Shown piece after piece: positions 1-64,000 of a stretch of 64,000 nt of DNA. The DNA is from an uncultured virus (IMG/VR IMGVR_UViG_3300010160_000028). Lineage: Duplodnaviria > Heunggongvirae > Uroviricota > Caudoviricetes. How positions within the stretch are numbered: the first letter of the stretch is position 1; each line of letters opens with the position of its first letter. The stretch lies in IMG/VR virus record IMGVR_UViG_3300010160_000028; one strand, 5' to 3'. The position numbers and the translations under genes were made by a program. Under the pieces are notes generated by a model. That model was not told the DNA's origin, ran no database searches, and saw only the letters and a list, made by a program, of their open reading frames with translations.

Positions 1-1
1 T

Positions 2-1447
2 CTTGCGGTAGGTGAAAACTATCGAAAAGCTGAATCATATGTTTCTGAATTGCCTATTACTATTCCACCATCGATTTTTGATGAAACATACATTCAACTT
101 CCTGCTGTGATTTCAAGTGCATCATACTTTTCTCCTGCATCTTTGAGACCTATTATCTCACCAAAGAACGGCCACGGTTCAGATCCTTACAACGAACTCT
201 TTGCAAAGAGAGTATGTCTGAGTGCTAAATTTAATAATAGTGAAAGTGGAATTATTCCAACCGAAAATGACTTTCGACAAGTTGGCTTGATTAAGAATGC
301 GACTTTCACAAAGGTTGATATCAACCTCGCTAATACTATTGGTCCAGGTTTTTCGATTGGTGAAAAAGTCTATCAGTATCGAAAATTGAAATTGCATGGT
401 AACGTATCGATCACATCAGGTAGCACGACTATTCAAAAAACAAATTTTGGTCTTCTTTCTAATACTGCTACAATTGTAAGCGGAGGAGTAGGATACAATA
501 GTTCTGCAAATAACCAATTGGTGTTTAATAATTCCGGTACAAATGGAACAGGCGCAATAGGTACATTTGCAACAACTGCAAACGTTATTACTTCTGTTAC
601 AATATCGAACACAGGATCCGGATACACTTCAGCGCCTATCATCGGCTTCGATGCGGCTGCCGGAGGATCGAATGGCAGTATCACTATCGCTCTTGCAAAC
701 CCAGATGCTCCGACTTACAAAGATGCTTTCTCAGTTGGTGACTATGTTCTTGTCACAGACGGTTCGAATAATTATATCTCGACTGTCGCAAACGTTCCAG
801 AAGACTATCGCATCACAACTGCAAATACAACCAGTTCATTTACTGCAAATAATTGTGAAATCTCGGCTATTGTAGTTCAAGCAAGCGGCATCGTATCGTT
901 CTCTGGCTCAAGTCAAATCGAACTCTCAAACGTTGCAGGCGTATTTACTTCTGGTAGTCGTATCATCGGAGTCGGCGGTATGTCAGGAGATACAGTCATT
1001 CCTGTATCAGGTACGACCGCAACTATTACTGGAACACCTGAAATTAACGATAGAGCAGCAAGTTCATTCGAGTACTCTCGTCAACTGACACGCCTCATTG
1101 GCACTTTTAGTGTAGGTGGTGTACCGTTCCTTGAAGACGAAGAAATTCAACAAGAAAGTCTGATTGCATACGCACAACCTCGAGGCAGAGTTCATCATCT
1201 TGATGAGATCGACGGCGCTTCTGATATATTGTGGATTAGTAATAAATCAGGCATCTTTAATCTTGATCCTCGCGGAGTCAGAGATATTGCAGGCGCAGTA
1301 TCTTCTGCAGAGCTTTCCCCATTATTGAATAAATACAACGGAGACTTTGTAGTCGGTAGCGGCGAGGTTCTTTACTTAGAGAATCTTGATCCTATCGCTC
1401 GTAACGATAACAAATCAGAAATTATAAAGATAGTATTGGAGTTTTAA
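2..1447 (+). CDS. gp8: Baseplate wedge subunit, gp8-like (5' end truncated by window edge)
   Basis: Frame is open from position 2. The C-terminus 'SGEVLYLENLDPIARNDNKSEIIKIVLEF' is typical of gp8-like wedge proteins of T4-like phages, and the gene lies directly upstream of a VrlC-like gene. Confidence 0.75.
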   Translation, partial: LAVGENYRKAESYVSELPITIPPSIFDETYIQLPAVISSASYFSPASLRPIISPKNGHGSDPYNELFAKRVCLSAKFNNSESGIIPTENDFRQVGLIKNATFTKVDINLANTIGPGFSIGEKVYQYRKLKLHGNVSITSGSTTIQKTNFGLLSNTATIVSGGVGYNSSANNQLVFNNSGTNGTGAIGTFATTANVITSVTISNTGSGYTSAPIIGFDAAAGGSNGSITIALANPDAPTYKDAFSVGDYVLVTDGSNNYISTVANVPEDYRITTANTTSSFTANNCEISAIVVQASGIVSFSGSSQIELSNVAGVFTSGSRIIGVGGMSGDTVIPVSGTTATITGTPEINDRAASSFEYSRQLTRLIGTFSVGGVPFLEDEEIQQESLIAYAQPRGRVHHLDEIDGASDILWISNKSGIFNLDPRGVRDIAGAVSSAELSPLLNKYNGDFVVGSGEVLYLENLDPIARNDNKSEIIKIVLEF

Positions 1448-1451
1448 TTAA

Positions 1452-4400
1452 ATGGCTCTGGAAACCAACCTAAACGTATCTCCTTATTTTGATGACTTCG
1501 ATTCCAAGAAGGACTTTTATAAAGTTCTGTTCCAGCCTGGTGTCGCAGTTCAAGCACGTGAGCTGAATCAGCTCCAGTCTATTTTGCAAAATCAAATTGA
1601 GAAGTTTGGTGACAACGTATTCAAGCGTGGTACAATTATCGATGGTTGTACGATTACTAAGCATGACAAAGTTCCTTATATCAAGATCAACGATTTGACG
1701 ACTAATGGTCTACAAGTCGATATCACTCTTTATAATAATCGATATGTCAAGAACGCTGCAAATGTAGAAGCTTATATTGTAAAGACGACTTCCGGCTTGC
1801 AATCTCGTTCACCAGATTTGAACACACTATTTGTGAACTATATCAGTTCTGGAACAGATTTCGAAACTGATTCTTTTGCTGCCGATGAAACTCTCACAGT
1901 TTTCGATAAGTCTTATCCTATCTTTAATATCAAAGTCAACGACGGCGCTTCGAAGTTTGCGAATAATGATAGTGTAGTTGTGATGTCTGCTCTTGCAGTA
2001 CAGAATAGTACTGGCGGCGCTGCAAATGCTGCGCAGTTTCTCGCAAATTCTGTAATTCAAAATGGCGTTGCAAACGCAGTGATTATCGAAGCCAATATCA
2101 CTGCAAATAGTACCGCACTTATTTTGAAGGTAAGACCAGAGTATTCTGATCTTATTTCTGCAAATACGATCAAGTTCCGATTTGCTGCTGGTGAACAGAT
2201 TCGCAACTTCACATCTGGCGCATCTGCGAATGTAGTCGCAATCGTTGGTTCAGGCGCAGTCGGCTCGATTACAACAGACAGTTTAGGTAAAGTTACTGCA
2301 GTTCAGGTAATCGGTCAAGGTTCAGGGTATTATGTCGAGCCACATGTCACTATCGCCAACAATTCAACTACATCAACAGCTACCGCTACAGAATTAGGCG
2401 AGCTTGAACTTGTAGCAGAAACATTCCTCGCTACGATTCAAATAGCAAATGCCACCTCAGTTCCGATTGGTACTGGCTACGGCGTCACTATTGGAGAAGG
2501 TACGATCTATCAAAAAGGATTCTTTTCAAGAGTCGCTTCTCAGTTTGAAGTTGTAAACAAATATTCGAATACTGCTTTTGATAAGTCTGTTGGTTTCTAT
2601 ACGAATGAAAGTATCGTCAATTCAAATCAAGATCAAACACTTCTTGATAATGCCACCGGTACTTATAACTATGCGGCTCCTGGTGCAGATCGCCTCAAAC
2701 TCACACCAGTCATCAGCGTATTGACAAAAGCAGAAGCTGACGCAAATTCAGAATTTCTTCCGATCATTGAGTTTACAGATGGTCGACCATATCGTATTAA
2801 TCAAGATACTATCTATAATGTCATTAACCGCCAACTAGCAGCAAGAACATACGAAGAATCTGGAAACTATGTCATCAATCAGTTTCTTACAGCGACGAAA
2901 GATTCCGATACTTTCTCAGATACCGCTAGTCTTGTGAATATGAAAATCGACCCAGGTAAAGCTTATATTAACGGTATTCGTATCGAAACTATTGATAACT
3001 ATAAGCAAAACATGAATAAGGGTACGACGAAGCTGAATGATCCGGCTTCACAAACTCGTCTTGGTTATGGTAACTACTTCGAAGTCGACGAGCTTGTTGG
3101 TTCGTTTAACTTCGATATCGGCGGTCAAGTCGATCTTTATGATACTGCTGCTAATTATATTAGCACTGGCTCGACTACAATTTCTGCTACTGGTACAAAG
3201 ATTGGTACTGCAAGACTTCGTACTTTTGCTTATCAGAGTGGAGATATCGGCAACGCGAATGCTGTATATAGAATGTATCTCTTCGACATTAAGATGAACG
3301 CAGGCCAGAATACAAAAAATGTAAGAAGTATCTATTATAGCAGCGGTAATAAAGCAATCGCGGACGTCGTATTAAGTGCCGGAGAAGCAGTACTTTATGA
3401 CACATTTGATTCTTCTCTTCTCTTCAAGTTAAAAAGCGCCACTTCGAACGTGTCGAACATCACATATCAATATAGAACCATTAACACATCTGAAACTTCT
3501 AATTCTGCTGGTTACGTCGTTCTGAATCTTACATCTGGAGAATACTTTCCATATACTGAAGAGTTGAATACATCTGAAAAACGCGATTTGATTGTAATTC
3601 CAAACGGAAACTTTAAGTCTCAAAATAGTGCAACAGGCACTATTAGCACTGCGAATAATACAACTGCGAATGTTGTAGGAACTGGTTCATTATTTACTAC
3701 GCAATTTTCTCCTGGAGATTATGTTCTTCTTGCCAATTCTACGGCTGGAAATACGGCTGTAGCCCAAATCGCATCGATTGCAAACAGTACCTTAATGACT
3801 CTCGCCACCGTTCCAGGTAAAACATATTCTGGCGGTAGCATTACTCTTTATTATCCACAGAATATTCCGATCTCACTGACAAACAAAGCTACCAAGTGGG
3901 CGAACGTCGATAGTTCAAATAGTCAAATCATGACGATCTATGTCGGTAATAATGTCGCGAATGCTACTTCAAACGCTGCTGCTTCGATGCCAGTTTCTGT
4001 TGTTTATAATGCACAGAGAAACAATGTAAGCTCGGCAGCGAAAACATCAAACCGCGGTAACTATGCAAGAATTCGAATTGCAAATAACAATAGTGCAGGC
4101 ATTCAAGGCCCATGGCCGCTCGGCGTATCCGATGCCTATCGCCTGCGTGGAGTATATAAGAAAGACGCGACTGTTCAAGATGTTACGTTTAACGTAGCCA
4201 CAAATATTACAGGATCAGGAACAGCTAACGCGTTTATTACTATTACGAATAATCCATTCGCGAATGGCGATTCTCTTGTATATTCGAATGCCGCAGGTGT
4301 CGGAGTACTTGGCGGACTTGCAAATGCTACAGCATATTTTGCCGTATATGCAAATACATCTGGATTTGCACTCTCTGCTACTCGCGGAGGAGCAAATCTT

Positions 4401-6833
4401 ACTCTGACTTCAAACAGTACTTCTGTGCATAAGTTTACTGGTAATACCGCTTATTTTACAGAGAATACTTATGGAGTCACTGACGTCACGAATCAGTTTT
4501 ACATTGATTCTGGTCAAAACGAAGATTTTCTCGACATCTCTAAACTCGTAAGAAAACCAAGATATGATACACTCGGAGCGAATGATATTCTTCTTGTCAA
4601 GTTTGATGCTTTTCAATCCTCATCCGGTGTCAAGACAATTTCTTCCTATACCATTAATGACAGCGCAAATCTGACTTCTCTTGTAAGCGATACAAGCATT
4701 AACACGATGGAACTTCCAGAATTTCAAGGAAGTACAGGGATTTATTACGACGTCCGTGATTGCGTAGACCTTCGCCCTGCAGCCGCGAATACTATTAACT
4801 ATGTGACTGATATTTCTTCGGTGGCATCCGGTGCAAACTCTACTTCGATTATCAATCCTACATTTCCTTCAAATTCAAATTACTTTTCGTCAGCCAGTGC
4901 ATTTTTCCCTGTGCCTAACTCTACGCTGTCTGCAAACGTAAGTTCATATCTTGGAAGAGTCGATCGAGTTATCATTAATTCGAACGGTGGGTTTGAAATA
5001 AGAAACGGAGAGCCGAGTATTTCTCCTGCTGTACCGCCTTCTCAAGATAATTCTCTTACTCTACAAATATACAATATTCCGCCATATCCTTCTCTTCCAG
5101 AAATACTTTCGGCAGATATGATTGCTATTACTGATACAAAAGTGTCGAGTGCGATTTCCGGAAAAAGAAAGAACATTTATACTATCAGACCTATTATTGG
5201 TGCTGCTGAAAGATCACTCATTCAGCAACGTCGCTATACAATGTCAGACATTGGTAGTCTTGATAGAAGAATTAAAGATCTTGAGTATTACGTATCGTTT
5301 ACTCTTGCAGAAGCATTGGCAAAAGCAAGATTTATTCCGAGTAGCCTCGATGCGGCTCTTGACAGATTTAAGTTTGGCTTTTTCGTAGATCCATTCACTG
5401 ACTATGTTTATGCAGATGTCGGAAATCCAGAATTTTATGCTAATATTCGAAATGATCAGCTTGGACCATACTTGAACGAATTAAATCTTGGGTTTAAATC
5501 AGATACTGATGAAGATGGTATTCTGACACTTCCATATAATGAGTTTGTGATTGGAGAGCAAAGCATTGCAACAGATGGTCCTCTTCCTACAGTAGATCCT
5601 ACAGTAGATCCTACAGTAGATCCTGTGCCAGTTACAAACACAACAGGCGAAGTCACTGTTACGACTGTTACTCAAAGAATAGAGTCAGTTATAGAAAGAG
5701 AAAGAAGCACAAGCGCTTCTGACTCCGGTACTGTATATGAAGAATTCACTTACAGATTCAGTAGTCTTTCTGGTCCAGCAGAGCTTTATGTAGTTTCGCG
5801 AGACAATTATATTTCTGCGACTGTTTATCAAGGAACTTCACAAAACGGTCCATTTACGGCCACACAAACTTCTTCTTCTGCATCTGGTATCACTAGTGCC
5901 GATATCGCTAGACTCTATCAAATAAATCAATTAAATGATGGCCGAGGTGTTGAACATGTCGGAAGTATAGAGCGTAAGTCAATTCCTTCTGGCATCGATT
6001 CTGGTACTTTCATGGAAGATCAATTTAAGATTACATGGACACACGATCCTTCTGCAGGACAATATGTAAAGGTAAGAATATACAAAGGTAAAAAGCACGG
6101 CGGACTCTTCGGAGGACAAGGAAGAACCGGTACTTACGGGTACCTTATGCAATATCCTACAGATTCTGTGACGACATCAGTAATAACAGTGCCGAATCCA
6201 AATACGTTTGAGTATACGGGTGTAATACATAATATTAATCCAAATTCATTCACGATTACCAATTCATTAATAAATTATTATGTTTTTGGTAGTGGCATCA
6301 ACTTAAATTATGTTGCCGATTCTCAGAAGTTTACAATTTCTGTGTCTGGTTTGAAACCTAATACGAATCATACGTTTACCTTCGATGGAGAAGATAAAAC
6401 TTCGAAGTGTTCACAAGTAAGAACTTCTACAACGAATACGACTGGTCTTCGAAGCGATGAAAACGGTATTTTGACATTCGATTTTTATTATGATGCTGGT
6501 CTTGATGAGGCAACAACAGATGTTACTGCTCAAAATCGTATTATCTCGAATATCGCCGGACAAAAACGATTTGTAATTGAAAATACTGGAGGCACTTCGC
6601 GAGCAGCAGGTGTAATTACTCTTGCTTACTACTCGAATCTTCCTATACAAGAAGAATCTTTGAATATATCTCAGTCGACCACAGCTGCCTCAGTTTCACA
6701 GGCTGATGCCACAACGACTGGCAATACAACTCAGCCGCCCGTTGATACATTTATTGATCCAAGTGGAAGCTACAATGTACAGAGACTTGACTTTAGAAAC
6801 TTCGAATCGCAGATAAATTTTAATATACCATAA
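1452..6833 (+). CDS. Large baseplate/virion structural protein, VrlC/DUF4815-like (N-terminal part)
   Basis: N-terminus 'NLNVSPYFDDFD..KDFYKVLFQPG.AVQARELNQLQSILQNQIEKFG', internal 'APGADRLK' and 'RRYTMSDIG.LD.RI..LEYY' are characteristic of this family. Confidence 0.8.
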   Translation: MALETNLNVSPYFDDFDSKKDFYKVLFQPGVAVQARELNQLQSILQNQIEKFGDNVFKRGTIIDGCTITKHDKVPYIKINDLTTNGLQVDITLYNNRYVKNAANVEAYIVKTTSGLQSRSPDLNTLFVNYISSGTDFETDSFAADETLTVFDKSYPIFNIKVNDGASKFANNDSVVVMSALAVQNSTGGAANAAQFLANSVIQNGVANAVIIEANITANSTALILKVRPEYSDLISANTIKFRFAAGEQIRNFTSGASANVVAIVGSGAVGSITTDSLGKVTAVQVIGQGSGYYVEPHVTIANNSTTSTATATELGELELVAETFLATIQIANATSVPIGTGYGVTIGEGTIYQKGFFSRVASQFEVVNKYSNTAFDKSVGFYTNESIVNSNQDQTLLDNATGTYNYAAPGADRLKLTPVISVLTKAEADANSEFLPIIEFTDGRPYRINQDTIYNVINRQLAARTYEESGNYVINQFLTATKDSDTFSDTASLVNMKIDPGKAYINGIRIETIDNYKQNMNKGTTKLNDPASQTRLGYGNYFEVDELVGSFNFDIGGQVDLYDTAANYISTGSTTISATGTKIGTARLRTFAYQSGDIGNANAVYRMYLFDIKMNAGQNTKNVRSIYYSSGNKAIADVVLSAGEAVLYDTFDSSLLFKLKSATSNVSNITYQYRTINTSETSNSAGYVVLNLTSGEYFPYTEELNTSEKRDLIVIPNGNFKSQNSATGTISTANNTTANVVGTGSLFTTQFSPGDYVLLANSTAGNTAVAQIASIANSTLMTLATVPGKTYSGGSITLYYPQNIPISLTNKATKWANVDSSNSQIMTIYVGNNVANATSNAAASMPVSVVYNAQRNNVSSAAKTSNRGNYARIRIANNNSAGIQGPWPLGVSDAYRLRGVYKKDATVQDVTFNVATNITGSGTANAFITITNNPFANGDSLVYSNAAGVGVLGGLANATAYFAVYANTSGFALSATRGGANLTLTSNSTSVHKFTGNTAYFTENTYGVTDVTNQFYIDSGQNEDFLDISKLVRKPRYDTLGANDILLVKFDAFQSSSGVKTISSYTINDSANLTSLVSDTSINTMELPEFQGSTGIYYDVRDCVDLRPAAANTINYVTDISSVASGANSTSIINPTFPSNSNYFSSASAFFPVPNSTLSANVSSYLGRVDRVIINSNGGFEIRNGEPSISPAVPPSQDNSLTLQIYNIPPYPSLPEILSADMIAITDTKVSSAISGKRKNIYTIRPIIGAAERSLIQQRRYTMSDIGSLDRRIKDLEYYVSFTLAEALAKARFIPSSLDAALDRFKFGFFVDPFTDYVYADVGNPEFYANIRNDQLGPYLNELNLGFKSDTDEDGILTLPYNEFVIGEQSIATDGPLPTVDPTVDPTVDPVPVTNTTGEVTVTTVTQRIESVIERERSTSASDSGTVYEEFTYRFSSLSGPAELYVVSRDNYISATVYQGTSQNGPFTATQTSSSASGITSADIARLYQINQLNDGRGVEHVGSIERKSIPSGIDSGTFMEDQFKITWTHDPSAGQYVKVRIYKGKKHGGLFGGQGRTGTYGYLMQYPTDSVTTSVITVPNPNTFEYTGVIHNINPNSFTITNSLINYYVFGSGINLNYVADSQKFTISVSGLKPNTNHTFTFDGEDKTSKCSQVRTSTTNTTGLRSDENGILTFDFYYDAGLDEATTDVTAQNRIISNIAGQKRFVIENTGGTSRAAGVITLAYYSNLPIQEESLNISQSTTAASVSQADATTTGNTTQPPVDTFIDPSGSYNVQRLDFRNFESQINFNIP
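5586..5624 (+). repeat. 12-bp tandem repeat (CCTACAGTAGAT)x3 encoding a PTVD linker
   Basis: Three exact copies read directly from the sequence. Confidence 0.9.
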
Positions 6834-6879
6834 GATCGATAGCGCGATAGATAAATAATAAAAATAAAAGAGGAAATGC

Positions 6880-8991
6880 ATGTCTTTTAATTATATTCAA
6901 ACCTTTTACGTGAATCCGCAAACGGTAGCTAGTGCGCCAGAAGTCATGCTCACATCTATCGACGTATTCTTTAAGGCTAAACCTGTTCGCGGAGCCACAG
7001 TTTCTGGTGCAGTCGCTCCGACAGTGAACGCTTGGATCTGTGAAGTAGAAAACGATTCTCCTTTTGAGACTCGTCAAATTTTAAACTCTATGACTTTGAT
7101 TGAGTATGATTTTATTTCTACTTCTCAAGATGCTTCGGCGGCGACTGTCATTGGATTTCGAAATCCTGTGAGACTTGCGACTGGAAAGCATTATGGATTA
7201 GTTCTTAAATTTAACGATCCAGGATTTGATGTATGGCAAAACGTACTTAGTCATAGACTTGTAACAGATGGTCAAGTTACGAACACTTTGTCAGTGGGTT
7301 CAAGAGGAACACACGGCGGCAAGTTATATGTTCCTACAAACACTTCTTCTCATCGTTCTCTGAGTGACAGAGATTTAAAATTTAAAGTCAAAGTAGCCAG
7401 ATATACTGCTAACAACATTGTAATTAGTCTTGTGAATAAAGACTATGAGTTTTTCACAATCGACAACACGAATACCGGCGCTTTCATCGGCGGAGAATAT
7501 ATCTATCAAGATATTGCCAATGCTACGGGGACTGTCACAGTTTCAACAACGAGTTTAAATGTAATCGGTACGGCAACAACATTTACTAATCTTTTACCTG
7601 CATCAAAAATTTTAGTTCAAAGCGGAGGCTCGAAACAAGTATTATCTGTGAATGCGATTACCAATGCTACTCACATGACAATTGCAAGCTTGCCATCTTT
7701 TTCTGCTTCTGGAATCGGTTTTAAAGTTCCTCCGATCGCAGCAGCCTATAATATCGATTATCCAAAATATAAGTTGATTTTGGTAGACTCAACTGCAAAT
7801 GCTACAAATAAATTTGCGGTGAGTGGGGGAAGAATTATAGGAGAGATATCCGGAGCAACCGCAAATATTGCTTCGATCGATCGCTATCCGGTTGATAACT
7901 TTAAACCTTCGTTCCTCATTGGTAATCCTTCTGGTTCTACGTTTACTCTCGACTATAAGATCGCCAATTCTGCCAATCAGTTGTCTTCTACATCATCGAA
8001 TATTAATCTTCTTCAGATGAATGACTCGGTAACTACAGGATATATCTTATCGAGATCAGTCGAAGTTGATACTTCGAAGAGCTCGAATCTTTTCGGAGAC
8101 AAAAGAAAGTCAGTTGTCGCAAATTTAAATATTACAGTGAGTAGTGCAGACATCGATCGCTTTGCTGTTCCTTATGCAACCACACGTGAACTTGACTTCT
8201 ACTTTTATCAAAACGACATTAATAATGTTTACACTGAGACAAGAACAGTCGGACTGAGCAGTATTACTGACTACGACACAGAAACTGGTGCAAATGGCCT
8301 TGCGAAATCCAAGTATATTTCAAAAGTTATTAAATTTGCTCAAGATAAGAGAGCAGAAGATATCGTAGTATATCTGACAGGATATCGTCCAGCTGGAACA
8401 GAAATCAAAGTTTATGCAAAAATTCATAACGCAGCAGACAGAGAATCATTTCAAAGCAAAGCCTGGACTCCTCTTGTATTGAAAGACAATATTGATCGCT
8501 TTAGCTCGACAGATCCAAATGATATGTATGAATTTACATATGGATTTGATACAGCTCCCGAACTTCAAGTTGCTCTTGCCGGAACCGGCGCAATTACTTA
8601 TGGTTCAAATAGCATTACTACAACAAACAATCATTCTGCGACGTTAACTGCCGGTGATTTGATTCGAATCAAAGATCAAGACGTTGGTAATCACGAAGTG
8701 TTTACAGTTTCGGCAGCAAATACTACTGCTATCAATACATATCGAAACATTACAACCTCAAGTCTCGTGTCGGCTGGAGTTACAAGATCAGATATTGTTA
8801 TCGATAAACTGAAGTATAGAAATGTTGCTTGGAACAATGTTGAAAATGATAATACTGTAAGATATGTTAATTCTGAATATGTAGAATTCGATCAATATAC
8901 ATCAATGCAAATTAAGATTGTTCTTCTTGCAACACAAACTCATATCGTTCCGAAAGTAGAAGTGATTCAAGTCATCGGAGTTTCTGCATAA
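6880..8991 (+). CDS. Virion structural protein resembling the C-terminal part of VrlC/DUF4815-like proteins
   Basis: Motifs 'QTFYV...LTSIDVFF..KP', 'DLKFKV..A.Y', 'SKYISK' and C-terminal 'IKIVL......VPKV..IQVI'; synteny with the upstream gene. Confidence 0.65.
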   Translation: MSFNYIQTFYVNPQTVASAPEVMLTSIDVFFKAKPVRGATVSGAVAPTVNAWICEVENDSPFETRQILNSMTLIEYDFISTSQDASAATVIGFRNPVRLATGKHYGLVLKFNDPGFDVWQNVLSHRLVTDGQVTNTLSVGSRGTHGGKLYVPTNTSSHRSLSDRDLKFKVKVARYTANNIVISLVNKDYEFFTIDNTNTGAFIGGEYIYQDIANATGTVTVSTTSLNVIGTATTFTNLLPASKILVQSGGSKQVLSVNAITNATHMTIASLPSFSASGIGFKVPPIAAAYNIDYPKYKLILVDSTANATNKFAVSGGRIIGEISGATANIASIDRYPVDNFKPSFLIGNPSGSTFTLDYKIANSANQLSSTSSNINLLQMNDSVTTGYILSRSVEVDTSKSSNLFGDKRKSVVANLNITVSSADIDRFAVPYATTRELDFYFYQNDINNVYTETRTVGLSSITDYDTETGANGLAKSKYISKVIKFAQDKRAEDIVVYLTGYRPAGTEIKVYAKIHNAADRESFQSKAWTPLVLKDNIDRFSSTDPNDMYEFTYGFDTAPELQVALAGTGAITYGSNSITTTNNHSATLTAGDLIRIKDQDVGNHEVFTVSAANTTAINTYRNITTSSLVSAGVTRSDIVIDKLKYRNVAWNNVENDNTVRYVNSEYVEFDQYTSMQIKIVLLATQTHIVPKVEVIQVIGVSA

Positions 8992-9200
8992 TGTTAGTGA
9001 AGACTGAAACCGCCGGATTCATGAAAGATACTTCGACTGGAGCTTTCATAAATACTGATGATACAGCTTATGCAAAGTTTGTGGCAGAAAGATCGAATGC
9101 CAAGAATAGTAAAGATCTTTGTAATAGAATAAATGCAGTCGAAGACGACTTGAAAGAAATTAAAAATCTACTCTTACAAGTAGTGAATGGAAGAAATTAA
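8991..9200 (+). CDS. Small hypothetical protein with C-terminal coiled coil
   Basis: 69 aa, translationally coupled (TAATG) on both sides. Confidence 0.7.
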   Translation: MLVKTETAGFMKDTSTGAFINTDDTAYAKFVAERSNAKNSKDLCNRINAVEDDLKEIKNLLLQVVNGRN

Positions 9201-11254
9201 TGTCAAGACCAGTAGCTAACGTTGATGTAATTACCGACTCGTTTGAGATTTGGCTCCTTGAGACCAATGAACTTCTTCACGCGCTCTCGACAGAAATCAT
9301 TACGGCAAATAGTACATATGCAAACACAGGTAACACTGCGTTTCCAAGAACAGCTCAGTTATACGGAACATTTGGTGCAAACAACCTAGTTGTAAAAGAC
9401 TGGATGAAAGGCGGAAACGTCAACGGTTCGTTTGCGAATCTTATGATCAGTACGAATACAGTTTTGAGTAATACTACCGCGACTGAAATTCGACTTGAGG
9501 TTGCCAACGGTTCTTCAAACTCTTTCATGTGGCAATATGGTTTGCATGCTGGTTTGACTGGCGCAAATCTTGTCGCCAATACGACGAAGCTGACGATTCA
9601 ATCAAATGCCACAGTCAATACTACGGCAAATGCTACTCTTGTCAGTGTTGCAAATAGCACATCTTCGGCAAACGTAGATGCTATCAGTTTTAAAACTGGC
9701 CTTTTCGTAGCGAATACGATTCAGATTACATTAGGTGCCAATGTCACTGCCAATGCCACGAACGGCGGAACGATTCAGGTGACCGGATCAGGAGCAGTCG
9801 GTAACAGTGTATCAAATAGCAGCGGTCTATATGTAGGCAATACTGTTACGAACAGTCAGATCACGAGTGTTCGATTCTTTGCTGCAGAAGGTAGTAATAC
9901 TGTACTCGCAAACAATCAGATCATCAGTATGGTGAATAGCACTTCATCTGCCAATATCGATCCTATCAGTTTTAAGACAGGTATCTTTACTGCGAATACC
10001 ATTCAGATTTCACTTGGCGCCAACGTCACCGCAAATGCTACTAACGGTGGTACAGTTCAAGTCACTGGAACAAGTACGATCGGTAATACAGTTGCAAATA
10101 GTACCGGTCTACACGTAAGTAATAGTTTAAACTCTTCGCAAGTCACAGCAATTCGTTTCCTTGCATCAGAAGGTTCGAATACCACTCTTGCAAATACTCG
10201 AATCATTAGCATCGCCAATTCGAGTGCCACGGCAAACATCGAACCAAATGCATTTAAAACTGGCATCTTTACTGCCAATACTATTCAGATTTCGCTCGGT
10301 GCCAATGTCACTGCCAATGCCACGAATGGCGGAACGATTCAGGTGACTGGAACATCTACTATCGGTAACACAGTTGCTAATAGTAGTGGAATCTTTGTAA
10401 GTAACAGTCTTAACTCGGCTGAACATTCAGCTGTCAGATTTTATGCAGTCGAAGGTTCGAACACTACTCTTGCAAATACAAGAATCATCAGCATTGCCAA
10501 TGCAACATCGACGTCGAATGTCACACCAACAGGATTCTTTGCTGGTATTGTCATTGCCAACCAAACAGTTGTTGCGGTCGGTGCGAACGTCTTTGCCAAT
10601 GCCACTTCATTGCTTGTCGGCAATTCTTCATTCAACACAGTCGTCGGTAACGGATCGATTACTGCATCTGCTAATCTTACCATTACGCCGACAAGTCACC
10701 TTGTCGTTGTCGGTGCTGCGACAGTCAGTTCGAACGTTGCTCTTGCAAATACTCTTTCAGTTGTAGGAAATACAACTCTTTCGAATACGCTCGCTGTGAC
10801 TGGAGCAACTACGCTTTCTAGCACACTTGGTGTCACTGGAGCTGCAACACTTTCGAATACGATTGCTGTCACTGGTGCGGCTTCTTATGCAAACATCGTG
10901 ACTTTCAAGACTGAACATGTGGTTGATGTCTTTGCGAATGGAAACCTTGGAGCTACAACCGGTTCTGATCTTCTTGTCTTCGAATATCCAAAAGCAGATT
11001 ATAGCACTGCTAAGCTTCTCATTCAATTAAAGAATACCGGAAATACACAAATTTCTGAAGTACTTCTTGCACATGATAACTCGACGGCGCAATTGACCAC
11101 ATACGGTACAGTTTCTTCACCGGTTGCAGCTAATTCCGGAGTCAGTTTACTTGGTACATTCTCTGCGAACGTGGCCACCGCAAATGTAAGAGTATATGTC
11201 AATCAGACTCGATCAAGCACAGCTGCAAAAGTTGTAGCGCAATTCATTAAGTAA
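9200..11254 (+). CDS. Fibre-like virion structural protein with three 94-aa repeats
   Basis: N/T/S/A-rich beta-repeat composition, 'DSFEIWL..TNEL' N-terminus and location among structural genes. Confidence 0.65.
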   Translation: MSRPVANVDVITDSFEIWLLETNELLHALSTEIITANSTYANTGNTAFPRTAQLYGTFGANNLVVKDWMKGGNVNGSFANLMISTNTVLSNTTATEIRLEVANGSSNSFMWQYGLHAGLTGANLVANTTKLTIQSNATVNTTANATLVSVANSTSSANVDAISFKTGLFVANTIQITLGANVTANATNGGTIQVTGSGAVGNSVSNSSGLYVGNTVTNSQITSVRFFAAEGSNTVLANNQIISMVNSTSSANIDPISFKTGIFTANTIQISLGANVTANATNGGTVQVTGTSTIGNTVANSTGLHVSNSLNSSQVTAIRFLASEGSNTTLANTRIISIANSSATANIEPNAFKTGIFTANTIQISLGANVTANATNGGTIQVTGTSTIGNTVANSSGIFVSNSLNSAEHSAVRFYAVEGSNTTLANTRIISIANATSTSNVTPTGFFAGIVIANQTVVAVGANVFANATSLLVGNSSFNTVVGNGSITASANLTITPTSHLVVVGAATVSSNVALANTLSVVGNTTLSNTLAVTGATTLSSTLGVTGAATLSNTIAVTGAASYANIVTFKTEHVVDVFANGNLGATTGSDLLVFEYPKADYSTAKLLIQLKNTGNTQISEVLLAHDNSTAQLTTYGTVSSPVAANSGVSLLGTFSANVATANVRVYVNQTRSSTAAKVVAQFIK
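9650..10510 (+). repeat. 282-bp (94-aa) internal tandem repeat, 3 copies plus a partial
   Basis: Units begin near 9650, 9932, 10214 and 10496; each full unit contains 'FKTG.F.ANTIQI.LGANVTANATNGGT.QVTG'. Confidence 0.85.
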
Positions 11255-11262
11255 GGTAAAAT

Positions 11263-12966
11263 ATGTCAGGCGCAAATAATAGATTTAAGGTTGATAATGG
11301 TCTAGTTGCTTCTGGAAACGCTATCTTTTACGATCGCGTTGATATGCAAGCCAATGCTTTTTTCAATAACGACTTATTCGTTGTATCTGGCAATCTTACT
11401 GTCAACGGCACGCTTATTTTTGCAAACGTTGTAATCGGAAATGGTGGAGTAATTCCTATTTCTGATCAGCAACCGCTTGGTAATACATCAAATCGATTCA
11501 ATGCGTTTTTATATGATACTACTTCGTTTGGTACACTTCGCCCGAATGCAAACGGCGGTGCACTCGGTACGACAACCGAACGTTTTCAAGTATTTGCAAA
11601 TAACATTACCGTGACGAATACCGTGAACTTTCCGAGTGGAGCAGGTGTTAACTCGTCGCTCTATACTGGTACAGCAAGCAATGCGAACACCGTATATAAC
11701 ATCTCGGCGAATGGTATCGTAGTTCGAACTGGTACCGGCACAGGTACTACGGTTTCTATCGCGTCGGCAAATGGTATTAGTGTTACGAATGGTAACGGAG
11801 TTTCTGGAAATCCGACGATTGGATTTGTAGCGAATGCTGGTTTAACTGCAAATGCCGGCGGCGTATGGGTTGATGCATCTGCAATTACTGTCGGTACACT
11901 TTCCACCGCGCGCGGTGGTACAGGTGGATCGATCAATAATCTTCTTCCCGCACAATCGGCCGGCACGACCGGCTATGTTCTTTCTTCGAGCGGCGCGTCC
12001 GCAACATTATCATGGGCGGCACTTGCTGGACCACAAGGACCACAAGGTGCAACCGGTTCTACAGGAGCAACTGGATCGACGGGTGCTCAAGGTGCTCAGG
12101 GTCCTCAAGGCACCACTGGCGCAACTGGTGCACAAGGTGCGACTGGCGCAACTGGCGCTCAAGGTGCCACAGGCGCAACTGGCGCTCAAGGTGCTCAGGG
12201 TCCTCAAGGTACCACTGGCGCAACTGGTGCGCAAGGATCGACCGGCGCAACAGGTGCAACCGGATCGACTGGTTCTACGGGTGCACAGGGCCCGCAAGGC
12301 GCCACTGGTGCAACTGGAGCAGCATCAACTGTTGCTGGTCCTCAAGGACCGCAAGGAACTGCCGGTTCTACAGGTGCACAAGGCGCAACAGGTGCTCAAG
12401 GTGCAACCGGTGCAGCATCAACTGTTGCTGGTCCAACTGGACCACAAGGATCAACGGGACTTACTGGAGCACAAGGTCCGCAAGGTTCAACTGGTTCAAC
12501 CGGTGCGACTGGCGCAACTGGACCTGCCGGCCCAGTCGCAGGTTCAAGTACGACGGTTCAATTCAACGATGCCGGCTTTGCAAATGGATCAGCAAACTTT
12601 ACATTTACTAAATCGACTGGTTTAGTCTACGTCAATGGTAATGTACAAGCGGCCGACTTTGTGGTTGCATCTGATGATACACTCAAAAATGTAATTGGGA
12701 ATATACCAAATGCGCTTGATATTGTTAACAGTCTCGACGGTATTCGATACACTTGGAATGAACTCGGTCAACAGCTTCTCGGATACAAAGGTGATAAAGT
12801 TGAACTTGGGTTACTTGCTCAGCAAGTTGAAAAAGAATTGCCTGAACTGATTGCAATGAGCGATAATGGCGACTACAAGATGGTCGCATATGCAAGACTT
12901 GTTGCGGTTCTGATTGAAGCTGTCAAGGAGTTAAGCACTAAAGTTGATGCGCTGGAGAATCAATAA
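11263..12966 (+). CDS. Collagen-like tail fibre with C-terminal intramolecular chaperone (peptidase S74-like)
   Basis: Long Gly-X-Y tract; C-terminal 'SDDTLKN...I.NALDIV..LDG.RY.WN...[12 protein letters not shown]...[17 protein letters not shown]'. Confidence 0.85.
12028..12537 (+). repeat. Collagen-like Gly-X-Y tract ([12 protein letters not shown]) with two 'GAASTVAG' interruptions
   Basis: Direct translation. Confidence 0.9.
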
Positions 12967-13610
12967 TGGCTGTAACTATAGTCAATCCTGCGAGATTTAA
13001 TGATGACGGTTTAGGGACTAGAAGATTTATTCGGGCCGCTTTCTTCGATGAAGGTTATGGTGTATCTACTAGTTTCCTTGCCTATGCGCAAGGTGCAGGC
13101 ATTGTGCCCTCAACTGCAGATTTTAATGCAGTTGGCGCAGGTACAGCTGGTGATCCGTTACGGATGAGTCAGTTTAGTGGATTTGTTGTGCCGAAAAAAC
13201 CCTTTTTCACTACATCATTAACAGAAGGTTTTTTTAGTAGTAGTGCAACTAATTATAAAAGCGGATATGCGAGAGATACAAACTCAGGTTTTGCTCCTCT
13301 AGGATCAGTTAGTACTGCTACAATAAGTGGCTCGTCACAGTTTGTTGAGTTTGCTACAAGCGTAACACCATTTAAAAGTGGAACTTATACTCAAACATTG
13401 TTTGTAGTGACAGGGGATCAAAGAAGTGCTGGATGGACCTCAGTAACTTTGTACAGCTCATCTTTTGTTGAAACTTACTCTCTTGTATATAGTGCCGAAA
13501 GCGGGCTTTCGGCATCTTTTGCATCAGGAAAGACTACATGGTTATTGCTAGGCGGTGCTCCATCGTGGACAGGTGCGGGTGCAGTAAAAACATTTTCAAT
13601 TACAGCATAG
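12966..13610 (+). CDS. Hypothetical protein, possible fibre tip/adhesin
   Basis: 214 aa, coupled (TAATG) to the S74 fibre, S/T/G-rich beta character. Function inferred from position only. Confidence 0.5.
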   Translation: MAVTIVNPARFNDDGLGTRRFIRAAFFDEGYGVSTSFLAYAQGAGIVPSTADFNAVGAGTAGDPLRMSQFSGFVVPKKPFFTTSLTEGFFSSSATNYKSGYARDTNSGFAPLGSVSTATISGSSQFVEFATSVTPFKSGTYTQTLFVVTGDQRSAGWTSVTLYSSSFVETYSLVYSAESGLSASFASGKTTWLLLGGAPSWTGAGAVKTFSITA

Positions 13611-13618
13611 GATATTTT

Positions 13619-14146
13619 ATGATAACGTTAACAAAGTGTGTTTCTACTGATGTAACTGTAGAAGAGTTAGAAAGATTATACAGTGAAGCATATACACATA
13701 TATCCGAAGAACGTAAGCGAATGGGCGAAGAACAATTAAAAAATGCATTAGTCAATGATATAGATGGATATCCACTTATTAAGTATGAAGTAGATGAATA
13801 TTTAGTTGCAATTGCTAGTTATACAAGCATGATTTATGATGGTAAACAATACATGCTACATAGACACCCAATTTATGGTTGTGATATTAATGGATCAAAG
13901 GCCTGGTGGTACTCTGAAGAGTTTCAAGCTAAATTTAGTCAATATTTGGTTGATAATGATTATGCTGGTATAGTTACTGTAATTAATCCAAATTCGCCAG
14001 CCGCGAAAGCTGTAATTAGTCACTTTGGTTTTTTTGAAAAACATTTAAATAAACCTTATGTATTAGAAGATTTATCAGGAACAGGTATTACTCCGAGCGA
14101 TGAAACATTATCTGTTTTAATTATTGATGTAAATAATAACGTTTAA
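13619..14146 (+). CDS. Hypothetical protein, possibly GNAT-like fold
   Basis: ATG at 13619 follows the upstream stop; AT-rich. 'VTVINPNSPAAKAVISHFGF' loosely resembles GNAT motif B. Confidence 0.5.
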   Translation: MITLTKCVSTDVTVEELERLYSEAYTHISEERKRMGEEQLKNALVNDIDGYPLIKYEVDEYLVAIASYTSMIYDGKQYMLHRHPIYGCDINGSKAWWYSEEFQAKFSQYLVDNDYAGIVTVINPNSPAAKAVISHFGFFEKHLNKPYVLEDLSGTGITPSDETLSVLIIDVNNNV

Positions 14147-14157
14147 AGAGAGTACAA

Positions 14158-14487
14158 ATGGCACTGAAAGCAAACATAGTAATCGATCAGGGTACTTCAT
14201 TTTCTACATCGATTGATGTGACAGATGAAAATGGTAACATCGTAAATCTGACAGGATTTACAGGTGCCGCACAACTACGTAAGCATTATACTTCGACCGC
14301 TCAAACCGCATTTACAGTTTCGATTACCGCTGTGACTGGTGTCGTCGCTCTTTCGATGTCAGCAAATACCACAAATGGTATTACTGCCGGAAGATACGTA
14401 TATGACTGTGAGTTGACTGATGGTAGCGGAACAGTTTCTCGTCTTGTTGAAGGCATCGTCACAGTGACACCAGGAGTGACAAGATAA
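14158..14487 (+). CDS. Small virion structural protein of T4-like phages
   Basis: 'ANIVIDQGTSF...NLTGFTGAAQLRKHY...GRYVYD.E...RLVEGIVTVTPGVTR' is a recognisable recurring phage structural protein. Confidence 0.75.
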   Translation: MALKANIVIDQGTSFSTSIDVTDENGNIVNLTGFTGAAQLRKHYTSTAQTAFTVSITAVTGVVALSMSANTTNGITAGRYVYDCELTDGSGTVSRLVEGIVTVTPGVTR

Positions 14488-14753
14488 TGTCAATTCAAGG
14501 TCAAATTAGATCTTCGGCTACAACAATAAGGGCTAATGTTACTAATAATGGCGGAAGTCTTTCTGCACAATCACCTATTACTCTCAAGAATCAAATACAA
14601 GAAATACGAAGCATTGAAAATATACTTGACGTGAAAACAGTTGATGTCACGAATGGAGCTACATTAATCTATAATTCTCAAAATGATAAATATGAGGTGA
14701 GACAACTGTCATTCGCAGATCTAGCAGTAGATCTCGACGGCGGATCATTTTAA
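14487..14753 (+). CDS. Small structural/fibre-associated protein ending in LDGGSF
   Basis: 'DV...DVTNGATLIYN' repeat and DGGxF terminus typical of fibre connector proteins. Confidence 0.65.
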   Translation: MSIQGQIRSSATTIRANVTNNGGSLSAQSPITLKNQIQEIRSIENILDVKTVDVTNGATLIYNSQNDKYEVRQLSFADLAVDLDGGSF

Positions 14754-14770
14754 AGGAAAAGGAATAAAAC

Positions 14771-16516
14771 ATGGCCGTAGAGACCGGTAACTTAATTCAA
14801 ATTAAAAGGTCGTTAACGACAGCTGATGCACCAGTATTAGCTAACGGTGAATTAGCATTTACAGCCAATGGAGATCACCTCTTTATTGGTTCGAATGGCG
14901 CTTCTATCACCATTGCCGGTAAGTTTAATCCTGGTACACTGACCGCCAACCAAGCACTTGTTGCTAACGGCACTGGTTATATCGATGCTGTAAAAACTGC
15001 AAATCTTACTGTTCGCTCGATCACAGCAAACGGTACATCTTCACCCGGTGCTGGCTATATGCTTGCAGTTGATGCTGGAGGTAATACTTTCTGGCAAGCG
15101 GCTGGCGCAGTATCTACCAACGTAAATTCAACTTACGCTTGGACAAACACACATAGCTTTGCTAACGTTGTCACATTCAATGGTGGCATTGTTGCGAACA
15201 GCTCGCTGACAGCGAATGGTACGACTGGTACTGCAGGACAAGTTCTTGCATCGAACGGTACAGCTGTATACTGGTTAACACCACAAGTTGGAGACATTAC
15301 TGCTGTTGCTGCTGGCGATGGTCTTACAGGAGGTGGTACATCTGGTGATGTTACACTAAATGTTGGTGCTGCTAACGGTATTGGTGTTTCTGCAGACGCA
15401 ATTATTGTTTTAGCAGCTAACGGTATCTCGGTTGACTCTTCGGGTGTTAACGTTCTTGCTGGCGCAAATGGCGGTATTGTTGCAAATGCGACTGGTGTAC
15501 ACGTTCGAGCCGGTGCTACTCTTGTAAGTAACTCTACTGGTCTGCATGTTAATACAGCTAACCTTTCGATTGCTACATCTCAATTAACTGGTGATGTTGC
15601 TCTTGGTTCAGGTACATCAGGTAACTATGTTGCGACTATTACAGCCGGTAACGGTATTTCTGGATCATCTTCTTCAGAAGGTGGAGCAGCAACAATTGCT
15701 GTCGTAGCAAATAACGGTATCGTATCGAACACTTCGGGCGTCTTTGCTGCGGCTGCGAATGGTATTTCTGTTGATGCAGCAGGTATCAATGTAGTAGGCG
15801 GTTCAGGTCTTGTAGCTAACTCGACAGGTGTTCATGTTGGTGCTGCTAACGGCATTAACGTTACTGCAGATGCAGTTGGCCTTACAACTGGTTCAACACT
15901 CACCGTGAACTCGGCTGGACTACACGTTAACTCTGCACTCTCGATTACAGATCTTTCTCTTTCAGGAAATCTGACCGTTCTCGGTACACTTTCAACAATC
16001 GATACTACCAACCTGACAGTCCAAGATTCGCTGATCGAGCTTGCAAACGGAAACGCAACAACCGACATTCTTGATATCGGTCTTTATGGTCAGTTCGGCT
16101 CAAGTGGATCTAAATTTACTGGTCTTTTCCGCGATGCTACAGACGGAATCTATAAGCTCTTTACTGGATTAACAGTCGAGCCAACCACGACTGTTGATAC
16201 ATCAAACGCTAGCTTTACGACTGCTACATTACAGGCATTCCTGACTTCAGGCGGTTTGGTTTCGAATGCGACTAACGTTACTCTTACTGCGAACTCGACA
16301 CTCGCGGTTGGTATCACTGCGAATACATTGAGTCTTTCGACTCCTCTTGGTGTTGCTTCTGGTGGTCTTGGTCTATCAACTATCACAGCTGGTGCAATCC
16401 TTGTAGGTAACGGCGCTGGAGCAGCTACTATTCTTGTAGCTAATACAAATGGTAAGGTTCTGCAATCAAACGGAACATCGGTAGTATACGGATATCTTGA
16501 CGGAGGCACGTTCTAA
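14771..16516 (+). CDS. Tail fibre protein (ends in LDGGTF)
   Basis: N-terminal 'IQIKRS....P.LANGELAF' fibre-attachment motif, repeated 'ANGI.V...GV.V' beta units and DGGTF terminus. Confidence 0.75.
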   Translation: MAVETGNLIQIKRSLTTADAPVLANGELAFTANGDHLFIGSNGASITIAGKFNPGTLTANQALVANGTGYIDAVKTANLTVRSITANGTSSPGAGYMLAVDAGGNTFWQAAGAVSTNVNSTYAWTNTHSFANVVTFNGGIVANSSLTANGTTGTAGQVLASNGTAVYWLTPQVGDITAVAAGDGLTGGGTSGDVTLNVGAANGIGVSADAIIVLAANGISVDSSGVNVLAGANGGIVANATGVHVRAGATLVSNSTGLHVNTANLSIATSQLTGDVALGSGTSGNYVATITAGNGISGSSSSEGGAATIAVVANNGIVSNTSGVFAAAANGISVDAAGINVVGGSGLVANSTGVHVGAANGINVTADAVGLTTGSTLTVNSAGLHVNSALSITDLSLSGNLTVLGTLSTIDTTNLTVQDSLIELANGNATTDILDIGLYGQFGSSGSKFTGLFRDATDGIYKLFTGLTVEPTTTVDTSNASFTTATLQAFLTSGGLVSNATNVTLTANSTLAVGITANTLSLSTPLGVASGGLGLSTITAGAILVGNGAGAATILVANTNGKVLQSNGTSVVYGYLDGGTF

Positions 16517-16519
16517 TTT

Positions 16520-16711
16520 ATGGAAGCTGAATTTGTAAATGAGTATATCAATCGATTACTCGCGAGTGTACATGATCTTACAAGTAAGAACGTAATGCTA
16601 GAAACGAAACTGGTCATGGCTGATAAAGCCATGACCAGTCTTCAAGCAAAAATTGTTGATCTTGAAAAACTTGGAAATAAAAACAAAAAAGCTGAAGATA
16701 CTTCTGTATAA
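16520..16711 (+). CDS. Small coiled-coil hypothetical protein
   Basis: 63 aa with a heptad pattern; its stop codon overlaps a late promoter. Confidence 0.65.
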   Translation: MEAEFVNEYINRLLASVHDLTSKNVMLETKLVMADKAMTSLQAKIVDLEKLGNKNKKAEDTSV

Positions 16712-16714
16712 ATA
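16707..16714 (+). promoter_or_regulatory. T4-type late promoter TATAAATA
   Basis: Exact gp55 consensus about 50 nt upstream of the long fibre gene. Confidence 0.75.
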
Positions 16715-16764
16715 GAATATTAGGGGTTACATAACCGCTTCGTTGCTCTATATAGAGGTTGAGA

Positions 16765-19700
16765 ATGGCAAATAAGTTTCAATTCAAGCGCACGACAATT
16801 TCTGGTCGTACAGCTAATACTACTGACGTAGCAAATTCCGGCTTTATTGATAACGGCGAATTTGCAGTTAACTTAACTGATCGTAAAGTCTTCTCTTCAG
16901 ATGCTGCCAATGCCATCTTCGAAGTCGGTTCAAATCTCTCTTCTCTTGCTGTTACTACGGTTGTCGCCAACGGATCTTCTGGATTAGGCGGACAAGTTCT
17001 TTCATCGAATGGAACCGCAGTTTATTGGGGTCCAGGTGGTACAGCAAATGCTGCTACCATGAATACCTATACGTTTACTGTGGCATCGAATACTACGGTG
17101 TTTACAGGTTTAGACGATACCTCAAATACATTCATATATACTGCCGGACTTGAAAGCGTCTTTATTAATGGCTCTCGTCAGATTGCGGGTGTTGACTATA
17201 ACACAACAAATACTACCGTTCTCACACTTACAGCGAATGCGATTGCCGGTGATATTGTTCAAGTTACAACTTTAAATGGTGCTTCACTTACTCTCGGTTC
17301 TCAAGGTGCCCAAGGAGCAACCGGCGCTCAAGGTGCTACTGGTGCTCAAGGCGCACAGGGTGCCCAAGGTGCACAAGGAGCCACTGGTGCAGCTTCATCG
17401 GTTGCCGGTCCACAAGGTTCTACTGGAGCTCAAGGTGCTCAAGGTGCTACTGGCGCTCAAGGTGCTCAAGGTGCGGCTGGAGCTCAAGGTACAACTGGTT
17501 CTACAGGTGCTCAAGGTGCTCAAGGTGACACTGGCGCTCAAGGTGCTCAAGGATTACAAGGTGCACAAGGAGTTACCGGAGCACAAGGTGCTCAAGGTGC
17601 TACTGGCGCTCAAGGTGCTCAAGGTGCAGCTGCTGTTGTAGGTGGATCAAATACACAGATACAATTTAATGATTCTACCAGTTCCAATGGATCTGCAGGA
17701 TTCACGTTTAACAAAATAAGTAATAATGTTACAATCGCTAATAATATATCTGCTACCTCTGGTACATTTGCTGGAGCAGTCTCTGGTATCACTACACTCG
17801 ATGCTGGCAATACTACGATCACGGGTGTTACTAGATTATCCTCTCCTACCATTAGTGCTCCATACTGGGGAGCAAATGGTATCAATTTAATTCAAAGTGC
17901 TGCAACCTTCATAGATAACACTACACCAGGCAATAACGGATCGGTGTATATAAATCGTTTTGCATCTCAAACTTATAACGCAACGGTATCGACGGCGCAA
18001 ATTCTATCAATCTATGGCACTTATTTTGAAGCGCCAATTTTGGGTGCTAATGTAATTACTGGTGGTGGTGGTGCACTTTATGGTAAGTTTGCATTGGGTG
18101 CGGAGGGAATCTACTCCAATGGCTCTATCTCCGTTCAAGGAGTATTAACCGCAAACAGTCCTGGTAATAATGACATTGTGGCTGTTGCATCAACAAATAT
18201 TAGTGGCGCAAATGTGAATATTGGTGGCGTAACAACTATTACTGGCGCACCAACTACTGGGCTTGTGGTAACTGTCGGCACTGCCAGCTTTACAGTAACC
18301 CCAAGTACCACTGGCACAATCACGATGGGGAACGCCACTGGTAGTGGTGATATTACTGTTGGACGGTCCACTAGAAATCAGACAGTCCAAATTGCTTCTG
18401 CCGCTACTACTTCCGGCAACACCAAGACTATCAATCTTGGCACAGGTGGTGCTGCAGGCTCAACAACCAATGTCAATATCGGTTCGACACTTTCTAATAC
18501 ATTTGTTACGATCAATGCTAATACCGTAACTTATACTGGAGCAGCATCTGGCATCACAACACTTGCTGCGGGTAATACTACGATCACCGGTGATATCACT
18601 GTTTCTGGTAATCTAACCATCAACGGAACAACAACGAATATAAATTCTACAAATCTTGTTGTAGAAGATAAAAACATTATACTTGCCGATGTTACTACTC
18701 CAACCGAGGTGACTGCGGATGGCGGTGGTATTACTCTGAAAGGTGCCACCGATAAGACATTTAACTGGGTAAATGCTACTACGAGTTGGACCTCTTCAGA
18801 AAATTTAGATCTTGCATCGGGCAAAACTTATAGGATCAATGGCACTACTATTGCTAACTCCACAGCTTTAGGTACTGGAATTCTTGCATCTTCTTTAACC
18901 TCGGTAGGCACTTTAAGTTCTCTTACACTCGGCGGTGCTGTAACAGGTGTCACAACACTTGCCGCTGGCAATACTACGATTACTGGCTTTGCGAACGTAA
19001 CATCAACGCTTGCCGTCGCTGGAATTACTACATTCTCAGGCAACGTAATTCTTGGCTCGTCCGGTCTTTCTGCAAATGGAGGATTTGGTTCTGCAGGACA
19101 CGTTCTTTCATCGAATGGTACCGCTGCATATTGGACGACTGCTGCTGCCACGGGTGTTACTAGCGTTGCGACCGCAAATGGACTTTCAGGTGGACCGATT
19201 ACATCTACCGGCACAATTGGTGTTACAACAGGTCCGACGCTGACAGTCAATACGACTGGCATTCATGTCAACTCAGCATTATCAATCTCCGATCTTACAC
19301 TCTCTGGCAATCTCACAGTATCTGGCACAAGAACATATGTGAACACAACGACACTTGATGTCGGTGATAATATCGTCACTCTGAATGCAGATCTTGGAGC
19401 TAATCCTCCTACTGAGAATGCCGGAATTGAAGTTATGCGCGGCACTTCCGCCAACGTTCAATTCCTTTGGGATGAAACAAACGATCGATGGTCAACTAAT
19501 GACCAACCACTTGCAACCTTATCATTGACAGTTGGTAACTCTTCTATTAGCTCTACTGTCAACGGTAGTAACTTTAGCGGTACTGCAAACAACTCGACGA
19601 ATTTTGGTGGATCTTCGCTTGCAACTGTTCAAGGCCAAATTACAGGAAATGCGGCGACTGCTTACACGAATGCTGTATCATATACCGATACGAAGATTGG

Positions 19701-22494
19701 AACAGCAAATACTGCCATTACAGGAAATGCTGCTACGGCATATACTAACGCAGTATCTTATACTGATACTAAAATCGGAACTGCCAATACCGCAATGGTT
19801 GCAAATGCCGGAGCAGCCTATACAAATGCCATTGCAATTGCAGCGAATGCCAGCAATCTGACATCGGGTACGGTAGCATTTGCTCGACTTCCTACTGTCG
19901 ACGCTGTCAATAATACTTCAATTACATTAGTTCCAGTCGCTAACAATGTCAAAACAGCATACGATGCGGCTATCACCGCCAATACAAATGCCAATACTGC
20001 ATTAACCGCTGCAGGTGCTGCTTATACGAATGCCGTATCATACACAGATGGTAAAATTCTAACATCGAATAGTGCTATTACAGGAAATGCTGCGACTGCT
20101 TATACGAATGCTGTGAGTTACACCGATACGAAGATCGGAACTGCTAACACTGCAATGGTAGCGAATGCTGGAGCAGCGTATACGAATGCGACTATCTTTG
20201 CAGCGAATGCTTCGAATGCAAACAGCGGCACATTAGCTGAAGCTCGTCTTCCGCACAGGATGAATCAAGACGTTCGAACTAGTGATTCTCCAACTTTCGT
20301 AAATATGACGCTATCCGGAAATCTTACAGTTTCTGGTACAAGAACATATGTCAACACCACAACGCTCGATGTTGGTGATAATATTATCACTCTGAATGCA
20401 GATCTTGGAGCTAATCCTCCTACAGAAAATGCTGGTCTCGAGATCATGCGCGGTACTTCTGCAAATGTTCAGTTTCTTTGGGATGAAACTAACGATCGTT
20501 GGTCGACTAATGACCAGCCACTCGCAACCTCATCTCTCGTAGCAAATGGTGCCGCTTCTGGTATCACGACACTTGCTGCTGGTAATACAACGATTACAGG
20601 TTTTGCTAACGTATCATCTACTCTTGCCGTAGCAGGCATCTCTACATTCTCTGGCAACGTAGTTTTAGGCTCTGTAGGTCTTTCAGCTAACGGTGGCTTT
20701 GGTACAGCAGGTCAAGTTCTAGCATCAAATGGAACAGCTGCATATTGGTCTTCAGCTGTGGGTCCTCAAGGAGCTCAAGGTGCCCAGGGCGCAACTGGTG
20801 CTCAAGGTGCTCAAGGAACTACTGGTGCTCAAGGTGCTACAGGTGCTCAAGGAACTACTGGTGCTCAAGGTACAGCTGGTACTACTGGTGCACAGGGTGC
20901 AACTGGCGCACAAGGCGCGCAGGGACTTCAAGGCGCACAAGGCTCCACTGGAGCCCAAGGCGCTCAAGGTGCAACTGGTGCTCAAGGTGTAGCTTCAAAT
21001 TCTGCTACGATGAATACCTATACGTTTACTGCAACATCGAATACTACAATTATTACCGGAGCAGACGATACAGCGAACACTCTAGTATACACCATTGGAC
21101 TTGAAAGCGTTTTTATCAATGGTTCTCGGCAGATTTCGGGAATAGATTATAATACAACGAATACTACAGTCATTACGCTTACAGCGAATGTTGTGAGTGC
21201 AGATGTTGTTCAAGTCACAACTTTAAGCGGTGGTGCTCTCGTTTCCGGAGCTCAAGGTGCAACTGGTGCACAAGGTGCTACTGGAGCTCAAGGTGCACAA
21301 GGAGCTACCGGCGGAGGCGTAACTTCTGTCGCGACAGCCAATGGTCTTTCTGGTGGAACGATTACAACTAGTGGCACAATCGGAGTAACTGCTGGGCCAA
21401 CACTCACAGTCAATACCACTGGTATTCACGTGAACTCCGCATTATCAATTACCGATCTTACTCTATCTGGCAACCTGACAGTTTCTGGTACAAGAACTTA
21501 TGTGAACACTACAACGCTCGATGTTGGCGATAATATTGTTACATTGAATGCAGATCTCGGCGCTAATCCACCCACCGAAAACGCTGGTCTCGAAATCATG
21601 CGTGGCACTTCCGCAAATGTTCAGTTTATGTGGGATGAAACTAATGATCGTTGGTCAACAAACTCTCAACCACTCGCCGTTTCATCTCTCGTAGCTGCCG
21701 GAGCGGCATCAGGTATTACAACACTCGCTGCCGGTAACACTACGATTACCGGCTTTGCCAACGTAACCACAACTATCCAAGGGGGTTCGTCACTAACTAT
21801 CGCCGGTGCTGCATCTGGAATTACGACTCTTGCTGCCGGCAATACCACAATTACTGGTTTTATTAATGCTACTTCTACTGGAACATTCGCTTCAACTTTA
21901 CAAGTCGGTAATAATTCCGGTGGGGTGGATGCAACATTGCATATCAAGTCAGTCCAAGGTGGCAACGGTAGATTCTTGCAATTCTCTCCACAGGCTAACT
22001 CAGTTAATGCTCTAGCACTGATGGCATCAAGTAACTCGACAGGTGGTGAACAGTGGTGGTCGATTGGTTCTCAGACTGATGATACTTTTAAAATCCAAAA
22101 GGGCGTAGGCTTTGGCGGCGCTGGCCTCTCAATTTCGAATACTGGCGGCATTGTGTCGTCCGATGTCGCTGACGCAGTTGGCTACAAAGGACTGCCGCAA
22201 AACGCCAAGACTGCAGCTTATGGGTTAATATTGACTGACATGGGTAAAATGATCAATACCACGACAGGCGGCGTAGTAATTCCAGCAAACGCCAACGTGG
22301 CGTTCCCACTTGGATCGACGATCGTTATCTATAATAACAGCGCATCCAGTCAGACGATCAGCATCACGACTGACACCATTTATCTTGCTGGCACAGCCAC
22401 CACTGGTTCACGCACATTGGCCCAACGCGGCCTTGCGACTTGCGTAAAGGTTGCTAGTACGACTTGGGTCGTTTCCGGAGCAGGAGTTACTTAA
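16765..22494 (+). CDS. Long modular tail fibre (about 1909 aa) with three collagen tracts
   Basis: ATG at 16765 ([10 protein letters not shown]); fibre N-terminal motif 'QFKR...GEFAVN..D.K.F'; collagen tracts near 17296-17631, 20761-20995 and 21247-21312; internally duplicated modules. Confidence 0.85.
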
Positions 22495-23327
22495 TGACTG
22501 GTATCTTTGCTGGATTGTTGGGTGTAGGCGTTAGCGTAGTAACTGGCCAAGATGCCTACACCACTGCGGGTACATATACATGGGTTAAGCCAGCCGGGGT
22601 TACTAGCGTATCCATTGTTGCCGTTGGTTCCGGTAGACCCGGAGCAGCTAGTTTTTACGTTGGTGAGATCGGCGTGTGCTGGTGTGGCTTTGGCGGCGGT
22701 GGTGGCGGTGGAGGTGCGCTGGCCTACCTCAATAACTATGATGTTTCAGCCCGATCCTCGTTGCAGATTGTAATCACCTCTGGTGGTAGCAGTACTGTTA
22801 ACGACTGCGCGGCCGCGCATATATTTACGGCAGGGCTAGGCGGAGTGGGCAGCGGTAGTACTGGTGGCGATGGGGGCACTGCCACAGGTACATTTACGGC
22901 ATCTTATGCTGGTGGTAAGGGTGGTATTGGCGGATATACTGCGTGTGGCTATAATAATAACAACGGCGGTGGTGGTGGTGCTGGCGGCTATGCTGGCGTT
23001 GGTGGCTTTGGTGGCGGTCGAACCCCCCCACCAAACGGCTGTACTAATACCCCCAGTGTTGCTGGCTCTGGCGGCGGCGGCGGCGGCGGGGGCAATCCCT
23101 ATAACGTAGGTGGTGGCGGCGTAGGCATACTTGGGCAAGGAACAAACGGCGCTGCTAACGGCGGTGGTGGGTCTGGCGGCGCTTCTGCAAATGTCAGAAA
23201 TGGGGGAGCATACGGCGGTGGCGGCGCTGGTTGCAATGCAGTCTATGTTGCCTCAGGAGGCGCAGTTCGCATTATCTACCCTGGTACAACACGTTCCTTC
23301 CCATCGACTAATACAGGGGACCTATAA
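22494..23327 (+). CDS. Glycine-rich putative adhesin/fibre-tip protein
   Basis: TAATG coupling to the fibre; 'YTTAGTYTWVKPAGVTSVSIVAVG', poly-Gly loops and 'GGAVRIIY' terminus of the phage glycine-rich domain family. Confidence 0.7.
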   Translation: MTGIFAGLLGVGVSVVTGQDAYTTAGTYTWVKPAGVTSVSIVAVGSGRPGAASFYVGEIGVCWCGFGGGGGGGGALAYLNNYDVSARSSLQIVITSGGSSTVNDCAAAHIFTAGLGGVGSGSTGGDGGTATGTFTASYAGGKGGIGGYTACGYNNNNGGGGGAGGYAGVGGFGGGRTPPPNGCTNTPSVAGSGGGGGGGGNPYNVGGGGVGILGQGTNGAANGGGGSGGASANVRNGGAYGGGGAGCNAVYVASGGAVRIIYPGTTRSFPSTNTGDL

Positions 23328-23837
23328 ATGGAACACACTGATCTCGAACTCTACATTCAAATCCGTGACGGACAGCCGCATGAGCACCCGATATTTGCGG
23401 ACAACTTCCGTGAGGCGTTTCCCGACGTGGATATGGAGAACTTGCCAGACACGTTTGCCAAATTCATCCGCGTCGATGCCCCTGTGCCGGACACTTATGA
23501 GGTGTACGAAGGTGTGGCCTACCAGTGGTTTGATGGCATAGTAAAGGACGTGCATTCTGTTCGCGCTATGACTGATGAAGAGCGCGCAGCCAAGGATGCA
23601 ATACTGGCGCAGGAAGCAATAGACCGAGCCAATTTTGCGTTACAGTTCCGCATGGAGCGATGCCAGCAAACGGCGGATGAAACAGAGGATGCTACGCAAA
23701 AGCAGTATTGGCTTGACTGCCTTGAGGCCCACAGGCTGTGGGTGCTTGAAAGCGTCGATCCGATGACACCTGCATTTCCGCTCTTCCCTAAGAAGGATGA
23801 AAGCGGTAACTGGGTAAGTCGTTATACTATTATATAA
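23328..23837 (+). CDS. Hypothetical protein, possible fibre assembly chaperone
   Basis: Acidic 169-aa protein directly after the Gly-rich gene. Function inferred from position. Confidence 0.5.
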   Translation: MEHTDLELYIQIRDGQPHEHPIFADNFREAFPDVDMENLPDTFAKFIRVDAPVPDTYEVYEGVAYQWFDGIVKDVHSVRAMTDEERAAKDAILAQEAIDRANFALQFRMERCQQTADETEDATQKQYWLDCLEAHRLWVLESVDPMTPAFPLFPKKDESGNWVSRYTII

Positions 23838-23846
23838 GGATTAATT

Positions 23847-24515
23847 ATGGCGCGTAAGAAAGTGTCGGAACCTATGGTGGCTCCGTTGGAAGAATTTCAT
23901 TATTTTGTAACTCCCATCTATATTATTAAACAGCCACGGTTTCTTGATGTAGTTAAGACAATAGCATTGGACAGCATCAAGCAAGTTCACGGCAAAGCTA
24001 AGCCGGACAAAATACATCCTCTCCTCATGTCGGGCAATATGTTGGAAGACACTCGCATCGAGGAGTTTGCCAACTTTGTAGGCGAGACGGCGTGGAATAT
24101 CTTAGCTAGCCAAGGCTACGCTATGGAGAATTTTAGCACTGGGTTTACTGAAATGTGGTGCCAAGAGCATTATCAAACGGCATCGATGGATTACCACGCG
24201 CATGCCGGAGGTAGCTTCCTTGTTGGCTTCTATTTCCTTGACACGCCGGAAGGATGCTCACCCGCTGTCATTCACGATCCTCGTCCAGGACGCGTCATGC
24301 TCGACTTGCCGCAAATTAATCCTAGCCAAGCAACGCTTGCAAGCACGGCGATTAACTTTATTCCAGAACCGGGGATGTTGATGTTCACACCGGCATGGTT
24401 AGCGCACAGCTTCAATCGCAATACGTCGAAGGACCCGTTCCGCTTCGTTCACTTTAACCTCGCCGTGCAGCCAAAGGCACCAGTCGCGTGTCTTGCGCCT
24501 GCAGAGGTGATCTGA
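23847..24515 (+). CDS. 2OG-Fe(II) oxygenase (TIGR02466-like)
   Basis: HxH motif 'YHAH', 'GFYFL', 'DPRP' and 'PEPGMLMFTPAWLAHS....R...FN'. Confidence 0.8.
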   Translation: MARKKVSEPMVAPLEEFHYFVTPIYIIKQPRFLDVVKTIALDSIKQVHGKAKPDKIHPLLMSGNMLEDTRIEEFANFVGETAWNILASQGYAMENFSTGFTEMWCQEHYQTASMDYHAHAGGSFLVGFYFLDTPEGCSPAVIHDPRPGRVMLDLPQINPSQATLASTAINFIPEPGMLMFTPAWLAHSFNRNTSKDPFRFVHFNLAVQPKAPVACLAPAEVI

Positions 24516-24742
24516 TGTCGCATTTCGAAATACGCTATAATCAAACTCGTGGTCAGCCGGGGCGCGGTACGATGGATCACGTATGGCGCGTGTTCGAGGA
24601 CGGCAAGGAGTATTTGACGAAGAACGTAGAGATTAACGTGCCTTGTCGCGGGGAGAAAACCGGTAATGACTGGAGTATGGTCTGCGAGGGTGTGCTTACG
24701 TTAGATAGAGAAACATCGACTGCCACCATAGGGCTAGCGTAA
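24515..24742 (+). CDS. Small hypothetical protein
   Basis: TGATG-coupled ORF (MSHFEIRYNQTRG...), 75 aa. Confidence 0.65.
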   Translation: MSHFEIRYNQTRGQPGRGTMDHVWRVFEDGKEYLTKNVEINVPCRGEKTGNDWSMVCEGVLTLDRETSTATIGLA

Positions 24743-24781
24743 TATTATAAAGCATGCCGATTCGTTTAACATTGATAAATG

Positions 24782-24789
24782 TATAAATA
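24782..24789 (+). promoter_or_regulatory. T4-type late promoter TATAAATA
   Basis: Exact consensus upstream of the 24818 fibre gene; no obvious terminator before the downstream enzyme cassette. Confidence 0.75.
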
Positions 24790-24817
24790 GAATAAAATCT
24801 GAGGGATAGGGAACCAG

Positions 24818-27535
24818 ATGGCTACACCAAATAACTTTCGCGTTAAATCAGGCCTGAATGTAGGCACTACAATAGCAGGCGGTAATACAACTATTACTGG
24901 CTTTGCGAATGTCAGCACCAGCGTCAACTCAGCTTCACTCACTGTAGGTTCTAGCTTCATTGCCAACACGAGCAAAGTGGCTATCGGTACGGCAGTCGGA
25001 CTTGAAGCGAACGGTGGTATCGGTACTGCCGGTCAAGTATTACACTCAAATGGTACTTCGATATACTGGGCAGTTGATGACAATGCCGGAGGAACAGTCA
25101 CATCTGTCGCAACTGCCAACGGTCTTTCTGGTGGTCCAATTACATCAACTGGTACACTCGGTGTAACGACCGGTTCGACACTTACGGTGAATACTGCCGG
25201 CATTCATGTGAACTCAGCCTTATCAATCACATCTCTTACGTTAGCAGGTGCAGCTTCTGGTGTTACGACACTTGCTGCCGGTAATACAACAATTACAGGT
25301 TTTGCAAACGTAACAGGTAACGTACAAATAAGCGCGATCAATGCAACCTCATTTGGCGCTACGCTTACTTCAAATTCAACGACCGCTATTTTAACTCTTG
25401 GCAACTCTTCTGTTACCGCAACAATGAATAGTTCAACCTTTAGTGGCACTGCAAACAACTCTACGAATCTTGACGGGTCTTCATTAGCTACAGTACAAGG
25501 TCAAATTACTGGTAACGCTACTACTGCATATACAAACTCAGTATCCTACACTGACACAAAGATCGGTACAGCGAATACTGCGATGGTTGCAAATGCCGGT
25601 GCAGCATATACCAATGCGACTATTTTTGCTGCCAATGCTTCGAATGCAAACAATGGCACATTAGCTTTTGCTCGATTACCTTCATTGTTTGTTGGAACGA
25701 CTACGATTCAGTCAACAAGTGCTGCACAAGCCGTAACAGGTATTACGACGCTTGCCGCAGGTAACACGACGATTACTGGTGATATTACCGTTTCTGGTAA
25801 CCTTACTATCAATGGTACTACAACCAATATAAATTCTACAAATCTTGTTGTAGAAGATAAAAACATTGTGCTTGCTGACGTAACTACTCCGACCGATGTG
25901 ACTGCCGACGGTGGTGGTATTACTCTGAAAGGTGCCACCGATAAGACATTTAACTGGGTTGATGCAACTGACAGCTGGACTTCTTCTGAACATATCGATC
26001 TTGCGGCCGGTAAAGTCTATAAGATCGGTACTACTACTATTGCTAACTCTACAGCTTTAGGTACTGGAATTCTTGCATCGTCTCTTACCTCTGTAGGCAC
26101 TTTAAGTTCTCTTACGCTCGGTGGCGCAGTATCAGGCGTCACAACACTCGCTGCCGGTAATACTACTATTACTGGCTTTGCGAATGCTTCAGTTTCGGTC
26201 AACTCAGCATTGTTAACTGTGGGTACAGCCTTTGTTGCTAATACGATTGGAGCTTTTCACACTGGTACTGTTAACGCTGCATCATTTACAACCACTGGTT
26301 TAACAATTAATACTACTGCTATTGTTCCTACATCAAACTCATCAGGGCAGACATTAGGTAATACCACTTCTAGGTTTGTTTTGTCCGCCAACTCAATTGA
26401 CACAACAGGCGCAATTAACATCGCCGCCGGGCAAGTGTTAAAATTCAATAATGATGTTGGTATTTCTCGCTCGCAAGCTGCAGTATTGTCTATCGGCAAC
26501 GGAACTCAAAATGATTCTACTGGAACAATAAGTCTTACTGGTGGTTTATTTCAAGGCGCAGTCAATGCAGCTTCACATACTGTCGGTTCTAGCTTCATTG
26601 CCAACTCAACGGGCATTACATCAACTGGCTTTGCAAACGTATCGACTACATTACAAGTGGGAACGAATACAGCCACCTTTGGTACCGCTGTTTATATTAT
26701 AGCAAGTGGTAACACCGGTGTTGGTACAAGTTCTCCGGCATCACTGTTTCATGTCAAACGCGGCAGCAATGCTACCGAAAACTACCCTACTAATACTTGG
26801 GCGGCGCGCATTATCAATGCCACCGATGCCAATACTGAAAATGGCCTTGTTGTCGGCAATCGCTGGGCTGCGGTTGAGTCAACAATTTTTGAAGCCGGGT
26901 CGATTTATGGCGGAGGCTCTGCTTGGGCATCTTATTATAAAGTCACAGGCATTGGAACGCACACTTGGGGCACGGGCTCAACTGGCACTGAAGCTATGCG
27001 TATCGATACTAACGGTAACACTGGTATTGGTAACACCGCACCGGCCCATAAATTATCGATAGGTGGCACGCTCGCAGCCGGTAACACTACGATCACGGGT
27101 TTTGCTAACGTATCGACCACTTTACAAGTAGGAGGCATTTCTACTCTTGCCGCAAACTTAGTAATGGCCAACAATTTTATTACTCGCCCAGTGTTAGCAG
27201 GTTACTCTGAACACGAAGTGTCAAACACGGCAGTTACTGGTACATTTACACTAGACTTTTCGACTGCAAACTTCTTCGATCTAATACTTACTGGAAACAC
27301 GACAATCTCACCATCTGGAATTCCAGCGAATACAAGAATGGTTTCTGCTACACTTGCAGTCAAACAAGATGCGACCGGAGGAAGAACCATTACATGGCCG
27401 ACAGGTACTAAATACGCGGGTGCTGTCTCGCCTCCTGCGACAACGACTGCAAATGCTGTCGATATCTGGTCGATTATGACGTACGATGCGGGCAATACTT
27501 ACATTGTTTCATTGTCAGTAAAGAATGCGAGCTAA
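24818..27535 (+). CDS. Tail fibre protein sharing modules with the 16765 fibre
   Basis: 'NFRVKSGL' N-terminus, shared 'AAGNTTITG' units, 'GN.G.GT..P...' fibre repeats and C-terminal 'QDATGGRTITWP...KY.G...P...ANAVDI' domain. Confidence 0.8.
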   Translation: MATPNNFRVKSGLNVGTTIAGGNTTITGFANVSTSVNSASLTVGSSFIANTSKVAIGTAVGLEANGGIGTAGQVLHSNGTSIYWAVDDNAGGTVTSVATANGLSGGPITSTGTLGVTTGSTLTVNTAGIHVNSALSITSLTLAGAASGVTTLAAGNTTITGFANVTGNVQISAINATSFGATLTSNSTTAILTLGNSSVTATMNSSTFSGTANNSTNLDGSSLATVQGQITGNATTAYTNSVSYTDTKIGTANTAMVANAGAAYTNATIFAANASNANNGTLAFARLPSLFVGTTTIQSTSAAQAVTGITTLAAGNTTITGDITVSGNLTINGTTTNINSTNLVVEDKNIVLADVTTPTDVTADGGGITLKGATDKTFNWVDATDSWTSSEHIDLAAGKVYKIGTTTIANSTALGTGILASSLTSVGTLSSLTLGGAVSGVTTLAAGNTTITGFANASVSVNSALLTVGTAFVANTIGAFHTGTVNAASFTTTGLTINTTAIVPTSNSSGQTLGNTTSRFVLSANSIDTTGAINIAAGQVLKFNNDVGISRSQAAVLSIGNGTQNDSTGTISLTGGLFQGAVNAASHTVGSSFIANSTGITSTGFANVSTTLQVGTNTATFGTAVYIIASGNTGVGTSSPASLFHVKRGSNATENYPTNTWAARIINATDANTENGLVVGNRWAAVESTIFEAGSIYGGGSAWASYYKVTGIGTHTWGTGSTGTEAMRIDTNGNTGIGNTAPAHKLSIGGTLAAGNTTITGFANVSTTLQVGGISTLAANLVMANNFITRPVLAGYSEHEVSNTAVTGTFTLDFSTANFFDLILTGNTTISPSGIPANTRMVSATLAVKQDATGGRTITWPTGTKYAGAVSPPATTTANAVDIWSIMTYDAGNTYIVSLSVKNAS

Positions 27536-27538
27536 GAT

Positions 27539-28861
27539 ATGGGTATTGGTGGAGGTTCTAAATTTACACTCGAAAAAACTTGGCGCGCAAGTGGTGTCGG
27601 CACGACTACGTTTAATGCACCAGGCAATATCGCAATCCCTTACGGTAGAAATGTAATCAACGTTGCTGGTGCAGGTGGCACCGGAACAGCAGCCATTTCT
27701 GGTAACTTAAACTATAATCCACTTGTACCAGGAACATTAAACTATAATCCACTTGTTCCAGGAACATTAAACTACAATCCACTCGTTCCTGGTACTCTTA
27801 ACTATAACCCACTCGTTCCTGGTAACTTGAACTATAATCCACTTGTTCCTGGAACATTAAACTATAATCCTCTAGTTCCAGGCAATCTGAACTATAATCC
27901 GCTTGTTCCCGGAAACCTAAACTATAATCCACTTGTTCCTGGAACTGCCAACTATAATGCTGTCGTTCCGGGCACTTCTAACTATAATGCTGTCGTTCCG
28001 GGCACTTCTAACTATAATGCTGTCGTTCCAGGCAATTCTAACTTTAACCCAATTGTTCCAGGAACTGCGAGCACATATAATCCAGAGAGCGCAGGAACAG
28101 CGAGCTCATATAATGCTCCAAGCCCAGGAACAATTGCTGGATATACTCCCTATAAAGCCAAAGCGGGTACCGGAGGCAATCCGTTCTATAATGCTCCAAC
28201 TGCTGGTAATCTGAATTATAACTCTCCTTCTCCAGGTACAGTTGCAAGTTATAATTCTCCTTCAGGCGGCACATTTGCTGGTACTAATCCATCAAGTGGA
28301 GGTACATTTGCTGGTACTAATCCATCAAGTGGAGGTACATTTGCTGGTACTAATCCATCAAGCGGCGGTACTTTATCTTCATACAATGCTCCAACTGGCC
28401 AAACATCGACCGGAACATATAATGCTCCAACTGGAAAAACATCGACCGGAACATATAATGCTCCAACTGGTCAAACATCAACAGCAACATACAATGCTCC
28501 AACTGGCCAAACATCGACCGGAACATATAATGCTCCAACTGGAAAAACATCAACAGGCACTTATAATGCACCAACGGGTCAAACCTCAACAGGCACTTAT
28601 AATGCACCAACGGGTCAAACCTCGACCGGAACATATAACGCTCCGACTGGACAAACGTCGTCAACATATAATCCAAATACTCCGGCAGTTGCCGGTACCT
28701 CATCATCAGCGCTCGGCGTGACAGCTCCCGGATCGGCGACCGGAGGAACTCCAGCAACACCGGTAGGTCAAACACTTGTTAGCTATTATACATATCCAGA
28801 TAACGCAACATATCCTGTGACAGTGGCTCCTGGGGGTAATATAACTATAGTAGTATCGTAA
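27539..28861 (+). CDS. Pro/Asn/Tyr-rich repeat protein with mirrored repeat architecture (putative fibre-tip protein)
   Basis: 440 aa; (NYNPLVPG)x8, (NYNAVVPG)x3, then (GGTFAGTNPSS)x3 and (YNAPTG[QK]TS)x8. Confidence 0.8.
   Translation: MGIGGGSKFTLEKTWRASGVGTTTFNAPGNIAIPYGRNVINVAGAGGTGTAAISGNLNYNPLVPGTLNYNPLVPGTLNYNPLVPGTLNYNPLVPGNLNYNPLVPGTLNYNPLVPGNLNYNPLVPGNLNYNPLVPGTANYNAVVPGTSNYNAVVPGTSNYNAVVPGNSNFNPIVPGTASTYNPESAGTASSYNAPSPGTIAGYTPYKAKAGTGGNPFYNAPTAGNLNYNSPSPGTVASYNSPSGGTFAGTNPSSGGTFAGTNPSSGGTFAGTNPSSGGTLSSYNAPTGQTSTGTYNAPTGKTSTGTYNAPTGQTSTATYNAPTGQTSTGTYNAPTGKTSTGTYNAPTGQTSTGTYNAPTGQTSTGTYNAPTGQTSSTYNPNTPAVAGTSSSALGVTAPGSATGGTPATPVGQTLVSYYTYPDNATYPVTVAPGGNITIVVS
27701..28680 (+). repeat. 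Coding tandem repeats with 30-bp, 33-bp and 36-bp units
   Basis: Read directly; synonymous variation between units. Confidence 0.9.
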
Positions 28862-28885
28862 TTTTTATATAATGAGGAATATATA

Positions 28886-29476
28886 ATGACTTTTGACTTT
28901 CAAAAATATAATGCGCCGTTGGAGTGTTTTGCTATATGGGAAGGTGGATTTACACCTGAAGAAGTAGACAAAATCCTTTATATGGAATCTCTCCAAAACT
29001 TTGGAAAAGGTACAGTAGGATCCGAGAATGCAGTTGCTAAAAAAGAAGTCAGAGACTCTGAAATAGCATGGATTCACCCCGATCAACATTCCCATTGGTT
29101 ATTTGAACGACTTGCTGCAATCACATCAACCATAAATCATCAACAATTTATGTATGATATTAAAGGTGTTGAACTTCTTCAATACACAAAATACAATATT
29201 AACCAACACTACACTTGGCACTGGGATGTTGAGTTTGGTTGGCAAAACTTTCAGCGTAAAATCTCTGCCACGATGATGCTCTCTGATCCTGATGAGTATG
29301 AAGGTGGTGAACTCGAGGTTTGCAATAATGGCAATTTTGAAGATACTAAAGTAGTGAAACCTAAAAAAGGTGATATTGTTTTCTTTGCATCTTGGATGCC
29401 GCATCGAGTAAAACCAGTTATTTCTGGTGAAAGAAAATCATTGGTAATGTGGGTAATGGGAAAAAGGCAATCGTAA
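28886..29476 (+). CDS. 2OG-Fe(II) oxygenase, prolyl-4-hydroxylase/PKHD-like
   Basis: 'LQYTKY...HYTWHWD', 'RKIS...LSDP.EYEGGEL' and 'F.S..PHRVKPV.SGERKSLV.W'. Confidence 0.88.
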   Translation: MTFDFQKYNAPLECFAIWEGGFTPEEVDKILYMESLQNFGKGTVGSENAVAKKEVRDSEIAWIHPDQHSHWLFERLAAITSTINHQQFMYDIKGVELLQYTKYNINQHYTWHWDVEFGWQNFQRKISATMMLSDPDEYEGGELEVCNNGNFEDTKVVKPKKGDIVFFASWMPHRVKPVISGERKSLVMWVMGKRQS

Positions 29477-30192
29477 TGTTTAACTTCTTTAAAAAACCGG
29501 TGATGGAATTCTATTGCCATCCAGAACAACATGGTGTTATTCCTGAACCAAAACCGGCTGCAAAGTATATAGCAGATTGGTTTAAAAAAATTCCTGTCGA
29601 TCTTGATGAAAGAGACACGTTTGGTGCTCGATCAATGTCTGCAAAGAAATGTATGCCAATGCTAGATGCAATGACATTAGGATACGTGATTCCTTTACAA
29701 GCAGATCTACATCTCATTTCTAATCACGATCGCACTCATATTGAGGTGACAAATCCTCCTGGTACAAAGATTTGTGAGTTTCATAATATCAAGCAAGTTG
29801 GTGAAAAGACTGCGCCCGGATTTCCGGCAGCTCCAATAAAGTTCATCAACTATTGGGTGATTAAAACAAAGCCCGGTTATTCTACGATGATCATGCCATT
29901 AGTTAATAATTTTGATAATGACTTTACGTGTTTGTCAGGTCTTGTCGACACTGATAGATATCCTAAAGAAATCAATTTTCCTGCAATCTGGCACACTCCT
30001 AACTTTGATGATATTATTCCAGCAGGAACTCCACTTGTTGTAGTGTTTCCTATTAAAAGAAGCGATATTCCATCTAAACCAATCGTCAGAGAAATGACCA
30101 CTAAAGAATTTAAACACATTGATAATATCAAAAAAGCACAAGACAGTCGTCGTCATGTCTATACACAAGAATTGAGGGAACCTAGAAAATGA
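29476..30192 (+). CDS. Phage hypothetical protein (DUF6065-like), paralogue 1
   Basis: 'P.PA.K.I.DWFK', 'KKC.P.LDAMT.GY.IPL', 'GLVDTD' and 'I.AGTPLV.V.P'; TAATG coupling. Confidence 0.6.
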   Translation: MFNFFKKPVMEFYCHPEQHGVIPEPKPAAKYIADWFKKIPVDLDERDTFGARSMSAKKCMPMLDAMTLGYVIPLQADLHLISNHDRTHIEVTNPPGTKICEFHNIKQVGEKTAPGFPAAPIKFINYWVIKTKPGYSTMIMPLVNNFDNDFTCLSGLVDTDRYPKEINFPAIWHTPNFDDIIPAGTPLVVVFPIKRSDIPSKPIVREMTTKEFKHIDNIKKAQDSRRHVYTQELREPRK

Positions 30193-30908
30193 TTTTCAAT
30201 TTTCTTAAAAAGAAAAAAGATCTTGAATTTGTAGATACCAGTAGAACTGCTTATCAGACATATCCTGTTGTAAGAGCGGCTGATATCAAACCGCGCACAT
30301 TTGAATATCAAAAAAACAAATACAAAAAGCATATGTTGCCTCACTGCCCCGGTATGATTCAATATGCTGAGATGGGATATATTATTCCTGCATGGATTGA
30401 TATTCACATTAGAGCGAATAAAGCAGGTGTTGCTCACTATATTGGATCTGACGAACGCGGAACCCGCGGATATTTGCCAGGTAGAGTAATGGGTGCAGAC
30501 GTAATCGATGGGATCTTTGAACCAGAAGATGGTGTTCCGTTGACTCCTCTTAATTTTGGAGCACCTTGGGCTATTTTTGGTCGTGGTAATATTACAGCCT
30601 TGTTATTACCTGCGATTTATCATTCAGACTTCTTAGACGATTTGATGGTATTACCTGGATCTGTTGATTATGAAAAGTTTCATACTGCCAATTTTATCTG
30701 TGCTCCAAAGCGTGAGTGCGAGGTACATATCAAAGCTGGAGATCCTTTGTTGCATGTGATCCCGTTCTGGAATAAAGAATTTAATGCTGGATTTGGGCCT
30801 GGATCACAAGATCAAGTAGACAAATGGAATAATGAAATTCCCGGTGATGATAAACAATATTATCGTAGGTTTCAAATGTTAAAGAAAGTGTTTAGGTTGT
30901 CAAAATGA
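30189..30908 (+). CDS. Phage hypothetical protein (DUF6065-like), paralogue 2
   Basis: 'HCPGM......GYIIPAW', 'LPGSVD' and 'IKAGDPLLHVIPF' align with the preceding gene. Confidence 0.6.
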   Translation: MIFNFLKKKKDLEFVDTSRTAYQTYPVVRAADIKPRTFEYQKNKYKKHMLPHCPGMIQYAEMGYIIPAWIDIHIRANKAGVAHYIGSDERGTRGYLPGRVMGADVIDGIFEPEDGVPLTPLNFGAPWAIFGRGNITALLLPAIYHSDFLDDLMVLPGSVDYEKFHTANFICAPKRECEVHIKAGDPLLHVIPFWNKEFNAGFGPGSQDQVDKWNNEIPGDDKQYYRRFQMLKKVFRLSK

Positions 30909-31975
30909 AAATATTTGTATCAATCTGTTCTTATAGAGATCCACTTTTACATTATACTCTTGAGAGTTTAATTGAAAACAAATCAAATAGACACGAAGCA
31001 ACTTACTCGATCTTAGAACAGATCGTATACAAAGACTCGCTTGAGAAGTTATATCCAGAACTTGTGGCAAGACCGGATGTTGTTTATAAAAGAGTCGAAC
31101 CACAATATTCAGACGGGGTAGGTTGGGCGAGAAAGGTTAACTCACTGAATGTAAGAGATGAGGATTTCTTTTATCAAATCGACAGTCATATGGTGTTCGA
31201 TGAAAACTGGGATCGATATCTTGTAGAAGACTATAAGCGTGGTGTCAAGAAATCTGGTAGTAAGAAAGTTATTATTGACGGTGGAACTAAAACTTATACG
31301 TTAACTGAAAAGTTTGAACCGTATAAACATATAGAAGCTTACGGAATTACCACACATGCAAAATATTTTATGTGGGACAGAAATTCTATATTAGCAGTAC
31401 ATGGACATCATGTTCCTCCTACACCAGATGTGATGCCTACAGCACATCTTTTTGCCGGCAATCTTTTTACTCATGTCGAATGGCTTCAAAATGTAGGAAT
31501 CAATCATCTTTCGTTTTTTGATGCTGAAGAACAGCTTCTTACTATGACATCATTTGAAGCCGGTTACTATATGTACGCGCCGACTGAAGTTAAAGTATAT
31601 CATTTCGCCGGATCCGGAGAGTATACTACTAAACAGTGGTATAAACCTATTATTAGTATGGATAAATACTCAGAATGCGTAAAAATATCTGTTAAACAGT
31701 GGACAGATTATCTTGAATATGTTCAAGAATCCGTTCTCATAGATTACTACAAATATTCTGGCGTAGATTACATTAATCAAAAGATCGAAGATCGCGGTCG
31801 AGACTATCCTGCATTAGTCAGTAAAATGAATTATCCTTTGATACCAGGCGAAACTCACGTCGTTATTAATAAAGAAATTGAAGAAGACACTAAATCTAAT
31901 ATAATTGTTAATGAAGAAATTCAAGATGATAAAGGTGAAATAACAAATGACAGTGCCGAATCTCAAACGGAATAG
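30905..31975 (+). CDS. GT-A glycosyltransferase, Skp1-hydroxyproline GlcNAc-transferase-like (GT60/Gnt1)
   Basis: 'IFVSI.SYRDP....T', 'GVGWAR', 'E.F..QIDSHM.F...WD', 'AGNLF' and 'F..EE' are GT60 hallmark motifs. Confidence 0.8.
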   Translation: MKIFVSICSYRDPLLHYTLESLIENKSNRHEATYSILEQIVYKDSLEKLYPELVARPDVVYKRVEPQYSDGVGWARKVNSLNVRDEDFFYQIDSHMVFDENWDRYLVEDYKRGVKKSGSKKVIIDGGTKTYTLTEKFEPYKHIEAYGITTHAKYFMWDRNSILAVHGHHVPPTPDVMPTAHLFAGNLFTHVEWLQNVGINHLSFFDAEEQLLTMTSFEAGYYMYAPTEVKVYHFAGSGEYTTKQWYKPIISMDKYSECVKISVKQWTDYLEYVQESVLIDYYKYSGVDYINQKIEDRGRDYPALVSKMNYPLIPGETHVVINKEIEEDTKSNIIVNEEIQDDKGEITNDSAESQTE

Positions 31976-32408
31976 AGAATGTGGAGATTGTAAAGAATGC
32001 TGTACGGGCACTTTATATGCTGATATTTACGGAAAAATTATGGATAAGGGAAGACCGTGTCACTACTTAGGTGGAGAGGGTTGCACTATTTATGAAAAAA
32101 GGCCAGGTGTTTGTAAAGCATATGCATGTGAATGGCTAAGAGATGATTCGACACTTATTCCAGAATGGATGAGACCGGATTTATCAAAAGTTATTATTAC
32201 GCAAAAAGGCTGGGGTGATAATCTTCAACACAATTATTGGAATATCGCAGAAAGCCATCAGAAGATTGATTCTGTAATCTTAAATTGGGTCTATATGTAT
32301 ACGTCTTCTCATAATATATGTGCTAACATTGAAGTTGACGGAAGATGGTATCAAATGGGCCCTCCCGAATTTGTAGAATATATGCAGAGAAGTGTTTCGG
32401 CGACTTAA
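31947..32408 (+). CDS. YkgJ/CxxCxxCC cysteine-cluster protein
   Basis: 'CGDCKECC...PCHYL...GCTIYEKRP.VC..Y.C'. Confidence 0.8.
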   Translation: MTVPNLKRNRECGDCKECCTGTLYADIYGKIMDKGRPCHYLGGEGCTIYEKRPGVCKAYACEWLRDDSTLIPEWMRPDLSKVIITQKGWGDNLQHNYWNIAESHQKIDSVILNWVYMYTSSHNICANIEVDGRWYQMGPPEFVEYMQRSVSAT

Positions 32409-32412
32409 ATCT

Positions 32413-33006
32413 ATGTTATACGAAGAAATAAAACTTAAAAATCCTGGGGTATTAAAAACAAAACTACCTAATGATATATTCAGGCAGATAAAAGCTGATG
32501 CACTTGCAGATGCTGAAAAAAAGATCCCATATAATGAACATTTAGTAGGTCAAATTGCTGGTGAATATCAAATCAAAGTAAATCCATATTTTGAAAAAAT
32601 TATTAATAATATGTGGATTGAATATAGAGAAAGATTTGACTATCATCTTTCAAACCAATATTATATTTCTGATACAGCATGGATAAATGTCCAGAAAAAA
32701 CATGAATTCAATCCCGTGCATCATCATGAAGGTGCAGCATCTTGGGTTATATGGTTACAGATCCCGTATGATTTAGAGGAAGAATTGAACACTTTTAAAA
32801 ATGCAAAAAGTCGTGATACTTCTTTATTTTATTTTTATTATAATTCGTTTATAGGAACACAAGAAAATTCCCCGCTGTATATTGATAAACAATGGGAAGG
32901 AACTATGATTATGTTTCCGGCGATGCTGAAGCATAGCGTATATCCATTTTATACTACAGACTCTCCAAGAATTTCAATATCTGGGAACATTGAAGTCCAT
33001 GCATGA
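32413..33006 (+). CDS. 2OG-Fe(II) oxygenase
   Basis: 'WIN.QKKHEFNP.H.H', 'SWVIWL.IP' and 'EG.M.MFPA.L.HSVYPF....RISISGN'. Confidence 0.82.
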   Translation: MLYEEIKLKNPGVLKTKLPNDIFRQIKADALADAEKKIPYNEHLVGQIAGEYQIKVNPYFEKIINNMWIEYRERFDYHLSNQYYISDTAWINVQKKHEFNPVHHHEGAASWVIWLQIPYDLEEELNTFKNAKSRDTSLFYFYYNSFIGTQENSPLYIDKQWEGTMIMFPAMLKHSVYPFYTTDSPRISISGNIEVHA

Positions 33007-33829
33007 TATTCAATTTTGGAAAGAATTATGTCCAAATCTTACGATTGCAGAAATAGATCGTTGGGCAACACCGTCAGAAATTGCTATAGAAGATGTCAAA
33101 GATAAAATAGTTAACGACGGATATTTCCATATACCATTTGACTCATGGAATCTGCCTTTCGATGAAATGACTCGATGCATTGAAAAGTTAAAAGATCTTG
33201 ATATGCAACCAGTATGGTGTTTTATATACGACGAGTTTTGGTTATTGACGGTCAAGATCGATGCACACATCAAATCTATTCTTGGTGAAAATTATTATCG
33301 GCTTCCTGAAGTGTGGGCATGGCATATCGATCCATCGAAAGAAGAAAGAGGCTGGAAGATACATCGAGAAGGCGGATATTATAGTACATTTGATGACGGT
33401 CTTCCAAAAACTTTAACTATCTGGATTCCTTTAACAGATGCAACTTCAGAGAATGGTTGCATGTGTGTCGTGCCAATAGCAAACGATCCTAACTTTTATA
33501 ATACAGACGAATCGTATTATGCAAATTGGCAAGAAGATTTTTATGATAATAGTAAAAAAATACTTGAAGCCAAATCAGGAGATGTGCTTGGATGGCATCC
33601 GCAGATATTACATTGGGGGAAAAAATCTACTAATAAAAATGCAAATCCGCGAATATCAATATCCATGGAGTTTGTTTCGAATCGTATATTAGAACTAAAT
33701 GATACTGCGTGTTTTTATGACAAAGAAGAACATCCATGGTTAGATCCATTTTATATTCCAGATCTGACTAAAAAGACAGAACTCATAAATAAGCTAGTAT
33801 CACGATATCAACATATGTGGGAAAAGTAA
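32999..33829 (+). CDS. Phytanoyl-CoA dioxygenase (PhyH)-like 2OG-Fe(II) oxygenase
   Basis: 'W.IHRE', 'TIWIPLTDAT.ENGCM.VVP' and 'GDVL.W...ILHWG.....RISIS'. Confidence 0.8.
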   Translation: MHDIQFWKELCPNLTIAEIDRWATPSEIAIEDVKDKIVNDGYFHIPFDSWNLPFDEMTRCIEKLKDLDMQPVWCFIYDEFWLLTVKIDAHIKSILGENYYRLPEVWAWHIDPSKEERGWKIHREGGYYSTFDDGLPKTLTIWIPLTDATSENGCMCVVPIANDPNFYNTDESYYANWQEDFYDNSKKILEAKSGDVLGWHPQILHWGKKSTNKNANPRISISMEFVSNRILELNDTACFYDKEEHPWLDPFYIPDLTKKTELINKLVSRYQHMWEK

Positions 33830-34438
33830 ATGCCTGAACTAACCAAATACGAAAAATTAGTAAGACTTCAGCCGGTCGATTTTGTGCCTGAGATACAATT
33901 GTATCTATGTGATACAGCACATCACATCGTATATCCCGATAGATATCCTTGTTGGGCATACGCATGGGTAGGCGGAAAGGCACTTGCCAGATATATTCTT
34001 GATAATCCGCAATTAGTTCAAGGCAAAACAATCATTGACATGGCAGCTGGATCTGGAATTGCAGCCATCGCAGCTAAAATGGCTGGCGCTGCAAGAGTAA
34101 TAGCAGTCGATGACTATACACCGAGTATAGAAATCATGCAACTCAATGCTGAAGCGAATGGCGTTGAAATAGAATTGGTTCAACAAAGCGTTTTTGACTA
34201 TCAACCAAGCCACGCCTATGACTTATTCATAATGGGCGATCCATTCTATAACGATGATCTCTTCTCGTATGTTGAAAATAATTTCAAACCAGTACTTGTC
34301 GGATGCCCGGTAAGATCTCATACTTTGTATTATAATTTTTATGTAAAAAATCCAATACACACATATACTATTGAATCACCTCCAGGCTACGACGACTATC
34401 TCGAATTTGACACACACATTTGGTGGTTAAGTGCCTAA
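33830..34438 (+). CDS. SAM-dependent methyltransferase, family 16 (ETFbeta-KMT/METTL20/Nnt1-like)
   Basis: 'P.WAYAW.GG.ALARYILDNP..V.GK..ID..AGSGI.AIAA..AGA..V.A.D' and 'GDPFY'. Confidence 0.85.
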   Translation: MPELTKYEKLVRLQPVDFVPEIQLYLCDTAHHIVYPDRYPCWAYAWVGGKALARYILDNPQLVQGKTIIDMAAGSGIAAIAAKMAGAARVIAVDDYTPSIEIMQLNAEANGVEIELVQQSVFDYQPSHAYDLFIMGDPFYNDDLFSYVENNFKPVLVGCPVRSHTLYYNFYVKNPIHTYTIESPPGYDDYLEFDTHIWWLSA

Positions 34439-35189
34439 ATTTACGTGTTTATTAACACCAGGAAGATCGGGCTCTACGTTTTTATACACTGCATTTAATC
34501 AAATTCCAAATACTATTGCACATGAATCATACTATGTGTGTACTGATAATATCGAGCAGTGTTTTTCTTCTATTTACGGAAAATCGTTGGCAGAAAAAAA
34601 CAGATTCATAAAGTCTAAGATCGAATATATCGAAAACTTAGACTGTGAATACTATGTTGATACTGTATCTCTTATATGCCAAGATAATAACTTAGAGTTG
34701 TTTATCGATAACGGTTATAAACCAAATGTCATTACGCTTCGCCGTGATCCAAGAGATGTTGCCTTAAGCTGGTATAGTTTTGGTTGGGATCCGACTAAGT
34801 CGCCTTTAACATCTGTCAATCCAAATGACAAAGATGCCATCAAAATCACATTACAGGATCCACATGATTATCAATATTGTTTATGGTATTGCTTTGAGAT
34901 TGAAAGACTGTGTAGACAATATAAAACAAAACTTGAATCTTGGGGCGTCAAACATTATGAAACATCCTTGTCTCATATAATAGACAAAGACAAGTTTAAT
35001 TTGATGTTAGATTTTTTTGAAATGCCTAACATATCAGAGATATGTCAAGGTAAAATAAATGAACTGAATGAATTTAAGGTCAGATCATTAGAAAATCATC
35101 TAATTCCTGAGTTGCAACAGCAGTTTCTAGAAAACATTAGAGACAATAATGACATAGAGTTTTTTGATATGGATCAGTGGAACTATTAG
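34431..35189 (+). CDS. Sulfotransferase-like (P-loop) protein
   Basis: 5'-PSB-like 'TPGRSGSTFL' followed by 'HE'; 3'-PB-like 'LRRDPRDVALSW'. Confidence 0.65.
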   Translation: MPKFTCLLTPGRSGSTFLYTAFNQIPNTIAHESYYVCTDNIEQCFSSIYGKSLAEKNRFIKSKIEYIENLDCEYYVDTVSLICQDNNLELFIDNGYKPNVITLRRDPRDVALSWYSFGWDPTKSPLTSVNPNDKDAIKITLQDPHDYQYCLWYCFEIERLCRQYKTKLESWGVKHYETSLSHIIDKDKFNLMLDFFEMPNISEICQGKINELNEFKVRSLENHLIPELQQQFLENIRDNNDIEFFDMDQWNY

Positions 35190-35770
35190 TCTCTATAAAC
35201 AGGAAGTGGAAAACCATATTGTGCTACATTTCCTGGTGAAACATAATGTAAAAAGGCTTGTGTGATAGATTTTTGTTCTACCTTTGGTCGATAATGCCAT
35301 CTTCCGTCAAATTCGGTTGTGCCATAAAACATAATAGCATCTCCTTCTTCCATAAAGACTTCTACAGGATTTGATCCGTGTTCGTCATCACAGAAACATA
35401 AAGACGTTGGCTGATCGCCGTCTTTGTCAATTAGTATAGTAGCTGAGAATTCACAGACAGAACGATCTCGATGGATCTTGAGTTCAGAATCGGTATAATA
35501 TTGCCTAAAAAATACATAAGAAGGAATCAATTCAGTATTAAAGATGTCTTGCACTTTATTCTTATATGCGAGCAGCATACTATCAGCAAAGATAGTAGGT
35601 TGATAGTGATCGACATTGCCAATGAGATAAGGATTTGCTTCTACAGTCTTAATATTCGAAGCCTGTGAAACATCCATAAAAGACTTACAAATCTGAATTA
35701 CTTCTGCAGATAAAAAGTTCTTGATGAGAACATATCCATGTTTTTTAAGATGTTTTCTAGCGTTTTTCAT
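35186..35770 (-). CDS. 2OG-Fe(II) oxygenase
   Basis: 'L.PSY.F.R.Y...SEL..HRDR..CEFSAT' and 'GDA..F.G....HYR'; coupled (TAATG) to the upstream minus-strand gene. Confidence 0.78.
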   Translation of the reverse strand: MKNARKHLKKHGYVLIKNFLSAEVIQICKSFMDVSQASNIKTVEANPYLIGNVDHYQPTIFADSMLLAYKNKVQDIFNTELIPSYVFFRQYYTDSELKIHRDRSVCEFSATILIDKDGDQPTSLCFCDDEHGSNPVEVFMEEGDAIMFYGTTEFDGRWHYRPKVEQKSITQAFLHYVSPGNVAQYGFPLPVYRD

Positions 35771-36531
35771 TATATGCCTTTCATCCACTTTGTTCCATGC
35801 TTCGAGCTGTACTTTGTTTCAGGATCGTATGCTGCAAAATCTTCGTAGCGAGGATCTCCTGGCTCAGCTCGCTTGCCGATGCTATACTCGCCGATATGAT
35901 TGACGATGTTATTTCCTTCTTCGGTCTTGAGCTTACATGTTTGCATGCCAAGTTGTTGCAACGATTTCGCGACGACATACTCACTTAAGTTCTTCTCGCC
36001 TACTGATTCGGTATGAGGAAGATCTACTATGGCACGCGGAAAAACACTTGCCAAACTCCAAAAATATGCTTCAGAAAGTTCTCCTCGATATTTTCCGAGT
36101 GTAATGTCTGTTTCATAAGCCTGAGTTTCCTCTTCAAAATCATACCATTTTTGTCTTGTCAAACATACTTGAGAAACGTTACGATAATCATGTAAGATCT
36201 GAGTCATGTCGAGCATTCGAATCGGACAGTTGAACGTCACATCATCTTCTGATAGATACACGTAGTCATAATCTCGTTCTCTCAGCAGTTCGAAGGTTCG
36301 ATTCCATACGTATGGCAAACCCATATTCTGTTGATGTAAGAAGATCTCGGTAAAACCAAAACTTTTGGCTAACTCGAACATCGTACCATCGTGGCGACCT
36401 TTTGGCATATCATCGATAAAGATGCCTTCGACTTCACAACCTTCAAAGTCTAACATATCACGCTGAGATTTGAGTGTAGGAATTAAATACTCGAGTCGAT
36501 TCGTCGACCATATTACTTTACAAACTTTCAT
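35770..36531 (-). CDS. GT2-like (GT-A) glycosyltransferase
   Basis: 'R.EYL..TL.S', 'IDD', 'N.G', 'DYDYVYLSEDD' (DxD-like) and 'HIG'. Confidence 0.72.
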   Translation of the reverse strand: MKVCKVIWSTNRLEYLIPTLKSQRDMLDFEGCEVEGIFIDDMPKGRHDGTMFELAKSFGFTEIFLHQQNMGLPYVWNRTFELLRERDYDYVYLSEDDVTFNCPIRMLDMTQILHDYRNVSQVCLTRQKWYDFEEETQAYETDITLGKYRGELSEAYFWSLASVFPRAIVDLPHTESVGEKNLSEYVVAKSLQQLGMQTCKLKTEEGNNIVNHIGEYSIGKRAEPGDPRYEDFAAYDPETKYSSKHGTKWMKGI

Positions 36532-37079
36532 CTCACTTGCTCCGTGTCAAAAAAGAATGTCTGAAAAAGACGTCCATCATATAAATCTTTCCCAAAGTAA
36601 TCTAAGCTAGCATGGAAAAGGTCACCGCTATAAAGAATCAATCGATTGTATTTGTTGCCTACAACATCGATTCGATCCCACTTGGTATAGTCATATGCTT
36701 CGTGCTCGTTTGTTGGAGCCCGATATTCGCCTGTTTCTTTGTGCCGATACATGGCAGTGCCAGCGGTATATGGAGCATCTGGTGACAAGTAGCATACACC
36801 AGCCCACATGCTTGTATGATCGCAATGAATCCACGTTCGATCTAAAGCGGTAGCGTATTGAAAGGCACCAGTATAACCGGAATCTTCGTGCCAATTGGAA
36901 ATCTTTCCGACTGGATTCATCCAATGCTGAATGCAATCTTTGACATCTTGTGTCAAGAATGAAGGTGTTCGTTTTCCTGGATAGTTACCTATGACGCCAA
37001 AGTCTTGAGTTAAAGCAAAGGCTCTGACCGCGTCTGGATTGATATAGAAGTTATCAATAATCATCAAGTCTAAATTCAT
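36528..37079 (-). CDS. 2OG-Fe(II) oxygenase-like protein (DUF6445-like)
   Basis: 'IIDNFY.NPD.VR..AL', 'YPG.R', 'WIH.D', 'AGV.YL.P', 'NRL.LY....FH' and 'RL.Q.FF'. Confidence 0.72.
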   Translation of the reverse strand: MNLDLMIIDNFYINPDAVRAFALTQDFGVIGNYPGKRTPSFLTQDVKDCIQHWMNPVGKISNWHEDSGYTGAFQYATALDRTWIHCDHTSMWAGVCYLSPDAPYTAGTAMYRHKETGEYRAPTNEHEAYDYTKWDRIDVVGNKYNRLILYSGDLFHASLDYFGKDLYDGRLFQTFFFDTEQVR

Positions 37080-37110
37080 AATATTTCAAGTCCTCATGCT
37101 ATACTAGTTG

Positions 37111-37118
37111 TATTTATA
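37111..37118 (-). promoter_or_regulatory. T4-type late promoter (minus strand) for the 3-gene reverse operon
   Basis: TATTTATA on the + strand reads TATAAATA on the minus strand, about 30 nt upstream of the 37079 start. Confidence 0.72.
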
Positions 37119-37123
37119 CGTCT

Positions 37124-37131
37124 TATAAATA
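37124..37131 (+). promoter_or_regulatory. T4-type late promoter for the neck/terminase genes
   Basis: Exact TATAAATA upstream of gp13. Confidence 0.75.
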
Positions 37132-37164
37132 GCTAGACACATAAATATAATAAAGAGGTATTCG

Positions 37165-37908
37165 ATGGCAACTCCTACTACAAAAGCGACATTTAAAGAG
37201 TATTGCCTTCGGAAGCTCGGCAAACCAGTCATTGAGATTAACGTCGACGATGATCAGGTAGATGATCGCATCGATGAAGCAATTCGTTACTGGTATGACT
37301 ATCACTTCGATGGTTCAGAGAGAATATACTATAAGCATGCTATCACGTCAACTGACGTAACAAACAAGTATATCACTCTTCCAGAGAATATCATTGGTGC
37401 TGTCAGCATCTTCTCGATGGGTGATCCTTCGATTCGCTCTGACGACCTCTTTAATATTCGCTATCAGATCGCACTGAATGATATTTATACTTTGACAAAC
37501 GTATCTCTTGTTCCATACTACATGGTCATGGAACATCTTGCACTCATGACTGAGCTTCTTGTTGGTAAACAACCTATTCGTTATTCTCGTCACAAAGATC
37601 GTCTTTATGTTGATATGGATTGGAATACAGTTGCTGTCGGTGAATTCTTACTCGTCGAAGCTTACGAAGTTGTAGATCCAGAAACATGGACAGATGCTTA
37701 TAACGATCGTTGGCTTCAAAACTATGCTACGACTTTGATTAAAGAACAATGGGGTTCGAATCTTACAAAGTTTACTGGAATGTCCTTACCGGGTGGAGTA
37801 CAGTTTAACGGAGAGAAAATCTACAATGACGCGGTCGACGCAAGAACTAAGATGGAACAAGAAATGATTTCATCTTATTCCCTTCCGGTTCTCGATATGA
37901 TAGGTTAA
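37165..37908 (+). CDS. gp13: Neck protein
   Basis: 'YCLRKLGKPVIEINVDDDQV.DRIDEA' and 'QWG.NL.KF.G..LPGGV..NG'. Confidence 0.93.
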   Translation: MATPTTKATFKEYCLRKLGKPVIEINVDDDQVDDRIDEAIRYWYDYHFDGSERIYYKHAITSTDVTNKYITLPENIIGAVSIFSMGDPSIRSDDLFNIRYQIALNDIYTLTNVSLVPYYMVMEHLALMTELLVGKQPIRYSRHKDRLYVDMDWNTVAVGEFLLVEAYEVVDPETWTDAYNDRWLQNYATTLIKEQWGSNLTKFTGMSLPGGVQFNGEKIYNDAVDARTKMEQEMISSYSLPVLDMIG

Positions 37909-37912
37909 CCCT

Positions 37913-38641
37913 ATGACAACCAATTTCTATTTTAACAACTTTACAAATAGTCAAGAGCAGATCTTAATCGAGGATCTGGTTCTTGAGTCTATTCAAATAT
38001 ATGGTCATGATGTATTCTATTGTCCTCGTACACTCGTAGCCAAAGATGAAATCTACGAAGAAGATGCAGTATCAGAATACAACAGTAATTACTTAATTGA
38101 CATGTATATTCGTAGCTATGAAAGTTACGAAGGCGACGGGCAATTCTTGTCGAAGTTTGGTCTTGAAATCAGAGATCAAGTCACATTTACTGTCTCTGTT
38201 CGTAACTTTATGAATGAGATCGGAAACGTTGAGATGATCGATCGTCCTCAAGAAGGCGATCTGATTTATCTTGCAATGGCAGATCGTTTAATGTATGTGA
38301 AGTATGTGAACAAAACTCCTGTCTTTTATCAGATGGGCGCTATCCAGATGTATGATCTTGTTTGTGAGATGTTCGAGTATGGTAGCGAGAAGTTGAATAC
38401 AGGTATTACAGCTATCGATAGCATTGAGAAAAACTCCAGTCTAAGTCTCGATGCCTTTGGAATCTTGACGAATGACAATTTACTTCTGATTACTCAAGAA
38501 GGAAATCCAATCATACAAGGTAGCTATGATTTTGGCACACAAGCCGGAGATGCATTCGAAGATAATATCGAGTTTGAAACAGACGGGGACACTATCCTTG
38601 ACTGGACGCAGATAGATCCGTTTAGTGAAGGACAAGTATAA
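37913..38641 (+). CDS. gp14: Neck/head-closure protein
   Basis: 'EQ.LIEDLV.ESI..YG.DV.Y.PR', 'SKFGLEIRD' and 'RP.EGDLIY'. Confidence 0.93.
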   Translation: MTTNFYFNNFTNSQEQILIEDLVLESIQIYGHDVFYCPRTLVAKDEIYEEDAVSEYNSNYLIDMYIRSYESYEGDGQFLSKFGLEIRDQVTFTVSVRNFMNEIGNVEMIDRPQEGDLIYLAMADRLMYVKYVNKTPVFYQMGAIQMYDLVCEMFEYGSEKLNTGITAIDSIEKNSSLSLDAFGILTNDNLLLITQEGNPIIQGSYDFGTQAGDAFEDNIEFETDGDTILDWTQIDPFSEGQV

Positions 38642-39471
38642 TGTTTGGAAGAACATGGAATCATGACAGTTTAAGAAAATACATCATTGTATTTGGTACT
38701 GTCTTCAACGATATCTATATCAATCGACTTAGCTCGACTGGAGAAGTACTTCAGACTCTGAAAGTCCCTTTAACGTACGGTCCAAAAGACAAAATACTTT
38801 CGAGACTCGAACAAAGCCCGAGACTCGATAATCAAGTTGGTATTATTCTTCCTCGTATTTCTTTTGAAATGACGACTTTAGAATATGATCCTACTCGTAA
38901 GTTAAACACTCTGAATAAGCTGACGAAGCAATCTGCAACCGCGGGCACTGATGACGAAGTCAAGTATCAGTATCAACCTGTTCCATATGATATGCAGTTC
39001 GAAATGAACATCTTAGTGAAGAATGCCGAAGATGGCACGCGTATCGTAGAGCAGATCGTACCTTACTTTACACCAGCTTTTACCGTAAGCGTGAATGTTG
39101 TACCAGAAGTCGATAGCGCGCGAGATATTCCTATTGTTCTAAATAGTATCTCTTCTCAAGATCAATATGAAGGCAACTTCGAACAAAGAAGAGCTTTAAT
39201 ATGGACACTTAGCTTTACATTGAAAGGTTGGTTGTACGGACCATCGAAGAAATCAAAACTAATTAAACACGCTGAAACTGTATTTAGATTTCCAGAAGAT
39301 GTCGCGACCGGAAATACTAATAGCACAGCGAATACGATAGTAGTGACTTCACGTCCTGGACTCACCGCGAACGGAGAACCTACTACCAACACTGCTTTAA
39401 GTATTTCGTATGAAGATATTATAAGTACAGATGACTATGCCATTATTAATACAATTACTGAGAATATCTAA
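38641..39471 (+). CDS. gp15: Tail terminator/sheath stabiliser
   Basis: 'RKYI..FGT.FNDI', 'VPL.YGPK.K', 'LPRISFEM' and 'EQI.PYF.P'. Confidence 0.93.
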   Translation: MFGRTWNHDSLRKYIIVFGTVFNDIYINRLSSTGEVLQTLKVPLTYGPKDKILSRLEQSPRLDNQVGIILPRISFEMTTLEYDPTRKLNTLNKLTKQSATAGTDDEVKYQYQPVPYDMQFEMNILVKNAEDGTRIVEQIVPYFTPAFTVSVNVVPEVDSARDIPIVLNSISSQDQYEGNFEQRRALIWTLSFTLKGWLYGPSKKSKLIKHAETVFRFPEDVATGNTNSTANTIVVTSRPGLTANGEPTTNTALSISYEDIISTDDYAIINTITENI

Positions 39472-39860
39472 TGAGCAATGAACTTGATAAATTTTTAAAC
39501 ATCGCCGCCGGCGATAACTTACCAGCTGTGATCGAAAAAAAGATGAGTACTCAAGTCTCGGCTGACTTTGAATTTGCTCGCGAGAATATGATGGAAGTCA
39601 TTAATAAAGGGCAAGAAGCTCTCTTCGATCTAATGGATGTGGCAAAACAAAGTCAACATCCAAGAGCATATGAAGTACTTGCTGGAATGATGAACACTAT
39701 GGTCGGAGCGAGTAAAGATCTTTTGGATTTACAAGTCAAAAAGAAAAAATTGATGGAAGATGATCCTTCTGCTTCTCCACAACAAGTCACAAACAATCTT
39801 TTTGTTGGTTCGACTGCAGAGTTACAAAAATATCTAAAGCAGCATAAAGATGGCGAGTGA
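39471..39860 (+). CDS. gp16: Terminase small subunit
   Basis: 'DF..AREN', 'HPRAYEV' and 'NNLFVGSTAELQK'. Confidence 0.92.
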   Translation: MSNELDKFLNIAAGDNLPAVIEKKMSTQVSADFEFARENMMEVINKGQEALFDLMDVAKQSQHPRAYEVLAGMMNTMVGASKDLLDLQVKKKKLMEDDPSASPQQVTNNLFVGSTAELQKYLKQHKDGE

Positions 39861-41523
39861 AAATTACTTAGGTAATCCTCGATTAAAAAGAGCTGACACA
39901 AAGGTCGAGTATACTCCAGAGCAAGTTGCCGAGTATATTAAGTGCTCTGAGGATCCGATCTACTTCATCTTAACTTACTGTAAGATTGTCAATATTGACA
40001 AGGGTTTGATCATGTTCCCGCTCTGGGAATTCCAGAAGGAAATGATCCTTGCATTCGAAGAGAATCGATTTGTCATCTGTAAGATGCCTCGTCAGGTTGG
40101 TAAGACGACGACTGTTGCCGCTTATTTGCTTTGGAAGATCGTATTTAACGAAGAATACTCGATCGCTATTCTGGCTAACAAAGATAGACAGGCAAGAGAA
40201 ATCCTTGGTCGTATTCAGTTGATGTTCGAGCATCTTCCGAAGTGGCTTCAGATGGGTGTGACTGAGTGGAATAAGGGTAACATTAAGCTCGAGAACGGAT
40301 CTGAAATCCTTGCCTCAGCTACTTCGTCTTCTGCGATTCGTGGTACTTCACAGAACATGGTTTACCTCGACGAGTTTGCCTTCGTTCCGACCAATATTCA
40401 AGACGAATTCTTTGCTTCGGTCTATCCTACCATTTCATCTGGTCAAAGTTCGAAGGTTCTGATTACTTCGACACCGAACGGCATGAACATGTTCTATCGT
40501 ATCTGGACCGAGTCAGAAGAAGGCCGTAATGCTTATGCTCGTGTCGATGTTCACTGGTCACAGATTCCAGGCCGTGACGAAGCATGGAGAGAACAGACGA
40601 TCAGCAATACGTCTGAAGATCAGTTCAGACAAGAATACGAGTGCGAGTTCCTTGGTTCTTCGAATACTTTGATTCATCCTACCAAGCTTCGTAATATGGT
40701 CTATAAACAACCGATTGCTCAGGCAGACGGTGGACTCAAGATCTATGAAGAGCCAGAACCAGATACCATTTATGCTATCGTGGTTGATACTGCTCGAGGA
40801 GCCGGAGCAGATTATTCTGCTTTTATTGTCGTCAACGTATCGACGATGCCATATCGTCAAGTCGCAGCATTTCGAAACAATCTAATATCTCCATTAATAT
40901 ATCCAAATATTATCTACGGTGCCGCAGTCAAATATAATGATGCTCTCGTTCTCGTCGAAACAAATGATATTGGTCAGCAAGTCGCGGACATCTTACACTA
41001 TGATCTTGAATATGATGGAGTTCTGGTGACTGCGAATAATGGTAGAACAGGACAAAGTTTATCAGGTGGTTTTGCTACCACTACACACTATGGAGTCAAA
41101 ACATCAAAGCAAGTCAAGAGAATTGGTTGTGCCACATTGAAAACTCTTGTTGAGGGTGACAAGTTTTTAATTTATGATTATGATACTATCTATGAGTTGA
41201 GTCGTTTTTCACTCAAGAACACTCTGAAAGGAAATCAGTCTTACGAAGCAGAAGACGGCAATGATGACATGGCCATGTGTTGTGTTCTCTTTGCCTGGTT
41301 GACTACACAACCGTATCTGAAAGAGATTACAAATATCGATATTCGTATGCAAATTTACGAGCAGAACGAAAAGATGCTTGAGCAACAGATGCTACCATTC
41401 GGTCTCATGAGTACAGGTGATGATGCTCATGACGAAGAAGTCAATGAGTCGTTATTTGACGGCGGACCAAGAGATGATTTTTGGGTAGCGCAAAAGCGTG
41501 GTTTTTTCGAAGGAAACTTTTAG
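39850..41523 (+). CDS. gp17: Terminase large subunit
   Basis: Walker A 'PRQVGKTT', Walker B 'YLDEFAF', 'TSTPNG' and nuclease motifs 'D.ARG...DYS' and 'NDD.AM'. Confidence 0.97.
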   Translation: MASENYLGNPRLKRADTKVEYTPEQVAEYIKCSEDPIYFILTYCKIVNIDKGLIMFPLWEFQKEMILAFEENRFVICKMPRQVGKTTTVAAYLLWKIVFNEEYSIAILANKDRQAREILGRIQLMFEHLPKWLQMGVTEWNKGNIKLENGSEILASATSSSAIRGTSQNMVYLDEFAFVPTNIQDEFFASVYPTISSGQSSKVLITSTPNGMNMFYRIWTESEEGRNAYARVDVHWSQIPGRDEAWREQTISNTSEDQFRQEYECEFLGSSNTLIHPTKLRNMVYKQPIAQADGGLKIYEEPEPDTIYAIVVDTARGAGADYSAFIVVNVSTMPYRQVAAFRNNLISPLIYPNIIYGAAVKYNDALVLVETNDIGQQVADILHYDLEYDGVLVTANNGRTGQSLSGGFATTTHYGVKTSKQVKRIGCATLKTLVEGDKFLIYDYDTIYELSRFSLKNTLKGNQSYEAEDGNDDMAMCCVLFAWLTTQPYLKEITNIDIRMQIYEQNEKMLEQQMLPFGLMSTGDDAHDEEVNESLFDGGPRDDFWVAQKRGFFEGNF

Positions 41524-41584
41524 TATCAAATTAAATATACGATTAATTTGGGTTTTATGAACAAATACCCTAATTTTTTGAAGT

Positions 41585-41592
41585 TATAAATA
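41585..41592 (+). promoter_or_regulatory. T4-type late promoter
   Basis: TATAAATA upstream of gp18. Confidence 0.78.
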
Positions 41593-41636
41593 AAGTAAAT
41601 GCAACTTACATGACTAACCTTTAAAGGGAGATAACA

Positions 41637-44249
41637 ATGGCGTTTCAAGTCAGCCCAGGAATCAATGTTTCCGAAATTGATCTTACAACTACTGTTCCAG
41701 CACTTGCGACTACGGTCGGCGGTTTTGGCGGAGTATTTCGTTGGGGACCAGTCGGAAAGTTCGTTCTTGTAGATTCAGAAAATACACTCGCAAATCGCTT
41801 CGGTAAACCGACCTCGGACAACTACGAAACGTTTTATACAGCCGCAAATTTCCTTTCTTATGGAAATGCTTTGTATGTTTCGCGGGCCGCCAATACAACA
41901 GGTTTTTCTAATACAGCGACTGTTACGCTTAGTAGTAATACTACGCTTGCCACGGCGAACGGCGCGGCTCTTGGCCTTACAGTTGGTAATCGCGTGCAAG
42001 GCGATGGCATTCCCGATGATACCTTCGTTACAGCGGTTTCCAATACCACTACTACTATTTCGAGAGCCGCGACAGCAAATGCTTCAGCTCTAATTTCATT
42101 CTTTGCGAATGCTACTACTCTCTCTGCTTATGCTGGTGATACAGCTGCAGTCGTTGCATCAAACGTAGTTGTTAGAAACTCAGAAGAATTTGAAAACAAA
42201 GGCGCAGCGAATACAACTTTCGCTGGAACAGAGTTTGTAGCTCGTTATCCGGGTGCACTCGGTAACTCTCTCAAAGTTTCAATGTGCGACAGTGATAGAC
42301 AATACGCTGAAACCATCACGTTTGAAACTAATACTTCATGGGGTTCAACCACTGCAAATGCATATGCTCTTGCTGATCTTACATCGGCAACAATAGCTAT
42401 CGATGTTGGTAGCAATACTGCTAACGTAGTATTCGTATGGTCTAACGACGATTTCGCAGATCGTGTAGCCGCTTCTGCAACAGCACGCGCAGTTGGATCG
42501 AACGGTGTATCAGCTAACTTTATCTCTCTTGCTACCGCAAATACACTCTTTACGAACGGTGACGCAGTATGGTATGCAAAGGGAGCTTCTTCGACTGCGA
42601 ATAGCATTCAAGGTTTATCAGAAGGTACATCGTACTACATTACTGGAGCGAATACAAGTGGCTTTACTCTCTCGCTAACATCTGGCGGAGCAAACGTTGC
42701 CATCTCGAATGGCGCAGCCAACTCGGTTGTTTATTTTACAAAACAAACAGCGACTGGTCTCGGTCTTACTCTTGCACAAGCACGTCTGGCTGTCACAGCG
42801 CTTAAAGATAAGATCACTGTCGGCGATTATATCGAAGTTGGTAATACTTCTATCGGTAAGCAGAACATGAAGGTTGTCTCAGAGGGCGCGCAAGCCGATG
42901 ACGGTACAAACATTTACTTCAACATCGTTTTCGATTCAACTTGGAACAAGTCGACTAACTTTAGTGCTACTTCACTGAAGCGTCAATGGGAATACTTCAA
43001 CACTGTAGATTCTGCTCCAGGCGTATCTCAAGCGATGACAAACGCCGGACTTTCTACGAAAGACGAAGTTTCAGTTGTTGTGGTTGACGAAGATGGTCTA
43101 ATCAGCGGAACACCTGGTCAAGTACTTGAAATCTACCAAAACCTTTCGCGTGCAACAGATGCTAAGAAAGAAGATGGTACAACTAACTACTACAAGACAG
43201 CGATCAACGACTTCTCACGTTGGATTTGGGCTACAAACGATCGCTCTGGCGCTGCTTCGAATACTCTCTCAACCGTTGCTAACTCGACCAATACGACGAC
43301 TTATACAAAGTCATTCGTTCGCGGAACAGACGGTGCGACAGAAAGTACAGTATCAATGGCAGCCGTTGGTGCTGCATACGATCTCTTCGCAGATGCAAGT
43401 ACAGTCGATGTTTCTTTGATTCTTCAAGGGAAAGCAATCGGAACGAACGACGTTCAGTTAGCTAACTATCTGATCGACAACATTGCAGAAGTTCGTAAGG
43501 ATTGCGTAGTATTCGTTTCGCCAGCCTACTCTGATGTTGTAGGTATCACTACAGAAAATGCACAAGCGCAGAACATCGTAGATTTCAGAAATCTTCTGCG
43601 TAATACCTCATATGCATTCCTCGATTCTGGTTACAAATATCAGTACGACAAGTATGCAGATATCTATCGCTACATTCCATTGAACGGCGATATTGCTGGT
43701 ATTACTGCTCGCAGCGATAGCCTAAAAGATCCTTGGTTCTCTCCTGCTGGATTTACTCGCGGTCAAATTAAAAACCTCGTCAAGCTGGCGTTTAGCCCTG
43801 GAAAAACTGAAAGAGATCTTCTGTATAAGAATGATGTCAATCCAATCGTGACATTCCCGGGTCAAGGCACAGTACTCTACGGAGATAAGACTCTCCTCGG
43901 TCGTGCAAGTGCATTCGATCGTATTAACGTACGTCGCTTGTTTATTGTTCTTGAAAAGGCGATTGCAACAGCTTCAAACTCTACGCTGTTTGAATTCAAC
44001 GACGATTTCACAAGATCACAGTTTGTGAATCTGGTTGAGCCATATCTTCGCGACGTTCAAGGTCGTCGTGGAATCTTTGACTTCCGCGTGGTTTGTGACG
44101 AGACGAATAACACTGCTGAAGTAATTGACAGCAATCGCTTTGTTGGAGACATCTACATTAAGCCTGCTAAGTCGATCAACTTCATTCAGCTAAACTTCGT
44201 CGCCGTCAGATCTGGTGTCGAGTTCAACGAAATCGCTGGCCAGTTCTAA
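41637..44249 (+). CDS. gp18: Tail sheath protein (enlarged, 870 aa)
   Basis: 'SPGINVSEIDLT', 'WGP', 'WFSPAG', 'FDRINVRRLF' and 'KPAKSINFIQLNFVA'. Confidence 0.97.
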   Translation: MAFQVSPGINVSEIDLTTTVPALATTVGGFGGVFRWGPVGKFVLVDSENTLANRFGKPTSDNYETFYTAANFLSYGNALYVSRAANTTGFSNTATVTLSSNTTLATANGAALGLTVGNRVQGDGIPDDTFVTAVSNTTTTISRAATANASALISFFANATTLSAYAGDTAAVVASNVVVRNSEEFENKGAANTTFAGTEFVARYPGALGNSLKVSMCDSDRQYAETITFETNTSWGSTTANAYALADLTSATIAIDVGSNTANVVFVWSNDDFADRVAASATARAVGSNGVSANFISLATANTLFTNGDAVWYAKGASSTANSIQGLSEGTSYYITGANTSGFTLSLTSGGANVAISNGAANSVVYFTKQTATGLGLTLAQARLAVTALKDKITVGDYIEVGNTSIGKQNMKVVSEGAQADDGTNIYFNIVFDSTWNKSTNFSATSLKRQWEYFNTVDSAPGVSQAMTNAGLSTKDEVSVVVVDEDGLISGTPGQVLEIYQNLSRATDAKKEDGTTNYYKTAINDFSRWIWATNDRSGAASNTLSTVANSTNTTTYTKSFVRGTDGATESTVSMAAVGAAYDLFADASTVDVSLILQGKAIGTNDVQLANYLIDNIAEVRKDCVVFVSPAYSDVVGITTENAQAQNIVDFRNLLRNTSYAFLDSGYKYQYDKYADIYRYIPLNGDIAGITARSDSLKDPWFSPAGFTRGQIKNLVKLAFSPGKTERDLLYKNDVNPIVTFPGQGTVLYGDKTLLGRASAFDRINVRRLFIVLEKAIATASNSTLFEFNDDFTRSQFVNLVEPYLRDVQGRRGIFDFRVVCDETNNTAEVIDSNRFVGDIYIKPAKSINFIQLNFVAVRSGVEFNEIAGQF

Positions 44250-44279
44250 TAAATAAAAATAAACGTAGGAGGAAAGTAA

Positions 44280-44822
44280 ATGGCTTTTAATATCAATGAA
44301 ATGAGAAGCCAGCTACAATTTGGCGGTGCAAGACAAAATCTGTTCCAAGTGGATATTTCAAATCCCGCGAACAGTGATGGAGATCGAAAAACAAGATTCA
44401 TGTGTCAGGCAGCTCAGCTGCCTGGCTCTGATCTTGGAGTCATTCCAGTGTTTTACTTTGGTCGTCAAATGAAGTTAGCTGGTGATAGAACATTCGCCGA
44501 ATGGACAGTCACGATCATGAACGATGAAGACTTCTTGATTCGGAATGCCATGGAAGAATGGTCGAATCAGATCAATCGTCTACAGCGTAACGTCAGAGAA
44601 ATTGGCCCTGGATATAAGTCTCAGGCCACAGTCACTCAGTTTGGTAAAGATGGTACGAAGATCCGTACTTATGATTTTAACGGAATCTTCCCAAGTAATA
44701 TCAGCCCGATCGAGCTCGATTGGTCGACGACTGATCAGATCGAACTGTTCCAGGTGACATTCCAATATGACTACTGGTCAGTTGGTAAGGTCGGACAGAC
44801 AGGCGATGCCGGCGGTGATTAA
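44280..44822 (+). CDS. gp19: Tail tube protein
   Basis: 'GGAR.NLF.V', 'AGDRTFAEWTVT..NDEDF' and 'F.VTFQYDYW'. Confidence 0.95.
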   Translation: MAFNINEMRSQLQFGGARQNLFQVDISNPANSDGDRKTRFMCQAAQLPGSDLGVIPVFYFGRQMKLAGDRTFAEWTVTIMNDEDFLIRNAMEEWSNQINRLQRNVREIGPGYKSQATVTQFGKDGTKIRTYDFNGIFPSNISPIELDWSTTDQIELFQVTFQYDYWSVGKVGQTGDAGGD

Positions 44823-44824
44823 TA

Positions 44825-44856
44825 AGTAAAGGGTAGTTATTACCCTTACTTTTTTT
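44825..44856 (+). terminator. Rho-independent terminator after gp19
   Basis: AGTAAAGGGTA-gttat-TACCCTTACT hairpin followed by a T-tract. Confidence 0.75.
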
Positions 44857-44877
44857 GTTATTTAAATTGGAGAATCC

Positions 44878-46515
44878 ATGGCCGAGTTATTTGGTTTTGA
44901 AATTAAAAGAAAGCAAGAAGAAAAAGCGCTTCTATCATTTGCCCCAAAACAGGACGATGATGGAGCGCTTGTTCTTGCTGAAGGTGGAGCTTACGGCCAG
45001 TACGTTGATATGGAAGGTTCTATTCGAACCGAATCAGAGCTTGTCTCGACGTATAGAGAGATGGCTCAACATCCTGACATCGAATTGGCAGTCGATGATA
45101 TTATCAACGAAGCGGTTGTCATTGATCCAAAAAAAGAAGTCGTATCTTTAAATCTTGACGATTTAAAACAGCCAGACAAAGTCAAGAAACTTATTCTCGA
45201 CGAATTCGAAACTGTACTCGAACTTCTTGAATTTAATAGCCACGCATACGAGATCTTTCGGAAATGGTATGTCGACGGCAGAATATTCTATCACTTGATG
45301 ATCGACGAGAAGAAGCCGAGAGAAGGTATTCAGGAACTACGCTATGTAGATCCTCGCAAGCTTCGGAAAGTCAAGACTCAGAAGAAAAGAAAAGTTGCAA
45401 AAGATTCAAACGTCATTGTTCCGATGGTAGGCGAAGAGTTCTACATCTACAATGAAAACGGTTTTGGTAAAACTCCAAGTCAACCGAATTATCAAGATCC
45501 TACTACACAAGGCATTAAGATCGCAGTCGACTCGATTGTCAACGTATCTTCTGGCCTTGTCAATGTCAAAGGTGACATGGTTCTTGGTTATCTGCAGAAG
45601 GCAATTAAGCCACTCAATCAGTTAAAGGCGATGGAAGACTCATTAGTCATCTATCGTATCTCACGTGCACCTGAACGTCGTATCTTCTACATCGATGTCG
45701 GTAACCTACCGAAAATGAAAGCTGAGCAATATCTTCGTGATGTGATGACTCGCTTTAAGAATAAGGTAGTGTACGATGCAGGAACCGGAGAAATCCGCGA
45801 TGATCGGAAACACATGACCATGCTCGAAGATTTCTGGCTACCTCGTCGTGAAGGCGGTAAGGGTACAGAAATCACTACTCTTCCGGGAGGTCAGAACCTT
45901 GGACAGATCGACGACATCGTTTACTTTCAACGTAAGCTTTACAAAGCTTTGAACGTTCCGATCTCTCGCCTCGATCCTGAACAAGCATTTAACTTTGGCC
46001 GAGCCACTGAAGTGACTCGCGACGAAGTGAAGTTTGCTAAATTTATTACACGTCTTCGCACTCGATTCTCAGAAATTTTTAGTAAGATTCTTGAGAAACA
46101 ATTGATTCTGAAAGGTATCATTACATCAGAAGATTGGGCCGAATTTAAAGCTAACTTTAAATACGAATATTCTGAAGATAATCACTTCGCCGAACTCAAG
46201 AATACAGAGATTCTTCGCGATCGTATTTCGATGTTACGTGATGTCGATGACTATGCAGGAAAATACTATTCGCACGAATGGATTCGTCGGAACGTTCTTT
46301 ATCAGACAGAAGAAGATATGGAAGAGATCGACAAGCAGATTATTGAAGAAATGGATAATCCGCAGTATGCTCCACCAGAAATGGGGCCAAGTGGAGAACA
46401 GTTACCTCCTGAAGATGCAGGCACTCCGCCTTCTCCAGATGATGCAACTCCTTCACCAGCAGGTAAACCGAAGGCTACTTCTATTCCAAACGTACCAGAT
46501 TTGGTAGGAAAATAA
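44878..46515 (+). CDS. gp20: Portal protein
   Basis: 'YRISRAPERRIFYIDVGNLPK.KAEQY' and 'EDFWLPRREGG.GTEITTLPGG'. Confidence 0.97.
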   Translation: MAELFGFEIKRKQEEKALLSFAPKQDDDGALVLAEGGAYGQYVDMEGSIRTESELVSTYREMAQHPDIELAVDDIINEAVVIDPKKEVVSLNLDDLKQPDKVKKLILDEFETVLELLEFNSHAYEIFRKWYVDGRIFYHLMIDEKKPREGIQELRYVDPRKLRKVKTQKKRKVAKDSNVIVPMVGEEFYIYNENGFGKTPSQPNYQDPTTQGIKIAVDSIVNVSSGLVNVKGDMVLGYLQKAIKPLNQLKAMEDSLVIYRISRAPERRIFYIDVGNLPKMKAEQYLRDVMTRFKNKVVYDAGTGEIRDDRKHMTMLEDFWLPRREGGKGTEITTLPGGQNLGQIDDIVYFQRKLYKALNVPISRLDPEQAFNFGRATEVTRDEVKFAKFITRLRTRFSEIFSKILEKQLILKGIITSEDWAEFKANFKYEYSEDNHFAELKNTEILRDRISMLRDVDDYAGKYYSHEWIRRNVLYQTEEDMEEIDKQIIEEMDNPQYAPPEMGPSGEQLPPEDAGTPPSPDDATPSPAGKPKATSIPNVPDLVGK

Positions 46516-46521
46516 ACCGAG

Positions 46522-46529
46522 TATAAATA
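46522..46529 (+). promoter_or_regulatory. T4-type late promoter
   Basis: TATAAATA upstream of the prohead core genes. Confidence 0.78.
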
Positions 46530-46553
46530 GTAAAAGAATTTTGGAGAATTTAT

Positions 46554-46880
46554 ATGGATATTGACGAACTGATTGGAGCAACCGTAGATCAACAACCGAC
46601 ACGGTTTGCAAACGCATTCGACGCAATTATGAGACAGAAGATTGACGCAAGACTCGAAGATGAAAGCGTTGCATATGCTCAGCAAATGTTCGCCGAACCA
46701 GAAGACATCGATGACGAAGACGAAGCCGCTGATGATGCCTTCGACGAAGAAGATTTTGAAATTGACGACGAAGAGTTCGAAGACGAAGATTTTAATATCG
46801 ATGATCTTGATCTCGAAGAATTAGAAGATCTCGAAGACTTAGACACAGAGGAAGATGACGACGATGGCGAAGACGCTTAA
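46554..46880 (+). CDS. gp67: Prohead core protein, gp67-like (acidic tail)
   Basis: Position after gp20; highly acidic C-terminus. Confidence 0.7.
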   Translation: MDIDELIGATVDQQPTRFANAFDAIMRQKIDARLEDESVAYAQQMFAEPEDIDDEDEAADDAFDEEDFEIDDEEFEDEDFNIDDLDLEELEDLEDLDTEEDDDDGEDA

Positions 46881-48081
46881 AGATTTCTTAAATGAAAGAC
46901 AGCTTGGGCCGATGGTCGTCAAGAATCCTGACGAGCAGAAGTTCATTGACAAACACGTAGTTGCGAAGACTGCTGATCGCAACGGCAATGACGACGAAGT
47001 TTTCAAGGGCTCGAAGGTCAAGATGGCCGATCGCAAGAAAGAACGTCACGGTTATAATCCTGGCGAAGACGAAGACGTGTATGAAGAACTGAAGGGTGCT
47101 CAGCATAAGATCGATGCTAATAAGAATGGCAAGGTCGATGCGCATGACTTCCAACTTCTTCGTAAGAAGAAGAAAGTTGCTGAAGAAGCCGAACAGATCG
47201 ATGAACTATCACACGGCACACTTCGTAGATACCGAATGAAGGCAAAGTCTATTGCTGACCAGGGCGGTGAACAACGTGCTAAAGGTCGCGAACTAGCCGG
47301 CCGTAAGTCATATGGTGATATGATAGGTGGTATTAAAAAGCCTAAAGTTATGGCCAAAGAAGAAGCCGAGCAGATCGATGAGCTTTCGAAAGAAACTGTT
47401 CGCACCTATTACAACAAGGCTGGCGAGCAAGGCAAGAAGATTGCTGATAAGATGAAGATGGGTGGCGGTGATTGGTCAAACGACGGATCAGATACCAAGA
47501 CTCTGAAGAAGCGTGCAGCTGGTCGTACGATGGCTTTGAAGCGTCGCAGCGGTGAAATCAAGATGTCTGAAGAAGCTGAACAGATCGACGAGATCTCGGC
47601 CGGAAAGAAAGATGCATACGCCCAAAAAGCTGGAAAGCAACTTCCAGGTTTGTTTGCAAAAAGCAACAGCGCTGATGGAGCTCGTAAGTACTATAATCGT
47701 AAGAACGCTGTTCGTAAAATTGCGAATGAAGAAACTGAGCAAGTTGACGAGAAGTTAGACATGAAGAAAGCGTCGATGGGAACCGTAATCAAGGATTTCC
47801 AAAAGTCTGATGCTCCTCAGTTTATGGGTAAGTCACAGAAAAAGCGCCAAGTTATGGCAATTGCAGCGAAGCTCTCAGCAGAACGCGGCGGCAAACCACT
47901 TAATAAAGAAGAGCGTCTTCTAACTAAGCTGGCTGATATTTCAGAAACACATCAGAGAACGATGGTATCGGTCTTTGAAAAACTCAACGAAGATAACCAA
48001 TATGCATTCATGCAAGCCTGCGACACCGCAGACGGCATCGAACAGATGTTGGATTTCTCAATCAGTTATAGAGGTGAATAA
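46864..48081 (+). CDS. Prohead core/internal head protein with repeated EEAEQIDE motifs
   Basis: Lies between gp67 and gp21; four copies of EE(A/T)EQ(I/V)DE separate basic segments. Confidence 0.7.
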   Translation: MAKTLKDFLNERQLGPMVVKNPDEQKFIDKHVVAKTADRNGNDDEVFKGSKVKMADRKKERHGYNPGEDEDVYEELKGAQHKIDANKNGKVDAHDFQLLRKKKKVAEEAEQIDELSHGTLRRYRMKAKSIADQGGEQRAKGRELAGRKSYGDMIGGIKKPKVMAKEEAEQIDELSKETVRTYYNKAGEQGKKIADKMKMGGGDWSNDGSDTKTLKKRAAGRTMALKRRSGEIKMSEEAEQIDEISAGKKDAYAQKAGKQLPGLFAKSNSADGARKYYNRKNAVRKIANEETEQVDEKLDMKKASMGTVIKDFQKSDAPQFMGKSQKKRQVMAIAAKLSAERGGKPLNKEERLLTKLADISETHQRTMVSVFEKLNEDNQYAFMQACDTADGIEQMLDFSISYRGE

Positions 48082-48482
48082 TGGCTGTTACTATTACATC
48101 AAATAAGAAAAATACCTCTGCTGTTATTCACATATCTGCTGCGAATAGCGGCAATATTGTGGTTGTTGGCAATAGCACTACTACGAATGTTGGTGCCACT
48201 GCCACCTGTCTTGCTACGAGTGATGAGGTTCTTTCTGGAGCTTACATTACACAAATTGCATGGGGTTGCGACGGTAATGGTCATATTCAAGTGTTAAGAG
48301 GTACGACTCTTGTTGGAGTGTATGACTCGACTAGCTATATTGATTATGCCGGTAACGGTATGCCGCTCAATGTAAATCCTACTGCAAATTTAGTAGTCAA
48401 TTTTGTCGGTTCAGCAAACGCATATTGTTTGCTGGAAGTACAGAAGCAAGGCACATTCATTTCACCATATAACAACTCATAA
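48081..48482 (+). CDS. Hypothetical protein (head region)
   Basis: 133-aa coupled ORF upstream of gp21. Confidence 0.65.
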   Translation: MAVTITSNKKNTSAVIHISAANSGNIVVVGNSTTTNVGATATCLATSDEVLSGAYITQIAWGCDGNGHIQVLRGTTLVGVYDSTSYIDYAGNGMPLNVNPTANLVVNFVGSANAYCLLEVQKQGTFISPYNNS

Positions 48483-48493
48483 GGTAAGAAGAC

Positions 48494-49171
48494 ATGAAGC
48501 TAATCACCGAAGTTGTTGAAGATCTGAAATGCATTACTGAATCTCGTGAAGACGGGAAGAAGAACGTATACATTGAAGGTATCTTCTTGCAAGGAGGCAT
48601 TAAGAACCGCAATGGTCGTATGTATCCTGTCGAAACTCTTGAAAAAGAAGTTAATCGTTACGACGAGTCTTACATTCAAAAAGGTCGTGCTCTCGGCGAG
48701 TTAGGTCATCCTGATGGTCCATCGATTAACCTCGATCGTGTATCTCATATGATCACTTCTTTGAAGAGAGAAGGCACCAATTTCGTGGGTCGGGCAAAGC
48801 TGATGGATACTCCGATGGGTAACATCGCCAAGGGGCTGATCGGCGAAGGTGTCAAGCTCGGTGTTTCATCCAGAGGTATGGGTTCATTAAAGCTAAATAA
48901 AGAAGGCATTAATGAAGTTCAAGACGATTTCTATCTCGCCACAGCCGCTGATATTGTTGCAGATCCATCTGCTCCTGATGCGTTTGTCAACGGAATTATG
49001 GAAGGTGTTGAGTGGGTTTGGCAAGACGAACTTCTCGTTGCAAAGAAACAAGCGGCGCAGGTAATAGAACAAACCGTACAAAATATTGAAAGCGCATCTT
49101 CGAAAAGACAGCTTCAAGCTAAAAAGTTTGAAATTTTTGAGAACTTCCTCAATAAAATTTCTAAAATCTAA
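48494..49171 (+). CDS. gp21: Prohead protease
   Basis: 'MKLITE', 'NRNGR.YP', 'ALGELGHP', 'GVSSRGMGS' and 'DIVADPSAPDAFV'. Confidence 0.96.
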   Translation: MKLITEVVEDLKCITESREDGKKNVYIEGIFLQGGIKNRNGRMYPVETLEKEVNRYDESYIQKGRALGELGHPDGPSINLDRVSHMITSLKREGTNFVGRAKLMDTPMGNIAKGLIGEGVKLGVSSRGMGSLKLNKEGINEVQDDFYLATAADIVADPSAPDAFVNGIMEGVEWVWQDELLVAKKQAAQVIEQTVQNIESASSKRQLQAKKFEIFENFLNKISKI

Positions 49172-49207
49172 TTAGAATAAATAAATAAATATTACAAGGA
49201 GTCAAAA

Positions 49208-50194
49208 ATGTCAAATAAAGATACGAGTGAAATCGTTCAAGACGGTATCGATGAATCTGCTGGTTCGGAAACATTGAAGCCGAATCCAACACGCGCAGAG
49301 ATGCTAGCTACTTTTAGCTCGCTCCTTGCTCAGCTGAAGGGCGAAGATCTTTCGCACTTCTTTAACGATTCGATCAAGCAATATAGTGCTGATGGTGTTC
49401 CTTCAGCTACCGCTCCTGGTGGAGCTCCTGGTATGGGGCAAATGCCGATGCCTACGCTCAATGCGGTCAAAGAAGACATCGACGAAGTATTCGCCGGCGA
49501 AGATCTTACCGAAGAAGCAAAAGAAAAGTTTTCTACGATTTTTGAAGCAGCTGTTTCAGCTCGCGTTTCGATCGAAGAAGCTCGTCTTGAAGAAGAGTTT
49601 GAAACTCGTCTTGGCGAAGAAGTAGAAGAAATCAAAGAAGAGATCACTACAAAGATCGATCAGTATCTCGATTACGTAGTAGAATCGTGGATGGAAGACA
49701 ACAAGCTTGCTGTCGAATCCACATTACGCGCCGATATTGCAGAGAACTTCATGGAAGGTCTTTACAATCTATTTGCAGAATCATACATCACAGTACCTGA
49801 AGAGAAGCTTGATGTAGTTGGTGAATTGAAGGCACAGATCGAAGAACTTGAAACAAAGTTCGACGAGTCTGTAAATAAGCAACTCGAACTACAGTCAGTC
49901 ATCGATGAAGCGACAATGGAAGCGACATTCGACGAAGTGACTGAAGGTCTTGCTGCTACGCAGGTAGAAAAGCTTCGCACTCTTGCAGAAGGTATCGAGT
50001 TCACAGATTCTGAGTCTTATGTAAAGAAACTCAACATTCTAAAAGGCAAGTACTTCTCTGAGAAGAAAGAAGTCAATACTGGCGTTATTACAGAAGAAGC
50101 GACAGAAGGTCTTACTGAAGATAAGCCTGTAGCGGTTGGTGAAATGGCAAACTATGTCAGCGCGATTTCAAGAACTAAAACCAAAAACTTTTAA
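49208..50194 (+). CDS. gp22: Prohead scaffolding/core protein
   Basis: 'IFEAAV', 'YLDYVVE.WME.N.LA.E'; acidic coiled coil directly upstream of gp23. Confidence 0.9.
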   Translation: MSNKDTSEIVQDGIDESAGSETLKPNPTRAEMLATFSSLLAQLKGEDLSHFFNDSIKQYSADGVPSATAPGGAPGMGQMPMPTLNAVKEDIDEVFAGEDLTEEAKEKFSTIFEAAVSARVSIEEARLEEEFETRLGEEVEEIKEEITTKIDQYLDYVVESWMEDNKLAVESTLRADIAENFMEGLYNLFAESYITVPEEKLDVVGELKAQIEELETKFDESVNKQLELQSVIDEATMEATFDEVTEGLAATQVEKLRTLAEGIEFTDSESYVKKLNILKGKYFSEKKEVNTGVITEEATEGLTEDKPVAVGEMANYVSAISRTKTKNF

Positions 50195-50237
50195 TTGATA
50201 AATAATAAACAAATCCTAAGGATAAAGGGAGAATAAA

Positions 50238-51596
50238 ATGTTAGCTGAGGAACTAAATAACAAGTGGAAGCCAGTGCTCGAGCACACGGATCTTCCAGAA
50301 ATTACAGATGCTCATAAGCGCCTTGTCACAGCGACAGTGCTTGAGAACACAGAGCGCGCGCTTCGCGAAGCTGGTGGTGGACAGCAAATGCTTGGTGAAG
50401 GCGATGGTCACATCAACTCTGCAGGCAGCGGCGCTGTTGCAAACTTCGATCCAGTATTGATTTCACTCGTACGTCGTTCGATGCCAAATCTGATTGCTTA
50501 TGACGTTTGCGGCGTTCAGCCAATGAACGGTCCAACCGGCCTTATCTTCGCAATGCGTTCGCAGTATGCTAACTCGACAGATGCGAACACGGCAGAAGCA
50601 TTCTACAACGAAGCAAACACAGGTCACGCTTCGCGTCTCGGCGCTGGTTTGACAGCTGCTAACACCGGTGCTGCTACAGCAACTACTGTTGGTGCTAACA
50701 CTGTTGGTACATCACCTGATTCGTCAAACAACGCTGGCAACTCGTTCTACAACTACACAATGGGTCTTCTCGTTGGTTCGGCTGAATTGCTCGGCGCGAA
50801 CAGCACATACATCTTCCCGGAAATGGGCTTCTCGATCGAGAAGGTGACTGTATCTGCAAAGACACGTGCTCTGAAGGCTGAATACACGCTTGAACTCGCA
50901 CAAGATCTGAAAGCGATTCATGGTCTTGACGCAGAATCAGAACTTTCGAACATTCTTTCGGGCGAAATCCTTGCAGAAATCAACCGTGAAGTTGTTCGCT
51001 CTATCATCATCACTGCTGAAAAAGGTGCAACCGATGGTACCACAACTGCTGGTATCTTCGATCTCGACACCGATTCAAACGGTCGTTGGTCAGTTGAAAA
51101 GTTCAAAGGCCTTCTGTTCCAGATCGAACGTGAATGCAACCAGATCGCGAAGCAAACACGTCGCGGTAAAGGTAACGTAATCATCTGCTCTTCGGACGTT
51201 GCTTCGGCACTTCAGATGGCAGGCGTTCTTGATTACGCTCCTGCGATGAATACCTCTTCGTTGAATATCGACGATACAGGCAACACATTTGCTGGTGTTA
51301 TCAATGGTCGCATTAAGGTCTATATTGATCCATATGCTGGTACAAACTTCTTGGTCGTAGGCTATAAGGGTTCGAATCCATTCGACGCTGGCCTCTTCTA
51401 TTGCCCATACGTTCCACTTCAGATGGTTCGTGCGGTTGATCCAGGTTCGTTCCAGCCGAAGATTGGCTTCAAGACACGCTACGGCATGGCACCGAATCCA
51501 TTCGCGAAGGGTACAACTGCTGCTTCTGCAACAGCTGTTCTTGAGCAGGATTCGAACAAGTACTATCGTCGCGTTCTTGTTAACAACTTGATGTAA
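50238..51596 (+). CDS. gp23: Major capsid protein
   Basis: 'DPVLISLVRR.MPNLIA.D.CGVQPM.GPTGLIFAMR', 'ELAQDLKAIHGLDAE' and 'FQPKIGFKTRYG'. Confidence 0.98.
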   Translation: MLAEELNNKWKPVLEHTDLPEITDAHKRLVTATVLENTERALREAGGGQQMLGEGDGHINSAGSGAVANFDPVLISLVRRSMPNLIAYDVCGVQPMNGPTGLIFAMRSQYANSTDANTAEAFYNEANTGHASRLGAGLTAANTGAATATTVGANTVGTSPDSSNNAGNSFYNYTMGLLVGSAELLGANSTYIFPEMGFSIEKVTVSAKTRALKAEYTLELAQDLKAIHGLDAESELSNILSGEILAEINREVVRSIIITAEKGATDGTTTAGIFDLDTDSNGRWSVEKFKGLLFQIERECNQIAKQTRRGKGNVIICSSDVASALQMAGVLDYAPAMNTSSLNIDDTGNTFAGVINGRIKVYIDPYAGTNFLVVGYKGSNPFDAGLFYCPYVPLQMVRAVDPGSFQPKIGFKTRYGMAPNPFAKGTTAASATAVLEQDSNKYYRRVLVNNLM

Positions 51597-51632
51597 GTAT
51601 AAGAGTTGGTATAAAACCAACCACTAAAACTA

Positions 51633-51664
51633 AGGAGGGGGATCGAAAGGTCCTCCTCTTTTTT
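51633..51664 (+). terminator. Rho-independent terminator after gp23
   Basis: GGAGGGGGATC-GAAA-GGTCCTCCTC stem (with G-U pairs) followed by a T-tract. Confidence 0.82.
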
Positions 51665-51668
51665 GGCA

Positions 51669-51696
51669 TGTACAATATATAAATAGTGTGTATAAT
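51669..51696 (+). promoter_or_regulatory. Overlapping TGTACA-N16-TATAAT promoter and late promoter TATAAATA (51678-51685)
   Basis: Both motifs read directly upstream of the gp3-uvsY-uvsW genes. Confidence 0.6.
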
Positions 51697-51720
51697 GGGT
51701 ATTACAGCCGAAGGAAAGAT

Positions 51721-52233
51721 ATGACTGCCGTAAACAATATAAACAAAAACTTTCTGTCACCTTTAGGCTATAAGTTTACCTTAGCGCGAGCACCGGCGAT
51801 TAGTTACAATGTACAGAACGTTCGTTTTCCTGGAGTACAGATGAGTAACGGAGAGAGCCCAACTCCATTCGTTCCGATTCCAGTCACAGGCAAACTAACT
51901 TATAGCCCACTCGATCTGACGTTCCGAGTGAATGAAGATATGACAGATTATCTCGAGATCTATAACTGGATGGTAGCACTCGCTTCTCCTACCAGTTTTG
52001 ACGGTTATAAAGCTTTGCAAAATTCTCAGGTCGGCGGTGCAGCTACTTTATATTCGGATCTCAATCTGCAGATTATGAATAGTAGCATGAACTCGAATAT
52101 TATGATAACTTTTTATGATGCATTTCCGATTAGCATAGGAGATATTGAGTTTAATACTACAGATACTAGTGTCAATTATATAGAATGCAGTGTAGAGTTT
52201 AAATATCTAAGGTATGATATCGAAGTTTTATAG
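51721..52233 (+). CDS. gp3: Tail completion/sheath stabiliser protein
   Basis: 'NFLSPLGYKF', 'Y..L.L.F.VNEDM..Y.EIYNW' and 'F.DAFP.S'. Confidence 0.85.
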   Translation: MTAVNNINKNFLSPLGYKFTLARAPAISYNVQNVRFPGVQMSNGESPTPFVPIPVTGKLTYSPLDLTFRVNEDMTDYLEIYNWMVALASPTSFDGYKALQNSQVGGAATLYSDLNLQIMNSSMNSNIMITFYDAFPISIGDIEFNTTDTSVNYIECSVEFKYLRYDIEVL

Positions 52234-52242
52234 GATTTAGTT

Positions 52243-52677
52243 ATGAAAATTGATGACATTTATGCAGAATGGGAAAAGGATTCCCAGATTAATCGCTCTG
52301 AGCTCGGCGACGAGGCGCTCAACATTCCAAAGCTCCATCACAAGTATTTCAAGATCTTTACGCATGAGCGGCTGTTGCTTCGTAAGCAAGAAGTCGAACT
52401 GAAGCAACTGAAGCTCGAGAAGCTGGAGTTTTACACTCTCGGACCGACAGAAGAGTCTCATGAGAAAGGTTGGCGCTTGCCACCGCAAGGAAAAATACTG
52501 AAATCTGAAGTGAATAACTATATCGAAGCAGACAAGGATATGGTGAATCTATCACTGAAAATCGGCATTCAGCACGAGAAGATCGATCTCCTTGAATCCA
52601 TCATCAAGTCTCTCACTGCTCGTGGTTTTAATATTAAGGCCGCTATCGAGTGGGAGCGTTTTAAAGTAGGTATTTAA
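52243..52677 (+). CDS. uvsY: Recombination mediator protein
   Basis: 'W.KDS.I', 'IPKLH.KY' and 'RGF.IK.AIEW.RF'; upstream of uvsW. Confidence 0.9.
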   Translation: MKIDDIYAEWEKDSQINRSELGDEALNIPKLHHKYFKIFTHERLLLRKQEVELKQLKLEKLEFYTLGPTEESHEKGWRLPPQGKILKSEVNNYIEADKDMVNLSLKIGIQHEKIDLLESIIKSLTARGFNIKAAIEWERFKVGI

Positions 52678-54140
52678 TGAGTTCAGTGCACCTTAAATTT
52701 ATTAATAATGTCCACGTCAAAGTGGAGGCAGAGCCATCGACTATTATGGAACTGGCAGATGCGTTTACGTTCTATGCTGAGAACTATAAGTTCCATCCAA
52801 AGTATCGAGCCAGAATGTGGGATGGAAAGATTCGTCTCGTTAACAATCTAACTGGATATGTATACGCCGGATTGGCAAGGCATATTAAAAAGTTTTGTGA
52901 TGCTCGAAACTATACATTCTCGTTTGATGAAGAGATGTACTATGATGGTGTATCTGAGCATGAGTTGAGAGAATTCATAGATACTCTTAGAATTCCTGAA
53001 AAGTATGCAATTCGAGACTATCAGTTTGATTCAATCTTAAAGTGTATTCGATCGAATCGAAGAACATTAGTATCGCCAACTTCTTCTGGTAAATCATTGA
53101 TGATCTACATTCTGATGAGATGGTATCAGAAACACAAAGGTTTGATTATCGTTCCTACGATTGGGCTGGTAAATCAGATGGAGAGTGACTTTCGAGAGTA
53201 TGGATATACAGGTGATATTCATATGTCGACTCAAGGTTTGAGTAAGGCGAATGATATTGAAGCCGAACTTGTTATTACAACGTGGCAGTCACTCAATAAT
53301 GGTAAGAATAAGATGCCAAAACCTTGGTATCAACAGTTTGGAGTCGTATTCGGAGATGAAGCACATGGAGCAAAAGCGACTTCGCTTATACAAATTCTTA
53401 GCAGTCTTACTGATTGTAAGTATCGTTTTGGTACTACCGGCACGCTCGATGGTACACCTCTTAATGAGACAACAATCGAAGGTCTCTTCGGTCCAAAGTA
53501 CAAAGCAGTTACCACAAAAGAGCTCATGGATCAAGGATACGTATCTAAACTCAAGATCAAGTGTATTGTCCTTAAGTATGATGAACAGACAAGCAAAGAG
53601 CTCAAAGGAAAAACATACCAAGAAGAAATCGATTTCCTCGTTGGTAGTGAAGCTCGGAATAAGTTCATTCGCAACCTCGGACTCTCTTTAAAAGGTAATA
53701 AGCTTGTTTTCTTTCGAATTGTCGATCATGGTAAAACACTCTATGATCTCATCACAAGAAGTACTAATCATAATGTTTTTTACATCGATGGTTCTGTTAG
53801 TGGTGATATGCGAGAGTCTATACGAAAGGCTCTCGAAGAAGAAGAAAACGCCATCCTCCTCGCCTCGCTCGGAACGACATCGACAGGCGTGAGTATCAAT
53901 CGACTACATCATATGATCGCCGCTTCTCCATCGAAGTCGAAGATTAAAGTTCTACAGTCCATCGGTCGTATGCTTCGATTGCATGAAGAGAAACAAGAAC
54001 ACGGCGCCATCTTATATGATATCGTCGATGATCTCTCTTACAAATCCCATCAAAACTTTACGCTCAAGCATTTTATTGAAAGAACAAAGATCTATGATGC
54101 TGAGCAGTTTGACTACGAAATCTATAACGTAAAGGTTTAA
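52677..54140 (+). CDS. uvsW: SF2 DNA helicase
   Basis: 'WDGKIRL', 'SPTSSGKS', 'DEAH' and 'LQSIGR.LR'. Confidence 0.95.
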   Translation: MSSVHLKFINNVHVKVEAEPSTIMELADAFTFYAENYKFHPKYRARMWDGKIRLVNNLTGYVYAGLARHIKKFCDARNYTFSFDEEMYYDGVSEHELREFIDTLRIPEKYAIRDYQFDSILKCIRSNRRTLVSPTSSGKSLMIYILMRWYQKHKGLIIVPTIGLVNQMESDFREYGYTGDIHMSTQGLSKANDIEAELVITTWQSLNNGKNKMPKPWYQQFGVVFGDEAHGAKATSLIQILSSLTDCKYRFGTTGTLDGTPLNETTIEGLFGPKYKAVTTKELMDQGYVSKLKIKCIVLKYDEQTSKELKGKTYQEEIDFLVGSEARNKFIRNLGLSLKGNKLVFFRIVDHGKTLYDLITRSTNHNVFYIDGSVSGDMRESIRKALEEEENAILLASLGTTSTGVSINRLHHMIAASPSKSKIKVLQSIGRMLRLHEEKQEHGAILYDIVDDLSYKSHQNFTLKHFIERTKIYDAEQFDYEIYNVKV

Positions 54141-54142
54141 TT

Positions 54143-54526
54143 ATGATAAAAGTATTACATCTGATTAACGGCGAAGTCCTGATCGGTAAAATCAAAAATG
54201 AAACAGATAGATCGGCGACATATACAATTGAACAACCATTTATGATGGATATTGTCGACGACTCAGATGAAGGTTCTGGTATTCGTATGGATTATTTGTT
54301 AGCATTTTCGAAAGATAACTGTGTACATATAAAGAAAAACGTGGTATTGTATAACTATAATCCTTCGAATAGACTCGAAGAATATTATGGCCGACTCGTT
54401 GAATTTACGGCTAAACGCGATAATGATGTCATGTTAAAACAAACCCTCGAGGGTATGGATGAGATGGATCGTAAGATGAAATCTTTTCTGACACAAAGAC
54501 TCGTAGGAAAAAGTACAGTAAATTGA
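54143..54526 (+). CDS. Hypothetical protein (Sm-like N-terminus)
   Basis: 'KVLHLINGEVLIG' pattern; lies between uvsW and gp55. Confidence 0.6.
   Translation: MIKVLHLINGEVLIGKIKNETDRSATYTIEQPFMMDIVDDSDEGSGIRMDYLLAFSKDNCVHIKKNVVLYNYNPSNRLEEYYGRLVEFTAKRDNDVMLKQTLEGMDEMDRKMKSFLTQRLVGKSTVN
54322..54350 (+). promoter_or_regulatory. Putative pre-replicative promoter TGTACA-N17-TATTGT upstream of gp55
   Basis: Member of the recurring motif, with TGn extended -10. Confidence 0.55.
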
Positions 54527-54535
54527 GAAAGTTGA

Positions 54536-55099
54536 ATGATGATTAAAAAGAAACCGACTACCCACTATATCGACAATAAGTTGTTTTATACCGAGATGGT
54601 CAAGTTCTGGAATTCTTGTCAAGAAGCGAAGAAAAATGGTGAACCAAGGCCAGCGATTCCGAATTACGTAGGCAAGTGCATCATGATGATTGCGCAACGC
54701 CTCTCAACTCGACCTAACTTTATCGGATATTCGTATCGTGAAGAGATGGTCGGAGATGGTATTGAAAACTGCTTGACATACATTCATAACTTCAATCCAG
54801 ACAAATCTTCGAATCCATTCGCATACTTTACTCAAATCATTTACTATGCATTTCTACGCCGAATTCAAAAAGAAAAGAAGCACACATATATCAAGCACAA
54901 AGCTTTTGAGAATAGCATGATCATGAACACACTCGTGGACATGGCGCCTGAAGATCGATCGCATTTTAATGCCGCGTTTATCAATGTCTCAGAAAAGCTT
55001 GGTGAATTGGTAGAGAAATTTGAAGCAAAGAAACCACCAAAGCCTGTCGAAAAGAAAGGCGTAGAGAAGTTTATCGAGGACGAAGAAGATGAAGGATAA
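54536..55099 (+). CDS. gp55: Late-transcription sigma factor
   Basis: 'HYIDNK', 'RPNF.GY.YREEM..DGIENC' and 'NPFAYFTQIIYYAFLRRI.KEKK'. Confidence 0.95.
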   Translation: MMIKKKPTTHYIDNKLFYTEMVKFWNSCQEAKKNGEPRPAIPNYVGKCIMMIAQRLSTRPNFIGYSYREEMVGDGIENCLTYIHNFNPDKSSNPFAYFTQIIYYAFLRRIQKEKKHTYIKHKAFENSMIMNTLVDMAPEDRSHFNAAFINVSEKLGELVEKFEAKKPPKPVEKKGVEKFIEDEEDEG

Positions 55100-55259
55100 T
55101 ATTCCAACACTCATTGAACAGATCAAAGAAAATATGCTTGACGAAGGAACACCGAAACATATTCGATATAACTATATGGTCTCAATGGAAGCCATTCGTG
55201 ATTATGCAGATAAAGCATTACGTGAATATCACAGTAACAAAAAGAAGATTTTTAAATGA
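55089..55259 (+). CDS. Small hypothetical protein (56 aa; absent from ORF track)
   Basis: Translated by hand: MKDNIPTLIEQIKENMLDEGTPKHIRYNYMVSMEAIRDYADKALREYHSNKKKIFK; ATGA overlap with the gp47 start. Confidence 0.7.
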   Translation: MKDNIPTLIEQIKENMLDEGTPKHIRYNYMVSMEAIRDYADKALREYHSNKKKIFK

Positions 55260-56320
55260 AGATTGCTTTAATTACTGACACCCATTGGGGTGCTCGTGGA
55301 GATTCTGCGGCTTTCGCAGAATATTTTAATAGGTTTTATTATGAACATTTCTTTCCGTACCTTTCTGCTAATGGTATTAGCCGCATTTTTCATTTGGGTG
55401 ACATTGTTGATCGACGAAAGTATATCAACTTTGTTACAGCCAGACATTTACGGCGATTCGTCGAACACTGTGATACTTCCGGAATCAGACTAGACGTTAT
55501 CATTGGTAATCATGATACTTCGTTTAAGAATACGAACGAAGTGAATTCTATGCGCGAATTGTTTGATCACTCGACGTATGACATTCACTATTACTCAGAT
55601 CCTACAGAAGTAGATATCGACGGCTTGAGTGTTGCCGTACTTCCTTGGATTTGTTCTGGTAACTATGACGAAAGCATGAAGTTTATCGATAACACTTCTG
55701 CGCAGGTTTTATTTGGGCATCTCGAACTCGCTGGCTTCGAGATGTATAAGGGTGCAGTAAATGATCATGGATTTAGCGCTAGCATGTTTGATAAGTTTGA
55801 TGTCGTGTGTAGTGGGCATTTCCATCATAAATCCACGCGTGGTAATATCAATTATCTCGGCGCACCCTATGAAATGTCTTGGTCTGACTATGATGATCCA
55901 AGGGGCTTTCATATATTTGACACAGACACTCGTGAGCTAACATTTATACAGAATCCTTATACGATGTTTCAGAAGTGGTTTTATGATGATGCCAAGTGGC
56001 CTAACTTCGAATCGATTCATGAGTTAGATTTCGATACTGTCAAAGGTAACTATGTGAAGGTAATTGTAAAGAACAAGAACAACCCGTTCTGGTTCGATAC
56101 ATATATTGACAAGCTCGAAAAGGCAGGTGCTCTTGACATACAGGTGGTCGAAGATAATCTCAATCTTCAATTGGAAGATGACCGTGACATTGTCAATGAA
56201 GCGGAAGATACACTCACAATCCTCACCAAAGTGATTGACCAGTGGGAAACTCCAGTGGATAAAAAAAGATTGTACAATTTCTTAACAACGTTGTATGGTG
56301 AAGCTTTAAGTGTGGAGTAA
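55256..56320 (+). CDS. gp47: Recombination endonuclease subunit (Mre11/SbcD-like)
   Basis: Metallophosphoesterase motifs 'TDTHWG', 'LGDI.DRRK', 'GNHD', 'GHLE' and 'SGHFH'. Confidence 0.95.
   Translation: MKIALITDTHWGARGDSAAFAEYFNRFYYEHFFPYLSANGISRIFHLGDIVDRRKYINFVTARHLRRFVEHCDTSGIRLDVIIGNHDTSFKNTNEVNSMRELFDHSTYDIHYYSDPTEVDIDGLSVAVLPWICSGNYDESMKFIDNTSAQVLFGHLELAGFEMYKGAVNDHGFSASMFDKFDVVCSGHFHHKSTRGNINYLGAPYEMSWSDYDDPRGFHIFDTDTRELTFIQNPYTMFQKWFYDDAKWPNFESIHELDFDTVKGNYVKVIVKNKNNPFWFDTYIDKLEKAGALDIQVVEDNLNLQLEDDRDIVNEAEDTLTILTKVIDQWETPVDKKRLYNFLTTLYGEALSVE
56271..56299 (+). promoter_or_regulatory. Putative promoter TGTACA-N17-TATGGT upstream of gp46
   Basis: Member of the recurring motif, with an A-tract upstream. 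Confidence 0.5.
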
Positions 56321-56322
56321 TC

Positions 56323-58038
56323 ATGATTTATTTTAACAAACTCCGTTGGCAGAATCTTCTGTCGACTGGAAATCAAATGACTGAAGTCCAATTGGATCGC
56401 AGCAAATCTACACTCATTCTCGGTGAAAATGGCGCAGGCAAGTCGACGATCTTGGATGCGCTGTCTTATGTCTTGTATGGTAAAGCTTTCCGTAATATCA
56501 ATAAGCCACAGCTTGTCAATTCGATGACAAATAAGAACCTTTTAGTTGAATGTGAGTTCCTGATAGGAAAAAACGCCTTTCTTGTAAAAAGAGGTATGCG
56601 ACCTAACCTCTTCGAGATATATCAAAATGGTGTACTATTAAATCAAAATAGCTCCAATAAAGATTATCAAGATTACTTTGAGAAGCAATTATTGAAATTA
56701 AGTTTCAAATCCTTCAGCCAGATCGTAGTATTAGGCTCTGCAAACTATTTGCCCTTTATGCAGCTCCCAGCTCATGGGCGAAGAGAAGTCATCGAAGATC
56801 TTCTGGACATACAAATCTTTAGTACGATGAATACGCTACTCAAAGAAAAGATCATTGAGAATCGGAATGAACTTCACGAGTCTGATCATAAGATTAACTT
56901 GATCGAAAACAAGATCGAGCTGGCAGAGAAGCACATCGTATCTCTTCGTACCAACAATGACGAGCTGATCAAAGCTAAGCAAGGCATGATCGATGAACTC
57001 GAAGATCGTGTATCAGAAACTGAAACTGCTATTCAAGTTGTGTCTGATAACATCTTATCTCTGAGTGCACAGATCGAGGATCATGACAAGGTATCGAAGC
57101 GTAAGCTGAAGCTACGTCAGATGGAGACCGATCTCGAGACCAAGATTCGTAAGTTTAAGAAAGAGATCTCGTTCTTTCACGATCACGATAACTGCCCGAC
57201 ATGTCGTCAAGGTATCGACCATGATTTCAAAGAAGAATGGATTAGTAATCGCACGAATAAGACAAGTGAGATTGAAACTGCCATGGTTGAGATCGAAAGA
57301 CAGATGGAAAACATCGAGACTCGTCTGAACGAGATCGCTGGTATCAATACACAGATCACGTCTCTCAATACACAGATCACTGGTCATAATGCTGACATTC
57401 GTTCGTGGCAGAATTCAATCAAGACTCTCAACGCAGAGATCGAATCGATTCGTAATAATACGCTTGCGATTGATACGAGCACTGATGATGTCGATGTTTT
57501 CAAGACTGAGTTAAAGAATACCAAAGCTCGCAAAGAAGAACTTACACATCATCGTTCGGTTCTGGAAGTAGCAGGTGTTTTGCTCAAAGATACAGGTATC
57601 AAGACGAAGATCATTAAGCAATACGTTCCTGTCATGAATAAATTGATCAATAAGTATCTCGCAGCCATGGACTTTTTTGTCCAGTTCGAATTGGACGAAA
57701 ACTTTAATGAAACTATTAAGTCGCGTCACAGAGACGATTTCAGCTATGCCTCTTTCTCAGAAGGAGAAAAGATGCGCATTGATCTTAGCCTTATGTTTAC
57801 CTGGAGGGCTATTGCTAAGCTGCGCAATTCTGCTTCGACCAACCTTCTCCTCATGGATGAAGTCTTCGACTCGTCGCTCGACGTCGGGGGAACAGAAGAA
57901 TTCATGAAGATCCTCGAAGGCTTGACACAAGATACGAACACTTTTGTGATCTCACATAAGGGCGATCAGCTCTATGATAAGTTCCATTCGGTGATTAAGT
58001 TTGAGAAGCATAAAAATTTCAGTAGGATTGCAGCATGA
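56323..58038 (+). CDS. gp46: Recombination endonuclease ATPase subunit (Rad50/SbcC-like)
   Basis: 'GENGAGKST', zinc hook 'CPTC', 'FSEGEK.RID' and 'DEVFDSSLD'. Confidence 0.96.
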   Translation: MIYFNKLRWQNLLSTGNQMTEVQLDRSKSTLILGENGAGKSTILDALSYVLYGKAFRNINKPQLVNSMTNKNLLVECEFLIGKNAFLVKRGMRPNLFEIYQNGVLLNQNSSNKDYQDYFEKQLLKLSFKSFSQIVVLGSANYLPFMQLPAHGRREVIEDLLDIQIFSTMNTLLKEKIIENRNELHESDHKINLIENKIELAEKHIVSLRTNNDELIKAKQGMIDELEDRVSETETAIQVVSDNILSLSAQIEDHDKVSKRKLKLRQMETDLETKIRKFKKEISFFHDHDNCPTCRQGIDHDFKEEWISNRTNKTSEIETAMVEIERQMENIETRLNEIAGINTQITSLNTQITGHNADIRSWQNSIKTLNAEIESIRNNTLAIDTSTDDVDVFKTELKNTKARKEELTHHRSVLEVAGVLLKDTGIKTKIIKQYVPVMNKLINKYLAAMDFFVQFELDENFNETIKSRHRDDFSYASFSEGEKMRIDLSLMFTWRAIAKLRNSASTNLLLMDEVFDSSLDVGGTEEFMKILEGLTQDTNTFVISHKGDQLYDKFHSVIKFEKHKNFSRIAA

Positions 58039-58175
58039 ACCAGTGGATTGAAGAGAAAGATGGCAAACAGTATTGGTGTCAATACTTTTCGAAAGATGAA
58101 CTCATACTTCTGAAAAAGTATCATACAGCAATTAATAGAATGACAAAACTAGATTATAGCAGGATTATCAAATGA
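58035..58175 (+). CDS. Small hypothetical protein (46 aa; absent from ORF track)
   Basis: ATGA overlaps at both ends (gp46 stop and def start); begins MNQWIEEKDGKQYWCQYF. Confidence 0.55.
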   Translation: MNQWIEEKDGKQYWCQYFSKDELILLKKYHTAINRMTKLDYSRIIK

Positions 58176-58732
58176 TCAAAGACATCTTAATGCATACGGA
58201 TCCGATCTTGAAAGAAGAGATGCCGAAGTTTGATTTCGATAATCCTATAGTCAATGCTGTAGAACTCTACAACGATCTTGCTGAGACGATGATCGATGCT
58301 GAAGGCATGGGACTTTCGGCCAATCAGATTGGTATACGTACTCGTATGTTTGTGATGCGATCAGAGAATGTCATCGGTGTGATCAATCCGAAGATTGTCG
58401 ACGTATCTTCTGAGACGGTCGTCCTTGAAGAAGGCTGCTTGTCATATCCGAATCTTTTCGTCAAGATCAAGCGCCCGAAGTTTATTAAGGTTCGCTTCAC
58501 ACATCCTGATGGCACGACTGAGACGAAGAAGTTTGACGGTATTACTGCTCGTGTATTCCAGCATGAGCTCGATCACTTAAATGGAATTCAGCATACCAAG
58601 CGAGCGAATACATATCATATGGAACAAGCAAAAAAGCTAGCGGCGAAAATAAACCGAAAAAACGGTGTACTTAAACCGAAAAATGAGTTATCTTTAGAAG
58701 TACAACAAATGATGGATTGGTTAAAAGCATGA
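58172..58732 (+). CDS. def: Peptide deformylase
   Basis: All three motifs present: 'GMGLSANQIG', 'EGCLS' and 'QHELDHLNG'. Confidence 0.95.
   Translation: MIKDILMHTDPILKEEMPKFDFDNPIVNAVELYNDLAETMIDAEGMGLSANQIGIRTRMFVMRSENVIGVINPKIVDVSSETVVLEEGCLSYPNLFVKIKRPKFIKVRFTHPDGTTETKKFDGITARVFQHELDHLNGIQHTKRANTYHMEQAKKLAAKINRKNGVLKPKNELSLEVQQMMDWLKA
58666..58694 (+). promoter_or_regulatory. Putative promoter TGTACT-N17-TATCTT
   Basis: One-mismatch member of the recurring motif, upstream of the NTP-PPase gene. Confidence 0.4.
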
Positions 58733-59136
58733 GTGAAGATTGGGTAAGAGATATTTCTGGTATGCATCGGTATTACGGTGTCAATGAGAAGATTCAAGAT
58801 TTTGATGCCGAGAAGCTGAAGCAGTTTCTTCGGTTTCGCATGTCGTTCCTCGACGAAGAACTGACTGAAACAAAGAATGCGGTGAACGCCAATGACGCAG
58901 AAGAAATCGTCGATGGTCTAATCGACCTTTGCGTGGTGGCCATCGGTACATTGGATTCGATGGGTATTGATTCGTATGAGGCATGGAATCGTGTTCTACG
59001 CGCCAACCTTCAAAAACAAGTCGGAGTAAAGCCAGAACGACCGAATCCTCTCGGTCTTCCAGATCTGATCAAACCTGCTGGTTGGAAGGCTCCATCCCAT
59101 ACTAATAATCATGGATTGCTAGCAAAGCTTAAGTAA
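58729..59136 (+). CDS. All-alpha NTP pyrophosphohydrolase (MazG/PRA-PH-like)
   Basis: 'FLDEELTE', 'EEIVDGLIDLCVVA.G', 'V.RAN..K' and 'LIKP.GW..P'. Confidence 0.82.
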   Translation: MSEDWVRDISGMHRYYGVNEKIQDFDAEKLKQFLRFRMSFLDEELTETKNAVNANDAEEIVDGLIDLCVVAIGTLDSMGIDSYEAWNRVLRANLQKQVGVKPERPNPLGLPDLIKPAGWKAPSHTNNHGLLAKLK

Positions 59137-59639
59137 TGTGGATTATTGACAATTTTTTACCTGACTCTTTGTATCAAGATCTTAAATCCTTAATATTAGG
59201 AGATAACATCGAATGGAACTATTGTCCAGGTGCTACATATAAAGATCAGCACGATGAATTCTATTTTGTGCATAGTGTGATAGCCGAGAATTATACATCA
59301 CCTCACTTTAAAGATATTAAACCGATACTTTATTTCATGGATGATAAACTCGGTTTTGTCATTAATAAAATTATAAGAATTAACTGTACGCTTACTACCA
59401 ATCAAGGTGTACGTAAGCGTACGGCTATGCATATTGATTTTGACGAACCCCATTACACAGGCATATACTATATCAACGATAACAATGGGCCTACTGTGGT
59501 AGAAGATACCGAGGTTGAATGTGTAGCCAATCGATTCTTACTATTTGAAGGATCTAAGATGCATAGTGGTACCTTACAAGACGACTGTCATGCCAGAGTT
59601 AACATTGTTTTCAATATGCAAGGTTTTTTTCGAAAATAA
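59136..59639 (+). CDS. 2OG-Fe(II) oxygenase
   Basis: 'IIDNFL', 'HID', 'IYYINDNNG.T' and 'NR.LLF.G...H......R.NI.FN'. Confidence 0.75.
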   Translation: MWIIDNFLPDSLYQDLKSLILGDNIEWNYCPGATYKDQHDEFYFVHSVIAENYTSPHFKDIKPILYFMDDKLGFVINKIIRINCTLTTNQGVRKRTAMHIDFDEPHYTGIYYINDNNGPTVVEDTEVECVANRFLLFEGSKMHSGTLQDDCHARVNIVFNMQGFFRK

Positions 59640-59642
59640 ACA

Positions 59643-59671
59643 TGTACAATTAATCCAATTCTTGGTATAGT
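59643..59671 (+). promoter_or_regulatory. Putative promoter TGTACA-N17-TATAGT
   Basis: Intergenic, with TGn extended -10 and AT-rich upstream sequence, followed by an AAGGA RBS. Confidence 0.65.
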
Positions 59672-59692
59672 GGACCTATAATCAAGAAGGAA

Positions 59693-59986
59693 ATGATAAT
59701 GACTAAGTTTGTGAAGAGCAATTTTGAATACCATGGCGGATACCTCCATTACAATACCGCCGCCGGCGAACGTAAGTTTGTCGCCCGCTTTAAGCGTGGC
59801 CCAATTACCAAAGCCAAGTTTCAAGCCGCGCTGATCAAGTATTACGATGTAGATGCCTACTTCGCCCGTCTCGTTGGACCTTACAACGCATATGGTCATA
59901 CTCCTTTTGGAATGATGATGTATGACGGCATTCTTTGCCGCCATTACAAAACTCACGAGCTCATCCTTGACGGAAAGGCACTCTAA
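59693..59986 (+). CDS. Hypothetical protein
   Basis: 97-aa ORF with RBS and upstream promoter. Confidence 0.7.
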   Translation: MIMTKFVKSNFEYHGGYLHYNTAAGERKFVARFKRGPITKAKFQAALIKYYDVDAYFARLVGPYNAYGHTPFGMMMYDGILCRHYKTHELILDGKAL

Positions 59987-60264
59987 TGGATAAGTATGAC
60001 ATCCTTCGCTCTCTTCCGAGTTTACCTCTTTTTAAGGCCCGTGACTTTGCTATAGCAATTCTTCGTGAAATCCCTGTACCTCCGATGACTAATAGCAGTA
60101 TACCAGCTATGAGAAAGCGTGCTAGTGTGAATAAACTCATTCGTGACATTGAAAATGCAAACTCACCGTTTTCTATTAGCCAGACTATGTGGAATCTTGA
60201 TCAAGCCAAAGCGGGTTTGAATGTAGCAAACTCCGCGTGGGACAAACATTACAAAAGTATTTAA
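59986..60264 (+). CDS. Hypothetical protein
   Basis: 92-aa ORF, TAATG-coupled. Confidence 0.65.
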   Translation: MDKYDILRSLPSLPLFKARDFAIAILREIPVPPMTNSSIPAMRKRASVNKLIRDIENANSPFSISQTMWNLDQAKAGLNVANSAWDKHYKSI

Positions 60265-60272
60265 ATTAAATG

Positions 60273-60301
60273 TGTACATATTATGAAAGATGTGGTAGAT
60301 T
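60273..60301 (+). promoter_or_regulatory. Putative promoter TGTACA-N17-TAGATT
   Basis: Intergenic, with TGn extended -10; the next ATG lies only 6 nt past the -10 hexamer. Confidence 0.62.
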
Positions 60302-60307
60302 AAAATT

Positions 60308-60844
60308 ATGACTGAACTATTAGAAAAACTCAAAACCATCTTTGCAACAACCGAGCCTGGCTTGGTAATCGACAAAGAATTCCTCGAACTCCGTGAAACT
60401 ATGAAGTCACGCCTCAATCAAGGCACTCGAAACGACTTCAAGTTTACCAAAGACGTCGACTGTCTGATGCTCGAAGAATGGCTCATCAAGAAAAACATCG
60501 TTCTTGGTCCGCTGCCTGAGCACTGTGAAAAAAGCGGAGCATGCGTTTATGACGTTCGCGTCGACGATGCTTACATCGATTTCAAATGCATCGATGAGAA
60601 CCTATACTATAACGTTTCTGAACAAAAGATGAATACACACCCATGGGTAGAAGCTGGCATTAAAGCTGGACGCTTGACTCATTATTGTTTTTATCGGATG
60701 TATCGGCCTGAAGATCGACCACTCCAAGAAAATGATGTAGTGACATTCGAATTAATCAATGTACTTAATTCGCAATATGTAGTAGATTCATTAATGCCTT
60801 CCAAATTCGATGGCAAATTTTATAAGGTGCCTAAATATGTCTAA
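60308..60844 (+). CDS. Hypothetical protein, possible PD-(D/E)xK nuclease
   Basis: 'E.W' helix followed by 'YDVRVDDAYIDFKC' (D-x7-D-x-K). Confidence 0.45.
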   Translation: MTELLEKLKTIFATTEPGLVIDKEFLELRETMKSRLNQGTRNDFKFTKDVDCLMLEEWLIKKNIVLGPLPEHCEKSGACVYDVRVDDAYIDFKCIDENLYYNVSEQKMNTHPWVEAGIKAGRLTHYCFYRMYRPEDRPLQENDVVTFELINVLNSQYVVDSLMPSKFDGKFYKVPKYV

Positions 60845-61217
60845 AGAACGTGAATCAATTAAAGTCCTCCAAGAATGTGCTGAGATCCAGCTAAAGAAGT
60901 CGAAAGACTATCAGAACGAAGCATCACGCATTCGCCAAGCTGACTACTATCCTCGTGGTGTAGCTACCATCACCGATCTCATCTATGCCAAGACTCTGCG
61001 TATGCAATCTGTCATCGAAGCGATGGAAAAAGATCCTACATATACGCCTAACTTCGAATCCATTGTAGACTCTGCAATGGATCTGATTAACTATGCGTCG
61101 TTCGTCGTTGCTTATTCTCGTGGTAAGATGGACGGTCAATCACCAGATCGTGACTTCCTCAATCGTCCTGTCAAGATAGTTGGCGCGGGCGTTGGAGGTA
61201 ATCTTGCTGAAGGTTGA
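60837..61217 (+). CDS. Nucleotide-modification-associated domain protein (Nmad1/DUF1599-like)
   Basis: 'KKSKDY', 'K..R...' and 'ESIVDSAMDLINYA'; adjacent to the gp42-like gene. Confidence 0.7.
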   Translation: MSKERESIKVLQECAEIQLKKSKDYQNEASRIRQADYYPRGVATITDLIYAKTLRMQSVIEAMEKDPTYTPNFESIVDSAMDLINYASFVVAYSRGKMDGQSPDRDFLNRPVKIVGAGVGGNLAEG

Positions 61218-61854
61218 AGATATTCGTAATCACTTCATTGATGAATTGATGGACAGTAACTTTGTCACTGATAAGACTGGTGTCAAAACCATCGAGATGA
61301 TCGGTGCTACATTCGAAGCAGATGAACCAACCATTTTCGGTGATGTAAATGATGATTACATTCAACGTGAGCTTGAATGGTACGAGTCAATGTCATTGTA
61401 TGTCGATGATATTCCTGGTGTTACTCCTGCTATCTGGCAGAAAGTTGCTGATCGTGGTGGCAAGATCAATTCCAATTATGGTTGGGCTATCTATCATAAA
61501 GATAACGGTTTGCAATATATGCGTGTCTTCAATCAATTATTACATTTGCCAAATAGTCGTCGCGCAGTCATGATCTACACTCGACCTACTATGTGGGAAG
61601 ATTACAAGCGTGATGGTATGAGCGACTTCATGTGTACTAATACTGTACAGTATATGATTCGTAATGAGCAGCTTGTTGCAATCGTTCAGATGCGTTCGAA
61701 TGATGTTGTCTTCGGTTATCGTAACGACTATGCATGGCAAAAGCATGTTGCTGATACTTTGACAGCAGACTTAGGATTAACAAAAGAACCAAAAATTATT
61801 TGGCATGTTGGTAGTCTTCATGTGTACGAAAGACATTTTGATAAGGTAAAGTAA
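61204..61854 (+). CDS. gp42: dCMP hydroxymethylase (thymidylate synthase fold)
   Basis: Closely matches T4 gp42 as recalled: 'DKTGVKTIE', 'YIQRELEWY', 'INSNYGWAI', 'DGMSDFMCTNTVQY', 'MRSNDVVFG.RNDYAWQ' (cytosine-specifying Asp) and 'GSLHVY'. TTG start follows a GGAGGT RBS. Confidence 0.9.
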   Translation: MLKVEDIRNHFIDELMDSNFVTDKTGVKTIEMIGATFEADEPTIFGDVNDDYIQRELEWYESMSLYVDDIPGVTPAIWQKVADRGGKINSNYGWAIYHKDNGLQYMRVFNQLLHLPNSRRAVMIYTRPTMWEDYKRDGMSDFMCTNTVQYMIRNEQLVAIVQMRSNDVVFGYRNDYAWQKHVADTLTADLGLTKEPKIIWHVGSLHVYERHFDKVK

Positions 61855-62279
61855 TGAAAGACGTTTTATATTATTCAACTCAGAGTGGCCACGAGATCAG
61901 TGATGATGTCGTGGTCGTTGGGTTATGCCCTTCGAGTAACGATGTCCGTTCGAGATCAGATACGTATTGGCGTCTCAAGAACTGGATGAACATCGTAGGT
62001 CAATATGCATACGACTTCTACAACGTGATTCCTGATATTGTCGACGCAGAGCCGAAGATGGCGAACGTCAATCTTGAGGATATAAATACTAAGCTAAGCA
62101 AGTTTAGAGATAAGAAGGTGATTGCTCTCGGCAACTTTCCTTCGAAGGTACTCGACAAGCTTGGCATAGATCACCTCAAGATCGGTCATCCTTCAATGCG
62201 TAATAGAAAGTGGAACGACTTTCATAACGTAACGATGACTCTTGAAAATATGAAAGATTATCTGCGTGGAACTCACTGA
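61854..62279 (+). CDS. Uracil-DNA-glycosylase-superfamily-like protein
   Basis: 'VVVVGLCPS', 'VIALGN' and 'HPSMRNRKWN' match the UDG fold motif order. Confidence 0.65.
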   Translation: MKDVLYYSTQSGHEISDDVVVVGLCPSSNDVRSRSDTYWRLKNWMNIVGQYAYDFYNVIPDIVDAEPKMANVNLEDINTKLSKFRDKKVIALGNFPSKVLDKLGIDHLKIGHPSMRNRKWNDFHNVTMTLENMKDYLRGTH

Positions 62280-63426
62280 ATATTATGACGAGTATATCCG
62301 ATATTTCTATCTAGCAAAAGATCAGCAAGCCAAGTGTAATCTTGGTTCTGTGCCATACCTCGAATCGAATATGAACGACGACCTCCTCGAGAACGTAGAG
62401 CTCTATGACGTCGTCGAACGTAAGTATGCGGGATTCTCACAGATTGTCAATGACGTTTTCTATGGATGGACTCCGGAACATCCATACTGGGACAAGATGG
62501 AAAAAGGCCATCATACATACCAAAGGAAGACGATTGCCACCGACTGGACTGGTAAGCACTCTGACTTTCAACTTGCCGAATGGTTGTATGTGTTCCTTCT
62601 CCATCGTGTGACTGGTTCTGGTATCAACTACTCTGTAAAACCTTCGGGCTATTCGAACACCGTTCTTCCACATCTCTACAAGTTTAATACTATTGAAGAG
62701 ATGACGCGATTCATCAACGTTTATCCATATCCATTCTACACGTCGGTAGGTTATCAGTTTCCTTCCTTTCCAAAGCCGAAACCTGGTTACAAGAGAGGTG
62801 GAGACTATTATCTTTCTGAGTATGCACCTCGTCTTTGCCGAGAAATGGCAGAGTGGCTCGAAGGCAATAACTCCAAGAAAGATCTTCGCGAAATCGGAGA
62901 ATGGATGTTTGACTGGAATACTAAGAATGGACTTCGTGTTTATCGATTCCAATATGCTGCATTCGTAGCAGACATTGCCGATTGGTTTCCGCAGTATGTC
63001 AATCTTGAAAGCCCATTCTATTATGGTACGAATGCGGTAGAATGTATCTCATATCTTGCTAACAATACAGATAAGTTGCAAAAAGAAAAGTTCCTCGACA
63101 AGGTAATGGAAAAGATTTATGCAGATACAGGCGCGTTCCCTTACAATGCAGAAGATGTATGCTGCGACTTTATCCGATGGGTCGAGAACTATGTGAAACC
63201 GGGTGGAGCTTACAATCATCTCGATTTTGACTCACTGTGGTCGTCATGCAAAATTAAAGATCACCCGTATGGTCGACAAAAGGCAATGCTGGATCTAGGC
63301 CTCGTGAGAACTTTCAATGGTATGACAAACCATCCATCCGATGATACTGTTCTCAAGCAAGTTGGCATGAGTGTACAAGACTATAAGGCAAAAGTAAATG
63401 AACATGTTAACACAACTGCTCGGTGA
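62266..63426 (+). CDS. Putative amino-acid:DNA transferase / aGPT-pyrophosphorylase-like protein, paralogue A
   Basis: Motif order 'DDLL...YDVVER', 'LLHR', 'FQYAAFVADI...YGTNA' and 'AEDVCCDFIRW' resembles the aGPT-Pplase family; lies next to gp42. Confidence 0.5.
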   Translation: MELTEYYDEYIRYFYLAKDQQAKCNLGSVPYLESNMNDDLLENVELYDVVERKYAGFSQIVNDVFYGWTPEHPYWDKMEKGHHTYQRKTIATDWTGKHSDFQLAEWLYVFLLHRVTGSGINYSVKPSGYSNTVLPHLYKFNTIEEMTRFINVYPYPFYTSVGYQFPSFPKPKPGYKRGGDYYLSEYAPRLCREMAEWLEGNNSKKDLREIGEWMFDWNTKNGLRVYRFQYAAFVADIADWFPQYVNLESPFYYGTNAVECISYLANNTDKLQKEKFLDKVMEKIYADTGAFPYNAEDVCCDFIRWVENYVKPGGAYNHLDFDSLWSSCKIKDHPYGRQKAMLDLGLVRTFNGMTNHPSDDTVLKQVGMSVQDYKAKVNEHVNTTAR

Positions 63427-64000
63427 GCATGAATTTGATATTGAATATCCGAATATTGCCGAAGTCGAGTATGACGACAAAGGAAAGCCGAAGCAATCAT
63501 GGATGAAAGACTGGACTCAAGAGGAGAGGACTGAAAAGTTCTTTGAGTTTTGTCGTGAATATGATTTGCGTCGAGACTCTCTTCTTCGTGACAACTATCA
63601 ACAGTTCAGTCATCGCATGCATTGGCATGAATGTCCTTTCGTTGATGAGATCAAGGAAGTCGAAGATTTTAAGACTGTACTCGAAGCATGCCTTATCTTC
63701 TCTTTTAGCAATGAACACTGGAAAACTTTTAAAGCATGGCAATCTGGAGGTCCGGAAGCTATGCGTACTCGTTTTATATCTGAACGTCATGCTCGCTCAG
63801 ATCTTTTTCAAATCTATTATCCAAAAGATACGAGTGTAAAAGATTGGCTGTGTGAAGTTCCTACGGCATTTGCAGAGAAGCATGCTGAAAGCTTGTTTGA
63901 GAAACGCAATCGACCTTATACGATGATGGAGTTTGCTAAGAAGTTGAACACGATCTTCGTCGAGGAATTTGGTTTTCGTAATGCCATGTATCCTTGTAAG
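63398..64000 (+). CDS. Putative amino-acid:DNA transferase-like paralogue B (truncated by window end; absent from ORF track)
   Basis: Open frame from ATG 63398 (alternative 63404) to the window end: '...FFEFCREYDLRRDSLLRDNYQQFSHRMHWHECPF...CLIFSFSNEHW...GFRNAMYPCK'. Confidence 0.5.
   Translation, partial: MNMLTQLLGEHEFDIEYPNIAEVEYDDKGKPKQSWMKDWTQEERTEKFFEFCREYDLRRDSLLRDNYQQFSHRMHWHECPFVDEIKEVEDFKTVLEACLIFSFSNEHWKTFKAWQSGGPEAMRTRFISERHARSDLFQIYYPKDTSVKDWLCEVPTAFAEKHAESLFEKRNRPYTMMEFAKKLNTIFVEEFGFRNAMYPCK

Follow-up and report, generated by a model that had tools for sequence, protein, structure and literature searches.

A phage enzyme cassette linked to a fibre-associated repeat protein: a candidate virion-protein modification system

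Genes and promoter motifs at the locus

The window, a 64,000-nt stretch from an uncultured freshwater T4-like phage, was examined by ORF calling, which showed 13 ORFs in 27539-37131: a repeat protein gene and 12 enzyme-like genes. Ten of them lie on the plus strand and three on the minus strand, with neighbouring cassette ORFs overlapping by up to 29 nt or separated by up to 24 nt. The tightly coupled 12-gene cassette which an earlier note had placed between the fibre genes and gp13 is thus real. The features are listed below.

23847..24515, plus strand: extra 2OG oxygenase of Oxy_5 type, flanked by two fibre genes, outside 27539-37131 (phrog_81, 1.5e-18; PF13759, 2.2e-10)
24782..24789, plus strand: TATAAATA late-promoter-like motif, 36 nt 5' of the fibre gene heading the plus-strand string
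24818..27535, plus strand: tail-fibre protein, 905 aa (phrog_9017 and phrog_7760, 'tail fiber protein'; phrog_6002)
27539..28861, plus strand: repeat protein, 440 aa, candidate substrate
28886..29476, plus strand: P4H/PKHD-type 2OG-Fe(II) oxygenase, 196 aa (PF13640, 1e-19, 71.7 bits, cut-off 27)
29476..30192, plus strand: DUF6065 paralog a, dUTPase-like fold (PF19541, 32.7 bits, cut-off 26.6)
30189..30908, plus strand: DUF6065 paralog b (phrog_7084, 7.7e-16; alignment A1)
30905..31975, plus strand: GT60 polypeptide HexNAc-transferase-like glycosyltransferase, 356 aa (PF11397, 1.2e-22, 81.3 bits, cut-off 21)
31947..32408, plus strand: Cys-rich protein, weak CxxCxxCC match (PF03692, 19.1 bits, cut-off 23; phrog_9155, 2.4e-37)
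32392..33006, plus strand: 2OG-Fe(II) oxygenase, Oxy_5/TIGR02466 type (PF13759, 5.7e-13; phrog_81, 1.1e-28)
32990..33829, plus strand: PhyH-type 2OG-Fe(II) oxygenase (PF05721, 2.8e-13)
33830..34438, plus strand: class-I SAM methyltransferase, protein N-methyltransferase type (PrmA, MTS, Methyltransf_16)
34431..35189, plus strand: sulfotransferase-like protein (PF00685 Sulfotransfer_1, 4.1e-6, 26.8 bits, cut-off 22)
35186..35788, minus strand: probable 2OG oxygenase (HxD...H by eye; phrog_2954, 5.2e-31)
35770..36531, minus strand: possible GT-A glycosyltransferase (phrog_2456, 1.7e-5 over 38 residues; E-D-D motif)
36528..37079, minus strand: DUF6445 protein, probable 2OG oxygenase by motif (PF20043, 1.5e-14)
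37111..37118, minus strand: TATAAATA motif at the head of the minus-strand trio, 32 nt 5' of the gene start at 37079
54536-55099: gp55-like late sigma factor (phrog_234, 4.6e-61)

The TATAAATA motif was found nine times in the window against 3.79 expected, with at least nine copies in 2 of 100 shuffles, and seven of the nine sites lie no more than 60 nt upstream of a same-strand gene start. Both late-promoter sites named earlier, at 24782 (plus) and 37111 (minus), are present, the second in divergent arrangement with the gp13 motif at 37124 (plus). In 24 representative loci with enough upstream DNA, an exact copy precedes the string-heading fibre gene in 8, and no exact copy was found upstream of the string in 16. 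Judged by the promoter motif, the cassette is probably transcribed late; no RNA sequencing run containing the stretch was found.

Most enzyme assignments of the earlier note held, some of them in part. The GT60-like and sulfotransferase-like genes were confirmed by Pfam scores above cut-off, the latter with no PDB sequence match, and the two paralogous unknowns are real because both match phrog_7084. Of the five proposed 2OG oxygenases, three match 2OG oxygenase families in Pfam, but 35186-35788 and the DUF6445 protein are counted only because HxD...H can be read in their sequences; hhalign against a P4H profile gave E 0.13 (not significant) and E 0.23, respectively. The name of phrog_2954, 'ferrochelatase', is a mislabel. 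The CxxCxxCC protein is Cys-rich, but its PF03692 match falls under the cut-off. Methyltransf_16, the proposed family for 33830-34438, scored above cut-off (31.6 bits, 1.7e-7), but PrmA scored best (39.2 bits, 7.6e-10; MTS 36.4 bits, 5.3e-9); this protein also matched HemK/PrmC/PrmA models and, in the PDB, 3bzb, cypemycin N-methyltransferase and PRMTs. The supposed GT2-like gene has its PHROG match and E-D-D motif, but the match spans 38 residues and no Pfam or PDB match was found.

A conserved block in related loci

Related loci were fetched with DUF6065 alone, the substrate not being used, and the best 80 of 270 viral stretches with a DUF6065 relative gave 42 distinct variants. Among the variants from these best 80, a second DUF6065 gene directly follows the first in 42/42, and a P4H-type gene lies at most 2 ORFs upstream of DUF6065 in 40/42, the two misses being one ORF-picking artefact and one truncated contig. 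Upstream of the P4H gene, no more than 3 ORFs away, a repeat protein is encoded in 36 of 38 variants, and in 33 the two genes adjoin; a 5'-truncated repeat protein in L081, missed by the script, was added by hand as a 37th case. In two loci the repeat protein and the P4H gene are both present twice, one P4H gene going with each repeat protein. GT60 directly follows the DUF6065 pair in 32 of 41 variants, is present anywhere in the locus in 35 and is absent from 6. These per-variant counts define the conserved core as the repeat protein, the hydroxylase and the DUF6065 pair, although part of the synteny is shared descent since the loci come from related phages. In relatives the repeat gene is linked to the hydroxylase gene, but P4H with GT60 is not the invariant part; that is the hydroxylase with the DUF6065 pair.

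Together with the fibre gene, these genes form a conserved block of five: fibre gene, repeat protein, P4H/PKHD oxygenase and two DUF6065 paralogs. Related loci also have, ahead of the repeat protein, the fibre's C-terminal domain of about 120 aa, in which A227, G228, P232, P233, T236, D242, W244 and L259 are invariant (alignment A6, 13 loci). Across many uncultured phages the block holds together, but its setting varies: it sits next to gp13, in the opposite orientation to gp13, or within a fibre cluster, where a fibre of 2470 aa follows. It also occurs in a viral record of 63.9 kb with a completeness rating of 100% and in an 863-kb Undibacterium contig, probably as an Undibacterium prophage. 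It moves between genome contexts as one unit, always among tail-fibre genes. The other genes are accessories that differ by lineage, namely GT60, sulfotransferases, methyltransferases and extra oxygenases. In 5 other loci the block includes sulfotransferases (Pfam families 1/3 and 2), and in one locus a single protein joins GT60 and a methyltransferase. Genes for sulfation and methylation, both suggested earlier, thus recur in relatives but are not orthologous. No paper describing the cassette was found in the literature.

The same mosaic layout could be read in another way, with the enzymes acting on host envelope polysaccharide, LPS or metabolites, including the published proposal that cyanophage 2OG oxygenases deplete 2-oxoglutarate, and fibre proximity marking a recombination hot spot. 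GC in the accessory part is 0.35-0.36 against 0.45-0.52 in the fibres, roles in 2OG/N-stress and DNA repair have been proposed for cyanophage 2OG oxygenases (Sullivan et al. 2010, PMC3037559), and PMC12801897 reads cyanophage glycosyltransferases as host-surface modifiers. We consider such host targets unlikely: they leave unexplained the pairing of repeat protein with hydroxylase and their joint duplication, PF11397 is a polypeptide glycosyltransferase family, and 0 of 12 proteins matched polysaccharide/LPS pathway families (Pfam, NCBIfam).

The candidate substrate and the core enzymes

The repeat protein contains 12% P, 15% G, 16% T and 13% N, and consists of NLNYNPLVPG x12, TFAGTNPSSGG x3 and TYNAPTGQTSTG x8 between conserved segments at both termini; its gene holds 12 x 30-nt, 3.1 x 33-nt and 7.8 x 36-nt tandem units. 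It matched no Pfam family and 0 PHROG families, and tblastn for cultured-phage relatives returned 4 spurious records only. In the model of a homologue (L029:4930-5760), the two termini build one beta-sandwich (pLDDT 83-96), and the repeat tract between its halves stays below 50 (about 40). Gene position suggests that the protein is part of the virion.

X-Pro-Gly sites are absent from the window's collagen-like fibres, with 0 Pro-Gly in 372 G-X-Y residues against 17 in the repeat protein, and therefore the 'own fibres' proposed as target narrow to the repeat protein. Its nomination as a Pro-rich substrate was supported by genetic linkage to the hydroxylase, but what stays invariant in the repeats across homologues is [Y/F]-N rather than Pro; in one homologue, whose oxygenase is intact, Pro makes up 4% and Pro-Gly occurs once.

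In the oxygenase, H112, D114 and R183 are invariant (24/24) and H173 is kept in 22/24, leaving the HxD...H...R site complete in 22/24. The P4H-like assignment stood as regards the PF13640 match and the intact iron/2OG site, but a PiuC-type PDB match (2e-8) is stronger than that to the prolyl 4-hydroxylase 5c5t (5.5e-5), which we take to be the PBCV-1 enzyme. By this better match, PKHD-type hydroxylases of unknown substrate are closer to the oxygenase than a solved prolyl 4-hydroxylase is. GT60 keeps D93-S94-H95, H166, H181, E208, E209 and H233 in 19/19.

These sites bear on the idea that hydroxylase and DUF6065 pair help the fibre and repeat protein to fold or assemble, as fibre chaperones do, with no covalent decoration and the other enzymes as passengers of a hypervariable region. 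Dedicated chaperone genes commonly follow phage fibre genes, a phrog_1084/phrog_3304 'fibre assembly' gene trails the block in many loci, and in HF1 and Syn9 distant DUF6065 homologues lie about 0.9 kb and about 3.7 kb, respectively, from Gly-rich proteins of the fibre region. DUF6065 also shows no detectable sequence kinship to active dUTPases. However, a purely structural role would not need the catalytic site of the oxygenase or the metal site of GT60 to be kept, and separate lineages have gained sulfotransferases and a methyltransferase, either within the block or by fusion to it. This idea seems improbable to us.

Paralogs a and b are about 21% identical, and tandem a-b fusions occur in relatives. 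The ORF of paralog a opens at GTG 29449, and homologues begin at ATG 29476; paralog b has no Pfam match. Trimeric dUTPases carry a Gly-rich C-terminal arm, whereas the DUF6065 C-terminus is helical. Trimeric dUTPases and dCTP deaminases gave no sequence-level match, and DUF6065 differs from them in occurring as two diverged paralogs, a and b, or fused in tandem, and in its link to fibre genes. A dUTPase fold among the core proteins suggests a link to nucleotides, and a nucleic-acid target fits too. The cassette might then hypermodify phage DNA or nucleotides, the dUTPase/dCTP-deaminase-fold proteins being followed by oxygenase, glycosyltransferase and methyltransferase, in analogy with hydroxylate-then-glycosylate base modification; an S-CREM1 homologue is annotated 'triphosphate nucleotidohydrolase', and the methyltransferase matches a PHROG named DNA methyltransferase (1.6e-6). 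We regard this as very unlikely. The genes lie in the late structural module, within fibre clusters, away from replication or nucleotide genes, the block is tied to the repeat protein, the P4H/PKHD-type oxygenase has no Pfam match to TET/JBP or AlkB families, the best methyltransferase matches are protein methyltransferases, and the dUTPase Pfam model fails on DUF6065 even at E<=10.

Known systems and the proposed pathway

In Dictyostelium and Toxoplasma, hydroxyproline glycosylation of Skp1 is carried out by the prolyl 4-hydroxylase PhyA and then Gnt1 (GT60). The cassette likewise pairs a P4H-type oxygenase with PF11397/GT60, catalytic residues kept, and by this analogy hydroxylation followed by HexNAc transfer would be its simplest reading. 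Unlike the Skp1 pathway, the cassette has a long repeat protein as its candidate substrate, in a viral, fibre-linked setting, the later Skp1 glycosyltransferases are absent, and the oxygenase is linked tighter to two dUTPase-fold proteins than to GT60; no Skp1-family match was found among 19 proteins scanned in 24818-41523. GT60 also includes mucin-type polypeptide alpha-GlcNAc transferases of Trypanosoma cruzi and Dictyostelium, which are eukaryotic Golgi membrane proteins, whereas the cassette enzyme is phage-encoded beside a hydroxylase. Like mucin-type targets, the second half of the repeat protein, with its TYNAPTGQTSTG units, is Thr/Ser-rich, and direct glycosylation without hydroxylation could occur.

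Chlorovirus PBCV-1 encodes both a prolyl 4-hydroxylase and Pro-rich repeats of its own, and in mimivirus collagen is hydroxylated and glycosylated. Hydroxylase, repeat proteins and glycosyltransferases are all virus-encoded there too, but these giant viruses have eukaryotic hosts and lack gene-by-gene synteny, DUF6065 proteins and sulfotransferases, whereas here, in bacterial viruses, the cassette enzymes share one operon-like block with their candidate substrate. Mycobacteriophage glycosyltransferases reportedly decorate the capsid and tail-tube C-termini of their own virions, in 2023 work by Freeman and colleagues. The cassette is similar in having a phage-encoded glycosyltransferase and an own virion protein as proposed target; the mycobacteriophage system uses other glycosyltransferase families, without hydroxylase, sulfotransferase or repeat-protein substrate. 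Cultured cyanomyoviruses (Syn9 gp41-gp50, S-RIM44, S-CREM1) carry enzyme cassettes in the same place, after fibre, fibre-assembly or collagen-like genes. In these cassettes a remote DUF6065 homologue, at 22-25% identity, precedes several 2OG oxygenase genes and a DUF6445-like gene. They differ in two FAD halogenase-like genes and the lack of GT60, and BLAST found no repeat-protein relative among the Syn9 proteins compared. PMC6224464 describes a 2OG gene outside the virion that mutated in host adaptation of cyanophage S-TIM4, and section 7 of PMC12801897 a prolyl-dihydroxylase-like protein co-purified with S-SCSM2R virions.

Comparative genomics partly supports virion-protein modification, and we favour, with moderate confidence, a phage-encoded tailoring cassette for the fibre-associated repeat protein. 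The string would be transcribed late from the TATAAATA promoter of the fibre gene, and the repeat protein would dock on the fibre through its beta-sandwich, exposing a long flexible repeat tract. The oxygenase would hydroxylate residues of the tract, in the window's protein most likely Pro of x-Pro-Gly units, and GT60 would put HexNAc on the new hydroxyl or straight on Thr/Ser of the Thr-rich units. The DUF6065 a/b pair may be a heteromer binding a nucleotide or nucleotide-linked donor, and the window's sulfotransferase, methyltransferase and four further oxygenases may add lineage-specific decoration. The repeat protein travels with the hydroxylase, the DUF6065 pair and usually GT60, so the phage probably decorates a host-binding part of its fibre; the outcome would be variable surface chemistry on the part that recognises the host.

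The structural module and its enzyme cassette

The 64-kb window covers the structural module of an uncultured T4-like myovirus. Genes identified by PHROG and Pfam scans include those for baseplate and fibre, gp13, gp14, gp15, both terminase subunits, sheath, tube, portal, prohead protease, scaffold, major head protein, UvsY, a helicase and gp46/47-like nuclease subunits. The stretch is present in freshwater metagenome runs, and DNA of 100% identity was present in a 29,970-base viral record. No close cultured phage was found, as the best blastn match was 66% identical over 34% of the gp13-gp17 stretch, and neither megablast with the cassette nor tblastn with the GT60 protein gave a match against 50,697 phage records. 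A search for psbA (PF00124) gave no match in five related viral records that are 48-100% complete, and we do not term this phage a cyanophage.

The tight cassette described in the earlier note was recovered at 27539-37131 as 13 ORFs, ten on the plus and three on the minus strand; neighbouring ORFs overlap by up to 29 nt or are up to 24 nt apart. The features needed below are as follows.

27539-28861 (+), repeat protein, with repeat units (NLNYNPLVPG)n and (TYNAPTGQTSTG)n
28886-29476 (+), P4H/PKHD-type oxygenase, the candidate hydroxylase
29476-30192, DUF6065 a
30189-30908, DUF6065 b, paralog of DUF6065 a
30905-31975, GT60 glycosyltransferase
54536-55099, gp55-like late sigma factor (PHROG and Pfam scans)

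Matches above the curated Pfam cut-offs were obtained for the P4H-type oxygenase, DUF6065, GT60 (PF11397), Oxy_5, PhyH, a class-I methyltransferase, a sulfotransferase and DUF6445. The GT60 call was borne out at 81.3 bits against a cut-off of 21, with relatives scoring up to 96.6 bits. The sulfotransferase-like ORF 34431-35189 also passed (PF00685, 26.8 bits against 22, E 4.1e-6), matching over residues 7-129 only. As for the five oxygenases proposed, Pfam supported the P4H-type, Oxy_5 and PhyH proteins, whereas ORF 35186-35788 (-) and the DUF6445 gene (36528-37079, -) were so assigned only by reading of an HxD...H motif, with hhalign E values of 0.13 and 0.23 that are not significant. The supposed family-16 methyltransferase (33830-34438) did pass PF10294 (31.6 bits, cut-off 21), but PrmA (39.2) and MTS (36.4) scored higher, and the ORF is predicted to be a class-I SAM methyltransferase of protein N-methyltransferase type. 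The CxxCxxCC assignment (PF03692) of ORF 31947-32408 fell short, at 19.1 bits with a cut-off of 23. For the "GT2-like" GT-A ORF 35770-36531 (-), the sole match was phrog_2456 (1.7e-5, 38 residues), and Pfam, NCBIfam and PDB searches gave no match. PDB sequence searches with the GT60, GT-A-like, sulfotransferase, DUF6445 and 35186 (-) proteins returned nothing credible.

A sixth oxygenase lies outside the cassette at 23847-24515. Just 5' of it, between fibre genes, are two unassigned genes at 22464-23837. One encodes a 287-aa phrog_4474 protein whose Gly_rich_2 alignment spans the full length but is not significant (E 3.6), and the second encodes a 169-aa protein; the repeat protein has no similarity to the 287-aa protein (E 12). 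The GC content of 30001-36000, which holds the accessory enzyme genes, is 0.35-0.36, below the 0.45-0.52 of the immediately preceding fibre genes and the 0.39-0.47 of other regions, consistent with a separately acquired or fast-exchanged segment.

The T4-type late-promoter-like motif TATAAATA occurs nine times in the window against 3.79 expected, a number reached in 2 of 100 shuffles, and seven of the sites lie just upstream of gene starts. Both sites named in the earlier note are placed in this way, 24782 (+) before the fibre gene 24818-27535 and 37111 (-) before the three minus-strand genes. The oxygenase and the nine later plus-strand genes have no such motif of their own and form one tight string behind that of the fibre gene. 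Among representative loci with enough upstream DNA, 8 of 24 carry the exact motif before the fibre gene that heads the string. This arrangement would fit late co-expression of the plus-strand string. No RNA run containing the stretch was listed among 24 runs, and a scan for sigma-70 promoters (58 vs 42.6 +/- 7.3) and terminators (10 vs 11.4) was uninformative.

Conservation of the block across related loci

A search with GT60 retrieved 13 viral loci. The close ones retained the entire cassette adjoining gp13, and the distant ones (~50% identity) held only the repeat protein, the oxygenase, two DUF6065 genes and GT60, placed between a fibre gene and a 2470-aa fibre. For an unbiased retrieval, the DUF6065 alignment alone served as query, which left the repeat protein and the oxygenase out of the search. 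It matched 270 stretches, of which the best 80 loci were analysed; these hold 42 distinct DUF6065 a sequences, and counts are given per variant.

A P4H-type gene was found within two ORFs upstream of DUF6065 a in 40/42 variants, the misses being an ORF-picking artefact and a truncated contig. The second DUF6065 gene came next in 42/42. GT60 followed the pair immediately in 32 of 41 variants and was present anywhere in the locus in 35. On these counts it is the dUTPase-fold DUF6065 pair, and not GT60, that is the conserved partner of the hydroxylase. The repeat protein lay within three ORFs upstream of the oxygenase in 36/38 variants (directly adjacent in 33). In one of the two remaining variants (L081), the repeat protein is truncated at its 5' end and escaped the script. 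The upstream fibre gene encodes a C-terminal domain of ~120 residues that is conserved in all 13 loci aligned.

The block was found in several settings, beside gp13 as in the window, inside a fibre cluster and inverted relative to gp13, as well as in a 63.9-kb viral record rated 100% complete. The block moves as a unit. On an 863-kb contig of Undibacterium sp. (L109, locus 2691-6442), a fibre-like gene, a 210-aa repeat protein, the oxygenase and both DUF6065 genes are present without GT60; the locus probably belongs to a prophage of a cultured strain. When the window is compared with loci L036-L054, identity is 94-98% for gp13 and the minus-strand GT-A-like and DUF6445 genes (window 35770-37908) but only 46-67% for the core block, indicating that the cassette is a mosaic with a recombination joint inside it.

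Accessory genes vary by lineage yet repeat the same chemistry. Sulfotransferases lie inside the block of five other loci (Sulfotransfer_1/3 in L037 and L075, Sulfotransfer_2 in L029, L050 and L099), and three loci have further PF13640 oxygenases. The idea of a sulfated or methylated product is supported as a family trait by these recurrent sulfo- and methyltransferases, although they do not reveal the target of sulfation or methylation. In one locus, a single 523-aa protein combines GT60 with a class-I methyltransferase domain (L076:8429-10000).

The repeat protein, the hydroxylase and the DUF6065 pair

All homologues of the repeat protein have N- and C-terminal segments in common, and the repeat unit and its number vary. 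The sole feature shared by every unit is an aromatic residue with Asn directly after it (NYNPLVPG, GPQNFNAP, SYNTVPG, ASYNAQNV), and the Pro content ranges from 4% to 19%. In the model of a 276-aa homologue, both terminal segments fold into one beta-sandwich (pLDDT 83-96) and the repeats have a pLDDT of ~40; a structure search with the beta-sandwich gave no significant match. We read the protein as a predicted docking domain with a long flexible insert, and gene order suggests that it may dock on the fibre. A tblastn search with the repeat protein gave only four records, with 26% identity and a query coverage of 29%, which were taken as low-complexity noise. Metagenome contigs from four DNA runs of other samples span the enzymes at >=90% identity, and joints within the repeat gene (27709-28092) in these contigs skip 90, 150 and 63 nt; they may be repeat-number variants or assembly collapse.

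Collagen-like G-X-Y runs, rich in Gln, Ala and Thr, are present in the fibre proteins 11263-12966 (162 residues) and 16759-22494 (210 residues). Their 372 G-X-Y residues have Pro in the X position only and no Pro-Gly, compared with 17 Pro-Gly in the repeat protein. Should the oxygenase be a P4H of collagen type, no other good substrate than the repeat protein would be in view.

The oxygenase scored 71.7 bits with PF13640 (cut-off 27). Its iron/2OG site is conserved, with H112, D114 and R183 in 24/24 sequences and H173 in 22/24. The nearest solved relatives in the PDB were PKHD-type proteins with unknown substrates (PiuC/Sbal_3634, 8.5e-9 to 2.5e-8), and the match to the "prolyl 4-hydroxylase" 5c5t was weaker (5.5e-5). 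Two loci, L092 and L103, each hold two modules, one of repeat protein, oxygenase and GT60, the other of repeat protein, oxygenase, DUF6065 a and DUF6065 b. In the GT60-containing module of these loci, the oxygenase (2109-2684 in L092, 2322-2897 in L103) carries S or A instead of the distal iron-binding His (H173).

In GT60, D93-S94-H95 is invariant in 19/19 sequences, likewise H166, H181, E208, E209 and H233. We take this D-x-H/D-x-D to be the metal site of GT-A polypeptide transferases. In difference to the Skp1 hydroxyproline-glycosylation pathway, Pfam scans found neither the Skp1 family nor a further GT family among the 19 proteins of 24818-41523.

For DUF6065 a, a fold search found a dUTPase-like fold, despite null results at sequence level. 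When 23 members were searched for the dUTPase Pfam model or its kin (E<=10), only PF19541 matched, in 19/23; hhalign against a halovirus HF1 ORF that matches the dUTPase model PF00692 gave a probability of 0.2%; PDB profile searches gave one chance match (E 0.41) with one DUF6065 alignment and none with another; and a protein atlas search gave unnamed viral clusters only. V157 and D158 are invariant in DUF6065 a and D160 is present in at least 90% of sequences, forming a G-x-V-D-x-D stretch at what is presumably the position of dUTPase motif 3. DUF6065 b retains only the first Asp (D158), and in DUF6065 a the dUTPase C-terminal arm is replaced by helices 209-233. A cupin oxygenase identity for DUF6065 was also considered and rejected, because hhalign against the P4H profile was not significant (E 0.51).

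The family is large, with 3430 cluster representatives at E<=0.001 by profile search. Thirteen of the best 150 family representatives are proteins of 451-536 aa with two DUF6065 stretches each, and Pfam found no foreign domain in 21 long DUF6065 proteins, only tandem DUF6065. The existence of such single proteins argues that DUF6065 a and b may work together. It is conceivable, though improbable, that the pair is a new protein-modifying enzyme derived from the dUTPase fold, which would move a nucleotide or nucleotide-activated group onto the hydroxyl made by the oxygenase on the repeat protein. If this were true, the repeat protein, the hydroxylase and the pair would form a pathway, new to science, that modifies the host-recognition fibres of phages, with GT60, sulfo- and methyltransferases as optional extensions.

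Cultured relatives and meaning of the block

Distant DUF6065 homologues were found in haloarchaeal tailed viruses and cultured cyanomyoviruses. In Syn9 (L106, gp39-gp50), S-RIM44 (L023) and S-CREM1 (L105), fibre, fibre-assembly or collagen-like genes precede the homologue, and its cassette also contains two halogenase-like genes and several 2OG oxygenases in a row. In S-CREM1 the homologue carries the annotation triphosphate nucleotidohydrolase. Both HF1 and Syn9 encode, near the homologue, a protein with 23-25% Gly. In HF1 (L022, locus 6905-9736), the homologue (33-37% identity) borders the tail module and is ~0.9 kb away from a 345-aa protein of 25% Gly. These contexts suggest that it is a general trait for enzyme cassettes to stand behind fibre genes. 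The variant with repeat protein and GT60 had no counterpart in the cultured-phage collection by tblastn.

Our literature searches found no paper on DUF6065, none on a phage hydroxylase-GT60-sulfotransferase cassette (some papers being judged by title or abstract opening), and nothing relevant on GT60, virus and hydroxyproline together. Roles proposed for cyanophage 2OG oxygenases are in 2OG/N-stress, with 2OG drawdown, or in DNA repair (Sullivan et al. 2010, PMC3037559), a non-virion 2OG gene was mutated during host adaptation of S-TIM4 (Enav et al. 2018, PMC6224464), and a prolyl-dihydroxylase-like protein was present in a cyanophage virion preparation (2025, PMC12801897).

The analysis bears out the observation of the earlier note and supports its interpretation in part. 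We somewhat favour, as the best explanation of the block, a tailoring system dedicated to the repeat protein next to it. Its chemistry would run in the order hydroxyproline, then GlcNAc, then sulfate or methyl. Such a tailoring block, if real, would be the first functional context for DUF6065.

To our knowledge, no function has been tested for the many "2OG-Fe(II) oxygenase" genes of aquatic T4-like phages in the time since their cataloguing. The block offers for such oxygenases a concrete, directly testable pairing of substrate and enzyme, with the probable Undibacterium prophage as an experimental entry point. It would extend the modification of virion proteins by the virus's own enzymes (hydroxylation, glycosylation, sulfation) from giant viruses to the host-recognition organelles of bacteriophages. 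Should the decoration prove real, the host range and receptor recognition of these phages would hinge on chemistry that the fibre sequence by itself does not reveal.
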